From contig JBDIWC010000004.1 in the NCBI GenBank assembly GCA_039794085.1, positions 1-64,000 on the forward strand: a DNA stretch of 64,000 nucleotides, in the 5' to 3' direction. A program made the position numbers and the translations under genes. This DNA comes from Gemmatimonadales bacterium. Its GTDB lineage: Bacteria; Gemmatimonadota; Gemmatimonadetes; Gemmatimonadales; GWC2-71-9. The notes beneath the pieces are model-generated. The model saw only the letters and a program-made list of their open reading frames with translations, did not search any database and had not been told where the DNA came from. Each line of letters begins with the position of its first letter. Positions within the stretch are counted from its first letter, which is position 1. Positions 1 through 64,000 of this stretch are shown in pieces.

Positions 1-112
1 GTGTCGGGCCGCATCTGGTCTTGGGAGTAGGAACCCCGCAGACCGCGAGCATACCCGGGCAGTATCTGTGGCTCCGAGTGTGTAAGCCTCTTTGGTTCCG
101 GCTCTGCCGGCT

Positions 113-335
113 TAGGACATAGGACATAGGACAGGACACGGGATAAAGGGACTCTCGTCATCCCGAGCGCGTTCGGGATGACCATCCCATGGCGGGACGG
201 GCCTCCCTTCGAACTTCAAACTTCAAACTTCGAACTTCCCCAGATCCCTCACCTTCGGCTCGGGATGACCACGGGTGGTTCGGGACCAAGTGGCACGTCC
301 CTATCTCGTTATACCCTACACCCTACTCCCTACTC
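113..335. repeat. Composite intergenic repeat: (TAGGACA)x3, REP-like hairpin GTCATCCCGA-N6-TCGGGATGAC (157-182), (CTTCRAA)x4 (207-238), CAGATCCCTC...CTCGGGATGAC (241-269), CCCTAC(A/T) array
   Basis: Units read directly from the sequence; same motifs recur at 4231-4350, 20737-20775 and 41536-41850. Confidence 0.85.
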
Positions 336-357
336 GTTATTCCCTGCCTCCTGCCGC

Positions 358-1635
358 CTACCGCCTCTCGCCTAGATAGTCCACCACCAGGGCCGTCATC
401 AACAGGATGCCGAGCGGGATGGCGCGGTCGTCGGCGACGAACTCCGGGGTGTGGTGGTCACCCGAGGCTCCTCCCGGGGGTGCGGTGCCGAGCCGGAAAT
501 AGAATCCGGGGATCCGGTTGGCAAAGTACGAGAAGTCCTCCGCGGCCATCCACGGTTCCATCGCCGTCACCTGCTCCTTCCCGGCCACCCGCACCAGAGA
601 GGGAACCATCCGGTCGGTGAGGTCGGGGTCATTGATGGTGGCCGGCGTGAATCGGTCGTACTGGAAATCGAATGTGGCGCCCCAGGCGGCGGTGATCCCT
701 TCGAGCATGCCGCGCATCCGGTGCTCGATGGTGTCCTGTACCGCGGTGCTGTAGGCGCGGACCGTCCCCTGCAGTTCCACCGATCCGGGGATGATGTTGA
801 ACCGGGTGCCTCCGCGGAACATGCCGACGGTGAGGACCGCGGGTTCGAGCGGGGGAAGGACCCGCGAGGGGATCGTCTGCCAGGCGGTGACCAGTTGGGA
901 GGCGACCACGATCGGATCGATGCTCAGATGAGGCGAGGCCCCGTGGGCCTGCCGCCCCCGGACGGTGGCGATAAACCGATCCGCGGACGCGAGGGCCGGG
1001 CCCCGGGTGTATCCCACCGTGCCGGTCTCCATGCCGGCCCAGGTGTGGAACCCGAAGATCACCTCCGGCGCATCGGGACCGTCGAGCACGCCCTGATCCA
1101 CCATGAGCTTCGCCCCTCCCTCCTCCCCCGGGGGAGCTCCCTCCTCGGCGGGCTGGAAGATGAACTTGACAGTGCCGGGGAGCTGGTCCCGCATGCCGGC
1201 CAGCACGGTGGCCACGCCGAGCTGCACCGCCATGTGGATGTCGTGGCCGCAGGCATGCGCCACGCCGACCTCCTGGCCCAGGTACGTGGTGGTCACGGTG
1301 GAGGCGAAGGGGAGGATGCTTGCCTCGGTGACGGGGAGGGCATCCATGTCGGCGCGGACCGCGATGGTCGGACCGGGTCGCCCGCCACGGAGGATCCCGA
1401 CGACTCCCGTGTGGGCGATGGCGGTCTCCACCTCGAGGCCCAGGGTGCGGAGCTGATCGGCGATGAGCCGTGCGGTGGCAAATTCGCGGTTGCTGAGCTC
1501 GGGGTTCCGGTGCAGGTGATGCCGGATCTCCGTGATGGCGGGAGTGATCCGGGTGACGGCTGCATCCACGTCCTGGGCGACAAGTATCCCCGGTGTGGGA
1601 AGGAGAAGCAGGGCGACGATGACGGACGATCGCAT
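358..1635 (-). CDS. Secreted M20D-family amidohydrolase (hippurate/IAA-amino acid hydrolase-like)
   Basis: Signal peptide; HRNPELS, RADMDALP, HACGHD, FQPAEEG, AEDFS motifs. Confidence 0.92.
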   Translation of the reverse strand: MRSSVIVALLLLPTPGILVAQDVDAAVTRITPAITEIRHHLHRNPELSNREFATARLIADQLRTLGLEVETAIAHTGVVGILRGGRPGPTIAVRADMDALPVTEASILPFASTVTTTYLGQEVGVAHACGHDIHMAVQLGVATVLAGMRDQLPGTVKFIFQPAEEGAPPGEEGGAKLMVDQGVLDGPDAPEVIFGFHTWAGMETGTVGYTRGPALASADRFIATVRGRQAHGASPHLSIDPIVVASQLVTAWQTIPSRVLPPLEPAVLTVGMFRGGTRFNIIPGSVELQGTVRAYSTAVQDTIEHRMRGMLEGITAAWGATFDFQYDRFTPATINDPDLTDRMVPSLVRVAGKEQVTAMEPWMAAEDFSYFANRIPGFYFRLGTAPPGGASGDHHTPEFVADDRAIPLGILLMTALVVDYLGERR

Positions 1636-1710
1636 GGAAGCTCCCGGGTGGTTCAGTGGCCTCAGGGGATGGGCGAAAGTATTTCGCCCCTACAGCCTAC
1701 TCCTACATTT

Positions 1711-1806
1711 CCCAACACCCCACACCCAACACCCAACCCCCAATACCCAATACCCAATACCCCAATAATACCCAATACCCAATACCCAACACCCAACACC
1801 CACTCC
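1711..1806. repeat. Heptamer tandem array CCCAA(C/T)A
   Basis: About 12 imperfect copies between divergent genes. Confidence 0.85.
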
Positions 1807-1899
1807 CCCCTCCCGACCTTCCAGATGGATACGAACCGGGCGAGATTACACCGGACCGGCATCACGCATCCATCCGGCTCACCACCATCCCGGGGGCTC

Positions 1900-2835
1900 A
1901 TGCTTCGACGCGGTATCCTCTGGTTGTCCGAGCAGCAGCGCATCCACGATTTCGTCCGGTCGCATGGGTTGGCGCGCCGGTTCGCCACCCGGTTCGTGGC
2001 GGGGGAAACGGCGGACGCCGCGATCGAAGCGGCCCGGACGCTCGCCTCTGGCGGGATCACCGCCTCGCTGGACCTCCTCGGTGAGAGTGTGACCGATCGT
2101 GCGGCGGCGCGGGCGGCGCGGGACCAGATCCTGGCCCTTCTCGATCAGATGGAGGACGAGGCCACGATCGAGACCAACGTCTCCGTCAAACCCTCCCAGA
2201 TGGGCCTCGATCTCGACGCCGACCTCTGTCGGGCGCACTTCAGGGATCTTCTCGACCGGGTGCGCTCGCTGAAGGGATTCCTCCGGCTCGACATGGAGGG
2301 GGCCACCCACACCCAGCGCACGCTCGATCTCTTCACCGGGCATCTCCAGCCGGAGTATGGTGATCACGTGGGGGTGGTCATCCAGTCGGCCCTGCGCCGC
2401 TCCTCGGACGATGTGGACCGGCTCCTCGCGCTCGGGGCCCGGGTCCGGTTGTGCAAGGGGGCGTACCGGGAGGCGAGCGACATCGCGTTTCCCGACAAGC
2501 GCGACGTGGACCGGCAGTACGTGGCCCTGATGGAGCGACTCCTTCGGGAGGGGAACTATCCCGCGATCGCCACCCATGACGAGGCCATCATCGCCCATGC
2601 CCAGCGATGTGTGGCGCGGGAAGGGATCGCCCCGGACCGCTTCGAGTTTCAGATGCTCCACGGAGTGCGGCGTGACCTGCAGAACCGCCTGCGCGCCAGC
2701 GGCTACCGGGTGCGCGTGTACATTCCCTTCGGAACCCATTGGTATCCCTATCTGATGCGGCGCCTGGCGGAACGTCCCGCCAACATCGCCTTCATTCTGG
2801 GGAACGTCATCCGGGAGGGACTATCCGCCCCGTAA
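1900..2835 (+). CDS. Monofunctional proline dehydrogenase
   Basis: RFVAGE, DLLGE, RLCKGAY, IATHD, EFQML, YLMRRLAERPAN motifs; ATG 1900 taken as start, the rest of ORF 451-2835 is antisense/repeat-derived. Confidence 0.93.
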   Translation: MLRRGILWLSEQQRIHDFVRSHGLARRFATRFVAGETADAAIEAARTLASGGITASLDLLGESVTDRAAARAARDQILALLDQMEDEATIETNVSVKPSQMGLDLDADLCRAHFRDLLDRVRSLKGFLRLDMEGATHTQRTLDLFTGHLQPEYGDHVGVVIQSALRRSSDDVDRLLALGARVRLCKGAYREASDIAFPDKRDVDRQYVALMERLLREGNYPAIATHDEAIIAHAQRCVAREGIAPDRFEFQMLHGVRRDLQNRLRASGYRVRVYIPFGTHWYPYLMRRLAERPANIAFILGNVIREGLSAP

Positions 2836-3149
2836 CCCCCGAGATCACCCTGGGTGGATACATCGCCACGCACGATCGGGCGCCGGCCTTCGGAGGCTCT
2901 GATGATCGCGCCTACTCGGTGGCGGTCTATGTGGAGGAGGAGCCGGACGCGCAGGGGCGCTACGCCGCGGCCCTCCTCTTCGTGCGATGGAACCGAGCCG
3001 GCACGGAGCCCGACGGTCACGCGGAGACTCCCACGCTGGCCTGGGGTCGCACGCCGGAGGACGCGGAGCGGAGGCTTCTGGCCTGGTCCCTCTACGACGT
3101 GAAGGCGGCGCTCGACGAGGCGATCGCGGCCCGGCCCGAGGGATGGTGA
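2832..3149 (+). CDS. Hypothetical protein of about 105 aa (start uncertain)
   Basis: Fills the gap between proline dehydrogenase and rsgA, overlaps the rsgA start, protein-like composition. Confidence 0.7.
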   Translation, partial: VTPEITLGGYIATHDRAPAFGGSDDRAYSVAVYVEEEPDAQGRYAAALLFVRWNRAGTEPDGHAETPTLAWGRTPEDAERRLLAWSLYDVKAALDEAIAARPEGW

Positions 3150-4057
3150 CTCCATCGGTGGACGAGGGGCTGGTCCTCGGTCGGGAGGGGGGGCGACTCC
3201 GGGTGCTCACCCCGGCCGGCGAGGTCACCGCGGCGCTGCGCGGCAAGGCAAAGCGAGGGCGCGATCAGGTGGTCGCTGGTGACCGCGTGACGCTCGACCG
3301 CAGCAAGGGGGGGGACCTGGTGGGCATCGCGGAGGTGGCACCGCGCCGCAACGAACTGGCCCGGGGGGCGCCCAACCAGAGGAGGCGCCGGGCCATCGCC
3401 GCCAATCTTGACCAGCTGTTCGTGCTCACCGCCACGACCGACCCCGACCCTCTTCCGGAGCTGCTGGACAGGCTCCTGGTTCTCGCCGAGGCCGATGGGA
3501 TTCCCGCGTCCGTGATTGTCACCAAGATCGATCTCGACCCCGGGGCGGAGATTCGGGCCCGCATGGAGCGGATCGGCTATCCGGTCCACGCCGTCTCCGC
3601 CGTGACGGGGGAGGGACTCGATGCGTTCTTTGCGAAACTGCACGGGGGAGTGTCGGTGGTCACCGGACCCTCCGGGGCCGGGAAGTCCACCCTGCTCAAT
3701 GCGTTGGAACCTGGCCTCGCCCTTCTGACACGCACCACCAGTGCGCGGATCGGACGGGGACGGAACACGACGGTGGCCGGCGTGATGGTTCCTCTCACGG
3801 GCGGTGGCTTTCTGGTCGACACCCCGGGCATCAGCGAGGCGGGTCTCTGGGGGCTCGACCCCGACGGGCTCATCCACTGCTTTCCCGACCTCCGGCCCCA
3901 TGCCTCGGAGTGTCGGTTCTCCACCTGCCGGCACCTGGTGGAGCCGGGGTGCGCGGTGCGCATCGCAAGCGAGGAGGAGAACGTGCTCCCGGAGCGGTAT
4001 GCGCACTACCGGCTGTTTCGCGAGGAGCTGGAGAGTCTTCCGGAGGCGTGGGAGTGA
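3143..4057 (+). CDS. rsgA: Ribosome small subunit-dependent GTPase A
   Basis: Circularly permuted GTPase: TKIDL, GPSGAGKS, GRNTT, DTPG; C-terminal CRFSTCRH-x-EPGC zinc finger. Confidence 0.95.
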   Translation: MVTPSVDEGLVLGREGGRLRVLTPAGEVTAALRGKAKRGRDQVVAGDRVTLDRSKGGDLVGIAEVAPRRNELARGAPNQRRRRAIAANLDQLFVLTATTDPDPLPELLDRLLVLAEADGIPASVIVTKIDLDPGAEIRARMERIGYPVHAVSAVTGEGLDAFFAKLHGGVSVVTGPSGAGKSTLLNALEPGLALLTRTTSARIGRGRNTTVAGVMVPLTGGGFLVDTPGISEAGLWGLDPDGLIHCFPDLRPHASECRFSTCRHLVEPGCAVRIASEEENVLPERYAHYRLFREELESLPEAWE

Positions 4058-4084
4058 GGGGGGGAAGGGAGGATAGGGTGGGTG

Positions 4085-4350
4085 GGACAGCAGGACGGAG
4101 GACGGAGGACAGCAGGACGGAGGACAGAGGACACAGGCAATCCTTCCCGTCGTCCGGATCCCGGCAGCCATATGCTGTGCTCACAGCACCGGTGGACGCA
4201 GCCAACGGGAAGTGCACCAACCCACGTCCACAGATCCCTCGCCTACGGCTCGGGATGACCGACGGCCCCTATGTCCTATGTCCTATGTCCTATGTCCCAT
4301 GTCCTATGTCCTATGTCCTATGTCCTATGTCCTATGTCCTATAATGTCCT
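4085..4350. repeat. Inverted heptamer arrays (GGACGGA/GGACAGA and CCTATGT x10) flanking a REP-like CAGATCCCTC...CGGGATGAC element
   Basis: Direct reading; lies between convergent genes. Confidence 0.88.
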
Positions 4351-4371
4351 ATCTCGTGTCCTGTCCGCACC

Positions 4372-7300
4372 TCACGACACCGCACCCAGGGCCCGCCTCA
4401 CTGTCGCCTCCACTCGCCGGTACCAGCGGTCGAGCTCATCCAGTCGCTCCAGGGCATCCCGTCCCAGTTCCTGGTCCGCAGCGGTCACCATCCGATAGAG
4501 ATACGCGATCTGGTCGATGAGCATCGGCCGGGGATAGGTCTGGTCCGCGGTCTCGAGCTCCGCCAGGGTCTCGCCCAGGGTGCGGCCCGCATCGGAGGTG
4601 TCCCCGGCGCTGGTGCGTCCGGCGCGCGCACGAGCGGCCAGGGAACGGGCGCTGGTGAGGAGGTCTCGCACCGTGAGTGCCACCTCCAGTTGCTCCTCCA
4701 GATGAGCGCTGGTCACTCCCTCGGCCTCCACCCGCGGATCGATCTCCACGAGAAGCGGGACCGAGGCGGACCAGGTCCCTGCCGTGAGGCGGACCTGGTA
4801 CTCCCCGGGGGTCACGAGCGGTCCCGAGCCCGCCGGTCTCCCCTGGCCATTCTCCGGACCGGGCCAGGTCAGATCCCACCGGAAGCGGTTGTGTCCCCCC
4901 TCGGTGCCCAGAACGCCAGGGGCCGGTGTGCGTCCCGGAGGACCCCGCATGCCCTGTGCGGGAGCCGCCGGTTGCCCCGGACGATCCGCGCTGGTGAACC
5001 GGCGGATCGGCGTGCCCCGGTCGTCGACGATCTCGAGTGTCACCGGATCGCGGAAGTCACCGGGCAGCACGTAATCGATGACTGCACCGGGAGGGGGGAA
5101 CTCCGGATCGGCGGGATCGGACTGGCGGGAGGAATACCGCATCCGCACAGCGGGGCGAGGTGTGAGAAGGGCGGGGGAGTCCAGGGCCCCGCTCGCGGCT
5201 TCGCGGATCGGCGTGAGGTCGTCGAGGATCCAGAAGCCGCGGCCCATGGTGCTCAGCACGAGGTCACTCTGGACCACCGTGAGGTCGGTGACCGGGGTCA
5301 CCGGGAGGTTGTGCTGCAACGGATGCCAGCGGCCTCCGTCGTCCAGCGACACGAACATCCCGAACTCGGTTCCGGCGTACAGCACACCCTCGCGCTCCGG
5401 GTCCTCGCGGACCACGCGCACCGGATAATCCCCTGGGAGGCCATTGGTGCCGGTGGTGAGACGGGTCCAGGTGGCCCCGTAGTCGTCGGTGCGGAACAGG
5501 TACGGTTCCCAATCGTCGAGCTGGTTCCGGAGAATCGCGGCGTAGGCCTTCCCCGCGCGATGGGGTGAGGGTTCGACCGTCTGCACCCGGCCTCCGGGAG
5601 GGAGCGCGGAGGGAGTCACCCGGGTCCAGGTCTGGCCGTCGTCCCGGGTCACGGAGATAGGCCCATCGTTGGCACCCACCCAGATGACGCCCGGTTCCAC
5701 CTCCGACTCCTTCACCGTGTAGATCGTGCTGTAGTACTCCTCCCCCGTGACGTCCCGCGTGATGGGGGCGCCGCTGATGACCTGACGCGCGGGGTCGAAG
5801 GCGGTGAGATCGGGGGAGATCGTCTCCCAGGTCACCCCTTCGTCCCGCGTGCGATGCAGGAACTGTGAGGCGTGGTAGACGGTGTTGGGATCGTGGGGGG
5901 AGACGTGGATCGGCACCACGCGCTGGAAGCGGTAGGTGAGGTCCTTCGGGTTGGCCCCGTAGAGGTTGGCCCCGCCGACGTAATACTGTTGTTCCTGCCC
6001 GGTCCGGGCGTTGTAGCGGCCGAATCGACCCTTGCAGTTGGCGTACACGATGTCGGGATCCCCCGGCTTCGGCACGGCGGGGCCGGTCTCGCACCCGCCG
6101 GTCTCCCGCCACCAGCCCCGCGGTCCCCCCGGCGAGGGGAAAGGGGGAAGGCTCGGCACCGCGATGGTGGTGTTGTCCTGCTGGCCGGCGTAGAGCCAGT
6201 AGGGGAAGCGATCGTCCACTGCCACCTGGTACAGTTCCGCGGTGGGCTGGTTGAGCTGAGTGCTCCAGGTGGCTCCCGCGTCCCGGGTGACATTCACCCC
6301 GCCGTCGTTGGCCTGAATCCAGACCCGGGGGTCGGTGGGGTCGATCCAGAGGTCGTGATTGTCGCCGTGGGGCGTGCTCCGGCGCCGCCAGGTGCGTCCG
6401 GCGTCGGTGGAGTGCCAGAACGCGGTGGCGCTGACGAAGATCTCGTCCGCGTTGACGGGGCTCGCATCGACATTGGTGTAGTAGAAGGGACGATCGAGGA
6501 GTCCCGACTGGGTGGAGACCAGCCGGAACGTGGCTCCCCGGTCATCGGATCGATAGAGCCCGCCCCCCGGGTCGGCTTCGATGAGGACCCAGAGCCGGTT
6601 CGGATCCGCGGGGGACACCGCGAGGTCACTCTTTCCCACCAGACCTTCGGGGAGGCCGCCCCTGAGCCGGGTCCAGGTCGTGCCTCCATCACTGGACTTG
6701 TACACGCCGCCTTCCCGGGCGCCGCTGATGATGGTCCACGGCTTCCGCTCCGTGCGCCAGAGGCTGGCGTAGATCTCCTCCGGGTTGTCGGGGGCGAACT
6801 CCAGGTCCACCGCGCCGGTGCTGTCGGAGACGAAGAGGACCTGCTCCCAGGTGCCGCCGCCGTTCCGGGACCGGTACACGCCCCGCTCCCGATTCGGCCC
6901 GTGCGGCTGCCCGATCGCGGCCACGTACACCAGGTCGGGGTTCCCCGGATGAACCAGAACCGCCCCGATCAACCCCGCCCGCCGCAGACCCACCGGGCGC
7001 CAGGTGGATCCAGCATCATCGGAGCGATAGACCCCCTTGCCCACGATGATGTTGCTCCGGATGCCATCGGATCCGGTGCCGACATACAGGCGATCGGCGT
7101 CCGACGGGGCCACCGCGATGGCTCCGATGGAGGGTGACGCGAAGAACCGGTCGGAGAGGTTCCGCCAGGTGGTCCCGTAGTCGGGGGAGGTCCACACTCC
7201 GCCACCGGTGGACCCGAAGTAGAAGGTCCCCGGCCGCGAGGCCACTCCGGTCACCGCCGTGACTCTGCCCCCTCGGGAGGGCCCCACCGACCGGTAGCGG

Positions 7301-7410
7301 AGATCCTGAAACCGGGCCGGATTCCCCTGGGCGAGGAGGACCTCGGAGGTCAGGCCTGATCCCGCGAGGAGGAGAATCGCGAGGAGGGGACGACGAAAGG
7401 TAGGGCGCAT
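4372..7410 (-). CDS. Secreted BNR/Asp-box repeat (VPS10/sortilin-like) glycosyl hydrolase family protein
   Basis: Signal peptide from ATG 7410; many SxDxGxTW Asp-box repeats; GPSRGGRV N-terminal motif. Confidence 0.88.
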   Translation of the reverse strand: MRPTFRRPLLAILLLAGSGLTSEVLLAQGNPARFQDLRYRSVGPSRGGRVTAVTGVASRPGTFYFGSTGGGVWTSPDYGTTWRNLSDRFFASPSIGAIAVAPSDADRLYVGTGSDGIRSNIIVGKGVYRSDDAGSTWRPVGLRRAGLIGAVLVHPGNPDLVYVAAIGQPHGPNRERGVYRSRNGGGTWEQVLFVSDSTGAVDLEFAPDNPEEIYASLWRTERKPWTIISGAREGGVYKSSDGGTTWTRLRGGLPEGLVGKSDLAVSPADPNRLWVLIEADPGGGLYRSDDRGATFRLVSTQSGLLDRPFYYTNVDASPVNADEIFVSATAFWHSTDAGRTWRRRSTPHGDNHDLWIDPTDPRVWIQANDGGVNVTRDAGATWSTQLNQPTAELYQVAVDDRFPYWLYAGQQDNTTIAVPSLPPFPSPGGPRGWWRETGGCETGPAVPKPGDPDIVYANCKGRFGRYNARTGQEQQYYVGGANLYGANPKDLTYRFQRVVPIHVSPHDPNTVYHASQFLHRTRDEGVTWETISPDLTAFDPARQVISGAPITRDVTGEEYYSTIYTVKESEVEPGVIWVGANDGPISVTRDDGQTWTRVTPSALPPGGRVQTVEPSPHRAGKAYAAILRNQLDDWEPYLFRTDDYGATWTRLTTGTNGLPGDYPVRVVREDPEREGVLYAGTEFGMFVSLDDGGRWHPLQHNLPVTPVTDLTVVQSDLVLSTMGRGFWILDDLTPIREAASGALDSPALLTPRPAVRMRYSSRQSDPADPEFPPPGAVIDYVLPGDFRDPVTLEIVDDRGTPIRRFTSADRPGQPAAPAQGMRGPPGRTPAPGVLGTEGGHNRFRWDLTWPGPENGQGRPAGSGPLVTPGEYQVRLTAGTWSASVPLLVEIDPRVEAEGVTSAHLEEQLEVALTVRDLLTSARSLAARARAGRTSAGDTSDAGRTLGETLAELETADQTYPRPMLIDQIAYLYRMVTAADQELGRDALERLDELDRWYRRVEATVRRALGAVS

Positions 7411-7423
7411 GGTCAGGCTCGGG

Positions 7424-7771
7424 TCAGGAGGTGGGAGGAGCGGAGGGGGACGGGGGAGATTTGCGGGTCCATCGGGTGGCATCCCGGCGTTCCACCTTGT
7501 CCATCATCGTGGTGAAGGCGTCGTCGAGATTGATCCCCTCCCGGTTCGCCATGCAGATGAGGACAAAGATGATGTCGGCCATTTCCATGCCCAGATCGCC
7601 CTCCGGTTCCTCGGGCTTCCGGGTCTTCTGGCCAAACCGGTGGTTGATCTCCCGGGCGAGTTCGCCGGTCTCTTCGGCCAGCCGGGCCATGTTGGTCAGC
7701 GGGTGAAAGTACCCCTCCTCAAACTGGCTGATCCAGGCATCCACTCGGTGCTGGGCATCGATCAGTGACAT
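7424..7771 (-). CDS. MazG-like nucleotide pyrophosphohydrolase (YpjD-like)
   Basis: ARLAEETGELARE and EMADIIFVLICMAN motifs; RDATRW tail. Confidence 0.9.
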   Translation of the reverse strand: MSLIDAQHRVDAWISQFEEGYFHPLTNMARLAEETGELAREINHRFGQKTRKPEEPEGDLGMEMADIIFVLICMANREGINLDDAFTTMMDKVERRDATRWTRKSPPSPSAPPTS

Positions 7772-8036
7772 CGGCAATCGGGGAAGGAGGGGCGCTGAGG
7801 TCGTCTGTTATGGTAAGCTCACCGCCACCCACGCGAAAGGTGTCCTCGCGCCCTGATGCTCTCAAATCGGCGCTGGTGCTCTCCCTGACTTCCGGTTGCG
7901 TGCGGATTTACTCGCGGACCCATGCTCCCGCTCCGTGAGGGTGCCGCGGGCATATCGCATGACTCAGGACGCGTATGGTGGCCGGAAGCGGCGGGAAAGG
8001 TTCTCCGAATAAGGAGAATTGAAGTGAAGAGAGACT

Positions 8037-8052
8037 TGGCACGTGTATTGCA
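8037..8052 (+). promoter_or_regulatory. Sigma54 (-24/-12) promoter
   Basis: TGGCAC-GTGTA-TTGCA, exact consensus, 100 bp upstream of CDS 8152. Confidence 0.8.
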
Positions 8053-8151
8053 CGCTGCCCGACGCTCACTGTCGGCCCCGGGACGATCGAGGTCCGGTCC
8101 GCAGTGAGGTGAACTGCTCGAATCCTTGACTACTACACACGGAGGAAGACA

Positions 8152-9447
8152 GTGCCAAGACGGAACACGCGTAGGGCAGGCTGGGAGGGGCGGGCACGGG
8201 GGGCAAGTGCCTGGTCGTGGGTCACACTCATGGGAACCGTTCTCATGGTCCCGGCGTGTGGGGGCGGGGGAGGGGAGACTGTGATTCCAACACCTCCCGA
8301 CCCGAACGTGATCGGGACGGCCGGGGGGACTGTCAGCGCCGAGAACGGGACCGTTCGTCTGACGATTCCCGCCGGGGCACTCCCTTCCGCGACCCAGATC
8401 ACGGTGGATCGTGTGACGAACCCCCCGGCCGACCCCAACCTGGCCGGGGGGACTTCTTTCGATTTCGGGCCCGACGGGACGCAGTTTGCGGTGCCGGTGA
8501 CGATGCAGCTCACCTGGGACCCCGCCCGCATTCCGGGTGACGTGGCACCGGAGCAGTTCACCCTCGCCAAGCTGGTGTCGGGCGTGTGGGAACCTCTTGC
8601 GTCCGCGCCGGTGGTGAATGCGGCGGCTCGTACCGTGGCGGCGACTGTCTCGAGCTTTTCGTCCTATTCCATCGTGGCCGATCCCTGTTTGCCGAAAGCG
8701 TTGGCGGCGGGTAGTTCCGTCAGCGGCCAGTGGCGGGACGGGGACTGCGTCTTCACGGGAACGGATGGGGCGAAGACCCGGGAAGACTTCTACACGGTCA
8801 CGACCACCGGGGGCAGCTTCACCGTGTCCCTGACGGCGACGGACCTGCCCACGATCGCCGGGTTCGAACGCAACGGAAACGCCCTCGCCGTTGGCATCGG
8901 TCCGACCGCTGGAGGCACCGCGGGATTCTCGGTGGCGCTCCCGTCCGGCTCTCACCGGTTGTTTGCGGGGAGTCGTAACGTGCTTGGCGTCGGAGGCTAT
9001 CAACTCTCGATGCTTCCGGAACCTGACCTGCAGTCGCTCGGTTGTGGGCGGGTCCGGTACGTCATTCCGCCGTTCTCCTCCTCGCAGACCCTGACCCGGG
9101 GTGTAGACTGCACGGTGCAGATCGCCTTCCCGCCCCCGGGCTTTGAATCCGCACTGGGCAAACCGGTCCTGGAGGAATATTTCCGGGTGAAGCTCACAGC
9201 GGGCCAAACGATCTCCATCACCGTCACCCGGGGCAGCGGGGAGGCGGCCTTCGGTTCCCTGCCGACCCTGTTCCTGGGGGATGGCGTGGTGTCCGGGGAT
9301 CCCACAGCAACCACCAATGCCCTGTCCTGGACTTCACCCGATACCCGCTGGGTGACCGTCGGCGTGTCGGGGGGATTCTCTGAGGACGCTCAGGGAACTG
9401 CCACGCCAGCTGAGGGATCCTATGGCATCCAGATCAGTGTGACCTGA
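8152..9447 (+). CDS. Putative lipoprotein with ZU5-like domain and beta-sandwich domains
   Basis: GGAGG RBS; lipobox-like VPAC; GGTV..LTIPAGAL..GPDGTQFAVPVT ZU5-like signature. Confidence 0.72.
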   Translation: MPRRNTRRAGWEGRARGASAWSWVTLMGTVLMVPACGGGGGETVIPTPPDPNVIGTAGGTVSAENGTVRLTIPAGALPSATQITVDRVTNPPADPNLAGGTSFDFGPDGTQFAVPVTMQLTWDPARIPGDVAPEQFTLAKLVSGVWEPLASAPVVNAAARTVAATVSSFSSYSIVADPCLPKALAAGSSVSGQWRDGDCVFTGTDGAKTREDFYTVTTTGGSFTVSLTATDLPTIAGFERNGNALAVGIGPTAGGTAGFSVALPSGSHRLFAGSRNVLGVGGYQLSMLPEPDLQSLGCGRVRYVIPPFSSSQTLTRGVDCTVQIAFPPPGFESALGKPVLEEYFRVKLTAGQTISITVTRGSGEAAFGSLPTLFLGDGVVSGDPTATTNALSWTSPDTRWVTVGVSGGFSEDAQGTATPAEGSYGIQISVT

Positions 9448-9494
9448 GGTCCATTCCGAGAGCGGGGGCCGTGCTGCGGCCCTCCGCCCTCGTG

Positions 9495-10181
9495 TCACGA
9501 CCCCCAAAAGTCCCGCCGCAATTCATGATTGTCCCACGCTGTCGCGGGATCGGCGTATTGGTGGGTGGTCCCGGCCGTACACCAGACCACCGCGTCGGCG
9601 AGCGTCCGGAGGATGGGCATTTCGTGACCGGTCATCAGGACGGCGCGCCCCTCGTCCACCATCTGCCGAAACACGCCGCCCAGGAGCTCCGCATCGATCG
9701 GTGAGAGGCCGCGGAACGGCTCATCCACAACCAGGCAGCGGGGATTCCGCGCCAGGGCCATCGCAACCGAGGCCCGTCGGGTCTCTCCGCCCGAGAGGCT
9801 CGCGGGTGAGGTGTGCCAGTGGGTCTCGATCCGGAGTGCCGCAGCCACGCGTTCCACGTCGGTGGTCCCGAAGTGCTCGGCGACGGCCTTCAGTTGTCGC
9901 CCCAGCGGGAGGAAGGGGTCGAGAATCGATTCATCCGGAAGCCAGAAGAGCCCCTCCCGGGCCAGGCGAGGGAGCCGGGGAGGGTAGTGGGTGGTTCCCT
10001 GGAATCGGACGATCCCGTGAAGCAGGGGCCCCGCCCCCACACAGGCGCGGAGGAGCGAACTCTTGCCCACTCCGTTGCGGCCCACCAGCAAGGTGATCTG
10101 TCCCGGCCGGGCCCGGAGAGACGCCGCGCTCAGCACCTGACGCCCGCCATATCGCACCCCGATGCTGTCGGCCTCGAGCAT
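9495..10181 (-). CDS. ABC transporter ATP-binding protein (LptB-like)
   Basis: GRNGVGKS, LSGGE, VDEPF motifs; start overlaps upstream stop. Confidence 0.88.
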   Translation of the reverse strand: MLEADSIGVRYGGRQVLSAASLRARPGQITLLVGRNGVGKSSLLRACVGAGPLLHGIVRFQGTTHYPPRLPRLAREGLFWLPDESILDPFLPLGRQLKAVAEHFGTTDVERVAAALRIETHWHTSPASLSGGETRRASVAMALARNPRCLVVDEPFRGLSPIDAELLGGVFRQMVDEGRAVLMTGHEMPILRTLADAVVWCTAGTTHQYADPATAWDNHELRRDFWGS

Positions 10182-10516
10182 CAGGAGAGGACCGACCGGA
10201 GGGCGACGGCGTACAGGATCTCCAGGAGAAATGCCCCCGCCGCCACCGTGGCGAGAAGTCCCGGAAAGGAGATGCCGAGGGTGGGAAGGAGGCGGTGGAG
10301 GTTCCGCCGGCGGAGGTCGATCCCGGTGACAGCGGCGGTGAGCAGTGCGATGGGTACCATGGCCGCCACGTCGACGTCGAAGGGATTCCCCAGGTTGCCG
10401 ATGAGGGTGAGGGCGATGGCGGCCGCGTGCAGGAGAATCCAGACCAGAGCGGCCCGGCGGACGACGACTCCGGCGTAGAGAGCGGGGATGAACAGAGGTG
10501 ATAGGTAATGGAGCAT
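10181..10516 (-). CDS. Small hypothetical membrane protein
   Basis: Three hydrophobic segments; translationally coupled to the ABC ATPase. Confidence 0.65.
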   Translation of the reverse strand: MLHYLSPLFIPALYAGVVVRRAALVWILLHAAAIALTLIGNLGNPFDVDVAAMVPIALLTAAVTGIDLRRRNLHRLLPTLGISFPGLLATVAAGAFLLEILYAVALRSVLS

Positions 10517-10790
10517 AGGACATCATAAAGCAGGGGACGCAGGACGCAGGACGAAGGACATAGGACGTAGGACATCCCCGCCATCCGATACCCAAGTCCG
10601 AGCCACTCCGTCGAATGATGGCGTGACTGCGCCCCTATCGCCTATCCCACCTCAAACGCCGGGGTCTGGGTAATGGGCAACGGGTTCCGCCCCTCAGTTC
10701 CCGACACCCAAAACACCCAACACCCAAAACACCCAACACCCAACACCCAACACCCCCCATCGCCTACCGCCTATCGCCCACCGCCTACTC
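10516..10790. repeat. Heptamer arrays AGGAC(A/G)(T/C), CCCAA(C/A)A and CCTACCG
   Basis: Direct reading of the intergenic region. Confidence 0.75.
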
Positions 10791-11712
10791 CTGCGCTCTC
10801 CAGCAGCCGCCGCGGCACTGGGCGGAGATCCCACAGCACGCCGAGCCACGACAGCACCTTGAGGCCGTAATACGTCAGGTCGAGCTCCCACCAGAAGAAG
10901 CCCTGCCGGGTGGCACCGGGATACTTGTGGTGATTGTTGTGCCATCCCTCGCCCAATGTGATCACGGCCAGGATGAAGCTGTTGCGGCTGTCGTCACCGG
11001 TGGCATAGCGCCGGCGCCCCATGACGTGGGCCAGCGAGTTGATGAACGAGGTCCCGTGAAAGAGGAACACGGTGCTGATGAAGAAGCCCCAGACCAGCAG
11101 CTGCCACCCCCCTGCCAGGAACAGCGTGACGGCGAGCAGGACCGGGATCAGGATGTCGAACCGGTCCAGGAACCGGAGCTCGGGGTACTTGGCGAGATCG
11201 GGCACCGCCTCGAGATCGGTGGCAAAGTTGGAGGGGGAGGTGATCCAGCCCATGTGGGCCCACCAGAACCCATGGTGCCGGGGCGAGTGCGCGTCGAGTT
11301 CGGTGTCGGAGTACCGATGGTGCTTCCGGTGATGCGCCGCCCACCAGAGCGGACCCCGCTGCACCGCACTCGCGCCGATCAGGGCAAAAATGAATTGTCC
11401 CGCCCGGGTGGTCGTGAAGGTCCGGTGCGAAAAATACCGGTGATAGAAGCCGGTGACGGCGAACATCCGCACCACATAGAGACCGAAGGCCACCGAGACG
11501 GCGGTGACACTCCACCCCACCCAGAACACCGCGAGGCAGGCGACGTGCATGCCGAGGAACGGGATGACCCGGACCCAGTCCACCCGGCGGTCTCCGGGGG
11601 ACACCTCGACGGCGCTGGTGTCGAACCAGAGGGCGATCCGGGTCAGCAGGGACTTGGGAGTGCGAGCGAGGGGTGCGGACAAGGGAGGATCCTCTCCTGA
11701 AGCGATCGGCAT
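10771..11712 (-). CDS. Acyl-CoA (delta-9) fatty acid desaturase
   Basis: His boxes HRYFSH, HRKHH, GEGWHNNHH; alternative TTG start at 11682 behind an AGGAGAGG RBS. Confidence 0.93.
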   Translation of the reverse strand: MPIASGEDPPLSAPLARTPKSLLTRIALWFDTSAVEVSPGDRRVDWVRVIPFLGMHVACLAVFWVGWSVTAVSVAFGLYVVRMFAVTGFYHRYFSHRTFTTTRAGQFIFALIGASAVQRGPLWWAAHHRKHHRYSDTELDAHSPRHHGFWWAHMGWITSPSNFATDLEAVPDLAKYPELRFLDRFDILIPVLLAVTLFLAGGWQLLVWGFFISTVFLFHGTSFINSLAHVMGRRRYATGDDSRNSFILAVITLGEGWHNNHHKYPGATRQGFFWWELDLTYYGLKVLSWLGVLWDLRPVPRRLLESAGVGGGR

Positions 11713-11879
11713 CGCCCGGGGCGATACCGGCTGGACAGCGCGAGCGGCCTGAAATCTACCGGAATGGACCTGTGAACAACAGGCCGGGTCGGTGCAGGCC
11801 GATGTAATACGGTGCAAGGTGGGACGCCGACCGGGGCACGGCACGACTCCGGGGCTGACGGCCACCGGCCCCGCCGTGC

Positions 11880-12434
11880 TCAGGGTTGGCGCGGGCGGCT
11901 CGACGGCGGCACCAGGCCTCGCAGGCGGAGATACGTGACCAGGTTGCCGTAATGCTCTCCGTTGTGGGTGGCGTTCATCGCCAGGGCGTAGAAACGGGGC
12001 CCCGTCTGTCCAAAGACCTCCGTCTCCGCATGGAGAGCGGAATCCGACTGGGCATAGGCACCGGCACAATAAGCAGTGGACTCTGTGAGTGCGTCGAGGA
12101 GAGCGGCCCGGGTCGTGGCGTTCCTCTCCACCTCATCCTCGTCACGGGGCGGATCGCCCAGGGCCGCGGCACAGATGAGATACTGCGCTCCCGCGATATG
12201 GCCGATCATCTCACCGATGCTCCGCACCCCCTCGGTGGGCCGCCAGTCATAATCGGCCTCGGCGGTTTCCTCGGCGATCGTGGCGACGTGACGGATGGTC
12301 TCGCTCCAGAGCTGTTCCAGCGCGGCCGCCACCGGACGGTCGGAATCGGCACTGGGGGTCGGTTGAGCCCCGGTACACGCTGCGCTCAGGGTGAAAACGC
12401 CGAGAAGGACCGACGGGACGGATCGCCTGGACAT
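11880..12434 (-). CDS. DinB-family lipoprotein
   Basis: Lipobox SAAC; RSIGEMIGH and HNGEHYGNLVTYLRLRG motifs. Confidence 0.88.
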   Translation of the reverse strand: MSRRSVPSVLLGVFTLSAACTGAQPTPSADSDRPVAAALEQLWSETIRHVATIAEETAEADYDWRPTEGVRSIGEMIGHIAGAQYLICAAALGDPPRDEDEVERNATTRAALLDALTESTAYCAGAYAQSDSALHAETEVFGQTGPRFYALAMNATHNGEHYGNLVTYLRLRGLVPPSSRPRQP

Positions 12435-12449
12435 GATGGCCTCGGGGGG

Positions 12450-12625
12450 CGGGGGTTGGGTGATGGGTATTGAGCAGGGGGTCTCGGGTACTCCCGTCCT
12501 GGGTGCGGGACCGGGAACTGGTACACACCGATCCCGCCTGCCCTATATTGGACCAATCCAATCATACCCCAATGACCCAAAACCCAATACCCAAAACCCA
12601 ATACCCATCCCGATACCCGCCACCC
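12450..12625. repeat. Degenerate inverted heptamer arrays (TGGGTAT-like / ACCCAAT-like)
   Basis: G-rich units at 12450-12510 and complementary C-rich units at 12565-12625. Confidence 0.55.
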
Positions 12626-12651
12626 GCCCCTCATTCCCCTCCCAAGGCCTC

Positions 12652-12900
12652 ATGCGCTCCCGCGAACGGATTCTGACCAATCTGGAAACCATCTACCGCG
12701 AAACCTTCGACCGCGCGAAGGAATCGGAGGACCAGGTCCGCATGGCCGACCTGGACAACGCCTACATGCGGGACCAGCTGATGCTGGAGATCCTCCTCGA
12801 CATCCGGGATCTCTTTGCGGTGGCTCCGGCCGCGACCAAGTCGGGATCCAGCGCCCTGGAAAAGCTCCAGGCGCTGCGGCGGCTTACCGGGAAGGGATGA
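12652..12900 (+). CDS. Hypothetical helical protein (82 aa)
   Basis: Genome-typical codon usage from ATG 12652; the upstream part of the ORF is repeat-derived. Confidence 0.8.
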   Translation: MRSRERILTNLETIYRETFDRAKESEDQVRMADLDNAYMRDQLMLEILLDIRDLFAVAPAATKSGSSALEKLQALRRLTGKG

Positions 12901-12954
12901 GGGGAGGCGGGAGGTGGGAGGCGATAGGCGGCAGGCGATAGGCGGTAGGTACTC

Positions 12955-13242
12955 TCAGAGCTTCGAACACTGCATCACACCGGCGTCCAGGACGTCGCCT
13001 TTCACCGTGAACGTGAGACCCCGCCCGTCGGCTGATGTGACGGAGACCTTGTCGCCATCCTTCGTGTACTTTCCCGGCATTTCCATGCCGAAGAGACTGA
13101 AGAGCGCGCTGCCGTCCTTCTTGAACGTGATCTTGTTGTACATGCAGCTGTCGCCCCCGTAGTCACCGCTGAAGCCGCTCCCCGCGCAGGCACCGAAGAC
13201 AAGCACCAGACCCGAGGCCCCCAGAATCGTTCGAGCACGCAT
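12955..13242 (-). CDS. Small hypothetical lipoprotein
   Basis: Lipobox FGAC; beta-rich body; strong codon bias. Confidence 0.78.
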   Translation of the reverse strand: MRARTILGASGLVLVFGACAGSGFSGDYGGDSCMYNKITFKKDGSALFSLFGMEMPGKYTKDGDKVSVTSADGRGLTFTVKGDVLDAGVMQCSKL

Positions 13243-13631
13243 GTCGCACCCCCGAAAGTGCGCGGCATCTCATCGGGGGATCCCCCAAGTCGACGGACCG
13301 CAGTATGCCTTTCCCTTGCGCGAGAGGTCCTCGAGAACTGTCATGGGAGTGAAACCTTGTCGCCCGGCCTCTCGTAGACTACTGGCACAGTTGGCCTTCA
13401 GGCGGTAGACTCTGGGATCCGCCCCCTGTGCCGGCGGCAGTTTCTCCACCACACGCGTCTTTTCCGGTCCGTCCACACGGAGCTTCAGGCATGATGCAAA
13501 CCCGTCCCATTCACCCCGCCCCAACACCCAGCACCTCTACACCACCCACACCAGGTATCGGGTTTCGGGCCTTGGGTATCGGGTCCCCCGCCCCCAACAC
13601 CCGGATCCCAACACCCGATAGCCCTTTCCCC

Positions 13632-16600
13632 ATGCTGGCCGGACTGGCACTCCTGGCGGCCGTCCTCGGGGCGATCCCCGGTCCACTCCAGGCCCAAGGT
13701 TCTTCGGCGGGGCAGAAGCCGGGACTCCCGCTGGAGGCGTCACAGACGGCCCGATTCACGGCCACCAGGGGTACCTGGATGTCGGTGGATGTGAGCCCCG
13801 ATGGCCAGACCCTGGTTTTTGATCTGCTGGGAGACCTCTACCGGATGCCGATCACCGGAGGGACGGCCACGCGCCTGACCCAGGGGCTCGCCTACGACGC
13901 GCAACCCCGCTTCAGTCCCGATGGGTCCCGGATTGTTTTCCTCTCCGACCGGACCGGAGGCGAGAATCTCTTCACCATCGCCACGGACGGCTCCGACCTC
14001 CGCCAGGTGACTCCACCCGGCAACCAGCTCGGCTACACCTCACCCGAATGGACCCCCGACGGGAAGTACATCGTCGCCTCCCGCTCGGGTTCGGGCTTCG
14101 GGGTCAAGAAACTCTGGCTCTTCGACACCGAGGGCGGAACCGGGGTTCCTCTCGGCTCCCAGGCGGGACCGCAGGGACTGTACGGTGCGGCCTTCGGACC
14201 CGATGGACGCTTCGTGTATTACGCCTGGCGGATCGGGCTCTGGCAGTACAATGCCTCGATGCCGCAGTTCCAGGTGGGGGTCTACGACCGGGAGACGGGG
14301 AACACCACCACCATCACCTCCCGCTACGGATCCGCGTTCCGGCCCGCCATCTCTCCGGACGGGAAGTGGCTTTCCTACGGTTCCCGTGAGAACACCGAAA
14401 CCGGACTCCGCCTCCGGGACCTGGCGAGCGGCGAGGAACGGTGGCTTGCCTATCCGGTTCAACGGGACAACCAGGAATCGGTCCCCGATCTCGATGTGCT
14501 TCCCGGCTACTCCTTCACCCCCGATTCTCGCGCCATCGTTCTCTCCTACGGGGGCGAGTTCTGGCGGGTCCCGGTGGATGGGACGGCCGCCACGAAGATC
14601 CCCTTCACGGTGAACGCCGAGGTGGCGGTGGGCCCGGTGGTGAAGTTCGAGTATCCGATCGAGGACGCCCCCACCTTCACGGTCCGGCAGATCCGGGAGC
14701 CGGTGGCGTCCCCCGATGGGCAGCAGGTCGCGTTCTCCGCGCTGGACCGACTCTACGTGGCGGACGGTGCCACCGGGACGCCGCGTCGCGTGACCACCGC
14801 GGACGTCGGAGAGTATGCGCCGACCTGGAGCCCGGACGGGCAGTCGCTCGCGTATGTGACCTGGGATGGAACCCGCGGCACCCTGTCGAGAGTGGACCTC
14901 GCCACGGGAACGGTGACGGAACTGGCCGGGGACGGTCTCTTCCTGAGTCCCGCATGGTCCCCCACCGGAGGGGGGGGGCGCATCGTCGTGACACGAGCCT
15001 CCGCCCGGGAGATGCGCGAGGCGGTGGATCCCTTCGTGTCGGGCTTTGGCGCGGAACTGGTCTGGGTTCCGGCCTCGGGCGGGCCGATGACGACAATCCG
15101 TCCGGCGGGGAACGTGTCCGCCCCTCACTTCACGGCGGATACCTCACGAATCTTTGCCTACGGCTTCATTCCTCCCCCGCCCGGGGCGCCCCCCGGATCG
15201 GCGGGACCTGCCCTGGTCTCCATGCGGTGGGACGGGACCGATCTCCGGCAGCATGTCCGCATGCTCGGTCCCCTTCCGCTCGGCGCCACCCCTCCGGAGG
15301 ACCCCAGCCGGGGCGACATCGTGATGCCCCCCACCGAGACGGATCAGGAGGTGAACCGGGGACTCTCCGCAGCCACGATCCGGATGGCCCCGCGAGGGGA
15401 CTTCGCCCTGGCCGAGATCGGCCGGGAGCTCTACCTGGCCCGCATCCCCCAGGTCGGGGGGGCGGTTCCGATCATCAACATGTCGACGCCCGACAGCGCC
15501 GGCACCCGGGCGATCCGGCTGAGCGACATCGGGGGTGAGTTCGCCTCCTGGAGCGCGGATGGGCGCACGGTCCACTGGGGGATCGGGAACGCGTTCGTCT
15601 CCTACGACGTGGCCCGTGGCCTGGCGGTGGACGACAGCCTTCGAAGGGCCGGGGCCGACTCGGCCACCCGGTGGAACAACGCCTACCGGCCCGCCGAGCA
15701 GCGGATTCTCGTGAGCGCTCCCCGGGACATTCCGGAGGGAACCGTGGTGCTGCGCGGGGCCCGCATCATCACCATGCGGGGAGAGGAGGTGGTGGAGAAC
15801 GGAGACGTGGTGGTCCGCAACAATCGGATCGTGAGCGTCGGGCCTCAGGGCACCGCGCCGGCCGGAGCCCGGGTGATCGATGTGCAAGGCAAGACCATCG
15901 TGCCGGGCTTCGTGGACACCCATGCCCACATGTGGCCCGGGTGGGGGATTCACTGGAAACAGCCCTGGATCTACCTCGCCAGCCTGGCCTGGGGGGTCAC
16001 CACCACGCGGGATCCCCAGACCTCGACCACCGATGTGCTCACCTATCAGGACCGGGTCGAGGCGGGCCAGGTCGTCGGTCCCCGGGTGTACAACACCGGC
16101 CCCGGCGTGTTCAGCGTGGACCGGGTGGGAACCCTGGAGCGGGCCCGGGACGTGCTCCGGCGCTACAGCACCTACTACGACACCAAGACGTTCAAGATGT
16201 ACATGGCGGGGAACCGGCAGACCCGGCAGTACCTCATCATGGCGGCGCGGGAACTGGAGCTCATGCCCACCACCGAGGGCGGACTCCAGTTCATGCTCAA
16301 CATGACGCACGCCATGGACGGGTACTCCGGGGTGGAACACACCATCCCTCTCGCGCCGATGTATGACGACGTGGTCCAGCTCTACAAGACCTCGGAAACC
16401 ACCAACACGCCGACTCTCCTCGTGTCCTACGGGGCACCCTGGGCGGAGAACTGGTTCTACACGACCGAAAATCCCACGGCCGATCCGAAGGTGCGTCACT
16501 TCATGCCCGCCGAGGAACTCGACCTCAAGGCCCGTCGCCGGAACTCGTTGGCAAGCCCCGGTCCCTCGGGATGGGTGCATGAGTCGGAGTATGGTTTCCG

Positions 16601-17006
16601 GCGGCATGCGGCCTTTTCCAAGGCGCTGGTCGAGGCCGGGGGCCGGGCGGGCATCGGAAGCCACGGGCAGTTCCAGGGTCTCGGCTATCACTGGGAGCTC
16701 TGGGCGGTGCAGAGCGGGGGAATGCGTCCCCACGACGCCCTCCGGGTGGCCACCCTGCTGGGCGCCGAGGCGCTCGGGCTCGGGCGGGATCTCGGCTCGG
16801 TCGAGGCCGGCAAGATCGCCGATCTGGTGATTCTCGATGCGAATCCGCTCGACGACATCCGCAACACCAACACTGTCCGCCATGTGATGAAGAACGGGCG
16901 GCTCTACGAGGGTGACACCATGAACGAGATCTGGCCCCGACAGCGCCCCGCGGGGGATCAACCGTGGCGCCACTTCGCCCCGACCAACACCACCGGCCAG
17001 CGGTGA
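13632..17006 (+). CDS. Secreted PD40/TolB beta-propeller + amidohydrolase domain protein (paralog 1)
   Basis: Signal peptide; repeated P.FSPDG; PGFVDTHAH; GKIADLVILD. Confidence 0.92.
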   Translation: MLAGLALLAAVLGAIPGPLQAQGSSAGQKPGLPLEASQTARFTATRGTWMSVDVSPDGQTLVFDLLGDLYRMPITGGTATRLTQGLAYDAQPRFSPDGSRIVFLSDRTGGENLFTIATDGSDLRQVTPPGNQLGYTSPEWTPDGKYIVASRSGSGFGVKKLWLFDTEGGTGVPLGSQAGPQGLYGAAFGPDGRFVYYAWRIGLWQYNASMPQFQVGVYDRETGNTTTITSRYGSAFRPAISPDGKWLSYGSRENTETGLRLRDLASGEERWLAYPVQRDNQESVPDLDVLPGYSFTPDSRAIVLSYGGEFWRVPVDGTAATKIPFTVNAEVAVGPVVKFEYPIEDAPTFTVRQIREPVASPDGQQVAFSALDRLYVADGATGTPRRVTTADVGEYAPTWSPDGQSLAYVTWDGTRGTLSRVDLATGTVTELAGDGLFLSPAWSPTGGGGRIVVTRASAREMREAVDPFVSGFGAELVWVPASGGPMTTIRPAGNVSAPHFTADTSRIFAYGFIPPPPGAPPGSAGPALVSMRWDGTDLRQHVRMLGPLPLGATPPEDPSRGDIVMPPTETDQEVNRGLSAATIRMAPRGDFALAEIGRELYLARIPQVGGAVPIINMSTPDSAGTRAIRLSDIGGEFASWSADGRTVHWGIGNAFVSYDVARGLAVDDSLRRAGADSATRWNNAYRPAEQRILVSAPRDIPEGTVVLRGARIITMRGEEVVENGDVVVRNNRIVSVGPQGTAPAGARVIDVQGKTIVPGFVDTHAHMWPGWGIHWKQPWIYLASLAWGVTTTRDPQTSTTDVLTYQDRVEAGQVVGPRVYNTGPGVFSVDRVGTLERARDVLRRYSTYYDTKTFKMYMAGNRQTRQYLIMAARELELMPTTEGGLQFMLNMTHAMDGYSGVEHTIPLAPMYDDVVQLYKTSETTNTPTLLVSYGAPWAENWFYTTENPTADPKVRHFMPAEELDLKARRRNSLASPGPSGWVHESEYGFRRHAAFSKALVEAGGRAGIGSHGQFQGLGYHWELWAVQSGGMRPHDALRVATLLGAEALGLGRDLGSVEAGKIADLVILDANPLDDIRNTNTVRHVMKNGRLYEGDTMNEIWPRQRPAGDQPWRHFAPTNTTGQR

Positions 17007-17014
17007 GGCGCACC

Positions 17015-20000
17015 ATGACAACCTCGACGACTCCCCTGCTTCGCCGGATTGCCGCGGTCACCCTGGTGAGCGCGACGGCCCTTGCCCTTCCGCTCGCCGC
17101 CCAGGGACCGCGTCCCGGTGCGGGTGGCCCCGGTGGGCCACCACCCAAACCGCTCCCGCTGGAAGCGAAGCGATCCGCTACCTTCACCGCCACCGAGGGA
17201 ACCTGGATCTCCCTCGATGTGAGCCCCGATGGCCAGACCATCGTGTTCGACCTCCTCGGGGATCTCTACACCATGCCCATCACGGGAGGCACCGCGACGG
17301 CCCTGACCTCGGGCCTCGCCTTCGACGCCCAGCCCCGGTTCAGCCCCGATGGGAAGCGGCTGGTCTTCGTGTCGGACCGGAGCGGTGGCGACAACGTGTG
17401 GTTGATGGACCTGGAGACCAAGGACACCACCCAGCTCACCCAGGGAAACAACGCCCTCTACGTGTCGCCCGAGTGGACACCCGATGGACAGTACATCGTG
17501 GTGAGCCGGGCCACCGGGTCGTTCGGGACCGCCAAGCTCCATCTCTACCACGTGGACGGAGGGTCGGGCCTCCCGCTGATTCGCCAGCCGGCCAACGCCA
17601 AGACGATCGGCGCCTCCGTCACGCCCGACGGGCGGTACATCTGGCATGCCCGCCGGAACGGAGACTGGAACTACAACGCTCTCTTCCCGCAATATCAACT
17701 GGCGGTGTATGACCGGGAAACGGGGGAAACCCGCGGCATGGCGGGTCGCTACGGCTCCTCGTTCCGTCCGGCCATCTCTCCCGACGGGAAGTGGCTCGTC
17801 TACGGGACCCGGCACGAAACCGGGACCGGGCTTCGGGTGCGGGACCTGGCCACCGGCGACGAAGAGTGGCTCGCCTGGCCCGTCCAGCGGGATGACATCG
17901 AGTCCCGCGGCACTCTCGACGTGCTTCCCGGTTACGCCTTCACCCCCGACTCCCGGGCGGTCATCACCTCGTACGGAGGAGGGATCTGGCGAGTGCCGCT
18001 CGACAAGTCCGCCCCGGTGCGCATTCCCTTCTCCGCCGAGGTGAAGACCGCGGTGGGACCCGAAGTGAAGTTCGCCTGGCGGGTGGACACCGCCGCCACC
18101 CTCACCGCCCGGCAGATCCGGAATCCCGTGGTGTCGCCCGATGGGAAACGCGTGGCGTTCACCGCCGTGGACCGGCTCTATGTTCAGGACCTTCCGGAGG
18201 GAACCCCTCGCCGGGTCACGACCGCCGATGCGGGGGAATACCAGCCGGTCTGGTCCCCCGACGGATCCTCCCTCGCCTGGATCAACTGGCGGGACGGCAG
18301 CGGCGGACACCTCATGCGCGCCACCTTCGATGCCCGCGGCACGCCCCGTCCGGTGCAGGTGAGTCGCGTGGCGGCTCTCTACTCCAATCCCGCGTTTGCG
18401 CCGGACGGGAACCGGATCGTGGTGACCCGGGCCCCGGCCCGCGATCTCCTCGAGGCCTCCGGGAACGGGGGCGGAACCTTCGGGGGGGATTTCGTCTGGT
18501 TCCCCGCGGCCGGCGGTGATGCCACACTGATCGCCCCGACCGCGGGCCGGGACGTCGCGCACTTCGTGCTCAGCGAGCCCGATCGGATCTACGCATCGAG
18601 TCCCTTCCGGGGTCTGGTCTCGTTCCGGTGGGACGGGACCGACGAGCGTCAGGTGGTGCGCGTCGTGGGAGCCATGCCTTTCGGATTCGGCCAGTTCGAT
18701 CCGGAGGAGGAGATGGTCTTCCTGCCCCGCCGGATCGCCCCGGTGCGGGCCGACGCTCTCTACACCCGCGTCTCCCGGGAAAACCTGGAACCGGTGCCGC
18801 AGCCGACACCGGCCGGGGTGATTATGATGTCCCCCGCCGGCGGCCAGGCCCTGGCCCAGGTCAACACCGATCTCTATGTGGTGACTGTTCCGGTGACCGG
18901 AGGACCGGTGCCCACGATCAACGTGGCCGGAGGGAGTGCCGTGCCGGTGCGGAAACTGACCGACATCGGTGGGGAGTTCCCCGCCTGGTGGGGACCCGAG
19001 GGCCAGCACGCCACCTTCGCCCTCGGCAACACCCTCTTTCAGTATGACCTCGCCCGTGCCAAGACGGTGGACGACAGCCTGAAGGCGGCGGCCAAGGCCA
19101 AGGCGGACACCGCCCGTGTCAAACAGGCCACCAACGACACGATCAAGACCCTGAAGGCCCGGGCCGACAGCCTCATCAAGGCAAAGCAGCCGGTGCCCGA
19201 TTCGATCAAGATCCGGATCTTCGATCTCGAGGCGCGGCTCGTTTCCGATTCCATCGCCGCCGCCAACGCCGCCAAGGCCCGTGCCGACAGCGTCAAGGCC
19301 AAGGCAGACACGAGCAAGGCGAAGGCGGACACCACGAAGAAGCCCGCCACCCCCGACAAGCCGGGGTACAAGCCGGTCGAGCGGAAGATCACCGTGACCC
19401 TCCCCCGGGACATTCCGAAGGGAACGGTGGTGCTGCGGGGCGGGCGCGCCATCACCATGAAGGGCCACGAAATAATCGAGAACGCGGACGTGGTCGTACG
19501 GGACAACCGGATCATGGCCGTGGGAGCCCGAGGAGCAGTAACGGTCCCCGGAGGGGCGCGCATCATCGATGTGACCGGGAAGACCATCATGCCGGGGATG
19601 ATCGATGTGCACTATCACGCTCAGTGGCTCATCCCGGAGGTCCACCCGGGCCAGACCTGGCAGTATCTGACCACGCTGGCCTATGGCGTCACCACAACGC
19701 GGGATCCGCAGACCCAGTCCACCGATGTCCTGAGCTACCAGGATCGGGTGGAGACCGACGGCATGCTCGGTCCCCGGATCTACTCCACCGGCCCCGGCGT
19801 CGGGCTTCCCAACAATGAGGGGGTGCGCGATCTGGATCACGCGAAGAACATGCTGAAACGCTACAGCGAGTTCTGGGACACCAAGACCCTCAAGATGTAC
19901 ATGAGCGGCAACCGCCAGCAGCGGCAGTGGATCATCATGGCGGCCAAGGACCTCGGCATCATGCCCACCACCGAGGGGGGCCTCGACTTCCGGCTCGACC

Positions 20001-20734
20001 TGACCCACGCCATGGACGGATATCCCGGTGTGGAGCACTCCCTGCCGATCACCCCGATTTTCGGTGATGTGGTGGAGCTCTTCAAGGCGAGCCAGACCAC
20101 CCACACGCCGACCCTGCTCGTCTCCTACGGGGGGCCGTTCGGGGAGAACTACTACTACACCCATGAGAACGTCCTCGGAGATCCCAAGCTCAATCGTTTC
20201 ATGCCAAAGGGCCAGATCGATGCCCGGGCCCGCCGCAGGGGGAGCGAACCTGCTGTGTTCAACCCCAACGGCTACCGCCAGGGAGGCTGGTTCCTGGATG
20301 AGGAGTATGTGTTCACGAAGCACGCGGAGTTCGTGAAGAAGATGATCGAGGGTGGCGCCCGCTCGGCGCTTGGCGCCCACGGCCAGATTCAGGGGATCGG
20401 GAATCACTGGGAGCTCTGGTCCATGGCCTCGGGGGGGCTGTCCAATCACGATGCCCTGCGCACCGCCACCATCTACGGTGCCGAGGCGATCGGTTTCGGA
20501 CAGGATCTGGGCAGCCTGGAGCCGGGAAAGCTCGCGGACATCCTGGTCCTCGATGACGATCCGCTCGTGAACATCCGGAACACCAACAGCATCCGGTATG
20601 TGATGAAGAATGGCCGCCTCTACGAAGGGGCGACGTTGAACGAGGTCTGGCCGCGCCAGCGGGCGATGTCGGCCCAGTGGTGGGCCGAGGCGGCGGAGGG
20701 TCCCAAGGTGGCTGCGGGCCTCGGGATGCCCTGA
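17015..20734 (+). CDS. Secreted PD40/TolB beta-propeller + amidohydrolase domain protein (paralog 2)
   Basis: Colinear with paralog 1; PGMIDVHYH; GKLADILVLD. Confidence 0.92.
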   Translation: MTTSTTPLLRRIAAVTLVSATALALPLAAQGPRPGAGGPGGPPPKPLPLEAKRSATFTATEGTWISLDVSPDGQTIVFDLLGDLYTMPITGGTATALTSGLAFDAQPRFSPDGKRLVFVSDRSGGDNVWLMDLETKDTTQLTQGNNALYVSPEWTPDGQYIVVSRATGSFGTAKLHLYHVDGGSGLPLIRQPANAKTIGASVTPDGRYIWHARRNGDWNYNALFPQYQLAVYDRETGETRGMAGRYGSSFRPAISPDGKWLVYGTRHETGTGLRVRDLATGDEEWLAWPVQRDDIESRGTLDVLPGYAFTPDSRAVITSYGGGIWRVPLDKSAPVRIPFSAEVKTAVGPEVKFAWRVDTAATLTARQIRNPVVSPDGKRVAFTAVDRLYVQDLPEGTPRRVTTADAGEYQPVWSPDGSSLAWINWRDGSGGHLMRATFDARGTPRPVQVSRVAALYSNPAFAPDGNRIVVTRAPARDLLEASGNGGGTFGGDFVWFPAAGGDATLIAPTAGRDVAHFVLSEPDRIYASSPFRGLVSFRWDGTDERQVVRVVGAMPFGFGQFDPEEEMVFLPRRIAPVRADALYTRVSRENLEPVPQPTPAGVIMMSPAGGQALAQVNTDLYVVTVPVTGGPVPTINVAGGSAVPVRKLTDIGGEFPAWWGPEGQHATFALGNTLFQYDLARAKTVDDSLKAAAKAKADTARVKQATNDTIKTLKARADSLIKAKQPVPDSIKIRIFDLEARLVSDSIAAANAAKARADSVKAKADTSKAKADTTKKPATPDKPGYKPVERKITVTLPRDIPKGTVVLRGGRAITMKGHEIIENADVVVRDNRIMAVGARGAVTVPGGARIIDVTGKTIMPGMIDVHYHAQWLIPEVHPGQTWQYLTTLAYGVTTTRDPQTQSTDVLSYQDRVETDGMLGPRIYSTGPGVGLPNNEGVRDLDHAKNMLKRYSEFWDTKTLKMYMSGNRQQRQWIIMAAKDLGIMPTTEGGLDFRLDLTHAMDGYPGVEHSLPITPIFGDVVELFKASQTTHTPTLLVSYGGPFGENYYYTHENVLGDPKLNRFMPKGQIDARARRRGSEPAVFNPNGYRQGGWFLDEEYVFTKHAEFVKKMIEGGARSALGAHGQIQGIGNHWELWSMASGGLSNHDALRTATIYGAEAIGFGQDLGSLEPGKLADILVLDDDPLVNIRNTNSIRYVMKNGRLYEGATLNEVWPRQRAMSAQWWAEAAEGPKVAAGLGMP

Positions 20735-20736
20735 GG

Positions 20737-20850
20737 GAAGTTTGAAGTTCGAAGTTCGAAGTTCGAAGTTTGAAGGCGGAAGGGAGGAGAAGGCGGAAAG
20801 GAAACCGGGGTCGGCCGGGTTATCGGAGCGTCACCCCGGCGAACGCCGGG
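20737..20850. repeat. GAAGTT(C/T) heptamer array plus palindrome ACCCCGGCG-AA-CGCCGGGGT
   Basis: Reverse complement of the array at 207-238; short perfect inverted repeat at about 20833-20852. Confidence 0.8.
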
Positions 20851-20932
20851 GTCCAGCACTCAGACATCCGGCGACCTTCCTGACGCTCTTCAGTGTGTGC
20901 GCTCCTCTCACCACTCCCGTCTCCAAGGAACG

Positions 20933-22606
20933 ATGACTGACAACCGACGTTTCCCCTTCGCGCTGCTGGTCGGGACCTTCCTCTTCCTTGCCTGCGGGCC
21001 CGCGGGGCCGGCCCCCGACCTCATCGTCCTGGGGCGGGTCTGGACCGGTGACCGCACCGCTCCCTGGGCGCAGGGTGTTGCCATCCGGGGCGACCGCATC
21101 CTCGCCTTGGGGGATCGCGACACCATCCTGGCGATGGCGACCTCCGGGACCGTCACCCTCGACAACGGGACCAACCTCGTCACGCCCGGCCTCCAGGACG
21201 GCCACACTCACCTGTTCGGGGGCGGCTTCCAACTTCAATCCGTTGACTTGCGGGACGCCTCCTCCCCGGAGGAGTTTATCCGAAGGATCGCGGCCTTCGC
21301 CACCACCGTCGGCGAGGGCGTCTGGATCCAGGGTGGCACCTGGGACCACGAGCGCTGGCCCGGGGCCACGCTTCCCGCCGCGGCATGGATCGATTCGGTG
21401 ACGGGGAACACGCCCGTCTTCGTGAGTCGCCTCGACGGCCACATGGCACTCGCCAACTCGGCGGCGATGCGGTTGGCCGGGGTGACGTCCGCCACGCCCA
21501 CTCCTCCCGGTGGCGAGATCGTCCGTGACCGAAACGGGAATCCCACCGGAGTGTTCAAGGACGCCGCGATGGATCTCGTCGCGTCGGCGATTCCGTCGCC
21601 GAACGCCGAGCAGCTCGACAGTGCCTTGGCCGGGGCGATGCGGCACGCCGCGTCGCTGGGAGTGACCGCGGTATCGCATGTTTCCGCGTCCTGGGAGGAG
21701 GTCGCCGCCCTCCGGCGGGCCCGGGACCAGGGGCGGCTCACGCTGCGGGTGACGGTCTATACCCCGCTCGCGGGCTGGCGAGAGGCGGCGGAATCACTCC
21801 GGGTGTCGGGGCCTGGTGACGAGTGGCTCCGCGTCGCCGGGGTCAAGGGGTTTGTGGACGGATCCCTCGGGTCCACCACCGCCCTGTTCGAGGATCCCTA
21901 CACCGACGCCCGGGGAACGTCGGGGCTGTTCGTGACCCCCGAGGATTCCCTCCGGCGCTGGATCGCGGCGGCGGATTCCGCGGGGCTGCAGGTGGCTGTG
22001 CACGCCATTGGCGATCGTGCCAACGCGATTCTCCTCGACGTCTACGATAGCGTGGCTCGCGCCCACGGGCCCCGGGACCGCCGGTTCCGGATCGAGCATG
22101 CCCAGCATCTGCGCCCGGTGGACATCGAACGGATGGCCCGATTCGGCGTGCTGGCCTCGATGCAGCCCTATCATGCCATTGATGATGGGCGCTGGGCGGA
22201 AAAGAGGATCGGCCGGGACCGGATCCGCACCACCTACGCCTTCCGCTCGTTGCTCGACGCGGGGGCCGAGCTGGCGTTCGGCTCGGACTGGCCCGTGGCA
22301 CCCCTCCGGCCGGCCGAAGGGCTCTACGCGGCGGTGACGCGCCGCACCCTGGATGGCTGGAATCCCGAGGGATGGGTCCCGGCGGAGCGGATCACGCTGG
22401 AAGAGGCGTTGCGGGCGTACACGGCGGCCAATGCCCGGGCCACCTTTCACGAGGAGGATCTGGGTGTCCTCCGAGTAGGGGCCCTGGCAGATCTGGTGTT
22501 GTTCGACCGGGATCTCTTCCAGGTTCCGCCCGGTCAGATCCGCGAGGCGGCTGTGAAGAACACTGTGGTGGGGGGGGGACCGGTGCAGAGGATCCCCCCC
22601 GGGTGA
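20933..22606 (+). CDS. Amidohydrolase_3 (YtcJ-like) lipoprotein
   Basis: Lipobox FLAC; PGLQDGHTH, VDGSLGS, HAIGD, RIEHAQ, FGSDWPV. Confidence 0.92.
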   Translation: MTDNRRFPFALLVGTFLFLACGPAGPAPDLIVLGRVWTGDRTAPWAQGVAIRGDRILALGDRDTILAMATSGTVTLDNGTNLVTPGLQDGHTHLFGGGFQLQSVDLRDASSPEEFIRRIAAFATTVGEGVWIQGGTWDHERWPGATLPAAAWIDSVTGNTPVFVSRLDGHMALANSAAMRLAGVTSATPTPPGGEIVRDRNGNPTGVFKDAAMDLVASAIPSPNAEQLDSALAGAMRHAASLGVTAVSHVSASWEEVAALRRARDQGRLTLRVTVYTPLAGWREAAESLRVSGPGDEWLRVAGVKGFVDGSLGSTTALFEDPYTDARGTSGLFVTPEDSLRRWIAAADSAGLQVAVHAIGDRANAILLDVYDSVARAHGPRDRRFRIEHAQHLRPVDIERMARFGVLASMQPYHAIDDGRWAEKRIGRDRIRTTYAFRSLLDAGAELAFGSDWPVAPLRPAEGLYAAVTRRTLDGWNPEGWVPAERITLEEALRAYTAANARATFHEEDLGVLRVGALADLVLFDRDLFQVPPGQIREAAVKNTVVGGGPVQRIPPG

Positions 22607-22745
22607 CTACCTGATCAGATCCCGAGTATTCCGCGTGCGCCTCACCCCGATGAAAGGGCGCCCCATTTCGTTGGATATGCGCAACACTTTTTGGGATCGC
22701 CATGGAATGGGGTTGCCGCATGAGCGATTTCCATAATGCCATGTG

Positions 22746-22804
22746 AATCAAATGGTTGACCATTATCACATCCACCTCGCGAGGCGGTCGGGCCACGGGT
22801 TGCA
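22746..22804 (+). promoter_or_regulatory. IHF site plus candidate sigma54 promoter for the lasso cluster
   Basis: AATCAAATGGTTG matches WATCAANNNNTTR (22746-22758); GG-N10-GC with TTGCA at 22790-22804, but the -24 box is imperfect. Confidence 0.55.
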
Positions 22805-22904
22805 AGTGGCTGGTTTCTTGCCGTATGATTATTGTTCGGTGATGTTGCGATATCGCCGAAAGGGCATCGAGCCCTTGGGATCCCTTTTCGCTTTGGAGGT
22901 GTAT

Positions 22905-23027
22905 ATGGCCAGCCACAAGACACCGTGGACCCGCCCGGTTCTCGTCACCAAGCCCGTGCAGGAGACTCTGCAGGGACTTGGAAGCAACCTCGACGCTATC
23001 GGCGGCGAATTTCCGGTGCAGAGCTAA
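22905..23027 (+). CDS. Lasso peptide precursor (A), 40 aa: MASHKTPWTRPVLVTKPVQETL-QGLGSNLDAIGGEFPVQS
   Basis: GGAGGT RBS at 22895; leader WxxPxL; Thr at -2; acceptor Asp; C-terminal Ser; directly upstream of the lasso maturation genes. Confidence 0.9.
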   Translation: MASHKTPWTRPVLVTKPVQETLQGLGSNLDAIGGEFPVQS

Positions 23028-23049
23028 GCACCCAGCTCGAATCGGAAAT

Positions 23050-23090
23050 CGATGCCCCCCGGGAATTGCAGCCTGGGGGGCATCGGCTTT
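23050..23090 (+). terminator. GC-rich stem-loop after the precursor (attenuator or mRNA stabiliser)
   Basis: CGATGCCCCCCGGG...CCTGGGGGGCATCG followed by GCTTT. Confidence 0.7.
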
Positions 23091-23122
23091 CCTGGCCTGC
23101 GTTGACATCGGAGTGGGCAAAG

Positions 23123-24088
23123 ATGGCGCTCGATGAGATCCTCCTTTCGACACCCCTGCAGTACCTCATCTATGGCCTACGCGTCGAAAGCGACATTGAC
23201 CTCCCCGGATGGCCCCACGCCGCCGGAGGAGGACCTGCCGACCTGACCATCCGCCATCGGTCCCTCCCTATGGACCGATCGCCAGGGGCCCCCTACACCG
23301 CCCAGGGAGCACTCAAGAACGACCGAGTCGACCTCTACATCCGCGGGGTCGGGGCCTACCGGGCAGCCGACGGAACCCGCATTGATGTCGACCCCGACCC
23401 TTCGGCGTCCCCGGAGGATGTCCTCCTCTACCTCACGGGTGCGATGCTCGGGGTCATCCTCCACCTTCGTGGAGCCTTTCCCCTTCACGCCAGCTGCGTC
23501 ACCCTGGGACCGGGTGGAGGCGGCATCGCGTTTGCCGGCCCTTCAGGGGCGGGAAAATCGACCCTTGTCAGTGCCTTCCTGGATCGTGGGGGGGTGCTGG
23601 TGACGGACGACGTGGCGGTATTATTCCAGACCGAAGAAGGACATACCCATGCCTGGCCCGGCGCTCGTCGGGTAAAGCTCGACGACGGCTCCCTGGAGGT
23701 CCTGAAGCGTCCGAAGGGCGAAGGGCGGGGACTCGAACGGGCGGGGGGGAATCGGGGGAAATTCCATGTGACGGTCGAGGGTGCCCTTCTGCCGCCGACC
23801 CCCGTGGCCAAGGTATACATCCTGCATGAGGAGGAGGGACTGGTCCGCACGGAGAACCTGAGCGGGGTAGACGCCGTCGCGGCCCTGGTGGAGCACACGT
23901 ACCTTTTGGCCTACGCCTCTGGCCTCGGTCGGGGGCGGCAATGCTTCCGACTGGCTGCGGAGGTGGCTCGCACGGTCCCTGTCGCCCGCCTCATTCGACC
24001 GAGGGGGTTCCAGCATCTCGAACCGGTGCTCGACCTCCTCGAGCAGGAGGCCCGAACGGCCCAGGATACCACAAGGGGGGATGCATGA
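23123..24088 (+). CDS. HPr-kinase-like lasso precursor kinase (PadeK-like)
   Basis: LHASCV, Walker A GPSGAGKST, TDD; N-terminal YGLRVESD; cluster context. Confidence 0.87.
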   Translation: MALDEILLSTPLQYLIYGLRVESDIDLPGWPHAAGGGPADLTIRHRSLPMDRSPGAPYTAQGALKNDRVDLYIRGVGAYRAADGTRIDVDPDPSASPEDVLLYLTGAMLGVILHLRGAFPLHASCVTLGPGGGGIAFAGPSGAGKSTLVSAFLDRGGVLVTDDVAVLFQTEEGHTHAWPGARRVKLDDGSLEVLKRPKGEGRGLERAGGNRGKFHVTVEGALLPPTPVAKVYILHEEEGLVRTENLSGVDAVAALVEHTYLLAYASGLGRGRQCFRLAAEVARTVPVARLIRPRGFQHLEPVLDLLEQEARTAQDTTRGDA

Positions 24089-24375
24089 CACCCGGCAATC
24101 TGATTGGTCCCGACACCCGGCTCGCACGGAGCGACGAACCGGTGGCGGTCGAGGTCGACCGCACCGTCGTGATGATGAGCGTGGAGCAGGGGAAGTATTT
24201 CGGCCTCGAAGGGCCGGGAGGCCGCATCTGGGCCTTGTTGGAGCAACCGCGAACGCCGCGTGAACTGCGGGACACCCTCCTGGACGAATTTGCGGTTGAC
24301 CCCGACCGCTGTCTTCAGGACGTCTGCGATTTTCTGGAGGAGCTCCGCAGCGCCGGCCTGGTTCACGTTCCATGA
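24085..24375 (+). CDS. PqqD-family RiPP recognition element (lasso B1)
   Basis: VMMSVEQGKYFGL, RIWALLEQP, EFAVDPDRCLQDV pattern. Confidence 0.92.
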   Translation: MTPGNLIGPDTRLARSDEPVAVEVDRTVVMMSVEQGKYFGLEGPGGRIWALLEQPRTPRELRDTLLDEFAVDPDRCLQDVCDFLEELRSAGLVHVP

Positions 24376-24800
24376 ACCTGCTGGCCCGGGCCGGGCGCCT
24401 CTCGGTCGCGGAAATGCGGTTGCTCACCGAGGCCATCTTCGGTCTGGTGGTGAGCGGGGTGCTCATCCGGTTCTGGCGATTCCGCGTCCTCGCGGCGCAC
24501 CTGGGGCGACACATGGCCGAGAGTCCGATCGACCAGGATCGGGCGCAACTCGCGGTCGCCCAGAGCATCCGGTGGGCGATACACGCGACGGCGCGGCGAC
24601 TTCCCTGGCATCCCGTCTGTCTCCCCCAGGCCCTGACTGCGCAGTGGATGCTCCGGCGCCGTGGCATCACCTCGACGCTGTACCTTGGCGTGGACCCCGG
24701 CTCCCGATACGACGCCCACGCCTGGGTTCGGGCCGGCGCCCTGATCGTCACCGGCGGACCGCGCCGGCCGGAGTTCGTGGTTGTCTCCACCTTTGCATGA
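24372..24800 (+). CDS. Lasso leader peptidase B2 (transglutaminase-like)
   Basis: CLPQAL catalytic Cys, LYLGV, AHAWV catalytic His. Confidence 0.93.
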   Translation: MNLLARAGRLSVAEMRLLTEAIFGLVVSGVLIRFWRFRVLAAHLGRHMAESPIDQDRAQLAVAQSIRWAIHATARRLPWHPVCLPQALTAQWMLRRRGITSTLYLGVDPGSRYDAHAWVRAGALIVTGGPRRPEFVVVSTFA

Positions 24801-24842
24801 TGGCGACGCCATGAGTCTCGCCGCCGAGAAACGCGTCACGCG

Positions 24843-26789
24843 ATGAGCACCATTGCCGGACTCTACCAATGGGACGGTGGCCCCGCGTCGCGATCTCGCC
24901 TCGCGCCGATGCTGGATACCCTCGCGGCCTGTGGTGGGGAAGCCCGGTGCTGGGCCCCTGAAACGGAATCCCACCCGGTGGCCCTGGGATGCCGCCCCCT
25001 GCGAATCACCGCGGAGGATGAGAACTACCATCCTCCGCTCCGCTCTCCGGATGGCCAGCTGGTGCTCGTGGCGGACGCCCGGATCGACAATCGAGTCGAC
25101 CTGGGCCATCGGCTCGGAATCTCCGCAGCGGAGGCCGGAACGTTGTCGGATCCCGGGTTCATTCTGGCGGCGTATGAGGCGTGGGGCCGTGACTGTGTCC
25201 GTCACCTTCTCGGTGACTTCGTGTTCCTGCTCTGGGATGGACAGCGCCGGACCCTCTTTGGTGCGCGAGACGGGTTGGGGCAGCGGGTGCTGTTCTTCCA
25301 CCGGAGCCCTTCCCGCGTGGCCTTTGCCAGCACCCCTGCCGCGCTACTCGCCTTGGACGACGTCCCGGCCCGCCTGAACCGGCGCAAGGTCGCCATGGCT
25401 CTGGTTCTCCTCCAGGATCCCGGGACAACCTATTTCGAGGGGATCGAGCGGCTGCTCCCGGGACACACCCTGGAAGCGGGTCCGTCCGGGATCCATATCG
25501 CTCCGTTCTGGACACCGGTCCCAACCCGCGAGATCCGGTTCGCGTCGGATAGCGAGTATGTCGAGGCCTTTCTGGGTGTGTTCGACTCGGCCGTTCGGGC
25601 CCGGACCCGTGGCACGGGCGGGATCGGTGTCCTCCTGAGCGGGGGGATCGATTCCACCGCGGTCGCGGCCACTGCGGCCCTGACGATGGAGGGGCGGCCG
25701 CTCCACGCGTTTCATGCGGCTCCCGCTCTCAACTTCGACGGTCGAATCGGGCGGGGGATGGTGGCCGACGAATCCGCCGATGTGGTGGCGATTGCCGAGC
25801 ACCATCCCACCATTGACCTCCGGATCGATCGCGCCTCCTACCTCAAGGAGCTGTGGGAGGTCGATTCCCTGTACGGAGCCGTGGGGTCGCCGGTTCGCAA
25901 TCCAAGCAACTGGGGCTGGTACCAGGGACAATACGCCGCGGCTCGCGCAGTGGGTGTGCGCGTGATGCTGAATGGAAGCATGGGGAACGCGACCATCAGC
26001 CACCTGGGAACGAGGTCCCTTCGCGATCTCGCGCGGCGGGGTGCCTGGGCGACACTCTGGCGAGAGATGCACTCCGTGGCGGCTGCCACGGGGGCCGGTC
26101 GGTGGTCGGTGCTTCGGGATCAGGTTCTCCTGCCCCTCATTCCGCTGCCCGTGGAGCGCCTGTACCGTCGGTGGCGTGGTCTCCGGACCCTCTCGCTCCT
26201 GGATCAGTCCGCCTCGGCGCTCCGCCGGGACCAGGTGGCGGCCTTTGCCCTGGAGGACGTGGCCCGGACCATGGGCCGCGGCGCGGATCAGCTTCGGCGG
26301 TGCCGAGGTCTGGATCTCCGGTTAGCGACCCTCGCCGGGACTGGGGAGACGTTTGATGCCCTCAACGGCCTGCGCGCCTGGCATGGGATTGAAACGCGCG
26401 ATCCCACGGCCGACACCCGGGTCGTGGAGTTCTGCCTGGCGATCCCCGAAACGCAGTACCATCGTGGCGGGGAGAAGCGCTGGTTGATCCGTCGTGCCAT
26501 GCGAGGCCGGGTTCCCGACCAGGTCCTCGACCGGAAGGAGTTCGGTGGCCAGGGGGCCGACTGGATGGACTGGATGCACTTCCTGCGACCGGATGCGGCC
26601 AGGGAACTCGACAACATGGACCGGTCGGAGACGGCCCGGGACCTCCTCGATCTTCCGCGGCTGCGCACCCTCCTCGATCGGTGGCCGGAGCGATTCGGCC
26701 CCGAGCACGAGGTGGACTACAAGCTGCGCTTTCTTCGGGGAATCATGATGGGTCGCTTCCTCCTCTGGTTTGAAAGGACCCACGGGTGA
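24843..26789 (+). CDS. Lasso cyclase C (asparagine synthetase-like)
   Basis: ARIDNR, ARDGLG, LSGGIDS; begins MSTIAG, lacking the N-terminal Cys of glutaminase-active AsnB. Confidence 0.9.
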   Translation: MSTIAGLYQWDGGPASRSRLAPMLDTLAACGGEARCWAPETESHPVALGCRPLRITAEDENYHPPLRSPDGQLVLVADARIDNRVDLGHRLGISAAEAGTLSDPGFILAAYEAWGRDCVRHLLGDFVFLLWDGQRRTLFGARDGLGQRVLFFHRSPSRVAFASTPAALLALDDVPARLNRRKVAMALVLLQDPGTTYFEGIERLLPGHTLEAGPSGIHIAPFWTPVPTREIRFASDSEYVEAFLGVFDSAVRARTRGTGGIGVLLSGGIDSTAVAATAALTMEGRPLHAFHAAPALNFDGRIGRGMVADESADVVAIAEHHPTIDLRIDRASYLKELWEVDSLYGAVGSPVRNPSNWGWYQGQYAAARAVGVRVMLNGSMGNATISHLGTRSLRDLARRGAWATLWREMHSVAAATGAGRWSVLRDQVLLPLIPLPVERLYRRWRGLRTLSLLDQSASALRRDQVAAFALEDVARTMGRGADQLRRCRGLDLRLATLAGTGETFDALNGLRAWHGIETRDPTADTRVVEFCLAIPETQYHRGGEKRWLIRRAMRGRVPDQVLDRKEFGGQGADWMDWMHFLRPDAARELDNMDRSETARDLLDLPRLRTLLDRWPERFGPEHEVDYKLRFLRGIMMGRFLLWFERTHG

Positions 26790-28600
26790 GGGCGCCGAGT
26801 CGGACGGAGAGCCCGTGGCTGTTTGACCTGGGGCCGCTGCGGCATGGCCTTGCTCTGGTCTGGCGGAGCGCACCGGGGTGGTCTCTGGTGCAGGGAAGTC
26901 TCCTGGTGGTGCAGGGGATCCTCCCCCTCGCATCACTCTACCTCATCAAGCTGATCGTCGACACGGTCAGCGCCGCCGTGACCACGGGCAACAGCGATCC
27001 GGGCCGATTGACCCTTCTCGTCCTGCTGGGGGGCGGGGTCGCCGCGCTGTCGGCGGGACTGGGGGCCCTCAGTACCATGGTGGGAGAAGTACAGTCGCTC
27101 CGTCTTGCCGACGCGGTGCTGGACGTGATGCACGCTCAATCGGTGTCGATCGACCTCGAGCGATACGAAAGTGCGGAGTATCACGACACGCTCCATCGCA
27201 CCCAGGAGCGAGCCCCGTACCGCCCTGCGCGCATCGTGCAGGAAGTGTCTCAGATCGCGCGGGGGGGGCTCTCCCTCGTCGGCATCCTGGGCCTCCTGCT
27301 CGCGTTTCATTGGCTCCTCGTGGTGGTCTTGCTGGTGGCGGCGATTCCCGGACTGGTGATCAAGACGGTCCACTCCCGTCGCCACCATGCCTGGGCCCAG
27401 ACCCGCACGGCCGTCCACCGGCTGGCACAGTACCTCAGCTCGCTGATGACCAGCGCGGCATTCGCCAAGGAGATCCGGCTGTTCGACCTCGGCGGGCCTC
27501 TTCGCCAACGGTTTCGGGTCATCCGGGAAGCGGTCATCAGGGATCGGATCCATCTGGTGCGCCGGCGCGCGATCGCAGACCTGGGGGCGCAGGTCGTGGC
27601 CGTGGCCGCGGTCTTTGGTTCCCTGCTGGTGGTGGCGCGGTGGGCCGCGTCTGGAGCCTTGTCGGTGGGGGACATGGTGATGTACTTCGGGGCTTTTCAG
27701 CGGGCGCAGGATTACTTCAAGGACATGCTGTCAGGGGTGGCCGGATTGTATGAGGACAACCTCTTCCTGGCGGACTTCCAGGAGTTCGCCTCGCTCCGCC
27801 CCAGGGTCGTGGATCCCCCCGTGCCGCGAGCCTTCCCCCATCCTCTGACGGAGGGCATCTCCTGCGACGGGCTGACCTTCCGGTATCCGGGGACCGATCG
27901 GGATGTGCTGACTGACATCACCTTCGACATCCGTCCGGGGGAGCACGTGGCACTGGTCGGAGAAAACGGGTCCGGCAAGACCACTCTCGTCAAGCTTCTC
28001 TGCCGGTTGTACGATCCGACGCGTGGTGAAATTCGGATCGGAGGGGTCGATCTTCGGACCTTTCGTCTCACGGATCTCCGCCGGGAGCTGGCCGTCGTGT
28101 ACCAGGACTATGCGCGCTATCAACTCTCGGTGCGCGACAATATCTGGATGGGCAATGTGGACCTCTCCCCGGACAGCCCCCGGATCACCGAGGCGGCGCG
28201 CCGCACCGGAGCGGACACCGCGATCGCACGGCTCCCGCACGGGTACGACACGATTCTGGGTCGCCAATTCGTGGACGGAGCGGAGTTGAGCCTCGGGGAA
28301 TGGCAGAAGATTGCCCTCGCTCGCGCCTTCGTGCGCGACGCCCAGATTATCATCCTGGATGAACCGACCGCAGCGCTCGATCCTCGCTCCGAGGCCGAGG
28401 TCTTTGAGCAGTTCACCGCTCTGGCGGCCGGGAGAACCACCCTCGTGATCAGCCACCGGCTCGCCACGGTCCGGAACGCCGACCGCATATTCGTGATGGC
28501 AGAGGGTCGCCTCGTCGAATCAGGCCCCCATGATGCCCTCATGGCCCAGGAGGGCATCTACGCACATTTCTTCGAGACCCAGGCGAGGTCCTACCGGTGA
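26786..28600 (+). CDS. ABC exporter, fused permease/ATPase (lasso D)
   Basis: TM domain; GENGSGKT, LSLGEWQ, LDEPT, SHRL. Confidence 0.93.
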   Translation: MRAPSRTESPWLFDLGPLRHGLALVWRSAPGWSLVQGSLLVVQGILPLASLYLIKLIVDTVSAAVTTGNSDPGRLTLLVLLGGGVAALSAGLGALSTMVGEVQSLRLADAVLDVMHAQSVSIDLERYESAEYHDTLHRTQERAPYRPARIVQEVSQIARGGLSLVGILGLLLAFHWLLVVVLLVAAIPGLVIKTVHSRRHHAWAQTRTAVHRLAQYLSSLMTSAAFAKEIRLFDLGGPLRQRFRVIREAVIRDRIHLVRRRAIADLGAQVVAVAAVFGSLLVVARWAASGALSVGDMVMYFGAFQRAQDYFKDMLSGVAGLYEDNLFLADFQEFASLRPRVVDPPVPRAFPHPLTEGISCDGLTFRYPGTDRDVLTDITFDIRPGEHVALVGENGSGKTTLVKLLCRLYDPTRGEIRIGGVDLRTFRLTDLRRELAVVYQDYARYQLSVRDNIWMGNVDLSPDSPRITEAARRTGADTAIARLPHGYDTILGRQFVDGAELSLGEWQKIALARAFVRDAQIIILDEPTAALDPRSEAEVFEQFTALAAGRTTLVISHRLATVRNADRIFVMAEGRLVESGPHDALMAQEGIYAHFFETQARSYR

Positions 28601-29820
28601 GCGAACCCGGGGGTCGCCTGCTCGCCCTCCTGCGGGGAAAGGGCCGTGATCTTGGATGCCCCTCCGAGGACGAGTGGCCTCTCCTCCTCGGTCAGGCGGC
28701 CCAGTGGCAGTGCGGAGCACTGACTTACCGGACGCTGGAGGACGCCCGGTGCCTCGAGCTTGCTCCCGCAGGCGTACGCGACCGGCTGCGATCGGCCTAT
28801 GTGCAGGCCGCCACCCGGAACGCGCTCCTCTTCCGGGATGTCGCCCGTGCGGCCGCGATGCTCGCGCGCGCCGACATTCCCCTGATGCTTCTCAAGGGGG
28901 TACACCTTGCCCGGTTCGTCTATCCCGAACCGGCCCTGCGAAGCATGGCAGATCTGGATCTGATGGTCCCGCGGGACCGGCTCGTCGAGGCGGAGAACCT
29001 CTTTCTGGGGGCCGGGTGTGGACCGACCCCGCGTCCCGATCCCGTCGAGTTCTGTACCCGCTCCAATCATCTCGCGAAGCTGTCCGCCCCGGGCGGAACG
29101 GTGGTCGAGCTGCACTGGACCATCGAGCGGCCCACGAGCCCGTTTGCCATCGATCTGGACGGCCTGTGGGCGCGAGCCGACATCGTCCGGTTCGAGAAGC
29201 AACGGGTTCGGGTGCTCTCCCCGGAAGACCTGGTGTTGCACCTGGTGCTTCACACGTCCTTTCACCACGGGTTCGATCGCTCGGCGATCAAGGCCCTGGT
29301 GGACCTTCGCCATGTGATCGACCTCCATCGCGACACGCTCGACTGGAACACCCTGGTCACCCGCGCGAATGCCTGGGGAGCCGGTGGAGTCACCTACGTG
29401 ACCCTGCAACTCGCCACCTCCCTCATGGGTGCACCGGTTCCAGCCGCAGCCCTGGGGACACTGGAGCACTCCCCCGACGATGAGGTGGCGATGGAGGCGG
29501 CCCGGGAGTTCGTCCTGCGGCCACCGACCCTGCCGAAGGTGTTCGTGGAAGTCGCCCGACGCACGGGATCGGACCGGTGGAGGTGGATCTTCCATCGGAT
29601 CTTCCCCCCGCCGATGACCATGGCGAGGCTCCACGGCCTGAGGTTAGGCTCTCCGTGGGTGTACCCACTCTACCTGATTCGCCTCGCTGGCCTTCTGGTG
29701 GGGCGGGGGCTCCTGCTGCTGAGAGCGATGCTTCCCGGGGCCGCCCGCAAGGAAACCCTCGAAAGAGAGGTGAACCGGCAGCGCATCGAGGAGTGGATCA
29801 AGGCCCAGGGCGGCTCCTGA
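28597..29820 (+). CDS. Nucleotidyltransferase family protein (NTP_transf_5-like; lasso tailoring candidate)
   Basis: LLKG, RSMADLDLMV, VELHW motifs; GTGA overlap with the ABC gene. Confidence 0.88.
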   Translation: MSEPGGRLLALLRGKGRDLGCPSEDEWPLLLGQAAQWQCGALTYRTLEDARCLELAPAGVRDRLRSAYVQAATRNALLFRDVARAAAMLARADIPLMLLKGVHLARFVYPEPALRSMADLDLMVPRDRLVEAENLFLGAGCGPTPRPDPVEFCTRSNHLAKLSAPGGTVVELHWTIERPTSPFAIDLDGLWARADIVRFEKQRVRVLSPEDLVLHLVLHTSFHHGFDRSAIKALVDLRHVIDLHRDTLDWNTLVTRANAWGAGGVTYVTLQLATSLMGAPVPAAALGTLEHSPDDEVAMEAAREFVLRPPTLPKVFVEVARRTGSDRWRWIFHRIFPPPMTMARLHGLRLGSPWVYPLYLIRLAGLLVGRGLLLLRAMLPGAARKETLEREVNRQRIEEWIKAQGGS

Positions 29821-29978
29821 AAAAAAGCGGGGGTATGATTCGTCCCTTGGCGGTGATATAGTAGTAGTTTGTAATACTACGTACTGGAGACCCTCCTCTC
29901 CGGGGCCATGCCCGGACTATATTGAAACGTTCGGCGCCCCTCGGGTGCGCTCTTCGATTCTCCAGCCGGCAGATTCCC

Positions 29979-32111
29979 ATGGCCACTCGCTCCTCGACCC
30001 GCTCCAAGTCCCAGCCCTCCTCCCGGCTCGACAAGGGCGACCTGCTCGACATCTACCGGATCATGTACCTGTCACGGCGCCTGGATGACAAGGAGATCCA
30101 ACTCAAGCGCCAGAACAAGATCTTTTTCCAGATTTCAGGCGCGGGGCACGAAGGGGTCCTCGCCGCGGCGGCCAAGATCTTCCGGCCGGGGCACGACTGG
30201 TTCTACCTCTACTATCGCGACCGGGCCATCTGTCTCGGGCTCGGCATGACCGCCACCGAGCAGCTTCTGTCCGCCGTGGCCGCCGCGGATGATCCCAATT
30301 CCGGCGGGCGTCAGATGCCGTCGCATTGGGGCCACAAGGATCTGAACATCGTCACGACTTCCAGCCCGACCGGCACCCAGTTCCTGCAGGCCGTGGGCGC
30401 CGCCGAGGCGTGGCTTCGGTACACTCAGAATGAGGAGATCCCCGACCGGGACGACCGGATCCGGGGGGACGAGGTGGTGCTGGTGACATCGGGGGACGGG
30501 ACCACCTCGGAAGGGGAGTTCTGGGAGTCCCTGAACACGGCCTGCAACCTGAAGCTTCCGATCGTGTACCTGATCGAGGACAACAAGTATGCGATCTCGG
30601 TTCCGGTCGAGGTGAACACGGCGGGCGGATCGATCTCGAAGTTGGTGACCGGCTTTCCCGGGCTCCTCATCCAGGAAGTGGACGGGTGCGATCCCATCGC
30701 CTCGTACGATGCGCTCTCCCGCGCCGTGGATCATGCCCGTCAGCGGAAGGGGCCGGCCTTCGTGCACGCCCATGTCATCCGCCCCTACAGCCATTCCCTC
30801 TCGGACGACGAAGTGCAGTACCGCACTCCGGAGGAGCGCGACGCGGACGCGGCCATCGACCCCCTGGTGACCTTTCCGGCCCGCCTGGTGGCCGATGGCG
30901 TCGCCACGGAAGCAGAGTTGGAACGGATTCGGGCCCAGGCGGATGAGGAGGTGGAGGTGGCCACCGAAACGGCCTTGGCGTCCCCCCAACCGGCGGCCGA
31001 CACCATCTACGACTTCGTGTACTCCCCGGACGTGGACCCGACCTCCGAGCAGTTCGACACGGAGGACGATCCGCAATTCACCGGGGATCCGACCACGATG
31101 GTGGACCTTCTCAACGCCTGCATGAAGGATGAGATGGCCCGGGATCCTCACATCGTGATGTTCGGGGAGGATGTGGCCGACTGCAGCCGGGAGGCGAGTG
31201 CCGGGTCGGTGAAGGGGAAGGGGGGGGTGTTCAAGGTGACCTGGGGGCTCCAGAAGGCGTTTGGAACGCACCGGGTCTACAACTCACCTCTCGCCGAGGC
31301 CAACATTGTGGGCCGGGCGATCGGGCTCGCGACCCGCGGCCTCAAGCCGGTGGTGGAGATCCAGTTCTTCGACTACATCTGGCCCGCCTACATGCAACTC
31401 CGGGACGAGTTGGCCACGATCCGTTGGCGGTCCAACAATGCCTTCTCCGCGCCGCTCGTGGTGCGGGTGACCTATGGCGGCTACCTCAAGGGTGGCGCCC
31501 CCTATCACTCCCAGACAGGGGCCGCCATCTTCACGGCGGTCCCGGGGCTTCGCGTGATCTGCCCGGCCACCGCCCTCGATGCCAACGGTCTGCTCCGGAC
31601 CGCGATCCGCTGCGAGGACCCGGTGCTCTTCCTCGAACACAAGCATCTCTACCGGCAGACCTACAACAAGGCGCCGAACCCCGGTCCCAACTTCATGATT
31701 CCGTTCGGAAAGGCCAAGGTGGTTCGCGAGGGAACCGACCTGACCGTGGTCACCTACGGTGCGGTGGTGCAGCGGTCCCTGGTGGCCGCGAAGGAGCTGG
31801 AGGAGGAACAGGGTGTGAGTGTGGAGGTCATTGACCTGCGTTCCCTGTCGCCCGTGGACTGGGAAACGATCCACACCTCGATCCGCAAGACCAGCCGGGT
31901 TCTGGTGGCCTATGAGGATTCGCTCTCCTGGGGGTATGGGGCCGAGATTGCGGCCCGCATCGCCGACGAGAGCTTTGCCTGGCTCGACGCGCCGGTCCGG
32001 CGGATCGCCTCGACCGACACCTTCGTGGCCTACGCGCCGGAATTGGAGGATGTCATTCTGCCGCAGGTTGGCACCATCCGTGCAGCAATGGAGGATGTGC
32101 TTCAATTCTGA
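29979..32111 (+). CDS. 2-oxoacid (probably branched-chain) dehydrogenase E1, fused alpha+beta
   Basis: GAGHE, GRQMPSH, GDG..EG..N TPP motif, HSLSDD, EIQFFDY, FLEHK. Confidence 0.93.
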
Positions 32112-32254
32112 GGATGGCCGAGGCGATCCGCCGGTGCCCCCGTTGCCTTTTGCGTGGGTTCTTGCGTTGTCCCGTAATTGAAGGAATCCACCCCTCCGCT
32201 GGGGCCGAGTCCGGTGTCGGCCCCACCGCTGAGGTCTACCTGTGGGAGCGGCGA

Positions 32255-33256
32255 ATGGCTCGCATCTTCGTGGCGGATGACAATCCCCAGGTGGCCGACA
32301 TCCTCTCCCGGATGCTGCAACGGGAGGGGCATGCGATCGAGGCCTATTCCGATGGCGCCTCCCTTCTCGCCCGGATCGGGGCCGACCAGCCTGATCTGTT
32401 CATCCTCGATGTGGTCATGCCGGGGATCGGGGGCTTCGAGGTCTGCACTCGTCTCAAGGCCGACCCCGCCACACGCCTTGTCCCCGTGGTTCTGGTCACC
32501 GGCCTGGGGGACTCCGAGAGCCGGCTCCAGGGTATCGAGGCCGGGGCGGATGATTTCCTCACCAAGCCGTTTGATCGTTCCGAGCTCCTGGCACGGGTGC
32601 GGTCCCTGCTCCGGCTCAAGTCGTACACCGACGAGCTCGATCGGGCCGAGTCGGTCCTCTTCGCCCTGGCGCGGAGCATCGAGGCGCGGGATCCCTACAC
32701 GGGGGGCCACTGCGAGCGGCTCGCCACCTTCGGCCGCGCGCTGGGACAGCGCCTGGGGCTCCCGGAGAGCGCGTTGGTCGCGATCGAACGGGCGGGTACC
32801 GTGCATGACATCGGCAAGATCGCGATTCCCGATCGGATTCTTCTCAAGGCGGGTCCGCTGGAGGAGGACGAATGGATCCTCATGCGGCAACACACGGTCA
32901 CCGGCGAGAAGATCTGCGCTCCGGTTCGATCGTTCCGCGAGGTGCTTCCGATCATCCGCTCTCATCACGAACGACTGGATGGCTCCGGCTATCCGGATGG
33001 TCTGGCGGGAGAACAGATCCCGATCACCGCCCGGGTGTTGCAGGTGGTGGACGTGTTCGATGCCCTGACCACGGAACGACCGTACAAGCGGGCCATGCCG
33101 CTGGAACAGGCGATGGGTGTGCTTCGCGAGGAGATGGCCCGGGGCTGGTGGGACCGGGAGGTACTGGGGGCGTTTGAGCACCTGATGGGGGAACGCGAGG
33201 ATCTTCGCCGCCTGGTGCCGCGGACGGACGGATCGAATCGGGTGGCCGGGGCGTAG
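32255..33256 (+). CDS. Response regulator with HD-GYP c-di-GMP phosphodiesterase domain (RpfG-like)
   Basis: REC domain (ADD, LDVVMP, KP); HDIGK, HHERLDGSGYP. Confidence 0.93.
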   Translation: MARIFVADDNPQVADILSRMLQREGHAIEAYSDGASLLARIGADQPDLFILDVVMPGIGGFEVCTRLKADPATRLVPVVLVTGLGDSESRLQGIEAGADDFLTKPFDRSELLARVRSLLRLKSYTDELDRAESVLFALARSIEARDPYTGGHCERLATFGRALGQRLGLPESALVAIERAGTVHDIGKIAIPDRILLKAGPLEEDEWILMRQHTVTGEKICAPVRSFREVLPIIRSHHERLDGSGYPDGLAGEQIPITARVLQVVDVFDALTTERPYKRAMPLEQAMGVLREEMARGWWDREVLGAFEHLMGEREDLRRLVPRTDGSNRVAGA

Positions 33257-33293
33257 AAGGAGCCTGTCTCCCCGGGTGGTGTGCGCGCGGAAC

Positions 33294-34073
33294 CTACCGG
33301 GTGCGGCGCGGGCCGAATGCGGTGAGGTCGAGCGCGTCCAGGCTCACCGGATCCACGGTCACCCTTCCATAGCGGGCAATCCAGTGCAGGTGAGGTCCGG
33401 TGACCCGGCCCGTGGCCCCGACCCGTCCTATCGGCGTGCCGGTCTCCACGGTATCCCCCTCGGCAACCAGGATCCGGCTGAGGTGCAGATACGCGGTGAC
33501 CACTCCGGCTCCGTGATTCAGATAGACCACGTTGCCCCCGTACCAGGTGGAGTCCACGAGCGCCACCGCGGCGCGGTTCGGGGCCACCACGAGCGCCCCC
33601 GGGTTACCGGCCAGATCGGTGCCCAGGTGGCGGCTCCGGATCTCACCGTTGAATTCGCGCCCCGTGCCGAATGCGCTGGTGATGCGTGTGGGACGTGGAC
33701 GAGCAAAGGGCCCCTCCCAGAGGCGCCGTGTGGTCAGGGCCTCGTCCGAGATGCGCATGGCACGGGCGTACTCGGCGGCGACGCGAGCGGCCAGGGCATG
33801 CCAGCGGCCGTCGCCATCGGATTCGAATCGCACGGCCTGCCCGGCGAGGGTTCCGGTGATGCGGATCAGCGTGGTGACACCCCGCTCTCGCACGACCATC
33901 TGAACGAAGCGTCCCTCCACCGGTTCTTCCGGGATGAGTTCGATGGCCCACGGTCCGATGCGCCCGGTGGGGGGGCCAGGCACCGGAAGGGGGACCATCA
34001 GGAGGACGAGTGACACGCCGAGGCATGGCCGGAAACGACGGATCAGGTCATCTTTGGCGCTCACGGGTTCCAT
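33294..34073 (-). CDS. M23 family peptidase (start uncertain)
   Basis: HLGTD (HxxxD), YLHL, TGPHLHW motifs. Confidence 0.85.
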   Translation of the reverse strand: MEPVSAKDDLIRRFRPCLGVSLVLLMVPLPVPGPPTGRIGPWAIELIPEEPVEGRFVQMVVRERGVTTLIRITGTLAGQAVRFESDGDGRWHALAARVAAEYARAMRISDEALTTRRLWEGPFARPRPTRITSAFGTGREFNGEIRSRHLGTDLAGNPGALVVAPNRAAVALVDSTWYGGNVVYLNHGAGVVTAYLHLSRILVAEGDTVETGTPIGRVGATGRVTGPHLHWIARYGRVTVDPVSLDALDLTAFGPRRTR

Positions 34074-34115
34074 CCACGGTACGCGACATCGCCACGGGAA
34101 GAGAGGAATGCCTCC

Positions 34116-35543
34116 ATGACATCCCAAGATACTCGCAGACGGTACGGGAGGCTCCCCCTCCTGGTCTTCACTCTCCTGTGGCTCGGGGAGGGTTCCGCGA
34201 TGGCTCAGGGTACCCGCAGTCCCTGGGATTCTCTGGCGCGGAGTCTCCTCCGGGAACTGGTGGAGATCAACACGACCGAAAGCTCGGGGAGCACGCTCGC
34301 CGCCTCCCGCGCCATGGCGGAGCGGCTGGTGGCGGCTGGTTTCCCCGCGGGTGATGTCACCGTGGTGCCGCAGGGAAACCGGAAGGGGAACCTGGTGGTC
34401 CGCTACCGGGGACGGAACACCGGAAGGCGTCCCCTGCTTCTGCTGTCCCACCTCGACGTGGTGGAGGCGAATCCGGCGGATTGGACTCTGCCGCCCTTCG
34501 AGCTCGTGGAGCGGGAGGGCACGTTCTATGGCCGCGGGGTGGCGGATGACAAGGACGAGGGCGCCATTCACCTCGCGCTGCTGCTGCGGCTGCGCGCAGA
34601 GGGGTTCGTCCCCGACCGGGACATCATCGTGGCCCTCACCACCGATGAGGAAGGCGGACCCGACAACGGAGTGCAGTACCTGCTCGAACACCACAAGGCG
34701 TTGATCGATGCGGAGTTCGCCTTCAATGAAGGGGGTGGGGGGGATGTGCGCGACGGCAAACGCATCGCCAACGGAGTGCAGGCCAGCGAGAAGATGTTCC
34801 AGAACTTTCTCCTCGAGGTCACCAACCCCGGAGGGCACAGCTCCCAACCGGTGCCCGAGAACGCCATCACCCGGCTGTCCGCCGCCCTGGTCCGCCTCGG
34901 AGCGCACACCTTTCCGGTCCGGCTCAATCCCGTCACCACGGCCTTTTTTGAGCGCTCGGCGCCGTTGGTGGAGCCGGAGGTCGGCGCGGCCATGCGGACG
35001 CTGGTGGTCCGCCCGGACGACGCGGCTGCCGCCCGGGTCCTCACCGTCGACAAGGCGTACAATGCCCTTCTCCGCACGACCTGTGTGGCCACGCTGGTGG
35101 ACGCGGGCCATGCCGCGAACGCCCTGCCTCAGCGCGCCCGGGCGACGGTGAACTGCCGGATCCTGCCGGATGGGTCGGCCTCGAATGTCCGGAGAACACT
35201 CGTGGACGTGATCGCGGATTCCGCGGTGACGATCACGCCGATCGGGACGGCGGTGGAAAGCCCTCCCTCACCCTTGGCACCCGATCTGGTCGCGACGTTC
35301 GAGCGGGTGACGACGTCACTCTGGCCCGGGGTGCCCGTGGTTCCGAAGATGAGCACCGGAGCCACCGACGGGCTCTACCTCCGGAACGCCGGGATTCCAG
35401 TCTATGGGGTCTCCGGGCTCTTCTACCCGGACACGGGTGCCCATGGAATGAATGAGCGGATTCCGGTCCAGGCGTTCTATGACGGACTCGAGTTCATGTA
35501 CCGCCTGGTCAGGGCGGTGACCAGCGGACACCTCGGGGCCTGA
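34116..35543 (+). CDS. Secreted M20/M25/M40 metallo-hydrolase
   Basis: HLDVV, GRGVADDK, DEE, GGHSS, GATDG, AHGMNE. Confidence 0.92.
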   Translation: MTSQDTRRRYGRLPLLVFTLLWLGEGSAMAQGTRSPWDSLARSLLRELVEINTTESSGSTLAASRAMAERLVAAGFPAGDVTVVPQGNRKGNLVVRYRGRNTGRRPLLLLSHLDVVEANPADWTLPPFELVEREGTFYGRGVADDKDEGAIHLALLLRLRAEGFVPDRDIIVALTTDEEGGPDNGVQYLLEHHKALIDAEFAFNEGGGGDVRDGKRIANGVQASEKMFQNFLLEVTNPGGHSSQPVPENAITRLSAALVRLGAHTFPVRLNPVTTAFFERSAPLVEPEVGAAMRTLVVRPDDAAAARVLTVDKAYNALLRTTCVATLVDAGHAANALPQRARATVNCRILPDGSASNVRRTLVDVIADSAVTITPIGTAVESPPSPLAPDLVATFERVTTSLWPGVPVVPKMSTGATDGLYLRNAGIPVYGVSGLFYPDTGAHGMNERIPVQAFYDGLEFMYRLVRAVTSGHLGA

Positions 35544-35596
35544 CCCGCCCCCGTCCACATTTCACAGCAGAAGAGACTCGAGTGCCAGGAGATCAC

Positions 35597-35851
35597 GTGC
35601 CCACCACCGCGACCGGGATGTTGCAGATCGCGTCTCAGCGCACCGTTGTCCGCCGAGCGCTTCGATACGGCGTGATCGTCGGAGCGTTGTTGATCGGCAT
35701 CAACCATGGCGGGGCCCTCCTGTCCGAAACGGTGACGACGGGGCGGATGGTCCAGATGGCCCTGACAGTTGTCGTGCCGTACCTGGTGTCCACCCTGTCG
35801 AGCGTGGAATCGGTGTTGGAGCAGAGAAAGAGGGAGAAATGTGACGTGTGA
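35597..35851 (+). CDS. NrtS-like small membrane protein (nitrate/nitrite transporter family)
   Basis: RRAL..IVG.LL..INHG and LT.VVPY.VST pattern; AGGAG RBS. Confidence 0.72.
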   Translation: MPTTATGMLQIASQRTVVRRALRYGVIVGALLIGINHGGALLSETVTTGRMVQMALTVVVPYLVSTLSSVESVLEQRKREKCDV

Positions 35852-35869
35852 AGTGTCGGTCGGTTGCCT

Positions 35870-35895
35870 GACTACCGCCTACCGCCTACCGCCTA
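35870..35895. repeat. CCTACCG heptamer array
   Basis: About 3.5 copies between convergent genes. Confidence 0.75.
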
Positions 35896-36699
35896 TTCCC
35901 TGGCCTTCCTGCATACCATGAGCTCCGTGCTCGGGCTTTCCCGCATCCGGTGGACGAGGCGTTTTTCCAGCGGATAGAGAACGGCACCGAGCGCGCCCCC
36001 GGCGTGATCGCTGAGGGCCGCGGGAGTGACCATGGCGGTCCAGGCCCACCGGGCGAGGCGTGAGGTGGTGTCGGCGGGATAGTTCATGAGGACGAACATC
36101 GGCACCCGGGAGACGATCTCGAACCCCGCTTCCCGGACCTGGCGTTCACTCTCGGCCAGCGACCGGCTGACCTGGTGCCGGACCCGCTCGGTGCCGTGCC
36201 GGAGAAAGTTGTCGGACCAGAGGAACCACCCCCCCGGCTCCAGCAGGGCTGCGATGTTCCGGAAGGACCGGGCCCATGCCTCGTCGTCCACGATATGGAA
36301 AAGGACGTCGAAGGCCGAGATGGCCGTGAAGGGCCCGAGACCGTCCGGGAGGGGGAGGTCGGTTCCGATGTCGAGCTGAACGAACGGGTGCTCAGGCCAG
36401 CGGGCGCGGAGCCGGGAAATGGCGATCTCGGTGAGGTCTGCACCGGCGATCCGGGGGACGCCCATCTGCTGCCAGCGCTCGACATAGAATCCCGTCCCGG
36501 CTCCGATGTCCAGCACCGACGCGGTGCTCCAGTCCACGTCAAGGCTCGAGGCCACCCGATCAAACACCTCGCCGCGGATCCGGTACATCCAGGAGTTGAA
36601 CCGCCGGCCCAGGCGAAGGTAGCCAACCCCGGCGAGGGAGTACTCCTCGTGAAGCCGCGCCTCCCAGTACGCCTGGTGGGCGAAGCCCGTGTCGGTCAA
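35893..36699 (-). CDS. Class I SAM-dependent methyltransferase
   Basis: VLDIGAGTG, DVLFHI, LEPGG; coupled to the kinase stop. Confidence 0.88.
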   Translation of the reverse strand: MTDTGFAHQAYWEARLHEEYSLAGVGYLRLGRRFNSWMYRIRGEVFDRVASSLDVDWSTASVLDIGAGTGFYVERWQQMGVPRIAGADLTEIAISRLRARWPEHPFVQLDIGTDLPLPDGLGPFTAISAFDVLFHIVDDEAWARSFRNIAALLEPGGWFLWSDNFLRHGTERVRHQVSRSLAESERQVREAGFEIVSRVPMFVLMNYPADTTSRLARWAWTAMVTPAALSDHAGGALGAVLYPLEKRLVHRMRESPSTELMVCRKARE

Positions 36700-38615
36700 C
36701 CAATCGCCTCTCTGATTTCCTTGGCGGCGGCGAGCTTGAACTCGATGTCGCGGGACAGGGCGCGGGCCTGCTGGGTCACCTGGGTCAGGTCTCCGATCGC
36801 GGCGCTGATCCCCTGGGTCTTGAGTCGCATCAGGTCGACCCGCATGTTCTGCATGGCGAGCAGGTGGGACTCGAAGCTCCCCAGCACCCGGGCCCGCTTG
36901 TCGTTGGCTTCGGCGTAGGCGGCCTTCTGCTTGTCGAGCATGGCGAGCTGCCGGTCCCGTTCCTCTCCCGCCGGCAGGGACCGCACCCCCTCGATGCGCT
37001 GCTCGATCCGGGCGATGCCCGTCTCACCCAGGCTCGAATCCAGGGAGTGGAGCATGCGAGCGAGGTCGAGACACCGCTCGTAAAGAGCGTTCGTCGTCTG
37101 CTCCACTTCGGGGAGTTGCTCCCGTTCCTCGGGGCGGAGGGCATCCAGAATCTGGAGAATTCCCTTGCGGTCGGCCCACGCCTGATGCACGGCTCCATGG
37201 TGGGCGCCAAACTCCGCCTTCTTCGGGGCGATCAGGGGGACGGTGGCGGCGCTCCCGGGCGCGCGGATCGCGTCGGGAGCCGGGGGGCGGTTCAGGACGT
37301 CACGCCAGCTGTACCCCGATTGCCAAAGGGTCGCATAGTTCTTGAGCAGCGGGATCGCCATGAATCCGCCGACCAGCAGGAACCAGGGACTGTCCACCCC
37401 CGTGGCCACGTTGACCATGAAGAAACCACCGGTCACCGCTGCCCAGCGGGCGAACTGGGCGCGGACACGCTGCACGATCGCCGGTTCACCGGTGTCACGG
37501 ACCAAGGCCGCCTCCGGCTCGCTCCGGTTGGCGCGAACCCACTCGCCTCTCTCGTTGCGAACCCACTTTCCTCCGGCCAGGGAACCGGTCCCCCGGGGGC
37601 GCTCCGCGGGGCGTTGGCCGGTGTCGGCTCGTCTCGCGGGCACCCTCCGCTCCCGACCCGGGAGGGTGCGGCCACGGGAGCCGGTCTCCCGGGCGAGACC
37701 GCTCCGGCGGCTTGTGGCGGTCGGGATCCCCGGGCTGGTGGGACGGTATCCGGTGACGGTGCGGCTCTCCAGAGATCGCCGGAGTGCATCGGCGGTGGGC
37801 CACCGGTTCTCCGGATCCTTTTCCAGGCATCGGCTCACGGCGAGGCTCAGGTCCTCGGGGCAATCGCGATGCGTGTCGTGCACCAGCGGCGCCACTTCCG
37901 TGATCTGCTTCATGAGGATACCGGCCACCGTGGGGGCCTTGAACGGAACCTCCCCCGTCAGCATCTGGTAACTGACGATGCCGAGACTGTAGATGTCACT
38001 CCGTCCGTCGATCTCGCGTTCGCCCGCGGCCTGCTCGGGGCTCATGTAGGTCGGGGTTCCGATCGCGACACCTGCTCCCGTCAGGGTGGCGCCGGAGGTG
38101 GCGGAGAGCGCCTTGGCGATACCGAAGTCGGTCACCATCACCCGTCCCCGGGTTCCCTCCAGGAGGATGTTGTCGGGCTTGATGTCCCGGTGAATGACCG
38201 AGAGGGAGTGTGCCGTGGCCAGAGCATCCGCGGTTTCGCGCATGATCCGGCGCGCCTCCTCGGGGGGAAGCTTTCCCCTCCGGCGAATGCGCGCTCCCAG
38301 AGACTCCCCCTCCACCAGACCCATCACGAAATAGACGAGCCCTTGCCCCTCGCCCACGTCGTGGATCGGCACGATGTGGGGGTGGGAGAGGCGGGCAGCC
38401 GTCTGCGCCTCCCGGGTGAACCGTTCCCGGATCTCTTTCTGGAACGCGAGTTCGGGGGGAAGGACCTTGATGGCCACTCGCCGGTGCAGGCGCTCGTCCC
38501 GGGCGCGGAAAACCACCCCCATCCCACCGCGGCCGATTTCGCCCTCGATGGTGTAGGAGTCACCCAGCGCTTCCTTCAACCGCTGGGGCAGTGATTTTTC
38601 GGGCTGTTCGCTCAT
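36696..38615 (-). CDS. Hanks-type Ser/Thr kinase with 2 TM segments and C-terminal coiled coil
   Basis: GRGGMG, VAIK, HRDIKPDN, DFG, GTPTYMSPE. Confidence 0.93.
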   Translation of the reverse strand: MSEQPEKSLPQRLKEALGDSYTIEGEIGRGGMGVVFRARDERLHRRVAIKVLPPELAFQKEIRERFTREAQTAARLSHPHIVPIHDVGEGQGLVYFVMGLVEGESLGARIRRRGKLPPEEARRIMRETADALATAHSLSVIHRDIKPDNILLEGTRGRVMVTDFGIAKALSATSGATLTGAGVAIGTPTYMSPEQAAGEREIDGRSDIYSLGIVSYQMLTGEVPFKAPTVAGILMKQITEVAPLVHDTHRDCPEDLSLAVSRCLEKDPENRWPTADALRRSLESRTVTGYRPTSPGIPTATSRRSGLARETGSRGRTLPGRERRVPARRADTGQRPAERPRGTGSLAGGKWVRNERGEWVRANRSEPEAALVRDTGEPAIVQRVRAQFARWAAVTGGFFMVNVATGVDSPWFLLVGGFMAIPLLKNYATLWQSGYSWRDVLNRPPAPDAIRAPGSAATVPLIAPKKAEFGAHHGAVHQAWADRKGILQILDALRPEEREQLPEVEQTTNALYERCLDLARMLHSLDSSLGETGIARIEQRIEGVRSLPAGEERDRQLAMLDKQKAAYAEANDKRARVLGSFESHLLAMQNMRVDLMRLKTQGISAAIGDLTQVTQQARALSRDIEFKLAAAKEIREAIG

Positions 38616-38896
38616 TCCTGGGCTCACCGGCATGCCGACGGGAAGACAACAAGGGAACATGACAATTTGGGACATTCCAGGACTCGAGGCAACTCCGACT
38701 CTCTGGAATGCGGGCAACGCGTGGATTCACGACCCAGTCGACCCCCTGGTACGGAAGAGCGCGAGATGTCCCGCCATTTTGGCGGAGGCTCCCGGAGGTC
38801 CGGTTCCATTGCTTCACTCGATGGCCGATAATCGAGTATTATGATGACACCCAAGATACGGTTGCGCAATGACTTGCGTCCTCACTCGCCAAGTCG

Positions 38897-38912
38897 TGGC
38901 ATGGCCGATGCA
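38897..38912 (+). promoter_or_regulatory. Sigma54-like promoter for lon
   Basis: TGGCAT-GGCCG-ATGCA; IHF-core-like CAATGACTTG at 38867-38876. Confidence 0.6.
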
Positions 38913-38979
38913 CTCGGGTGATGGAACGCCCGGTCTGACGCCGGACTGATCCCGCCGAGCGGGGAATGGAGAATCGTAC

Positions 38980-41535
38980 ATGAGCCCAACCCAGACGCTG
39001 CCGGTCTTGCCCTTGCGAGAGGTGGTCCTCTTCCCCGGTATCACCTCCACGATCGGTGCCGGACGGGCCGGGACATTGAAGGCAATCGAGGTGGCGCTCG
39101 CGTCGGAGGAGAAGCTGGTCTTCGCCGTGACCCAGAGGGAGAACACGGAGAGCATCCAGCCGGAGGGCCTGTATACGGTGGGGACGATCGCCCGGATCGG
39201 GCAGCTGCAGCGGGGGCTGTCCGGCATGCAGCTGTTGCTCCACGGGGAAGCCCGCGGTGTCGCGTTGCGTTATGACGAAGAGGATGGGCACCTGCGGGCG
39301 GTGGTCCGGGTGGCCGACGAGATTCCCCCGACCGATGCGAACGATCCGGGATTTGTGGCGCTGACTCGGGAGGTCCGCGAACGGGCCGCCGAATTGGGAC
39401 AGAAGTCGGGCCTCCCGGAGGAGGTGGTGCGGCAGGTGTTGGGCAACGTGGCCGAGCCGGGCCGATTCGCCGATCTGGTGGCGGGATACATCGATCTCTC
39501 CTCGGTGGAACGACAGGCTCTCCTGGAAATGGTGGCGGTGGAGGAGCGCCTGCGGCGCGTTCTGGTCCATGTGCAGCGGCAGGTCTCGGTTCTCGACGCT
39601 CAGGAAGACATCAAGAGCCAGGTCCAGGAGGAACTCGGGGAACGGCAACGCGAGATCTTCCTGCGGGAACAGCTCAAGACCATCCGGCGCGAACTGGGAG
39701 AAGGGGACGATACCGACGATCTCGAGGAGTTGCGGATCCGTTTGGAGGAACTGGAGCTTCCCCCGGCGGTCCGCAAGGAAGTCGATCGGGAGATGGGGCG
39801 CCTCACCCGGATCGGCCGGGAGTCGATGGAGTCGCAGGTGATCCGGAACTATCTCGAAACGATCGTGGAGCTCCCCTGGAACGTCCGAACCAAGGACCAT
39901 CTGAGCATTCCGGCGGCGGCCACGATCCTGGAGGAGGACCATTACGCACTGGGGGACGTGAAGGACCGGGTCCTGGAATTCCTGGCAGTGCGGCAGCTTC
40001 GAGGCCGGCGGCAGGAGGAGGCACGAGCGGTATCGGACGCGGAGCGTGCGAGCTCCGAGGGTCTGTCGGGAGCCACGGCGGATCCGGTGGAGGAGGGACC
40101 GGATGTCGCCGGTGATACGGTGCCGGAGGGAGGCACCCGGGCTCCGTCCTTGGCGGGGAACGAAGATGACCGGGCCAAGGGATCGATTCTCCTCTTCGTG
40201 GGGCCTCCCGGAGTCGGGAAAACGTCGGTGGCCAAGTCGATTGCCCGGGCGATGGGGCGCGAGTACGTGCGGGTGTCCCTCGGAGGGGCCCGGGACGAAG
40301 CGGACATCCGGGGTCATCGCCGGACCTATGTGGGGGCCATGCCGGGGCGGATCCTTCAGGGGTTGAAGCAGGCGGGAACCAAGAACCCCGTCTTCCTGCT
40401 GGATGAGGTGGACAAGCTTGGCGTCTCGTTCCAGGGCGATCCCGCCAGTGCCTTGCTCGAGGTGCTCGATCCGGGACAGAACGACTCGTTCACGGACCAT
40501 TACCTGGGTGTGCCGTTCGACCTGAGCGAGGTTCTGTTCATCGCCACGGCCAACCTGCTTCAGCAGATTCCCGCCCCGTTGCTCGATCGAATGGAGGTCG
40601 TCGAGTTCACCGGGTACACCGAGCGGGAGAAGCAGGTGATTGCCCGGAAATATCTCCTGCCCCGTCAGTTGGAGGAGAACGGGCTCCGCGAGGAGGAACT
40701 CACGCTGACCGATGAGGCCCTTGCCGAGGTCATCACCGGCTACACCCGGGAGTCCGGAGTGCGGCAACTGGAGCGGGAACTCGGCAAGCTGGCGCGGAAG
40801 GTGGCTCGCAAGGTGGCCGCGGATGAAGCCGCTCCCATGGTGGTGGATCGGGAGGAGGTGGAACGCCTCCTGGGCCGGCCCAAGGTCCATCCGGAGAAGG
40901 CGCTTGGGGAGGACGACGTGGGGGTGGCCACCGGGATGTACTACACGCCGGTGGGGGGGGACATCATGTTCGTGGAGGCCAGCACGATGCCCGGCAAGGG
41001 AGACCTGATTCTGACCGGCCAACTGGGTGACGTCATGAAGGAGTCCGCGCGGGCAGCGCTGACCTACGCACGGTCCCACGCGGCGGCGCTCCGAATCCCC
41101 GAGGAGATGTTCCAGCGGGACATTCACATCCACGTGCCCGCCGGGGCCATCCCCAAGGACGGTCCCTCCGCGGGCGTCACGATGGCCACAGCACTGGTCT
41201 CAGCGCTGTCGGGTCGGCCGACCCGGCATGACATCGCCATGACGGGGGAACTGACCCTGCGAGGCCGGGTGCTCCCGATCGGGGGGTTGAAGGAGAAGGT
41301 GCTGGGTGCCATCCGGGCCGGGATCACGCGGGTTCTCATTCCCGCGGACAATGAACCCGATCTGAAGGATCTGAACGAGGAGGCCCGGAAGAAGGTGGAG
41401 GTGTTCCCCGTCTCCACGCTCGGCGAGGTTCTGGCGCTGACTCTTCGAGGGGCCTCGTTCCGGGAAGGACGCCTGCTCTTTGGCAACGACGATCCCCGGG
41501 ACGTGGCCCCGTTGCGGGCGGGGTACCATCATTGA
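38980..41535 (+). CDS. lon: ATP-dependent Lon protease
   Basis: LON_N domain, [30 protein letters not shown]. Confidence 0.97.
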
Positions 41536-41850
41536 AGGACGTAGGACGCAGGACATAGGACATAGGACATAGGACATGGGACGCAGGACAGAGGTAGGAC
41601 AGAGAACCCAGGACGGAGCACATCGGGACTGGAGAACTGGGTGTTGGGGAATTCTGATGACCGTCATCCCGTGCGTCCACGGGTACCGTGAGCATGCACG
41701 CGGATTCCAACCGTCTCAGATCCCTCGGGCGTTGCCCTCGGGATGACGATGGTGCCAACTCTGTCCTCCGCTTTTAGGTCCTATGTCCTATGTCCTATGT
41801 CCTATAATGTCCTATGCCCTATTCTGTCTTATGTCCTCTGTCCTCTGCCC
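41536..41850. repeat. Inverted heptamer arrays (AGGACAT ... ATGTCCT) enclosing REP-like CGTCATCCCG...CGGGATGACG (41662-41748)
   Basis: Direct reading; lies between convergent lon and diguanylate cyclase. Confidence 0.88.
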
Positions 41851-41856
41851 TGTTCC

Positions 41857-43482
41857 CTACGCCTCGGCCCCCGCCGCCCCCGCCGCGATCACGCGGTTGC
41901 GACCGGCCTTCTTTCCGGCGGTCAGGGCACGCGTGGCCGCCTGGAGGAGGGTCACGGAAGTCTCGCCATCTCGGGGCCAGTGGGCCGTTCCGATCGTGAC
42001 ATGCAGGGGAAGGACCTGGCCGCCCGGGTGCATGAAGGGGGTGTTCTCGACCGCGGCCCGGATCTGTTCCGCCGCGATGGCCGATCCCACCTCGGTGCCG
42101 CGGTGCCAGATCACCACGAACTCTTCTCCGCCCACCCTCCCCATCACGTCGGAGGCGCGCACGCAGGTCCCGATCGTCCGGGTGACATGGGCGAGAACGG
42201 AGTTCCCGACCACGGGACCAAAGCGTTCATTGACACGCCGCAAATGATCGATGTCGAGGGTCGCGATCGACAGGGACTCCCGGTACCGCTTTGCGTGGGC
42301 GATGGCCCCCTCGAGTTCGGTCAGCAGGGCGTGCCGGTTGAGGAGGCCGGTGAGGTCGTCGCGATGGGCGAGGATCCGCGACTGGCGAGCCCGAAGGGCC
42401 CGGGACTGGACGATGCGCGCCAGGTTGTGGCGGTCCGTCGGGGGCAGGACCCCATCCATTCCCGCGGTCAACAGCGCCACCCGCTCGGTCTCCGAGCCGG
42501 TGAATCCGATGGTCAGGATGGGAAGGGACGAAAAGCAGTCGCCTGATCGCAGGGTCCGGGCGACCTTGATGTTCTCCTCCTGCCAGGCGCCGTTCGGTCC
42601 CCAGTCAGCGAGGATCAGGTCGGGACGATTGCGCTCGGCTTCCGAGGTAAGGGGGTCGGCGGCGGTGAAGGTTTCCACGTACATCCCGAGCTTCTGGATG
42701 GCATGCAGGGCCTGCTCCACGCGGTCCAGAGCCGGTGCCAGGAGGAAGGCGCCCATCGGGGAACCGTGAAGGCGAGCCGCCGTCAGGGCCCAGGCGGGCA
42801 GGGCGGTGGTCATGTCCTCGGGAGTGACAATCTGCTCGATCCCGAGGGCGCCCGCCCGGAGACGGGAGGTGCGGCCGGGACGATCCACGAGGAGGATTGC
42901 CGGCAGGGGCGACGGGGCCACGCGGCGCCAGGCGTCGACGAGGGACGCCGTGGTCACATCCGCGTCGTGGGCCACGTGGTCGGTCAGCAGGACCAGCAGG
43001 TCCGGGCGGGTCGACGCGGTGAAGGAGGTCACCGTGTCGCGAACGTCGACCGCGAATCCTTCCCGGGCCAGCAAATTCTCGGCCCGGTCACGGGTATCTC
43101 CCGCAGGGCCGTTCACCACCACACGCCAGGCGAAGGACGCAGTGGGGAGAGGGTCACCCGCACCCAGCGATGCCCCGGCCTCATCGAACGCGACCCCCAG
43201 TGTCCGGATGCCGTCCTCGATCCGGGAAATGTCGTCGGGCGTGGGATCGGGGCGCATGGCCAGCTCGAGAGTCTGACCGATCGCGGAGATGTCGGGAAAC
43301 CCGTAGGAGCCCCCGGAGCCGGCGAGCCGGTGAAACCGGGTCCGGAGCGAGAGCCAGGCGTCGGCTTCCCCCGCCCGCATGGCCGTCAGGTCCTTGCGCA
43401 ACTCCGCCAGGCGGATCGGGGCCTCGGCCAGATAGTCCCGCTGCAGTTCACGCAGGAAGTCGTGTGGAGGCTCGCAGGTCAC
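41857..43482 (-). CDS. Diguanylate cyclase with N-terminal Hpt and two degenerate receiver-like domains
   Basis: FHRLAGSGGSYG (Hpt); DDLTGLLNR; RASD I-site; GGEEF. Confidence 0.87.
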   Translation of the reverse strand: MTCEPPHDFLRELQRDYLAEAPIRLAELRKDLTAMRAGEADAWLSLRTRFHRLAGSGGSYGFPDISAIGQTLELAMRPDPTPDDISRIEDGIRTLGVAFDEAGASLGAGDPLPTASFAWRVVVNGPAGDTRDRAENLLAREGFAVDVRDTVTSFTASTRPDLLVLLTDHVAHDADVTTASLVDAWRRVAPSPLPAILLVDRPGRTSRLRAGALGIEQIVTPEDMTTALPAWALTAARLHGSPMGAFLLAPALDRVEQALHAIQKLGMYVETFTAADPLTSEAERNRPDLILADWGPNGAWQEENIKVARTLRSGDCFSSLPILTIGFTGSETERVALLTAGMDGVLPPTDRHNLARIVQSRALRARQSRILAHRDDLTGLLNRHALLTELEGAIAHAKRYRESLSIATLDIDHLRRVNERFGPVVGNSVLAHVTRTIGTCVRASDVMGRVGGEEFVVIWHRGTEVGSAIAAEQIRAAVENTPFMHPGGQVLPLHVTIGTAHWPRDGETSVTLLQAATRALTAGKKAGRNRVIAAGAAGAEA

Positions 43483-43493
43483 GGCGGCACGCC

Positions 43494-44165
43494 TCAGGGG
43501 ATCAAGGCGGAGGTCGCGGCCACCAGGGTCGGAGCCGTTCCCCAATGTCCGCTCACCACCTCACCCGTCCGAGACGCCAGGAGGGCTATTCGACGGTCGA
43601 TGACCGCGAGGACCGGCTCCCCGGGCCAGGCCGGAGGAGGCGGTGTCACCGACACGGTGGCCACGTCGAGAGCGACGGCCCGGAGGGCGCACAGTCGCAA
43701 GGTGACACCGCCCGCGGCGGCCTTTCGCAGCGAGGGACCGAGGAGGGGCCACGCCTCGGCGGGGAGAAACAGGGCCACCATCTCCTGTGCCCGGGCAATG
43801 TCGTGGGCGAGCAACTGGATGGCGCCGCGGCCCGAGTGGATCTCGACCAAGGCCTCTCCGGGAGGGAGGGCGACGGAGTCGAGCGAGTGCCGGAGCCGGT
43901 CGATGTCGCGGGCCTGGTGGTCGAGAATCCGGGCCAGGAGGGCCTCGGGAGGTTCCGGCCGGAACCGGCGGGGTTTTTCGCCGGGCCGGACCCGGGCTCC
44001 ACCCTTCGCGACCAGCCCCTCCAGCGCGGCGTAGGCGTTGGCCCGGGCCAATCCGGCCGCCCGGGCGATGCCATACCCTGTCCCGGGTCCCTCCCGCAGA
44101 AGCACCTGGTACACCAGGCTTTCGGTGGGTGTGAAGCCGAACGGGGTGAGGTCGAGGGTCGTCAC
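43494..44165 (-). CDS. TrmB-family transcriptional regulator
   Basis: FGFTPTESLVY..TGYGIARAAGLARANAYAALEGL winged HTH. Confidence 0.82.
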   Translation of the reverse strand: MTTLDLTPFGFTPTESLVYQVLLREGPGTGYGIARAAGLARANAYAALEGLVAKGGARVRPGEKPRRFRPEPPEALLARILDHQARDIDRLRHSLDSVALPPGEALVEIHSGRGAIQLLAHDIARAQEMVALFLPAEAWPLLGPSLRKAAAGGVTLRLCALRAVALDVATVSVTPPPPAWPGEPVLAVIDRRIALLASRTGEVVSGHWGTAPTLVAATSALIP

Positions 44166-44202
44166 CGCGCTCGGCCCGACGCGGAGGACCGCGGAGTGGG
44201 TA

Positions 44203-45375
44203 TCAAGTGAACGTAAGATCCCATCCAGCCATCTTCGCCACGAGGGCAAGGCGGAAGGTCGTCTCCACGTACCGGGCGTCACCGGATTTGGCGTCGTCCT
44301 GGAGGCCCCAACTGTGGTATGCCGCGGGATGAACGCTCTTCTTGATCGTCGGCATCCGCTTGGGACGCCACACCCCGAGGGCGTCGCATTCCGAGAGAAG
44401 CCGACCCATGACCCGGACCCCCAGGGGGGAGTGGACCAGGGCGCCGATCCGCGCGAGTTGTTCCAGGGCATGCAGGGCGAGCGGCAGATCCTTGGGGTGT
44501 CCATGGCTGTCGGCCTCGATCGGGTTGCCCAGAAGGAGGTAGTCTCCCTTGATTTTCTTCCGTCCGACCTGCACTGAGAAGGTCCGCTTGCTGGCGGCCG
44601 TTCCCAGGTACTGCGCCAGTCGCTCGGTAAAGCCGGCCCGTTCCCGCCGGAGGTTGGGCATCGCGGCAATCATCGCGACCAGATACCAGGTGGGTGGATA
44701 GGCGTCGGGATGCAGAAGCGTCGCCCCTCCCGACCGGATGTAGGGGTTGTCGGCCAGGGGGCTCCGCATGAAGTCCGACACAGCGGTGGCGATCTTGTGG
44801 GCCGCTCCCCGCACCCGGGGATCCTCCACATACCCCGCCTCCGCGAGGGCCGCCGTGGCCGCAATGCGCTCATGGGCCCGGGCCCAATCCGTGGTGTCGA
44901 TATCGGTGGCGATCTTGGCGTACTCGAAGAGGAGCTCCGGGCTGTTGTCGCGGGAGAGAAGCCGGAACAGGATCCGGTCCGCCAGCTTGAAGGGCCGGCT
45001 GTTTCGAGGGTAGCCGAGTTCGAGCAGCCTCCGGTACTGGGGAATGGTCCCCACGTCGCGGATTCCGCTCCGGGCGGCGGGAGTGACGCCGAGGAGATTG
45101 CCACCCCAGACGCCATTGTCTCCCTGCTTCGAGACGATTCCCCGAGCCACCTCGCTCTCGACCACGGCCGCCATGGCCTGCTCGACGAGGGGTGGCTCGG
45201 CAAACCCCTCGGGCGCGAGATCCCGGAGGACGCGGGCGCGGATGGGCGCACTCCCATGCTTAAGGAGCCATGTGAGCGGGACGGTGTGCTGGCTCGGAAG
45301 CTCCAGGAAGACCTCCTGGTGACTCGGACGATAAATGGTGAAACGCTTGCCAAGATACAACTTACCGGCGAACAA
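44203..45375 (-). CDS. Hypothetical protein, possibly prenyltransferase-like alpha/alpha barrel (start uncertain)
   Basis: WLL..PIR, Q.DNGVWGG motif; strong codon bias. Confidence 0.7.
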   Translation of the reverse strand: MFAGKLYLGKRFTIYRPSHQEVFLELPSQHTVPLTWLLKHGSAPIRARVLRDLAPEGFAEPPLVEQAMAAVVESEVARGIVSKQGDNGVWGGNLLGVTPAARSGIRDVGTIPQYRRLLELGYPRNSRPFKLADRILFRLLSRDNSPELLFEYAKIATDIDTTDWARAHERIAATAALAEAGYVEDPRVRGAAHKIATAVSDFMRSPLADNPYIRSGGATLLHPDAYPPTWYLVAMIAAMPNLRRERAGFTERLAQYLGTAASKRTFSVQVGRKKIKGDYLLLGNPIEADSHGHPKDLPLALHALEQLARIGALVHSPLGVRVMGRLLSECDALGVWRPKRMPTIKKSVHPAAYHSWGLQDDAKSGDARYVETTFRLALVAKMAGWDLTFT

Positions 45376-45453
45376 GGCCAGTCACCTGTCAAAGAAGTGG
45401 CCACATTCCCCCCGGAATGGCCCCGCCAGAGTCTTCCCGGAGACATTGGAGTT

Positions 45454-46368
45454 CTAATGTGAAACGTTTTCGCCGTGACACCATCCCGTCCTCAGGAAGG
45501 GAATGACGCTGTCCAAGAAAAGGTCCGGGCGTTCGACATGAGGTCGATGCAAGGCCCCGGGGAGGGTGATCAGGGTGGAACACCGGGCCCAGGAGCGGAA
45601 GGTAGCAGAGGTGGCAGCCGGGATGACGGGATCGAATTCTCCCCAGACCAGGAGCGTTGGTTGGGTGATCGGTTCCGTCGTGCGGAGGGAGAGAAAATCA
45701 AAGTCCCGGAGAACCGAGGCTGCGGAGGCTCGGTATCCGGGATCCAGGGTGGGGTCGTAGCGCGCCATGGCCGGGGGTTCCCCCATCCAGTCGGGGTCAT
45801 GGATCGGCAGGATGAAGGCTCGGGCGGCCTGATACCATCCCAGGGTGCGGGCCTTCCGATCGGACATGCTGTCGATCAGTCCGCCCAGCCCGACCGCGAA
45901 CCCCGCCGGGGCGATCAGGACCGCAGCCACGATTCGGTCCGGACTCCGGATGGCCAGGGCGGCGGCGATCTCTCCGCCCATGGAGTGGCCGATGACGATC
46001 ACCGGTCCCCGGGGGATGGCTCGGTCGAGGACCTGCCTCATCCAGGTCGTCATGCGCGCCAGGGAATAGGGCCCGCCGGGCTTGTCGCTCGCCCCGAATC
46101 CGGGCAGGTCGACGGCCACCACGCGATAGTGCCGCGCCAGGGGGTCCACGACGGCGCGCCAGGTGAGGAGGCTCTCGCCGTACCCATGAAGGAGGAGAAG
46201 CGTCGTGTCTCCCTTTCCGGCCATGAGTGCGCGGACCACGAGGGAATCCAGCGGCAAAGCGATGGCGTGATGCGGTGGAGGCGGCCGTCCCCCGGGTCCG
46301 CCGCCGTGCCAGAGAGATGCGAGGGTCAGCACGGCTGCCACGCCCGCCCCCACGCGCCGGCGGCTCAT
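45454..46368 (-). CDS. Alpha/beta fold hydrolase
   Basis: LLHGY, DLPGFGAS, GHSMGG, WGEFD, H.PHVE. Confidence 0.9.
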   Translation of the reverse strand: MSRRRVGAGVAAVLTLASLWHGGGPGGRPPPPHHAIALPLDSLVVRALMAGKGDTTLLLLHGYGESLLTWRAVVDPLARHYRVVAVDLPGFGASDKPGGPYSLARMTTWMRQVLDRAIPRGPVIVIGHSMGGEIAAALAIRSPDRIVAAVLIAPAGFAVGLGGLIDSMSDRKARTLGWYQAARAFILPIHDPDWMGEPPAMARYDPTLDPGYRASAASVLRDFDFLSLRTTEPITQPTLLVWGEFDPVIPAATSATFRSWARCSTLITLPGALHRPHVERPDLFLDSVIPFLRTGWCHGENVSH

Positions 46369-48107
46369 CCGTCGTCCGGCAGGCCGAAGACGGTCAGGAC
46401 TCCTCCGCGGGTGGTGACCGACGCGGGAGAGCGGGGCAGGGTCCTGGTGCCATACAGATCGGGTCCTCCGGTTCGAAACGGAGCCCCCATCCACCCTCCC
46501 ACGCCCGCCACAATGGCGATGCGATCGTGCCCGTCCGGCGTGCGGAACGCGATGGGGTTGCCGATCACACCGGAGGGGAGCTGATGGGAGTACAGCTCGC
46601 GTCCGGTCTCGAGGTCGACCACCCGGAACCATCCGTCGAGCGTGCCGTACATGGCGAGTCCGGTCCGGGTGACGAGGACACCCCCGAGCACCGGCCACGG
46701 TTCCCGGATCTCCCAGGTCACGATGGCCCGCGCGGCGTCCCAGGCGATGATCCGTCCGAGGTTGTTTCCCGGTCCCGGAACCAGGCTCACAATTGTTCCT
46801 GTGGCAGGGGCGCCCGGCGGGACGCGAGTGGAATCGGGGCGGGTCGTCATGCAGAGGTTGGCGAGGGGAACGATGATGAGGCTGGTGCCGGGGACGGCCG
46901 CACCCGGTCCTCCGGTGCGGATGCCAATCGGGGCCGGGCACACGGGCTGCCCGGCGGGAGGGGCCGCAGGCACGGGACGTGCCGTGGCGCGATCGACGTG
47001 GGAGGCCCAGTTCACGGGACCGTACCGCTCCACCAGGAGGACACGACCGGTGACGCGGTCGAGGGTGTACGCGAATCCGTTGGGGTCGAGGTGGACCAGG
47101 GCTCGGGACGGTGTGCCCCCCACCGGAAAATCGAGGAGAATGTTTTCCGTGGCCGCCCCGAAACCGAGGGTGTCATTCGGAGTGGTCTGGAGCGCCCACC
47201 GGGTTCGTCCGGTCCGGCGGTCCCGGGCGATGATGCTCGAGGTCCACTTGGCGTCTCCGGCTCGGCGCGAAGACCGCCAGGGAATTGGTGCTGCCGTTCC
47301 ATGGTAGATGAGGTCGGTGACCGGATCCCACGACAGGGGCCCGGATACGGCGCCTCCGCCGGTGCGCCAGGTCATTCCGGGCCAGGTGGTGAGTCCGAGT
47401 TCGCGTCCCTGATGGGACGGATAGACCGGGTGCCCTGGAACCGACAGGAGGACCTCGGCGTCGGGACCGGTGCTTTCCGCGCGCCACCGGAGGGCACCGG
47501 TCCGGGCGTCGAGAGCCACGAGGGCTCCTCGGACGGCGAATTCCGGGCTTCCGAGTCCCACGAGGACGAGGCTGTCGGCCACGAGCGGGGTGCCGTTGAT
47601 CGTCCGTCCTGCGGCACCGTCTCCGACCGCCACCCTCCACCGTTCCTGCCCGGTTCGAAGGTCCAGCGCCGCGACCTGACCGGGAAGCAGGGGAACGATG
47701 ACAAGTCCGGCTGGATGGATGGCGGGCCCTGGACCAGCCCCCTCGCAGCAGGCGATGGCCGGCCTCGTCCGGGGAATCGGCATCTTCCACTGCCAGCCGA
47801 TGGTGCCCCCCGGGCGATTGAGATCAAGGGCGTAGACCGTCCCTGGCCAGGGTGTCTGCAGGACCAGGAGACTGTCGGCCACCACCGGCTGTCCGCCATG
47901 CGCTCCCCTGCTTCCCGTGGAGAAGGTCCAGAGGGGCCGGAGATCGGCCGCGTTCTCCCGGGTGATGCTGGTGATCGACGCGATGCGGGTGGCCGACGGA
48001 TCCGGGAGGGAGGACCGGGGGGGGCGCGCGCCCTGGGCTTCAAGGGCGGGGGGTGGTCCGGGCCATGCCAGGACCACCGTCACGATGGGGATCAGAGTCC
48101 TTCTCAT
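46365..48107 (-). CDS. PQQ-dependent methanol/ethanol dehydrogenase-family protein with degenerate active site
   Basis: Signal peptide; WTFSTG, ACC, EFAVRG, GTLDGW, GVIGNP, GVGGW. Confidence 0.85.
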   Translation of the reverse strand: MRRTLIPIVTVVLAWPGPPPALEAQGARPPRSSLPDPSATRIASITSITRENAADLRPLWTFSTGSRGAHGGQPVVADSLLVLQTPWPGTVYALDLNRPGGTIGWQWKMPIPRTRPAIACCEGAGPGPAIHPAGLVIVPLLPGQVAALDLRTGQERWRVAVGDGAAGRTINGTPLVADSLVLVGLGSPEFAVRGALVALDARTGALRWRAESTGPDAEVLLSVPGHPVYPSHQGRELGLTTWPGMTWRTGGGAVSGPLSWDPVTDLIYHGTAAPIPWRSSRRAGDAKWTSSIIARDRRTGRTRWALQTTPNDTLGFGAATENILLDFPVGGTPSRALVHLDPNGFAYTLDRVTGRVLLVERYGPVNWASHVDRATARPVPAAPPAGQPVCPAPIGIRTGGPGAAVPGTSLIIVPLANLCMTTRPDSTRVPPGAPATGTIVSLVPGPGNNLGRIIAWDAARAIVTWEIREPWPVLGGVLVTRTGLAMYGTLDGWFRVVDLETGRELYSHQLPSGVIGNPIAFRTPDGHDRIAIVAGVGGWMGAPFRTGGPDLYGTRTLPRSPASVTTRGGVLTVFGLPDDG

Positions 48108-48212
48108 CGCTGGAACATGTCGGTTTGTCCCGGGGCTCTCAAGGGTGGGACCGTGGCATCCGGCGTGGTCGGAGGTTACGATTGGACCATTCCCTTCCTC
48201 GGAGAGCGACGG

Positions 48213-48440
48213 ATGAACGTCACCATTCAGTATTGCGTGGTTTGAAACTATGAACCCCGAGCCACCGGTCTGGTGGCTGAGATTGCCGAAGAGTGGCCCG
48301 AGGCCACGGTCCGGTTGGTGCCGGCATCCGGTGGAGTCTTCGAGGTGACGGTGGACGGTACCCTGGTGTTCTCGAAGAAGGCCCTGGGCCGCCATGCAGA
48401 CCCCGGCGAGGTGGTGAAGGCCATGCGCGCATGCGCATAG
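48213..48440 (+). CDS. Rdx-family (SelW/SelT/SelH-like) selenoprotein, CxxU, with in-frame UGA at 48243
   Basis: MNVTIQYCVV-U-NYEPRA...GGVFEVTVDGTLVFSKK; frame continues to TAG overlapping the pfkA start. Confidence 0.92.
48260..48278 (+). promoter_or_regulatory. Bacterial SECIS element
   Basis: AGCCACC-GGTCT-GGTGGCT hairpin 15 nt after the UGA, with G-led loop. Confidence 0.8.
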
Positions 48441-49573
48441 CAATCAGCACCGGCGGGGGCGACGCTCCGGGCCTGAACGCGGTCATCCGCGCCGTGGTGC
48501 TGTCCGCCCTGGGGCGCGGGTGGACCTCGTTCGGGATTCTGCGGGGGTATGAGAGCCTGATCGCCCGGGGGCTTGAAGACGGCACGGCCCACCTGCCGCT
48601 GTCGGGCGAGCGTCGGCGGGTGGCGCATGCCCACGGCCTGGTTCCTCTGGGAGAGGATGAGGTCGCCGGGATCACCCACCTGGGCGGCACGATTCTCGGG
48701 ACGACCAACCGGGGCAATCCCTTCCGGTATCCCGTGCGGTCGCCGGATGGAAGCGTGAGTGAGGCGGACCGATCGGACGAGCTGGTGGACGCCTTCCGGC
48801 GGGCACGACTCGACGCCCTGGTCTCCATCGGCGGGGATGGAAGTCTCCAGATCGCGCACCAGTTGTTTCAGATGGGTCTTCCGGTCGTGGGCGTGCCCAA
48901 GACGATCGACAACGACGTGGAGGGTACCGAGGCGACCTTCGGCTTCGACACCGCGGTGAGCACCGCCACCGATGCCATCGACAAGCTCCACTCCACCGCG
49001 GCGAGCCACGACCGGGTGATGGTTGTGGAACTCATGGGACGCAATGCCGGCTGGATCGCCCTGCACAGCGGGGTGTCGGGCAGTGCCGATGTGATCCTGA
49101 TCCCCGAGATCCCCTTCGACATCGATGCGGTCTGTGCCAAGGTTCTCCATCGCGAGGCCCGGGGGCGCCGGTTTTCGATCGTCGTGGTGGCCGAAGGCGC
49201 GCGACCGATCGGGGGTGAGCCGAGCCTGATCGCGGGGGCGGGGGCGGGGAGTGTGGAACGGTTGGGCGGGGTCGGAGCGGCGGTGGCGAGGCAGATCGAG
49301 GAGCGAACCGGCAAGGAAACCCGGAGCCTCGTTCTCGGTCACCTTCAGCGCGGGGGGTCCCCGACCACCTTCGACCGGTTGCTCGGACTCCGGTTCGGAT
49401 CGGCCGCCGTGCGCGCCATCGCCGATGGGGATTTCGGCTCGGTCGTGGTGTATCGCCCGCCGGTGGTGACCCGGGTGCCGCTTGCGGAGGTGATCGGCCG
49501 GACCAAGCTCGTCCCCCTGGACAGTGGAATCATCATGACGGCTCGCAGTCTGGGGATCAGTTTTGGCGACTGA
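48431..49573 (+). CDS. pfkA: 6-phosphofructokinase
   Basis: GGGDAPGLN, GGDGS, PKTIDND, ELMGR, LGHLQRGG. Confidence 0.95.
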   Translation: MRIAISTGGGDAPGLNAVIRAVVLSALGRGWTSFGILRGYESLIARGLEDGTAHLPLSGERRRVAHAHGLVPLGEDEVAGITHLGGTILGTTNRGNPFRYPVRSPDGSVSEADRSDELVDAFRRARLDALVSIGGDGSLQIAHQLFQMGLPVVGVPKTIDNDVEGTEATFGFDTAVSTATDAIDKLHSTAASHDRVMVVELMGRNAGWIALHSGVSGSADVILIPEIPFDIDAVCAKVLHREARGRRFSIVVVAEGARPIGGEPSLIAGAGAGSVERLGGVGAAVARQIEERTGKETRSLVLGHLQRGGSPTTFDRLLGLRFGSAAVRAIADGDFGSVVVYRPPVVTRVPLAEVIGRTKLVPLDSGIIMTARSLGISFGD

Positions 49574-50174
49574 CTCCCTGCGCGCGGCCAAGGGGAGTCT
49601 CCGCGCCGAGCTCCTGGCCCGTCGAAGCACGGAGACCGACCGTGAGGGAAAATCCGCCGCCATCGTCGCGTCGGTTTCCCGGGGGCCCGCCTTCGTCTCC
49701 GCGCGCACCGTCTTCACCTATGTCGGTGTGGGGTCCGAAGTGGACACGATCCCGCTGGTTGTGGAGGCTCTGAGACTGGGGAAGAGCGTGGCGGTCCCGG
49801 TGGTGGAGGACGCGCGCCTCGGGTGGTTCACCGTGGAGGATCTGCGCGACCTCGTCCCCGGTCGCTTCGGGTTGCTGGAACCCCTGGGTGGGGTCATCCC
49901 CCCGGGGCGCCGGGCGCAGGTGCGGGATGCCGAGCTGCTCGTGATTCCCGGGGTGGGATTCGACCGCCGAGGGGGAAGGTTAGGGTATGGCCGGGGATAT
50001 TACGACCGGGTGCTGGCGGCGCATCCCTCGATCCCCCAGGTCGCGACAGGTTTCTGCTGCCAGGTCGTTCCGGAGGTTCCCATGGGGCCGGGAGACGTGC
50101 GGATCAGGGCTCTGCAGACGGAGGCCTGGTTCTGGCAGGATGGGGAGGAGGACGGGACGAGCGGAAAGCCCTGA
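49563..50174 (+). CDS. 5-formyltetrahydrofolate cyclo-ligase
   Basis: SEVDT, PGVGFDRRGGRLGYGRGYYDR. Confidence 0.92.
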   Translation: MATDSLRAAKGSLRAELLARRSTETDREGKSAAIVASVSRGPAFVSARTVFTYVGVGSEVDTIPLVVEALRLGKSVAVPVVEDARLGWFTVEDLRDLVPGRFGLLEPLGGVIPPGRRAQVRDAELLVIPGVGFDRRGGRLGYGRGYYDRVLAAHPSIPQVATGFCCQVVPEVPMGPGDVRIRALQTEAWFWQDGEEDGTSGKP

Positions 50175-50211
50175 ACACCTGACGGACAGCCCCGGCCCCC
50201 GATCGGGTGGC

Positions 50212-50721
50212 CTACGCGGGATCGCCCTCCCCGATCGTCATCCGAAAACTCGCCGACTGCCCCACATTCTCCTCGACGTCCACCTCCACGGCCTGAAGCC
50301 GGTGGTATCCCGCCTCTCCCAGTTCCCGATGGACCAGTCTCGCAAAATGCTCGGCCAGCATCTCGGCGGTGGTGTTGGAGACGGGGAGTAGCGCACAGTC
50401 GGTCCGCGGAAACATGTAGCGGTGCCGGCCAAGATACTCGACGGTGAGCATCTCCCCCTCTTCCCGCAGAATCAGCTTCCCGTTCTCCGTGGGGAGAAGC
50501 ACCCGGTGGTCGATGGCGTCGACATGGGGCTTGAGAATCCGCTTCAGGACGGCAAAGTCGACCACGAATGCGCACTCAGGGTCCACGCCACCGGTGACCG
50601 TTACCCCAACCCGATAGTTGTGACCATGCAACGCCTCGCAGGTATGCCCCCGGAGCGTGATGAAGTGCGCCGACGAGAATCCGAGATAGTCCTTGCTGAC
50701 CGTGACCGCGAATCGCTCCAC
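50212..50721 (-). CDS. queD: 6-carboxytetrahydropterin synthase (PTPS/QueD family)
   Basis: FSSAHF, CEALHGHNY, VDF..LK, TTAEMLA. Confidence 0.85.
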   Translation of the reverse strand: MERFAVTVSKDYLGFSSAHFITLRGHTCEALHGHNYRVGVTVTGGVDPECAFVVDFAVLKRILKPHVDAIDHRVLLPTENGKLILREEGEMLTVEYLGRHRYMFPRTDCALLPVSNTTAEMLAEHFARLVHRELGEAGYHRLQAVEVDVEENVGQSASFRMTIGEGDPA

Positions 50722-50897
50722 ACCAGACTCCCGACGTGGTGGTTCGGAATACCCTGAAGGGGTATGACCGAAGGGGGAAACCGGGGGGAGAATATAGACG
50801 GAGTGAGGACAGAACGGGGTGAACCGTCCACTCCAGAGGACAGTGCCTCGGTGGGGACTGACAGGCCAAGTGGTTGTGGCAAAATCGTTTATATGTA

Positions 50898-50912
50898 TGG
50901 CACAGAGATCGC
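50898..50912 (+). promoter_or_regulatory. Sigma54-like promoter
   Basis: TGGCAC-AGAGA-TCGC; IHF-core-like CAAGTGGTTG at 50867-50876. Confidence 0.62.
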
Positions 50913-50953
50913 CTTGGGTCGTGGTGGAGGCCACTGATACCAAGGAGCAAACC

Positions 50954-51445
50954 ATGAAAACGATGCATCTGTGGGCCGGAGCCATTGCCCTCGCCGCCGT
51001 GATCCCCACCCCCGCGTCCGCGCAGCGCGTCCGTGCCGACGTGATCGTCGCCACGGGTCCCGTCGCAGCCCGGGTCGCGATCGGGTCGCCCCGGGTTTAC
51101 GAACGGGTCATCGTGCATTCGCCCCGCCGGCTCAAGGTCCAGCGCTATCGTGCCGATCATCGGTATGACCATCGGGTTATTCGGGAAGTGGTGTACTACG
51201 ATCCCCACCGGGACCGGTTCTACGATGGCTACCGGAGCGGTTTCCACCGGGTGGAGGTGTATCGGGTCGGTGGCAGGTACTACCGTCACTGGGATCGGCG
51301 GGAATGGACCCGGTATGAGCGGCGCCACGATCGCTACGACCGCCGGGATCGTTACGATGATCGCCACGATGATCGCCGATTCGACCGGGATGACCGTCGA
51401 GGCGACCGCCGGGATGGTCGAGACCGGGCTCGGCGCCGGAACTGA
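50954..51445 (+). CDS. Secreted Arg/Asp/Tyr-rich low-complexity protein
   Basis: AAGGAG RBS; signal peptide ending ASA-Q; (DRR/DDR)n tail. Confidence 0.8.
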   Translation: MKTMHLWAGAIALAAVIPTPASAQRVRADVIVATGPVAARVAIGSPRVYERVIVHSPRRLKVQRYRADHRYDHRVIREVVYYDPHRDRFYDGYRSGFHRVEVYRVGGRYYRHWDRREWTRYERRHDRYDRRDRYDDRHDDRRFDRDDRRGDRRDGRDRARRRN

Positions 51446-51515
51446 CGAGGAGGAGACCCACGGCCGGAGGACGCATCTCCGGTCGCCCCGGTGCGGGGGC
51501 ACCGGGAACACATCT

Positions 51516-51700
51516 GAGCCGACGGCCCCGCCTCTTCGGGGCTCTGATCCCCACCTGTTGGCTCATAAACCCTGGCGCCCCGCCGGGGTTCGAACGACCT
51601 CTCCGGAGGTCGTTTGTCTTTCGGAAGTTGGAGGTTGGAAGTTTGAAGTTGGAAGGAGGAATCAGAATGACCACTTCGCACCCTTCGAACTTCGAACTTC
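51516..51700. terminator. Cluster of hairpins plus inverted GAAGTT(G/T)/CTTCGAA heptamers between convergent genes
   Basis: GAGCCGAC...GTTGGCTC, AACCCTGGCG...CGCCGGGGTT, AACGACCTC...GAGGTCGTT. Confidence 0.6.
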
Positions 51701-54284
51701 AAGACGGCGTGAGGACGATTGTCAGGTTGGAAACGGTGTCGCCGTCGCGATCGGGGCGGAGCACGAAGGTGGCCTGGGTGGCGGTGGCGCCGAGCGCGGC
51801 GAGGGACTCCGGGTCGGCGAGGGCGTCGTAGCGTCCGGGCCGGATTCCCATGGCGTAGAAGGATCCATCGGTGAACGTGAGGAGGGAGTAGACTCCCCCC
51901 GTATCACGGTTTCTGAGGAGGACCCGGACTCCCGCAACGCCCGTGGGCCCCACCGGTGTGCTCCGCGTCACCCGTCCCTCGACCACTCCGCCCGGGAGCA
52001 CGGGGATGTCGACAGCCCGGTACCCGTTCGGTGCCGCTTCAACGCTCGCGGACGAGAAGGCCGGGGTCCAGAGCGGAGACGGGAGGGAAAGGGAGTCGAC
52101 CACGAGGAGCGTCGGCTCCCACGGCGTGAGATCCCAGGCCCGGTATTGACCCCGGGAATCGGTCGTGACGGACCGGAATCCGACGCGGACCCGGACGCCC
52201 GGGAGGCCTTCCTCCCCCGGGTCGAGGGCGCCGTTGCCGTTCAGGTCGAGAAAGACTCGTCCCGCCACGCCGGCGCGTTCCACCGATGGGTTGGTGGCAA
52301 AGCTGACGGCCCGGGACGAGCGGGCCTGCATCGAGCCCTGGATGAAGTGAGATCCCGAGGTGCCGGTCTCGGTGGAGGTGACCACATTGGTGGAGCGGAA
52401 TCCGGGCAGTTCGGTCGTGAGGGTCATGGCCAGTGCCGTTCCGGTTTCCCGGCGCCAGGAGATGCCGGTCTCTATCCGCCACCGCGCGAAGGAGCGGGAC
52501 ACGAACCCGGCCAGGGTCCGGACTCGGCTGGTTCCGTCGGTTTCGACCGTGGCGCGGGAGGTGAGCGCACCCAGGATCGGGCCCAGGGAGGGAGAACCGA
52601 GTGTGATCGTGTTGAGGCTCAACACGGTGCGGGTCGCCGAGGGTGCCCCGCTGGCCGCGCTCCGTTCCAGCCGCACGGCGGGGAGGAATCGGGTTCCCCC
52701 CGACTGGGCCGAAAAGCCGAGGCGGAGGCCTTCGGTGCGGCCCTCGATCCCCGTGGTCCGGTCATAACTCCCCTCGACGAACACCGCCTCCCACGAGGCG
52801 ACGGGTCGGAAGAAGGCCTGCGCCGTCCACTGGCTCCGGCGTCCCTCCGGGGTGAGGAGAGGATCGACCACCTCGTCGTCGAACGTGGCGGCCTCGACGG
52901 AGAGTCGGAGCTCGGTGGAGGGCTCATAGCTGACCTGCCCCCGGGTGAAGGCATCCTGAACCACCTCCCCCCGGAGGCCGAGGGCTCCGAAACTTCCGGT
53001 GACGGCGGCGTAGGGATGAATGAGGTCGGCCAGGGTGTCGCGCGAGAAGTGATCCAGACCGGCCTGGAGGGACCAGCGGGGGCTCAGGCCATAGCGAAGG
53101 TCGACATTCCCGGTGAGGTCGCATCGGTCGGTGCGGCAGGCCCCGAGGGAGGCCCCATACTCGAAGCGTCGGGACGGCAGCTGATCGTGCAGGACGCGGT
53201 ACGTCTGGTTGAACTCGCGGATTTCACCGAAGGGACCGTAGGCGACGAAGTCCACCGGGTTCTCGCCGTACTGAATCGGGACGTCGACGGAGAACTGGCC
53301 CAGGGCGTTCACCGAATCGTAGGATACGAGACGGCCTCCGCGATACGCTTCGACCTGCCACCCGGGACCCAAGACCCCGGCGAAGGGGATGCTGCCGATG
53401 CCGGGGTCGCGCAGGTAGGGGGCGTTGGTCACCGAGATCCCTCGGCTGGATCGGGCGCGAGGACCGGTGGCGAAGGCGTCACCCACCTTGAGCTGCGTCA
53501 GGTAGCGGTTGTCTCTCCACACCCCGGACCAGTTGGCTTCGGTCCGGATACCGCGGGACTGCTGGTTGGCCAGGGACAAGCGGAAGGATCCCCCGAGAAC
53601 GCCCACGCCGAGTCCCGCGCTCCAGGCCCCGGTCTGGAAGAGATCCTCCGAGGGGGTGAGGACCGAGTAGTCGAGAACGACCCCCCCGATTCCTGACCGG
53701 TCGACATCGAGCGTGAGGTCGGGGGATACCCCGTCCTGGCCCCCGGTGAACGAGCGCCGGAGCTGCTCCCGGCGCATCCGCCGTCCCACCGGCAGCTTGT
53801 CGGGATCGAGCACGGTGACCTGCAATGCGGCCCAATCGACATCGATGGCCACCCCCAGCGCACGGGCCAGGACCGCGGCGTCCAGGAAGAGCTCTCCCCC
53901 TTGCCATCCCGACTGCCGGGCCGACACGGGGATCCGGGTCCGGCCCACAGTGAGCATGGAATCACTCAGGGAGTACCGCCCCTCGGTGTTCCCGGGTTGG
54001 AGTGTGAAGGTGACGATCCCGTCCGGCGCCAGGCGATAGTGGATCTCCGCCAGGGTGAAGAACACCGAGGTGGGAAGCAACGCCATGTCGTCGATGCGGT
54101 GGGCCTGGACGACCGCTCCGAGGAGGCGCCCGAACTGCAACTGGATGATGGCCGGGTCCTCGGGCAGCGAATCGCCCGGTGCAGGCAGGGTATCACGGAT
54201 GGGCGCCGGGACGGCATCGGCGCGCCGGGGGGCGGCGATGGCGCACAGGACCATCCACGGGAGAACCAGCCAGCGGCGTCGCAT
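51699..54284 (-). CDS. Usher-like outer-membrane protein with C-terminal SdrD-B/carboxypeptidase-regulatory-like domains
   Basis: Signal peptide; amphipathic beta strands; plug-like WQVEAYRGG..GQFSVDVPIQYGEN; GRVFLDLNGNG..DPGE. Confidence 0.72.
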   Translation of the reverse strand: MRRRWLVLPWMVLCAIAAPRRADAVPAPIRDTLPAPGDSLPEDPAIIQLQFGRLLGAVVQAHRIDDMALLPTSVFFTLAEIHYRLAPDGIVTFTLQPGNTEGRYSLSDSMLTVGRTRIPVSARQSGWQGGELFLDAAVLARALGVAIDVDWAALQVTVLDPDKLPVGRRMRREQLRRSFTGGQDGVSPDLTLDVDRSGIGGVVLDYSVLTPSEDLFQTGAWSAGLGVGVLGGSFRLSLANQQSRGIRTEANWSGVWRDNRYLTQLKVGDAFATGPRARSSRGISVTNAPYLRDPGIGSIPFAGVLGPGWQVEAYRGGRLVSYDSVNALGQFSVDVPIQYGENPVDFVAYGPFGEIREFNQTYRVLHDQLPSRRFEYGASLGACRTDRCDLTGNVDLRYGLSPRWSLQAGLDHFSRDTLADLIHPYAAVTGSFGALGLRGEVVQDAFTRGQVSYEPSTELRLSVEAATFDDEVVDPLLTPEGRRSQWTAQAFFRPVASWEAVFVEGSYDRTTGIEGRTEGLRLGFSAQSGGTRFLPAVRLERSAASGAPSATRTVLSLNTITLGSPSLGPILGALTSRATVETDGTSRVRTLAGFVSRSFARWRIETGISWRRETGTALAMTLTTELPGFRSTNVVTSTETGTSGSHFIQGSMQARSSRAVSFATNPSVERAGVAGRVFLDLNGNGALDPGEEGLPGVRVRVGFRSVTTDSRGQYRAWDLTPWEPTLLVVDSLSLPSPLWTPAFSSASVEAAPNGYRAVDIPVLPGGVVEGRVTRSTPVGPTGVAGVRVLLRNRDTGGVYSLLTFTDGSFYAMGIRPGRYDALADPESLAALGATATQATFVLRPDRDGDTVSNLTIVLTPS

Positions 54285-54288
54285 CGGA

Positions 54289-55120
54289 TCAGGGGAGGCG
54301 GAGGGTCCAGCGGTGGAGGACGGGCTCCGCAGGCAGGGGAACCTCGCGGGGGAGGTCGGCCCGTTCCGTGGCGAACTCCAGCTCCAGCACATACCCTCCG
54401 GGGGCGAGGCCGACGACGGGCAGCGTGATCCGCGGAGAAAGATCCCGATAGACCGCGATCGGCGTGCTGAGGGTACCGATCGTGGCGCCCGCCGAGTTGC
54501 GCAGGGCCCCCCGAATGGTTCCGAGCCAGGCCCCGCTGCCTCTTTGCCGGAGCGCCGGCCGGAGCACGAGGGAATCCCCCTCGACCGACCATGATCCGTC
54601 CGCCACGGCGAGGCGGGTGACCACCGTACCCTTCCGGTACAGAATGGGAAGGAGGGTCCGGACTTCCATCGTGAGCCCGACCGTGATCCCCGAGCTGTCA
54701 CCCACGCCGGACACCGGCACGCTCCCCCCGCGGGCGGTCACCAGCAACCGGGCCCAGTATTCACCGTCGGCCAGGGTGGCTGGCGGGCGTCCCAGCAGCC
54801 GCACAGTTTGCCGCTGACCCGGGGCCACCCGAAGCCGGCGTGGGAAGGCCTGGATCCATCCAGCCGCCGTGGGCCAGGTGGAATCGGGCTGTTCCGGAGA
54901 GTAGAGCTGGAGGTTCCCGAGGGAGTCGGAAATCGGGACCCCGAAGAGCGTGGAGATCTCGACTTCGGCCGCCTCGGTGCCCGGGTTGTAGAGCTCGATG
55001 GCGGTACCCCGTGCCCGGTGATTGATCACGATCTGGTGGGGGGCAATGAGAACGCCTTGGGAGTGGACCGGCTCAGTCGGTGTTGCGAGGGGGGCGAGCC
55101 CGAGGGCGAGCGCGATCCGG
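54289..55120 (-). CDS. PapD-like periplasmic pilus chaperone (start approximate)
   Basis: VLIAPHQIV..LYNPG, FPRRLRVAPGQRQTVRL, DGEYWARL. Confidence 0.78.
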
Positions 55121-55121
55121 A

Positions 55122-55586
55122 TCAGAAGACGGTGACGGTCAGCAGAGCCGTGGCGGTGTAGGCGCCCGGCGCCTGGGTTCCGGCCGGCGTCACACGCCCG
55201 CCAAGAAAGATGAAGAATCGTCCGCTGGTGATGAGGCGGAAGTTCTGAGCGGCCTGGGGATTGAAGGTGACCGGTGTTGCCCCGGGAGCGTCGCTCACTG
55301 CGATGGCATCGTTGTTCCCGAAGGTGACCGGCATCTGGTTGCCCCCGGAGGCCGTCAGCTGGGTGGGCAGGGTCAACCGAACCCGAACCCGGTCCCCCTG
55401 TTGGGCCGAGACCTCCCACATTCCGCTTCGAACGGGATCCGATGGTGAAACGATGGTCTGGATTCCGGGAATGACATTCCCAAACGCCAGGTCGCGGACT
55501 CCGACCACGCCGACTTGCGCCCGGAGCGATCCGGCGGTACAAGTCAGAAAGAGGACGAGAAACGGGAAGCGTGGTGCCCATGGCAT
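55122..55586 (-). CDS. Pilin-like subunit (DUF4402/spore coat U-like), minor
   Basis: Signal peptide; DLAFG; Q.PGAYT..LTVTVF C-terminus; paralog of 55664-56146. Confidence 0.75.
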   Translation of the reverse strand: MPWAPRFPFLVLFLTCTAGSLRAQVGVVGVRDLAFGNVIPGIQTIVSPSDPVRSGMWEVSAQQGDRVRVRLTLPTQLTASGGNQMPVTFGNNDAIAVSDAPGATPVTFNPQAAQNFRLITSGRFFIFLGGRVTPAGTQAPGAYTATALLTVTVF

Positions 55587-55663
55587 TCAGGTCTCCAGGC
55601 TGGGGCGCGGTCACGCCGGACAAAGATAGTCCTTGCCGGCGCGACGCGATCCCGAGCGGTGGC

Positions 55664-56146
55664 TCAGTAGATCACCGTGAGGGTGACGGTGCCCGTGTAG
55701 GTGCCGAGCGCCTGAGCGGCCCCGGGGCTTACCGTGGCCCCAATGAAGACGAACAGGTTCCCGCCAGCGCTCGTCGTGGCAGGAGTGTTCCCGCCCGACG
55801 GAGTGAAGCCCGTGCCGGTGGCGCTGTTCGTGGTGTTCCAGTTCCCGGTCCAGGATCCGATCGGGAGGTTGTTGCCGCCATTGGTGAGGTTGGCCGGCAG
55901 CGTGAAGCTCATGTTGACCCCGGTGCTCGGGGAGCCGGTGACGTCGAAACGGCCCGCCGCCGCGTTGGTCGCGTCAATCGTGGACGGGACCCCCTGAATG
56001 ACGTTACCGAAGTCGAGATCCTGAGCACCCGCGACCGTGATCGGTACCTGGACGTTGGCGGTCACGTTGATGGTCTGGGCCCCGGCCGTCCCCGCCAGAC
56101 TCAAGAATCCGGCGAGGAGTACCGACACTGTCTTCATGGAACGCAT
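55664..56146 (-). CDS. Pilin-like subunit (DUF4402/spore coat U-like), probable major
   Basis: Signal peptide; alternating TINVTANV N-terminal strand; DLDFG; GTYTGTVTLTVIY. Confidence 0.8.
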   Translation of the reverse strand: MRSMKTVSVLLAGFLSLAGTAGAQTINVTANVQVPITVAGAQDLDFGNVIQGVPSTIDATNAAAGRFDVTGSPSTGVNMSFTLPANLTNGGNNLPIGSWTGNWNTTNSATGTGFTPSGGNTPATTSAGGNLFVFIGATVSPGAAQALGTYTGTVTLTVIY

Positions 56147-56233
56147 TGCTTGTCTCCGTTGTTGTGGTTGATGGTTTCAGGTTGCTCTTGTTGGACATCG
56201 GGGGAGGTGACGCTCCCACGCAACAGCGGAGCA

Positions 56234-56249
56234 AGCAATCGGCATGCCA
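56234..56249 (-). promoter_or_regulatory. Sigma54 promoter of the pilus operon
   Basis: TGGCAT-GCCGA-TTGCT on the minus strand, about 90 bp upstream of the pilin. Confidence 0.8.
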
Positions 56250-56352
56250 CGCAGGAGATTGCATTGTCTGGTGTCGCAATACCCTGCGAACCTTGACGGG
56301 AGGCATTGGCGTAAGTCATTAGCATAATTGCTGTTATGTCGGTTTTTCACTG

Positions 56353-56790
56353 GTGTCGCATATTTGGCCAGAGACCGGGGTGTCCGTGACCAGACAATCA
56401 GCTTCCTTCGCATGGTGCGGCACCGTCGGAAACGGGAATGCGGCGGTCGGAATCGCGCTCCTTCTCGTCGGGCTGATCCTTGGGCCCGAGGCGGTCGCAG
56501 CACAGGGCCGTCTCGAGGCTCGGGCCACGGTGATATCCGCCTCCGCCGCGCGGGAAGGGCTCACCCTCTCGGACTCGGTCACCCGGGTCGGCTTCACGAC
56601 GGACACTTCGATCACCAGGCGGAGAGTCGACGGTCCCCTCACCTCCCTCTTCTGGTATCCCGCTGCAGTCCAGCTGCAGGAACACCCTCTCTCCGCCCCC
56701 CATCCCGTCCGAACCGACCTCGTGAGCTCTCCCCGCCCCCGGACAGCCCGGGTGGCTCGCGTCCTGGAAATCCACTACCTTCGGAACTGA
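56353..56790 (+). CDS. Hypothetical secreted protein, divergent from the pilus operon (start uncertain)
   Basis: Hydrophobic signal ending VAA-Q; QGRLEARATV N-terminus; LEIHYLRN C-terminus. Confidence 0.55.
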   Translation: MSHIWPETGVSVTRQSASFAWCGTVGNGNAAVGIALLLVGLILGPEAVAAQGRLEARATVISASAAREGLTLSDSVTRVGFTTDTSITRRRVDGPLTSLFWYPAAVQLQEHPLSAPHPVRTDLVSSPRPRTARVARVLEIHYLRN

Positions 56791-56850
56791 TCGTGACCGG
56801 CCGCCCGGTGGTTCTGGCGGCTCCCTGTCCCCATCCGTTCCGAGTCGAAA

Positions 56851-57336
56851 ATGCACGCCCGTACATTCATCTCCGTCACGCTGCCTTTCCTGCTGGTGGC
56901 TCCCCCCGCTCGTGATGCCCTCGCCCAGCAGACGCCCGACCTGTCGGGTCGATGGGTGCTCGACGTGGCCCGCAGCAATTTTGGCGACGCGCCCGGTCCC
57001 GTGGCCCAGATGGATGAGATCGACCAGGTCGGCACCACGCTGACGATTCATCGAACTCGCGACATCGGGGAGGGTCCGGTTCCCTCCCGCTTCGTCTATC
57101 AGATCGGGGGAGACGCCACCCGGCACGAGGTCGGGGGTCAGATCACGATGACGACCACCCGGTGGGATGGTTCGGTGCTCCAGCTCCACTCCGTGATCCA
57201 GATGCCCGACGCGCAGGCCGAGGTGTTGGACCGGATGAGCCTCTCCGCCGACCGGTCGCAGCTGACGATTCAGCGCACCATCCGGATCGCCGGAATGGCG
57301 GAGGTGGCGCAGACCCTCGTCATGACCCGGCATTGA
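56851..57336 (+). CDS. Hypothetical secreted lipocalin-like beta-barrel protein
   Basis: Signal peptide; PDLSGRWVLD..RS; LSADRSQLTI. Confidence 0.78.
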   Translation: MHARTFISVTLPFLLVAPPARDALAQQTPDLSGRWVLDVARSNFGDAPGPVAQMDEIDQVGTTLTIHRTRDIGEGPVPSRFVYQIGGDATRHEVGGQITMTTTRWDGSVLQLHSVIQMPDAQAEVLDRMSLSADRSQLTIQRTIRIAGMAEVAQTLVMTRH

Positions 57337-59921
57337 CCGACGGGATCCGGATCCCTCCCCGGGATCATCACCTTCCCCCCGATCCTGACGCCTATCGCAC
57401 CTCGCGGGGCCCCCGAGGCCGCGTCATCGTCATCGCCCCGACCCGGGCCGCGTGCGAAACCATCGAGCTCGCCCTGGGCTCCGACCGCGAGACGGTTCTC
57501 TCCCGCGACCATGGCGAGACCCTCGAGACATGGAGCCGGGCCGGGACGCCCTTCGGCATCGTGGCGGGCACCGGGACGGGGAAGACCCTCGGCATCCGGC
57601 TGATCGCCCAGGCGTGGTTGGGGGAGAGTCTGGTGTACGGTGTCGTGAACCGGGAACGGGAGGCGACTCCGGACACCCCCTCCTGGAACGTGGTGGTGGT
57701 CACGACCGGCATCGCCCGGCGGTGGCTCCAGGATGACCTCATCACCGGTCACGACACCCTGATCGTGGACGAGATCCACCAGACCTCGGCGGAGCTGGAG
57801 CTCTGTCTCGCTCTGGGGAAGCGGGTCGGATGCCGGTTCGTCTGGCTCAGCGCCACGGTGGATCCCGCCTTTTATTCCCGGTATCTCGGCAGCCGGGAGG
57901 TTCTCCTCACCAGCGCCTTCGATCCCGAGCGTCGCGCACGGGTGGATGTGATGCCTCAGCAACCGGAGGAGTTTCTCGACGACCGGACCATCCGGCGGTT
58001 CATTCGAGAGCGCCGGGGAGTGGCGGTGTTCGTCCCGACCCGCGCGGAGGTGGAGCGGCTGGCCAGCGACCTGCAGGCCCGGTGGCCCCGGTTGCACAGC
58101 GCCTTCTACCATGGGGGACAGCCGATCCGGATCATCCGTCCCTTTCTGACGGGCGAGGTGGAGCGCCCCTACCTGCTGGCCATGACGGCGGCGGGCCAAT
58201 CGGCCTTGAACCTTCCCGATCTCGACACGGTGGTCATCTACGACGCGCGGTACGGCAACGTGGTGGAGCGTGGGCGCAATGTTCTGCACCGGCTCTACCT
58301 CGGCGCCAACGAAATCCTGCAGATGGCGGGCCGGGTGCATGGCCGGGTGGAGGGGGGGATCGTCACGATCCTGTCCGACCGGGATCTCGATTTCGATTCC
58401 TTGCGCCCGACACCGCCGGAATTCCAGCTCGCGGGGGACGCCGAACGGGTGGCCCTGACCTGTGCCGCGATCGGCGTGGATGCCACGGACCTCGATCTGC
58501 CGGTCCCCCTGGACCGGGCGGCGTATCGGAATGCGGTGACGCGGCTTACCGAGCGGGGCATCGTGTCCGAGGGTCGGCTGACGGAGTATGGACACGCGGT
58601 GGAGGCGATGCCGGTGGAGCGTCCCTGGGCCGAACTGCTGGTGCAGGCCCGGGGGGAGATCCTTCCGGTCGTCGCGGTGGTGGCGAACGTGGACTCGCTG
58701 CATCGGATGACCCGCGACGACCGGGACCTGACGGGGGTGGTGGTCAAGGGGAGCGACCACCTCACGACCTACAACCTCTACGCCGAGGCCTTGAACCGCC
58801 ATGGACGGGTGGGCGAAGTCTACGGGCTGCCCCGGCACCTCTTCTCGGAGGAGATGGAGGCGTGGGCGGAGGAACGCGGGGTGCTGGTGAAGGCGATCGA
58901 GGACATCGCCCTGGGAGTGGCGAGTGTGTACCGCTCCCTTGAATTGCCGCTCCCGCCCACGATGGCCTATGTGAGCCGGGATCATCGCGAAGCCTGGGCG
59001 GAGCTGCTCGCTCAGGTGATGCCCCTCGACCTGGCGATCGACGAACGTCTGGCGGACGGGACCGAGGCCCGTGTGGGGAAGACCTCGGTGGCGGGAAGTT
59101 GGGGGCCGGTGGCGGGCACGGTGCGGTTCTTTGCCGACCGGTTCGGTCATGCCCGTGCCTCCATCGACGGTACGACACTGGAGTACGCCCGCATCCGCCG
59201 CCATGCCGTCCGGTCGGAGGCGATCCTGGAGGTCATGGGAATGCGATCCCATCAGCAACTGGGGATCCGCCGCACGATCACCTATCATGGGTTTGAACTG
59301 GAAAGTGTGGTGGAGCCGGTGCGCGGCGCTCTGTCGCCGGAGCAGCGGGCCACCCTCCCCGATGTGCTTGCCCGGGCGCTGGTGAACGGCGAGACCGCCC
59401 ACCCTGACCAGGGGGCGATCCGGAGGGCGCTCAAGGATCTGCGGGATCTCCATGCCCGGTCGGGGGGAACGTTGAGCGCGGCGGCCCCCGAAGCCCTGGT
59501 GGAGAGGATTCGGTCACAGCTCCAGGGCGTGACCGGGTGGCCGCATTTTCTGAAGACCCGGATTGTCTTCGATCCCGTGCAGATCGTGCCAGACGACCTA
59601 CGGGAGGAATTCCGGGCCCTGCCCAGTGCGGTCCGCCTCCGGGGAGACATGGTTCCCCTCGTCTACCGCTTCCACTCCGGGGAACCGGTGGTCGTTCTCC
59701 AGCTCCGCGAGGGGCAGGTGCGCCAACTCACCCTGGCGGAGATCCCCCCGCTGGACCGTCCTCTCCGATTTGCGGTGTCGCGAAGCCATGCCCCCGACCT
59801 CGAGGCCGATACCCTTCCGGCCCTGCGGGACCTTCTCTCCCGTGAACGAAATCCGAAGGAACGGGTCCGGTCCGGCAAGGGACGACGCACCGACCGGCGT
59901 CCCCCCCGTCGTCGTCGCTGA
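57333..59921 (+). CDS. SF2 DEAH-type helicase (HrpB-like)
   Basis: AGTGTGKT, DEIH, LSAT, FVPTRAE, QMAGRVHGR. Confidence 0.87.
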   Translation: MTDGIRIPPRDHHLPPDPDAYRTSRGPRGRVIVIAPTRAACETIELALGSDRETVLSRDHGETLETWSRAGTPFGIVAGTGTGKTLGIRLIAQAWLGESLVYGVVNREREATPDTPSWNVVVVTTGIARRWLQDDLITGHDTLIVDEIHQTSAELELCLALGKRVGCRFVWLSATVDPAFYSRYLGSREVLLTSAFDPERRARVDVMPQQPEEFLDDRTIRRFIRERRGVAVFVPTRAEVERLASDLQARWPRLHSAFYHGGQPIRIIRPFLTGEVERPYLLAMTAAGQSALNLPDLDTVVIYDARYGNVVERGRNVLHRLYLGANEILQMAGRVHGRVEGGIVTILSDRDLDFDSLRPTPPEFQLAGDAERVALTCAAIGVDATDLDLPVPLDRAAYRNAVTRLTERGIVSEGRLTEYGHAVEAMPVERPWAELLVQARGEILPVVAVVANVDSLHRMTRDDRDLTGVVVKGSDHLTTYNLYAEALNRHGRVGEVYGLPRHLFSEEMEAWAEERGVLVKAIEDIALGVASVYRSLELPLPPTMAYVSRDHREAWAELLAQVMPLDLAIDERLADGTEARVGKTSVAGSWGPVAGTVRFFADRFGHARASIDGTTLEYARIRRHAVRSEAILEVMGMRSHQQLGIRRTITYHGFELESVVEPVRGALSPEQRATLPDVLARALVNGETAHPDQGAIRRALKDLRDLHARSGGTLSAAAPEALVERIRSQLQGVTGWPHFLKTRIVFDPVQIVPDDLREEFRALPSAVRLRGDMVPLVYRFHSGEPVVVLQLREGQVRQLTLAEIPPLDRPLRFAVSRSHAPDLEADTLPALRDLLSRERNPKERVRSGKGRRTDRRPPRRRR

Positions 59922-59939
59922 CCGGGCCCCCACTCCGGG

Positions 59940-61037
59940 TCACTCGGACGGGGGGGGGAACACCAGGTCGCGGGTGATTTCATCGAGCTGGGTGGCCCCG
60001 CAGAGGGCCATCGCCGTGTCGAGTTCGGCGCGCAGCATCTCGAGGACTCGCGAGGCCCCCGGGGCACCGTCGAGAGCCAGCCCCCACACCACGGCACGTC
60101 CGACGAGGACGGCCCGCGCCCCGAGAGCCAGGGCCTTCAGGACATCGGTACCGCGGCGGATCCCGCCGTCCACGTAGACTTCCCCGCGATCGCCCACCGC
60201 GGAAACAACCTCCGGCAAGGCCCGTGGCGCCGGAACGGCCCCGTCGAGCTGCCGGCCACCATGATTGGAGACAATGATGCCGGCGGCGCCCAGGTCCATG
60301 GCCCGGGCTGCGTCATCCCCACGGAGTACTCCCTTGAGGAGGAGGGGCAGGCCGGACAGGTTCCGCAGCCATTCGAGATCCTTCCAGGAGAGTGAGGGCT
60401 CCCGAAGGCCCTGATGGAAGGCGGCCAGTCCCGATTCGCCCGCGTGCCCCTGCCCGACCTCGGGTTCGGGAATCGTGAAGTTGCCCAGCCGGAACTCCGG
60501 AGGAAGGCTGAAGGCGTTCCGCGCGTCCCGTTCCCGCCGCCCCAGGACCGGAACATCGACCGTGAGCACGAGGGCGGTGTATCCCGCAGCCTCGGCGCGC
60601 CGGACCAGGCCTTCGGTCAATCCCCGGTCCCGGTGGACGTAGAGTTGGAACCAGCGGGGGCCGGGCGCTGCGTCCCGCACCGCTTCCAGGGAGCGGGTGG
60701 AAAAGGTGCTCAGAATCATCGGGACTCCCGCCGCGGTGGCGGCCTGTGCCATGCCGAGTTCTCCCTCCGGATGGGCGAGGGCCTGGAATCCGGTGGGGGC
60801 GATGAGCACGGGCATCGTGGCCGGGTCGCCAAGCAGGGTGGTGCTGAGGTCGCGTGTCGTGACGTCCACCAGCATGCGAGGCCGGAGGAAGAGGGTCTCG
60901 AAGGCCTCACGGTTGGCTCGCAGCGTCACCTCGTCTTCCGCCCCTCCCGCGAAGTAATCGACCACCTCGCGGGGAAGCCGCTCCCGCGCGGCGGCCTCGA
61001 CGTCCGCCAGGTTGAGGAGGACCGGTGCTCGGGTCAT
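59940..61037 (-). CDS. FMN-dependent alpha-hydroxy acid oxidase
   Basis: WFQLY, LTVD, SNHGGRQLD, DGGIRRGTD. Confidence 0.94.
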   Translation of the reverse strand: MTRAPVLLNLADVEAAARERLPREVVDYFAGGAEDEVTLRANREAFETLFLRPRMLVDVTTRDLSTTLLGDPATMPVLIAPTGFQALAHPEGELGMAQAATAAGVPMILSTFSTRSLEAVRDAAPGPRWFQLYVHRDRGLTEGLVRRAEAAGYTALVLTVDVPVLGRRERDARNAFSLPPEFRLGNFTIPEPEVGQGHAGESGLAAFHQGLREPSLSWKDLEWLRNLSGLPLLLKGVLRGDDAARAMDLGAAGIIVSNHGGRQLDGAVPAPRALPEVVSAVGDRGEVYVDGGIRRGTDVLKALALGARAVLVGRAVVWGLALDGAPGASRVLEMLRAELDTAMALCGATQLDEITRDLVFPPPSE

Positions 61038-62176
61038 GGCGCCAGGGCTCCCGTCACCCGCGTCATGAACTCGTTCACCGCCCGCGGGTCCATCCACCGG
61101 ACCACGGCCACCACGTCGTTTTCGGGGTCGATCCAGATCACGTTTCCTCCACCTCCCAAGGCAAAGAAGCTGGAGGCACTCGCCCCGGGGTACTGCGCGC
61201 GGCCGGTGTTGAGCCACCAGAGGTAGCCATACGTCGGTCGAAGCGGAACCGGGGTGGTCATCGCCTCGATCCAGCCGGGTGACAGAATCTGTCGCGAGCC
61301 CCAGTGTCCCCGACGGAGCATGAGAAGCCCGACCCGCGCCAGGTCGCGGGTGCTGATCCAGAGTCCGCCGCCCCAGTGTCCCCCTCCGCTCACCGACTGC
61401 ACACGTGTCCCGCCCAGGGTGACCCAGCTGCTGTCATAACCGTGCCAGACCCACTCTTCAGAGGCCCCGATCGGATCCATCAGTTCCTCCCGGAGAAACT
61501 GAGGCAGGGGGCGGCCGATTGCCTGGAGGAGAGCGTGGGAGGTGCGGTTGACCCGCACGTCGTTGTACTCCCAGAACGTCCCGGGAGGCTGCAGCTCCCG
61601 GTCCCGCCCGGCCCGCCGGTCGGCCACGTCCGGCTTGCCCCAGAGCGTCCCGTTCCATTCGCTGGTCTGGGTCAGAAAGTGATGCCAGGTGATGCTCCCG
61701 TTGTGTGGCCCGCGCAGGTCGGGATCGTCGATCTGCGCCGACACCGGGGCGTGCAGGTCACGGAGGAGGCCGCGGTCCACGGCGAGACCGGCCACGAGAG
61801 ACAGGAAACTCTTGGTGACGCTGAAGGTCATGTCCACCCGCCGGGTGTCCCCCCATTCGGCGATGATCTGACCGTGGCGCAGTATGAGGCCGTTGGTGCC
61901 CCCCCGGGGGGCGACCGGGCCGATCAGCTCGGGGAAGGGTTCGTTCACATGCATCTGGTCGAGCTGTGCGCCCAGGTCCCGGGACCAGGCGATCTCGCGG
62001 CTCCGGGCGAAGCCGACGGCGGCGGCGAGCCGCTCGGCGTCGAATCCCGCCCGGGCCGGAGTGCGGACTTCCCAGCTCTCGCCCCGCGGGGGGACGTACG
62101 AGGTCTGTGCCGTCAGGGGTTGGGAGCTGACGGCCAGGAGGAGGGAGAGCAACGATCGATGACGCAAGGATGGCAC
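61034..62176 (-). CDS. Secreted serine hydrolase, beta-lactamase family
   Basis: SVTK (SxxK), YND, YGYLWW. Confidence 0.9.
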   Translation of the reverse strand: MPSLRHRSLLSLLLAVSSQPLTAQTSYVPPRGESWEVRTPARAGFDAERLAAAVGFARSREIAWSRDLGAQLDQMHVNEPFPELIGPVAPRGGTNGLILRHGQIIAEWGDTRRVDMTFSVTKSFLSLVAGLAVDRGLLRDLHAPVSAQIDDPDLRGPHNGSITWHHFLTQTSEWNGTLWGKPDVADRRAGRDRELQPPGTFWEYNDVRVNRTSHALLQAIGRPLPQFLREELMDPIGASEEWVWHGYDSSWVTLGGTRVQSVSGGGHWGGGLWISTRDLARVGLLMLRRGHWGSRQILSPGWIEAMTTPVPLRPTYGYLWWLNTGRAQYPGASASSFFALGGGGNVIWIDPENDVVAVVRWMDPRAVNEFMTRVTGALAP

Positions 62177-62322
62177 GGGGTTCTCCGTGAGGGTTGAGGG
62201 ACGCTAATGGGGTGAGGGGCACTCGTCCAGCGTCGCGCTTGCCCGGTGTCGGTCATGGGGACAGACTTCCCCGGGCGGGGATCTCCCGCCGCCCTCGTCA
62301 CCCGCGCCCCAGGACGTCCCGC

Positions 62323-62949
62323 GTGAACCATCGTCCCTTCTTCATCGGTGTCGTCGGGGGATCGGGTTCCGGCAAGACTACCGTGGCCCGATCGATTTGC
62401 GACGGGCTGCCCGTCGAGGCCGCTCTTCTGGACCAGGACGCGTACTACCGCGACCTGGCCCACCTCACCCTGGAGGAGCGGAGGAAGGTCAACTACGATC
62501 ACCCGGACGCCTTCGACACCGACCTCCTGGTGGCGCACCTCGAAGCCCTCGCCCGGGGCGAACCGATCCAGAAGCCCGCCTACGATTACGCCGCGCATAC
62601 CCGGGCCGACTACAGCATTCTGGTGGAGCCGAAGGATGCCGTGCTGGTGGACGGGATCCTGCTCTTTTCCGACGCCCGGCTCCGCGACCTGTTCGACATC
62701 CGGATCTATGTGGACGTCTCCGAGGATATCCGCTTCATCCGGCGGCTGCAGCGCGACATCCAGGAGAGGGGACGCGAGGTGGACGACGTGGTGCGCCAGT
62801 ATCTGGCCACGGTCCGGCCGATGCACCATGAGTTCGTGGAACCCTCGAAGCGTCACGCCCATGTGATCATCCCGGAAGGGGGTCACAACCGGATCGGAGT
62901 GGAGATGGTCCGGGCGAGGGTGCTGATGGAGATTGCAAACAGGCGGTAG
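62323..62949 (+). CDS. udk: Uridine kinase
   Basis: GGSGSGKTT, QDAYY, NYDHPDAFD, RRLQRDIQERGR. Confidence 0.95.
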   Translation: MNHRPFFIGVVGGSGSGKTTVARSICDGLPVEAALLDQDAYYRDLAHLTLEERRKVNYDHPDAFDTDLLVAHLEALARGEPIQKPAYDYAAHTRADYSILVEPKDAVLVDGILLFSDARLRDLFDIRIYVDVSEDIRFIRRLQRDIQERGREVDDVVRQYLATVRPMHHEFVEPSKRHAHVIIPEGGHNRIGVEMVRARVLMEIANRR

Positions 62950-62975
62950 GCGGTAGGCGGTAGGTGGTAGGCGGC
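62941..62975. repeat. AGGCGGT heptamer array overlapping the udk stop
   Basis: About 4.5 copies; reverse complement of the 35870 array. Confidence 0.78.
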
Positions 62976-63011
62976 GGCGTGGCGATCGATCATTCTCCCG
63001 GGAGGCTGGAA

Positions 63012-63992
63012 GTGGACGCCAGGTCAGGGCTCCATGAGCGTGGCATCCCACGGCGCCTGGTTACGCGATTTGCCCCGAGTCCCACGGGGGAGTTGCACCT
63101 GGGTCACGCGGCCCATCTGCTCTGGGTCTGGGGGATCGCCCGGGCGCTGGAGGGAACGATCCTGCTCCGGATGGAGGATCACGATCGGGGGCGCTGCCGC
63201 CGCGAGTACGAACAGTCCATCCTCGACGACCTCCGCTGGCTCGGTCTGACCCCGGATCACCCTGATCTCGACACGGTGGCGTCTCCCGGTCCCTCTCCCT
63301 GGCGGCAGAGCGATTGCCCGGACGTGTATGCCGAGGCACTGGAGACCCTGCGAGGGGTGACCGCGGTGTATGGATGCGACTGTACCCGGTCCACCATGGC
63401 CGAGGAGGGGACCGCGGAGGAGCGTGGCGAAGTGCGCCACCCCGACTCCTGCCGGTGGCGGAATCGCTCCTGGGTTCCGGGTATGGGGATCCGCGTCGCC
63501 CTGCCGGAGGAAACCGTCCCCGCGCACGACCTGCGGCTCGGCCCCCTGTACCAGACACCCTCTCGCCAATGCGGCGACCTGCTCGCGCGGGACGCGCGCG
63601 GACAGTGGACCTATCAATTCTCTGTCGCGGTGGACGACCTCCGTCAGGGAGTCACCCTGGTCATCCGCGGGGAGGATCTCGTCGAGTCCACGGGGCGCCA
63701 GGTCCTGCTGGCCCGCTTGTTGGGTCGGTCTCATCCCCCCGTCTTCCTGCACCACCCTCTCCTCCGGGACGCCACCGGAGCGAAGCTCAGCAAGCGGATC
63801 CGGTCCACGACGCTCTCCTCTCTGCGGGCGGGAGGGGAGTCTCCGGAATCGGTGCTGGGCCGGGCCGCCCAGGCCACCGGGCTGCAGGAGAGTGCTGATC
63901 CGCTGTCCCCGTCCGACGTCGTCCCGCTCTTTCGTGCGTGGCTGGGGGCCGGTCAGCGGCCTCCCGAGGCGGCGGGAGATGGTGGGGCGTAG
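63012..63992 (+). CDS. gluQ: Glutamyl-Q tRNA(Asp) synthetase (catalytic-domain-only GluRS paralog)
   Basis: RFAPSPTG.LHLGH, LRMED, IRGEDL, KLSKR; no anticodon-binding domain. Confidence 0.85.
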   Translation: MDARSGLHERGIPRRLVTRFAPSPTGELHLGHAAHLLWVWGIARALEGTILLRMEDHDRGRCRREYEQSILDDLRWLGLTPDHPDLDTVASPGPSPWRQSDCPDVYAEALETLRGVTAVYGCDCTRSTMAEEGTAEERGEVRHPDSCRWRNRSWVPGMGIRVALPEETVPAHDLRLGPLYQTPSRQCGDLLARDARGQWTYQFSVAVDDLRQGVTLVIRGEDLVESTGRQVLLARLLGRSHPPVFLHHPLLRDATGAKLSKRIRSTTLSSLRAGGESPESVLGRAAQATGLQESADPLSPSDVVPLFRAWLGAGQRPPEAAGDGGA

Positions 63993-64000
63993 AGGTCCCG

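Follow-up and report, generated by a model that had tools for sequence, protein, structure and literature searches.

The window, i.e. the whole stretch of 64,000 nucleotides from a Gemmatimonadales bacterium analysed here, contains a 40-aa reading frame that an earlier note had taken for a lasso peptide precursor. This locus raises the question whether the frame is a gene at all and, if so, whether its product would be closed to a ring from Gln, a residue regarded in that note as atypical for the first core position. The frame translates as MASHKTPWTRPVLVTKPVQETLQGLGSNLDAIGGEFPVQS, with QGLGSNLDAIGGEFPVQS as the predicted core. Its features and those of the neighbouring genes are compiled in Table 1.

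Table 1. Features of the predicted lasso peptide locus (window coordinates; Trp, Pro and Thr counts refer to 94 full-length family precursors)
Feature	Position	Strand	Basis
Conserved upstream block; possible sigma-54 activator binding site (putative)	22633..22687	.	Kept in contigs from other runs
Sigma-54-type -24/-12 promoter element TGGC-N7-TTGC	22807..22821	+	Present before 17/20 precursors
Ribosome-binding site GGAGGT	22895..22900	+	4 nt 5' of ATG; purine-rich sites also before homologous starts
Lasso precursor gene A, 40 aa	22905..23027	+	Translation, homologues, family alignment
Leader, 22 aa: Trp-15 (22926), Pro-12, Leu-10, Thr-2 (22965-22967)	22905..22970	+	Trp/Pro/Thr in 94/94; numbering identical to PbaA
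Predicted core, 18 aa: Gln1 (22971-22973), Asp8 (22992-22994), Ser18 (23022-23024)	22971..23024	+	Family conservation
20-bp stem-loop between A and K	23044..23092	+	z = -3.46; 0/200 shuffles as good
K, HprK-like peptide kinase	23123..24088	+	HprK-related matches weak, below cut-off
B1, leader-binding RRE	24085..24375	+	PF05402 2e-18 (PqqD-type); NF033536 69 bits, cut-off 80
B2, leader peptidase	24372..24800	+	NF033537 93 bits, cut-off 33
C, lasso cyclase	24843..26789	+	NF033535 E 9e-100, 335 bits, cut-off 525; PF00733
D, ABC exporter	26786..28600	+	PF00664 and PF00005
N, PsmN-like nucleotidyltransferase	28597..29820	+	PF14907 8e-55

The precursor gene, its cluster and its family

In the ORF list the precursor appears only within a 94-aa call from GTG 22743. 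That a smaller gene with its own GGAGGT site and start codon (ATG 22905) is buried in this call, as the earlier note had claimed, was confirmed, since the extension is not conserved. The 94-aa call was rejected because the 54-aa extension is broken by a 1-nt insertion in a same-genus genome (G028, open frame 61 aa versus 96 aa) and carries three 1-nt indels in one related contig, and because the conserved sigma-54-type element would start transcription 3' of GTG 22743. An overlapping 253-aa frame on the minus strand was rejected as a gene as well, third-position changes being synonymous only on the plus strand. Among the best-supported differences listed for related contigs (88 more exist across the whole stretch), 10 of 14 substitutions within the ORF are synonymous and the remaining four fall into three variable core codons (core positions 6, 7 and 9); the codons of Gln1 and Asp8 are absent from these best-supported rows.

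The genes follow in the order A-K-B1-B2-C-D-N on one strand with intact catalytic motifs, and four of the five junctions among the six genes 3' of the precursor overlap by 4 nt. K carries the His, Lys and Asp-Asp motifs found in all 22 aligned rows, B1 matches TbiB1 and PDB 9x90, B2 is the sole copy in the genome and shows the Cys and His motifs, C contains SGGxDS and the translation of N shows a DLD motif. C, B1 and K all score under the curated cut-offs, a sequence search of the PDB brought up no solved lasso cyclase, and no NCBIfam or Pfam model matches the precursor itself. The combination described for class II lasso peptides is nevertheless found in one cluster: an RRE, a transglutaminase-like peptidase, an asparagine-synthetase-like cyclase and a precursor with Thr at -2, an acid within core positions 7-9 (Asp8 being the sole one) and a core free of Cys. 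Further 5' in the window lie two tandem paralogous proteins of about 1200 aa (13428-17006 and 16964-20734) which combine beta-propeller-like repeats with a C-terminus resembling amidohydrolases and lie upstream of a third amidohydrolase; membership in the cluster is not implied.

The precursor alone as query retrieved 3 relatives, and profiles retrieved 26, 18 and 72. With E values no higher than 1e-30, K was detected in 11 of the 401 genomes sampled for the window's family and in 11 of 351 for a second family, two of the kinase-bearing genomes being distant and one partial; scans for the cyclase yielded 7 loci on metagenome contigs and 5 on genome contigs, only 2 of which belong to the present family. 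K, B1, B2, C, D and N are all present in the window's order at 14 of 23 mapped loci, while the remaining loci are truncated at contig edges, are missing genes or are distant. The earlier note had made conservation beside homologous cyclases the touchstone of its reading, and the precursor does head 21 of the 23 loci (18 found directly 5' of K, 3 recovered later; in G006 it sits on another contig end and its link to the locus is assumed).

Pooling gave 104 homologous entries, 100 of them distinct, comprising 94 with cores of at least 14 residues and 6 short ones. This large set in one register throughout indicates that the precursor is not a chance ORF, and by the same comparison the gene is real, conserved and at the head of a complete lasso-peptide cluster. 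Trp-15, Pro-12, Thr-2 and Asp8 are invariant in the 94 full-length precursors, none of which was dropped by the register pattern. Within the core, Gly4 (92), Gly2 (91), Gly12 (85), Glu13 (81), Pro15 (65) and Phe14 (49) stand out; the last residue is Ser in 84, and Ser occurs among the final three in 92. These counts are descriptive only, because the 94 sequences are related and were retrieved with profiles seeded on this peptide. The named relatives are Gemmatimonadales and Gemmatimonas records, in accordance with a host from Gemmatimonadota. The family is uncharacterised and here found in this phylum.

The motif TGGC-N7-TTGC, which we take to be the sigma-54 consensus, identifies the promoter element in Table 1. 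First noticed at two loci and counted across 20 afterwards, it lies 100-152 nt 5' of the Trp codon in 17 of 20 precursor upstream regions, against a genome background of 0.0066 per 420 nt; of the remaining three regions, two show the motif in a looser form and the third lacks it. A sigma-54-type promoter conserved across such a family is new here. The genome encodes rpoN and 12 sigma-54 activator domains, none of them on the window's contig. A sigma-70-like site (22800-22829, 9/12) was set aside, as it overlaps the sigma-54-type element. The conserved upstream block is kept in contigs from three other runs, in which the DNA between block and promoter is unlike. It lies about 120 nt 5' of the promoter element and contains TGCGCA, a hexamer seen upstream in G028, G791 and G812, too. 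An Rfam scan of 22550-23200, upstream block included, gave no match. The stem-loop behind A has arms that are kept and a loop that is changed in G028; it has no intrinsic-terminator score and likely stabilises or attenuates the transcript.

Ring, tail and terminal serine

Thr at -2 has been described as invariant in lasso leaders, and the crystallised paeninodin-type leader of PbaA carries W-15 and P-12 (PMC13381572). In the window's precursor the WxxPxL motif stands at -15/-12/-10. The paeninodin-type leader proposed in the earlier note was thus borne out down to the spacing, and its reading of Thr at -2, an 18-aa core and a terminal Ser finds support in the family. The two anchors agree on a cut that is likely to fall after Leu22. 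A ring from Gln1 to Asp8, the earlier note's main claim, is supported as the best reading by the invariance of Thr-2 and Asp8 and by the PbaA-type spacing, and we regard this ring, taken alone, as highly probable; that the tail is also threaded through it appears probable.

For the product as a whole we favour, with good confidence, the explanation that a kinase-type cluster cuts after Leu22, joins Gln1 to Asp8 and gives an 18-residue lasso, probably phosphorylated on its last serine. Transcription would depend on sigma-54, and the hairpin might favour the precursor message. B1 would bind the WxxPxL leader, as homologous structures suggest. By analogy to paeninodin and pseudomycoidin, K would phosphorylate Ser18 before the precursor is cut, and a hexose may be attached to this phosphate by N. 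B2 would then read Thr-2 and cut between Leu-1 and Gln1, the register following from conservation, and C would adenylate Asp8 and close an 8-residue ring between the alpha-amine of Gln1 and the Asp8 side chain around the tail. The hand-over from B2 to C would have to be faster than the formation of pyroglutamate. Candidates for the stoppers are Glu13, Phe14 and the modified Ser, and D would export the peptide. A point against this explanation is that the related bsf cluster never yielded a mature lasso in heterologous hosts, according to PMC10368454.

The modification is predicted from a cluster-encoded HprK-like kinase with His, Lys and Asp-Asp motifs and from the conserved C-terminal Ser. 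PadeK-type kinases phosphorylate the terminal Ser on the uncut precursor (PMC9266682), and PsmN is needed for the hexose on the terminal-Ser phosphate (PMC6993621). By this analogy, the predicted peptide is probably phosphorylated on its last serine. The target of BsfK is a ring Ser rather than the terminal residue (PMC10368454); Ser5 in the window's core is a possible target of this kind.

Alternatively it might be that the ring forms, but that the product is branched-cyclic, or stays threaded only with phosphate and hexose on Ser18, which has been suggested for pseudomycoidin. When K and N were left out, pseudomycoidin was not threaded (PMC6993621), and both genes are retained in the cluster studied here. 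Furthermore, the tail is Gly-rich, and at position 14 the family has Phe in 49, Leu in 13, Gln in 11 and Asp in 6 of 94 members. The Phe plug suggested in the earlier note is accordingly weakly supported, whereas Glu13 and Gly12 are better kept. On the other hand, Glu13 and Pro15 are conserved at typical loop distance. An 8-residue ring is tighter than a 9-residue ring, and the ring predicted here has 8 residues against the 9 of pseudomycoidin. On balance we consider an unthreaded or modification-dependent product unlikely.

Gln at the first core position

Cores of the family begin with Gln more often than with any other residue (39 of 94), and all 39 Gln1 cores have Asp8. The other starts are Ser (24), Gly (16), Ala (6), Asn, Arg and His (2 each) and Val, Thr and Phe (1 each), i.e. 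10 different residues. In the LassoPred table (PMC12214591, supplementary file 3), at least 29 of 4,749 predicted cores start with QG, a lower bound obtained by searching QG followed by any of 12 third letters. For ten of these 29 rows the predicted ring is Gln1-Asp8, about five rows are obviously mis-called and one is filed under paeninodin; none has a peptide name or a PDB entry. The window's family is absent from this table by four motif searches, including the KPV-x-ETL leader end and the GGEFP tail, and absent from the Gemmatimonadota matches listed (29 of 31). The cyclase PalC is reported to accept every first residue except Pro, the variant E1Q being seen at the cyclised mass (PMC13632552 Table S6, 2026), and the same source states that every residue but Pro occurred at position 1 in a large survey of precursors. 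It also lists PadeC, the closest characterised cyclase type, with Ala and Gly only, which counts against Gln1. A full-text literature search that covered mostly non-subscription papers found no natural Gln1 lasso peptide. Of the earlier claim that Gln1 is atypical, its rarity stands, but it is not unprecedented, given the QG rows, the engineered E1Q and a first position that is labile in the family itself.

On a tree of 19 cyclases, the nine Gln1 loci, all with a motif-bearing cyclase, need 5 state changes, 4 of them forced by strong branches. A single Gln1 cyclase clade, and with it a single origin of Gln1, is rejected (p-AU 4e-32), and a 20-row tree gives the same groups. The Gln1 label is not clustered beyond shuffles (75/500) on this weakly rooted tree, and in a comparison of low power, 8 Gln1 and 7 non-Gln1 rows are not told apart by any column of K, B1, B2 or C. 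Tolerance at position 1 has been linked to residues of helix 18 of lasso cyclases. At least five state changes therefore speak for a position-1-tolerant cyclase and not for Gln-specific chemistry; a clade tolerant at position 1 is the simplest reading of Gln1 to which the tree points.

Compared with G028 (L032), the flanks are 94-97% identical and the match is 71/71 through the leader and Gln1, whereas from 22976 to about 26450 of the window the identity is 66-82% by gene. The left edge of this tract lies one codon after Gln1, where leader and core meet. The comparison indicates that the core together with K, B1, B2 and the greater part of C has been exchanged as a block by recombination; such a core-plus-enzyme cassette swap relative to a same-genus genome is new here.

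Family leaders with cores of 8-9 residues, too short for a lasso (FVQDDVLS, FVQDAEQS, FVQDFVQS and FQDNDTIES), were also observed. In G791 (L118), two leaders with 8-residue cores (8576-8662 and 8768-8854, minus strand) belong to a cluster with K, B1, B2, N and an intact cyclase (52% identity), lacking D, and a search of this genome for longer precursors of the family found none; family leaders with short cores likewise occur in G812 (L126, 3036-3122) and in protein P0082. Relatives with 8-residue cores beside an intact cyclase are new here. G279 (L086, 3553-6728, P0043) shows A-K-B1-B2-N, its core of 11 aa retaining nothing but the tail. It has no close cyclase, the best cyclase-like matches elsewhere in its genome being about 30% identical, and the cluster looks like a lasso family member that has decayed into a cassette for a linear phosphopeptide. 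A tandem pair of strongly basic lasso-like precursors with cores starting AKRGRRFD and AKAGRRND occurs in a cluster of different layout in G055 (L034, 5336-5827, minus strand). A more far-reaching scenario would be a naturally promiscuous cyclase clade that swaps core-plus-enzyme cassettes at the boundary of leader and core, in which Gln1 is a fork between two stable products of one gene, a phospho-lasso (captured) and a pyroglutamate-capped linear phosphopeptide (escaped), while a sister cyclase closes 4-5-residue macrolactams on FVQDDVLS and FVQDAEQS. We rate it as speculative and unlikely; such macrolactams, if true, would be below any known lasso ring size.

N-terminal Gln cyclises readily. 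This raises the possibility that Gln1 mostly ends up as pyroglutamate, either spontaneously or through a glutaminyl cyclase that acts after export, and that the main product is a capped linear phosphopeptide. The genome does encode a PF05096 glutaminyl cyclase (E 1e-93; G000 contig C39 19775-20455, L137) with an N-terminus that is lipoprotein-like by eye, and relatives without a cyclase exist, as in G279, which lacks C and D. But Asp8 is kept in every Gln1 core, the nine Gln1 loci on the tree all have a motif-bearing cyclase, and the engineered E1Q gave a lasso mass (PMC13632552). Moreover, the glutaminyl cyclase is encoded on another contig and appears exported, and would therefore not meet a cytoplasmic intermediate. 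Pyroglutamate as the main fate of Gln1 is thus improbable, though as a side route it is possible. Three secreted-looking proteins of the window (13428-17006, 16964-20734 and 34116-35543) have Ala-Gln-Gly at their apparent signal-peptide ends. Together with the glutaminyl cyclase, these ends, judged by eye, suggest that the organism may routinely cap exported proteins with pyroglutamate.

One observation does count against a ring from Gln1: Gly2 is far better conserved than position 1, which alone would suit Gly as the first residue. The earlier note had offered such an alternative, with the cut one residue later (Gln at -1, Leu at -2, Thr at -3) and a Gly1-Asp7 ring. The residue in front of this Gly varies as a -1 position would, seven-residue rings exist, and Ile at -2 is a validated exception to Thr (PMC10368454). 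Against this, both anchors would shift at once (Trp-16, Thr-3), and the position that would become -2 is taken by Leu (61), Ala (18), Met (5), Gln (4), Phe (4) or Arg (2), whereas Thr does not vary. Relatives place Gly, Ser or Ala in the same register as Gln, and the three members lacking the conserved Gly carry Gly or Ser at the preceding position. In the public table, rows of the paeninodin type share the pattern of a variable first residue followed by Gly, and pseudomycoidin starts at Ala. The Gln1-Asp8 ring is far likelier because the Trp/Pro/Thr spacing matches that of the crystallised paeninodin-type leader. Gly1-Asp7 is no even rival; it is quite improbable, and keeps what small chance it has because the Ile-2 exception exists. 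That the cluster is silent or decayed in the window's genome and makes nothing, as the lack of C or D in some relatives might suggest, is very improbable in view of seven open frames with intact motifs, mostly synonymous substitutions among near relatives and a conserved promoter element.

Relation to known systems and significance

The pseudomycoidin cluster psmCAKB1B2ND of Bacillus pseudomycoides (PMC6993621) has the same seven gene types, kinase and PF14907 protein included, and shares with the window the split B1/B2, the terminal Ser and a core start with a variable first residue and Gly2. It differs from the window in gene order, in phylum, in the sigma-54-type promoter found here and in its ring, 9 residues from Ala compared to the predicted 8 from Gln. 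The paeninodin family (PadeA, PbaA; PMC9266682, PMC13381572) shares the WxxPxL leader with Thr-2, the terminal Ser and an HprK-like kinase with the His, Lys and Asp-Asp motifs, but it is described as Bacillota-restricted and has a cyclase listed with Ala or Gly at position 1. A strict definition of that family asks for a Bacillota host and a 9-residue ring, whereas the relatives here are Gemmatimonadota and the acceptor is at position 8. The bsf cluster of Bradymonas sediminis (PMC10368454) is likewise from a Gram-negative bacterium, comprises A, B1, B2, C, D, K and N and has a ring predicted to close on Asp8. In contrast to the window it has a YxxPxL leader, Ile-2, Gly1, Ser3 phosphorylation and a terminal Asp. 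The Bsf subfamily is marked by Ile or Val at -2, YxxPxL and Ser or Thr at position 3, while the window's family has Thr-2 and Trp-15 throughout and Ser or Thr at position 3 in 14 of 94.

Palassoptides and PalC from oral Actinomyces (PMC13632552) resemble the window in an 8-residue ring, unusual first residues and a position-1-tolerant cyclase, but their native first residues are Phe and Glu, Gln1 is only engineered and the maturation set is B1, B2 and C only. The Gln1 rows of LassoPred come from other phyla and have other sequences, and the linear polyphosphorylated peptides (LPP), which go without a cyclase and use a signal peptidase in place of B2, are set apart by the presence of C and B2 here and by a WxxP rather than YxxP leader. 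On this comparison the locus represents an undescribed kinase-type lasso family that would work like pseudomycoidin and paeninodin and stands outside the strict paeninodin family on host and ring size.

Gemmatimonadota lasso clusters have already been noted, as counts (PMC11316326). If confirmed, the peptide would be, so far as our literature search reaches, the first characterised lasso peptide from this phylum and the first natural Gln1 lasso peptide. The conserved sigma-54-type promoter suggests why clusters of this kind might not be expressed in heterologous hosts, and a possible on-switch. The biological role, the weakest step of our proposal, is most likely that of a secreted, condition-induced signal or a surface-associated peptide. 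With about 20 cyclases that are 45-82% identical and have cognate cores beginning with Q, S, G, A, N, V or F while Asp8 is fixed, the family would offer a natural test set for how a lasso cyclase reads position 1 and how B2 hands over a reactive N-terminus to C.

Follow-up and report, generated by a model that had tools for sequence, protein, structure and literature searches.

Organization of the locus

The window, i.e., the whole 64,000-nucleotide stretch that was analysed, contains seven intact co-directional genes at 22905–29820 on the + strand, in the order A-K-B1-B2-C-D-N. The features of the locus are given below.

22800–22829, + strand: weak match to a sigma70-like promoter ahead of the precursor gene, agreeing with the consensus at 9 of 12 positions (one such match, versus 0.2 ± 0.4 in shuffled sequence); it gives no evidence of function
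22905–23027, + strand: precursor A, whole gene, 40 aa (ORF list)
22905–22970, + strand: predicted 22-aa leader of A, with the RRE motif W(-15)xxP(-12)xL(-10) and Thr(-2), spaced as in the paeninodin-family precursor of cluster L079
22971–23027, + strand: predicted 18-aa core of A, with Gln1, Gly2, Gly4, Asp8 (ring acceptor) and C-terminal Ser18 (likely kinase target), then the stop codon (tally of 40 homologues)
22976–26417, no strand assigned: diverged block covering the core ring codons, K, B1, B2 and most of C (comparison with the sister species)
23044–23092, + strand: conserved RNA hairpin 3' of the precursor stop (z -3.66; 0 of 200 shuffles equally good)
23123–24088, + strand: K, HPr-kinase-like peptide kinase, 321 aa, with H122, G139, G142, G144, K145, S146, D162 and D163, a motif as for BsfK (available part of PMC10368454)
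24085–24375, + strand: B1, stand-alone RRE, 96 aa (Pfam PqqD PF05402, 66.9 bits, above cut-off)
24372–24800, + strand: B2, leader peptidase, 142 aa (Transglut_core3 PF13471, 85.9 bits; lasso B2 model NF033537, 93.1 versus cut-off 33)
24843–26789, + strand: C, lasso cyclase, 648 aa, with Ser at residue 2 replacing the N-terminal Cys of AsnB and the ATP motif SGGIDS at 266 (Pfam Asn_synthase, 117.8 bits, and GATase_7)
26786–28600, + strand: D, ABC exporter (membrane and ATPase parts), 604 aa (Pfam ABC_tran, 113.4 bits, and ABC_membrane, above cut-off; NCBIfam)
28597–29820, + strand: N, NTP_transf_5 protein, 407 aa, predicted Pol-beta-like nucleotidyltransferase fold (PF14907, 186.6 bits, above cut-off)

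All seven reading frames lie where the earlier note had placed a co-directional lasso run, and its statement that most junctions overlap agrees with the 4-nt overlaps at four of the six (K/B1, B1/B2, C/D and D/N); gaps of 95 nt and 42 nt separate A from K and B2 from C. The models that it proposed for verification, PqqD, Transglut_core3, Asn_synthase and NTP_transf_5, all score above their Pfam cut-offs. The kinase motifs, the conserved C-terminal Ser and the PsmN-like nucleotidyltransferase that it described are also present, and its assignment of the host to Gemmatimonadota holds, the host being an uncultured member of the Gemmatimonadales, of a soil-and-water type. A longer, TTG-started kinase ORF (22832, 418 aa) was rejected, since it shares sequence with the precursor gene and since the start of the sister kinase corresponds to 23123. 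Because the same gene order recurs in other Gemmatimonadales, and B2 and N each occur in one copy genome-wide, the cluster is not a chance assembly of genes. Purifying selection acts on all seven genes (dN/dS 0.12–0.24).

Across 10 loci, no clear upstream motif besides the ribosome-binding site is shared. In the hairpin, changes on both sides affect 6 of the 11 pairs in a set of 10 loci. This element is likely an attenuator or a stabiliser favouring the precursor mRNA, and its position after the precursor gene would provide surplus precursor mRNA. It is not termed a terminator, because no terminator passed a simple scan.

The diverged block differs from the sister species at 817 of 3442 bases (23.7%), versus 515 of 8876 (5.8%) in the flanks, and judging by this comparison it was likely exchanged by recombination. 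Positive selection was rejected as the cause because dS rises together with dN, while a chimeric assembly is improbable, as each end of the block is spanned by single contigs. Of the repeats displayed by the repeat search (20 direct, 25 inverted), none were terminal repeats indicating an insertion.

Precursor peptide and predicted leader removal

Precursor A carries the leader and core residues characteristic of lasso precursors: W8, P11, L13, T21 and D30, the last being core Asp8. Every one of 40 precursor homologues has Thr(-2) and a C-terminal Ser, Asp8 and Gly2 each occur in 37 and Gly4 in 36, although 30 of the 40 come from profile searches whose profile includes the scored positions, and many are close kin. 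Two of 22 hits, the long repetitive proteins P0027 and P0031, were dropped before the tally, and P0011 contributes a single count. Gln occupies residue 1 in 14 homologues, and Gly, Ser or Ala, the usual first residues of lasso peptides, in 21; core position 3 is Ser or Thr in five. The precursor matches no Pfam or NCBIfam model, including the paeninodin-family model NF033524, which gives 46.3 (cut-off 27) for the L079 control. By its sequence, the precursor family is new in the sense that it is without an NCBIfam model. Neither a natural Gln1 lasso peptide nor a conflict with pyroglutamate formation was found among the literature listed by the searches; the supplements of the primary paeninodin and RODEO papers may list Gln1 cores or clusters from Gemmatimonadota. 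One candidate "Gln1" paper was ruled out, as it referred to Gln13/Gln15.

The best NCBIfam model for B1 is lasso_PqqD_Bac (69.1, below the cut-off of 80), and its best PDB match is TbiB1 (E 6e-14). In B2, Cys83 and His116 are invariant (16/16); the third catalytic residue was not identified. The analysis shows the genes, motifs, fold class and conservation; the biosynthetic steps are proposed from what is known of paeninodin and pseudomycoidin. B1 would bind the WxxPxL leader, and B2 would in all probability cleave between Leu22 and Gln23. The W-15/P-12/T-2 spacing of precursor A equals that before the Ala of the L079 precursor, which scores above the NF033524 cut-off.

Predicted phosphorylation, cyclization and export

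The score of K against Pfam Hpr_kinase_C is 19.7 bits, under the cut-off of 33.3. Consequently, its identity rests on its motifs: H122, K145, S146, D162 and D163 are invariant in all 10 subfamily kinases and all 22 wider kinases. A PDB sequence search with K returned no close relative (best E 0.1). When kinase-adjacent precursors were collected with a pattern blind to Ser, a C-terminal Ser was present in 7/7 (L059–L065) and 11/11 cases. By analogy, K would phosphorylate Ser40 (core Ser18) of the linear precursor, a step to which high probability is assigned.

Among the NCBIfam models, C scores best with NF033535 for lasso cyclases (335 bits, below the cut-off of 525), compared with 165 bits for the AsnB model TIGR01536 (cut-off 267) and 131 bits for the EPS amidotransferase model TIGR03108 (cut-off 817). 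A PDB sequence search with C matched no lasso cyclase. In a cyclase tree of 32 rows, obtained by a quick search without bootstrap and with no characterised cyclase among the rows, six Cys-bearing AsnB-type rows, for which just ~1.5 kb of flank was searchable for B genes, form one side of a branch with SH-aLRT 100. The window cyclase lies inside an 11-row clade (support 100) of B1/B2-linked cyclases, and a paeninodin-family cluster of Paenibacillus supplies the nearest outside row (support 87, not starred). The earlier note had named grouping with true AsnB or polysaccharide amidotransferases as the outcome that would speak against it; C groups apart from the AsnB-type enzymes. C would activate Asp8 with ATP and close an 8-residue macrolactam onto the Gln1 amine, and the formation of a ring is regarded as highly probable. 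D would export the product. Threading of the window peptide would not be guaranteed, because wild-type pseudomycoidin was unthreaded after purification (PMC6993621).

The predicted nucleotidyltransferase N

The predicted structure of N matches MenT1 (Z 12.5), ANT(2'') (4xje; Z 11.0, rmsd 3.5, 167 aligned) and LnuA (10.2), whereas the phosphotransferase FKRP reaches just 7.2. ANT(2'') is also the template named for PsmN, an enzyme that requires its DxD motif (D134/D136; PMC6993621). The D119-x-D121 motif of N is invariant in 26/26 sequences, an alignment that does not include PsmN itself. No glycosyltransferase fold is present among the listed structural matches of N, and no glycosyltransferase gene among the 25 other long ORFs of the window or the 36 neighbours of related clusters. 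By analogy, N may add one or two hexoses onto the Ser phosphate, a proposal that stands evenly balanced. This is the least certain step, since the homologue LppN was inactive in the heterologous host B. subtilis, according to the available part of PMC13381572. For PsmN, no in vitro activity is on record (PMC11912497). What PsmN-type enzymes transfer, and whether onto a linear or a knotted peptide, has been posed as an open question (PMC11912497 and the accessible portion of PMC8498205); the proposed role of the modification is a lock for the threaded tail.

Predicted product and alternative interpretations

The preferred reading, held with reasonable confidence, is that the locus at 22905–29820 is an intact seven-gene lasso-peptide cluster whose predicted product is an 18-residue Gln1-Asp8 lasso, likely phosphorylated and probably hexosylated on Ser18. 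The earlier note proposed to look for a core shifted by −18 Da using LC-MS. Because the predicted core begins with Gln and pyroglutamate formation is possible, this criterion is usable only at high resolution: linear pyroglutamate (−17.03) lies just 0.98 Da from the lasso (−18.01). The calculated monoisotopic masses (Da) are 1787.869 for the linear core, 1769.858 for the lasso and 1770.842 for linear pyroglutamate; with phosphate the value becomes 1849.825, with phosphate and one or two hexoses 2011.878 or 2173.930, and with phosphate and a nucleotide 2178.877 (AMP), 2194.872 (GMP), 2154.866 (CMP) or 2155.850 (UMP). For cleavage one residue later, the core would have 1659.810 and its lasso 1641.800.

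That C is an asparagine synthetase or polysaccharide amidotransferase of the ordinary kind, in a run of genes unrelated to RiPP synthesis, is scarcely credible. Although C matches the AsnB and EPS amidotransferase models (E 1e-48 to 1e-38), it lacks the catalytic Cys, scores twice as high against the lasso model and is placed with the B1/B2-linked cyclases in the tree; moreover, the precursor, RRE and B2 adjoin C and are co-conserved, and no polysaccharide genes were found in the window. In the Gln1 members, the freed N-terminus might mostly become pyroglutamate, or the ring might form and then unthread, giving a linear or branched product: an N-terminal Gln readily cyclises, the genome encodes a glutaminyl cyclase, the tail is poor in bulky residues and sister clusters without a cyclase exist. 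This outcome is nevertheless unlikely: the Gln1 members conserve both the cyclase and Asp8, and the N-terminus of the glutaminyl cyclase is basic and then hydrophobic, which by eye suggests export. In the available part of PMC13632552, moreover, PalC cyclised all position-1 residues except Pro. In another alternative, cleavage occurs one residue later (Gln at -1, Leu at -2); the peptide would then have 17 residues and a Gly1-Asp7 ring, and Gln1 would be lost with the leader. The would-be residue 1 is Gly, the commonest first residue of lasso peptides, in 37 of 40 homologues. A non-Thr residue at -2 is also proven for BsfA (Ile), yet the same source, as far as available, reports almost no cleavage of the I(-2)L variant (PMC10368454). 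Given that Thr is invariant one position earlier, that the would-be -2 residue varies (L30, Q3, M2, A2, R2, F1) and that the W/P/T spacing is exactly that of a paeninodin-family precursor, the shifted site is improbable.

With cleavage at Leu22/Gln23 preferred, the remaining alternatives concern the modification of the peptide. K could act on a ring Ser/Thr at position 5, a residue type found there in 23 of 40 homologues, just as BsfK (PMC10368454) and LppK (PMC13381572) act on the internal Ser3 in the accessible portions of these sources. However, Ser occupies position 5 in just 16 homologues, the position has no hydroxyl in 17, and five have no hydroxyl anywhere in residues 1–8, yet all 40 end in Ser, in contrast to BsfA, for which PMC10368454, where available, gives a C-terminal Asp. 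Ring phosphorylation is thus very unlikely, and phosphorylation of Ser18 is retained. The alternative for N deserves more weight and is a serious possibility, if not the favoured one: N may not glycosylate, but instead add a nucleotide or phospho-sugar to the phosphoserine or need a host partner, in which case the pseudomycoidin hexose would come partly from E. coli enzymes. The Pol-beta-like fold with nucleotidyltransferases, not glycosyltransferases, as best structural matches and the heterologous inactivity of LppN are in line with this option, and a host glycosyltransferase was left possible by the psm authors (PMC6993621) and a review. Against it stands the sole measured outcome for the PsmN-type family, a mass gain of +162/+324 Da that depends on the PsmN DxD (PMC6993621).

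Comparison with known systems

The pseudomycoidin cluster psm of Bacillus pseudomycoides (PMC6993621) shares the seven gene types, the C-terminal Ser of the precursor, the DxD of N and the Asp-Asp pair of the kinase. It differs in that psmN lies between B2 and D, whereas the window cluster has N after D, and in its Ala1-Asp9 ring, compared with the predicted 8-residue Gln1-Asp8 ring in an 18-aa core; the hosts are Bacillus and Gemmatimonadales, respectively, and the window precursor misses NF033524. In the available parts of PMC9266682 and PMC8498205, the paeninodin family (PadeK, ThcoK) has the same His-Lys-Asp-Asp residues of an HPr-type kinase, split B1/B2 and a leader motif of the Trp type, spaced as in the window precursor, while the pade cluster is described without the N present in the window. 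The accessible text of PMC13381572 calls paeninodins Bacillota-restricted. Window proteins are 27–42% identical to those of the Paenibacillus paeninodin-family cluster, and the strict hallmarks of the family (NF033524 score, Ala1-Asp9 ring, Bacillota host) are absent. The window cluster works like the paeninodin type and is not classed within that family.

The bsf cluster of Bradymonas sediminis, as far as the available part of PMC10368454 describes it, consists of exactly A, B1, B2, C, D, K and N in a Gram-negative host, with a predicted Asp8 ring and the same kinase motif; no mature product was detected. Unlike the window precursor, BsfA has Ile(-2), a leader Tyr at -17, Gly1, a C-terminal Asp and a phosphorylated ring Ser3, and the Bsf-type traits of Ile/Val(-2), conserved Ser/Thr3 and no C-terminal Ser are not found in the window family. 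Palassoptides, from what is accessible of PMC13632552, likewise have an 8-residue ring and unusual first residues (Phe, Glu), and PalC cyclised Gln1 in an engineered variant; that text describes no kinase or N, and its natural first residues are not Gln. The novelty claimed by the earlier note was too strong, because psm (PMC6993621) and bsf (PMC10368454) have the same seven-gene set, 29 Gemmatimonadota MAGs had earlier been reported to contain lasso BGCs (PMC11316326), and 204 of 401 Gemmatimonadales genomes carry lasso-type peptidase genes of the B2 family.

Cyclase-less sister clusters and implications

Two sister clusters, L061 and L091, are without cyclase and exporter but retain the kinase, RRE, lasso B2 peptidase and nucleotidyltransferase, and their precursors lack Asp8 and end in Ser. 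A precedent is provided by the linear polyphosphorylated peptides (LPPs), which combine an RRE, an HprK kinase and an NTP transferase without a cyclase. According to the available part of PMC13381572, however, these Bacillota systems have a SipW-like peptidase, keep a transporter and are phosphorylated at Ser3, whereas L061 and L091 have a lasso B2, no transporter and a C-terminal Ser. The window cluster itself is set apart from LPPs by its cyclase and B2. L061 and L091 are sisters in the B2 tree (88) but not in the K tree, the kinase trees including no characterised kinase, and a starred branch separates them in the N tree; a single origin of the two is not supported by the K and N trees.

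Somewhat speculatively, the family may make the first natural Gln1 lassos, with the modified phosphoserine tail, not the knot, as the active part; the sister clusters would arrive at linear phospho-glyco peptides independently of the Bacillota LPPs. If this is true, PsmN-type enzymes accept substrates that are not knotted, and their modification is more than a lock for the threaded tail. Within one genus, the complete L059 and the cyclase-less L061 occupy the same genomic site, so the question of the PsmN-type substrate can be tested by comparing them. The clusters of the window family are compact and lie outside polysaccharide loci. Very tentatively, the product may be a surface or signalling molecule rather than an antibiotic, because paeninodin and pseudomycoidin had no antibacterial activity. 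The natural substrates of the cyclase clade show no fewer than eight different first residues, a breadth that makes the clade useful for engineering. The expected chemistry is otherwise known; as far as literature searches show, the product would be the first characterised lasso peptide of Gemmatimonadota.

Gene Content and Cyclase Identity

The cluster consists of seven genes, together with a promoter match and a hairpin:

22800-22829, + strand: weak promoter match upstream of the precursor gene
22905-23027, + strand: precursor A, an open reading frame
23044-23092, + strand: hairpin 3' of the precursor stop, z -3.66
23123-24088, + strand: HPr-type kinase K; Hpr_kinase_C (Pfam) at 19.7 bits, under the cut-off of 33.3
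24085-24375, + strand: RRE protein B1; over the Pfam cut-off, best NCBIfam match a lasso model (69, cut-off 80)
24372-24800, + strand: leader peptidase B2; over the cut-off in Pfam and in an NCBIfam lasso model
24843-26789, + strand: lasso cyclase C; over the Pfam cut-off, best NCBIfam match a lasso model (335, cut-off 525)
26786-28600, + strand: ABC exporter D; over the Pfam cut-off
28597-29820, + strand: NTP_transf_5 protein N; over the Pfam cut-off

The co-directional run described in the earlier note is upheld, as all seven open reading frames lie on the + strand and four of the six junctions from A to N overlap by 4 nt. Its assignments of B1, B2, C and N are likewise borne out by Pfam, as is that of D. 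The precursor matches no NCBIfam model, and B2 and N are single-copy in a genome-wide search. The gene set equals that of the pseudomycoidin cluster (PMC6993621) and, according to the available part of the source, that of the Bradymonas sediminis cluster (PMC10368454). By analogy, the cluster is taken to work like the paeninodin/pseudomycoidin system, although its precursor fails the strict paeninodin-family model. Everything stated about the product is a prediction.

The hairpin is conserved across 10 loci; 92% of cells are paired, and 6 of 11 pairs carry changes on both sides. Its covariation is higher than in any of the 500 shuffles or the slid controls, which related sequences tend to inflate. 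The hairpin would likely tilt the mRNA balance towards the precursor and away from the enzymes.

The cyclase does not group with true AsnB; such a grouping is what the earlier note had named as counting against a lasso cluster. Its SGGIDS motif is retained, and Ser replaces the catalytic Cys of AsnB. In a 32-row tree (a quick search with SH-aLRT and no bootstrap, many rows picked via kinase matches, characterised cyclases absent), a branch (SH-aLRT 100) has the six Cys-bearing rows, and no others, on one side; the window cyclase belongs to an 11-row clade (SH-aLRT 100). The closest row outside this clade belongs to a Paenibacillus paeninodin-family cluster (support 87). B1 or B2 lies near all 26 Cys-less rows; both are absent from the loci of all six Cys-bearing rows, within the short flanks available.

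Precursor and Predicted Ring

Forty distinct precursor homologues were pooled (10 from loci, 11 from one search, 19 of the 22 matches of another) and anchored on the leader Trp; 30 come from profile searches and many are closely related, so they are not independent. The leader residue Thr(-2) and the C-terminal Ser are present in all 40, Gly2 and Asp8 in 37 each, and Gly4 in 36. Core residue 1 is Gln in 14, Gly in 9, Ser in 8, Ala in 4, His in 2, and Asn, Arg and Thr in one each. In a less biased set, the precursors adjoining kinase matches in fetched loci, the C-terminal Ser is found in 7/7; kinase-adjoining metagenome precursors have it in 11/11 and Asp8 in 10/11 (14 out of 80 metagenome loci were inspected). 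In a Paenibacillus precursor scoring above the paeninodin-model cut-off, W-15, P-12 and T-2 precede the Ala with the spacing of the window precursor, and Ala1 is the proven core start in the paeninodin family (PMC6993621). Based on this conservation and shared spacing, Gln23 is the most likely first residue of the core, with ring closure on Asp30, giving an 8-residue ring and a 10-residue tail.

In the literature searched, partly available as excerpts, no natural characterised lasso peptide with Gln1 was found. At position 1 the palassoptide cyclase PalC takes every residue except Pro, said also to be the sole one missing from that position across a large survey of precursors (both from the accessible text of PMC13632552); Gln1 is therefore not a large surprise. 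A glutaminyl cyclase encoded at G000:C39:19775-20455 (L086; PF05096, 314 bits), whose N-terminus looks exported, bears on any linear Gln1 peptide.

Tailoring Enzymes

The kinase retains the His, P-loop and Asp-Asp residues of lasso kinases (motif as in the available part of PMC10368454). Because the C-terminal Ser is invariant and ring position 5 is Ser in only 16 of 40 precursors, the alignment points to paeninodin-type phosphorylation at the C-terminal Ser rather than the Ser3 site of the related kinases BsfK (PMC10368454) and LppK (PMC13381572), both as given in the text available. Paeninodin-type phosphorylation acts on the linear precursor, according to sources available in part.

D119-x-D121 of N is kept in 26/26 homologues. 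The structure model of N (pLDDT 93) resembles Pol-beta-like nucleotidyltransferases, including ANT(2'') (Z 11.0, rmsd 3.5, 167 aligned), the template named for the homologue PsmN (PMC6993621). In E. coli, the addition of +162/+324 Da to phospho-Ser requires the PsmN DxD (PMC6993621). Hexosylation by N, proposed by analogy, is about evenly balanced between holding and failing. It is not firm because the accessible part of PMC11912497 records no in vitro activity for PsmN, a host glycosyltransferase is left possible for the pseudomycoidin hexose (PMC6993621 and the available part of a review), LppN had no effect in B. subtilis (PMC13381572, in the text available), and no glycosyltransferase was found among 25 other long ORFs of the window or 36 neighbours of related clusters.

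Host, Distribution and Genomic Site

A Gemmatimonadota host, as previously proposed, is confirmed, and its order set as Gemmatimonadales, by a sister-species Gemmatimonadales locus (L018) with the same cluster and the same flanking genes, 94-98% identical to those of the window. With the window kinase as query, 50 of 401 Gemmatimonadales genomes gave a match (E 1e-15), with at least 43% identity in 10 of them, the window's own included. The subfamily accounts for 8 of 20 fetched regions; seven have the order K-B1-B2-C-D-N, and C and D are missing from L061. The gene order in L019 and L020 is that of the window cluster. The subfamily is rare and patchy, given that 5 of 401 genomes from the phylum gave a match to the precursor profile.

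The earlier claim of novelty holds in part. The gene set is shared with the two clusters named, the lasso-type peptidase PF13471 occurs in 204/401 genomes of the order (unpublished G117 counted; a B2 gene by itself does not amount to a full cluster), and 29 Gemmatimonadota MAGs with lasso BGCs are on record (available part of PMC11316326). Consequently, the seven-gene set and lasso BGCs in Gemmatimonadota are already known; the precursor family is new, and the ring of the window peptide likely begins at Gln1. In agreement with the earlier note, no characterised Gemmatimonadota lasso peptide was found in the literature searched, which included the accessible part of a 2026 review, most subscription papers lying outside it.

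A same-genus genome shows an empty site (G002:C208 ~6660-6780, L084), where 119 nt separate the amidohydrolase gene from the 2-oxoacid dehydrogenase E1 gene, compared with ~7.4 kb in the window. In other genera, subfamily clusters have different neighbours. Immediately upstream of the window cluster lie three tandem amidohydrolase-family genes (13428-22606), two with PD40 propeller repeats; the trio is probably unrelated, as G002 has it without the cluster. The equivalent of an intergenic stretch at ~20720-20870 matches dozens of sites in sister genome G001, and is thus a dispersed small repeat.

Two subfamily clusters (L088, L097) have two precursor genes in tandem. Further Gemmatimonadales lasso-type loci (L069-L078) have a kinase, often N, and different gene orders; the predicted cores of five candidate precursors there start with varied residues. 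A distinct Burkholderiaceae RiPP-like cluster (L022:2762-11266) encodes an RRE, a peptide of 60 aa that contains a YxxPxI motif, a pair of DUF455 ferritin-like proteins, an HPr kinase, a weak S24-like peptidase and a methyltransferase, followed by an ABC exporter (47% to window D) and an N homologue. It has no match to B2 or the cyclase, and resembles the clusters for linear polyphosphorylated peptides (LPPs), with extra oxidative enzymes.

Mosaic Divergence

Compared with L018, 817 of 3442 positions differ at 22976-26417 (23.7%), against 515 of 8876 in the remainder (5.8%). Likewise, K, B1, B2 and C show dS values of 0.61-1.06, against 0.09-0.24 for A, D and N and for the flanks; dN/dS is 0.12-0.24 across the whole cluster, unchanged in the diverged block. 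The left edge lies at or just 5' of the leader-core junction. Run X1, possibly the source sample, has contigs that span the two edges, showing 0 and 1 differences, and one contig of another study (X5) repeats the near-far-near pattern. The simplest reading is that the core-to-cyclase block was exchanged by recombination; the mosaic pattern suggests a joint swap of the core with the genes for its maturation.

Cyclase-Less Sister Clusters

Two clusters, L061:5553-8737 (genome G201) and L091:7764-10913, comprise only A-K-B1-B2-N, with B2 followed directly by N and no cyclase or exporter gene in the cluster. Their precursors lack Asp8 and have Glu8 followed by 3 and 5 residues; the C-terminal Ser is kept. 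A single B2 and no subfamily cyclase are encoded in G201 (97% complete), where the three other matches start with the AsnB Cys. A short-chain dehydrogenase gene lies downstream of both clusters and of the complete cluster L059. P0026 is a third precursor of this type, known as a precursor sequence alone.

These clusters may represent the decay of a recently broken cluster. Both have intact K, B1, B2 and N genes, and dN/dS is 0.17-0.27 at dS 0.75-1.0; as no tree but that of B2 pairs L061 with L091, these values do not show selection after cyclase loss. The alternative is a functional linear pathway. A kinase plus N without a cyclase is on record in LPPs, but these use another peptidase and another phosphorylation site (both from the available part of PMC13381572). 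It is conceivable, if rather doubtful, that the subfamily is the first natural Gln1 lasso family, that the modified phosphoserine tail is its active part, and that the cyclase-less sisters make linear phospho-glyco peptides. The complete and cyclase-less clusters form a useful natural pair.
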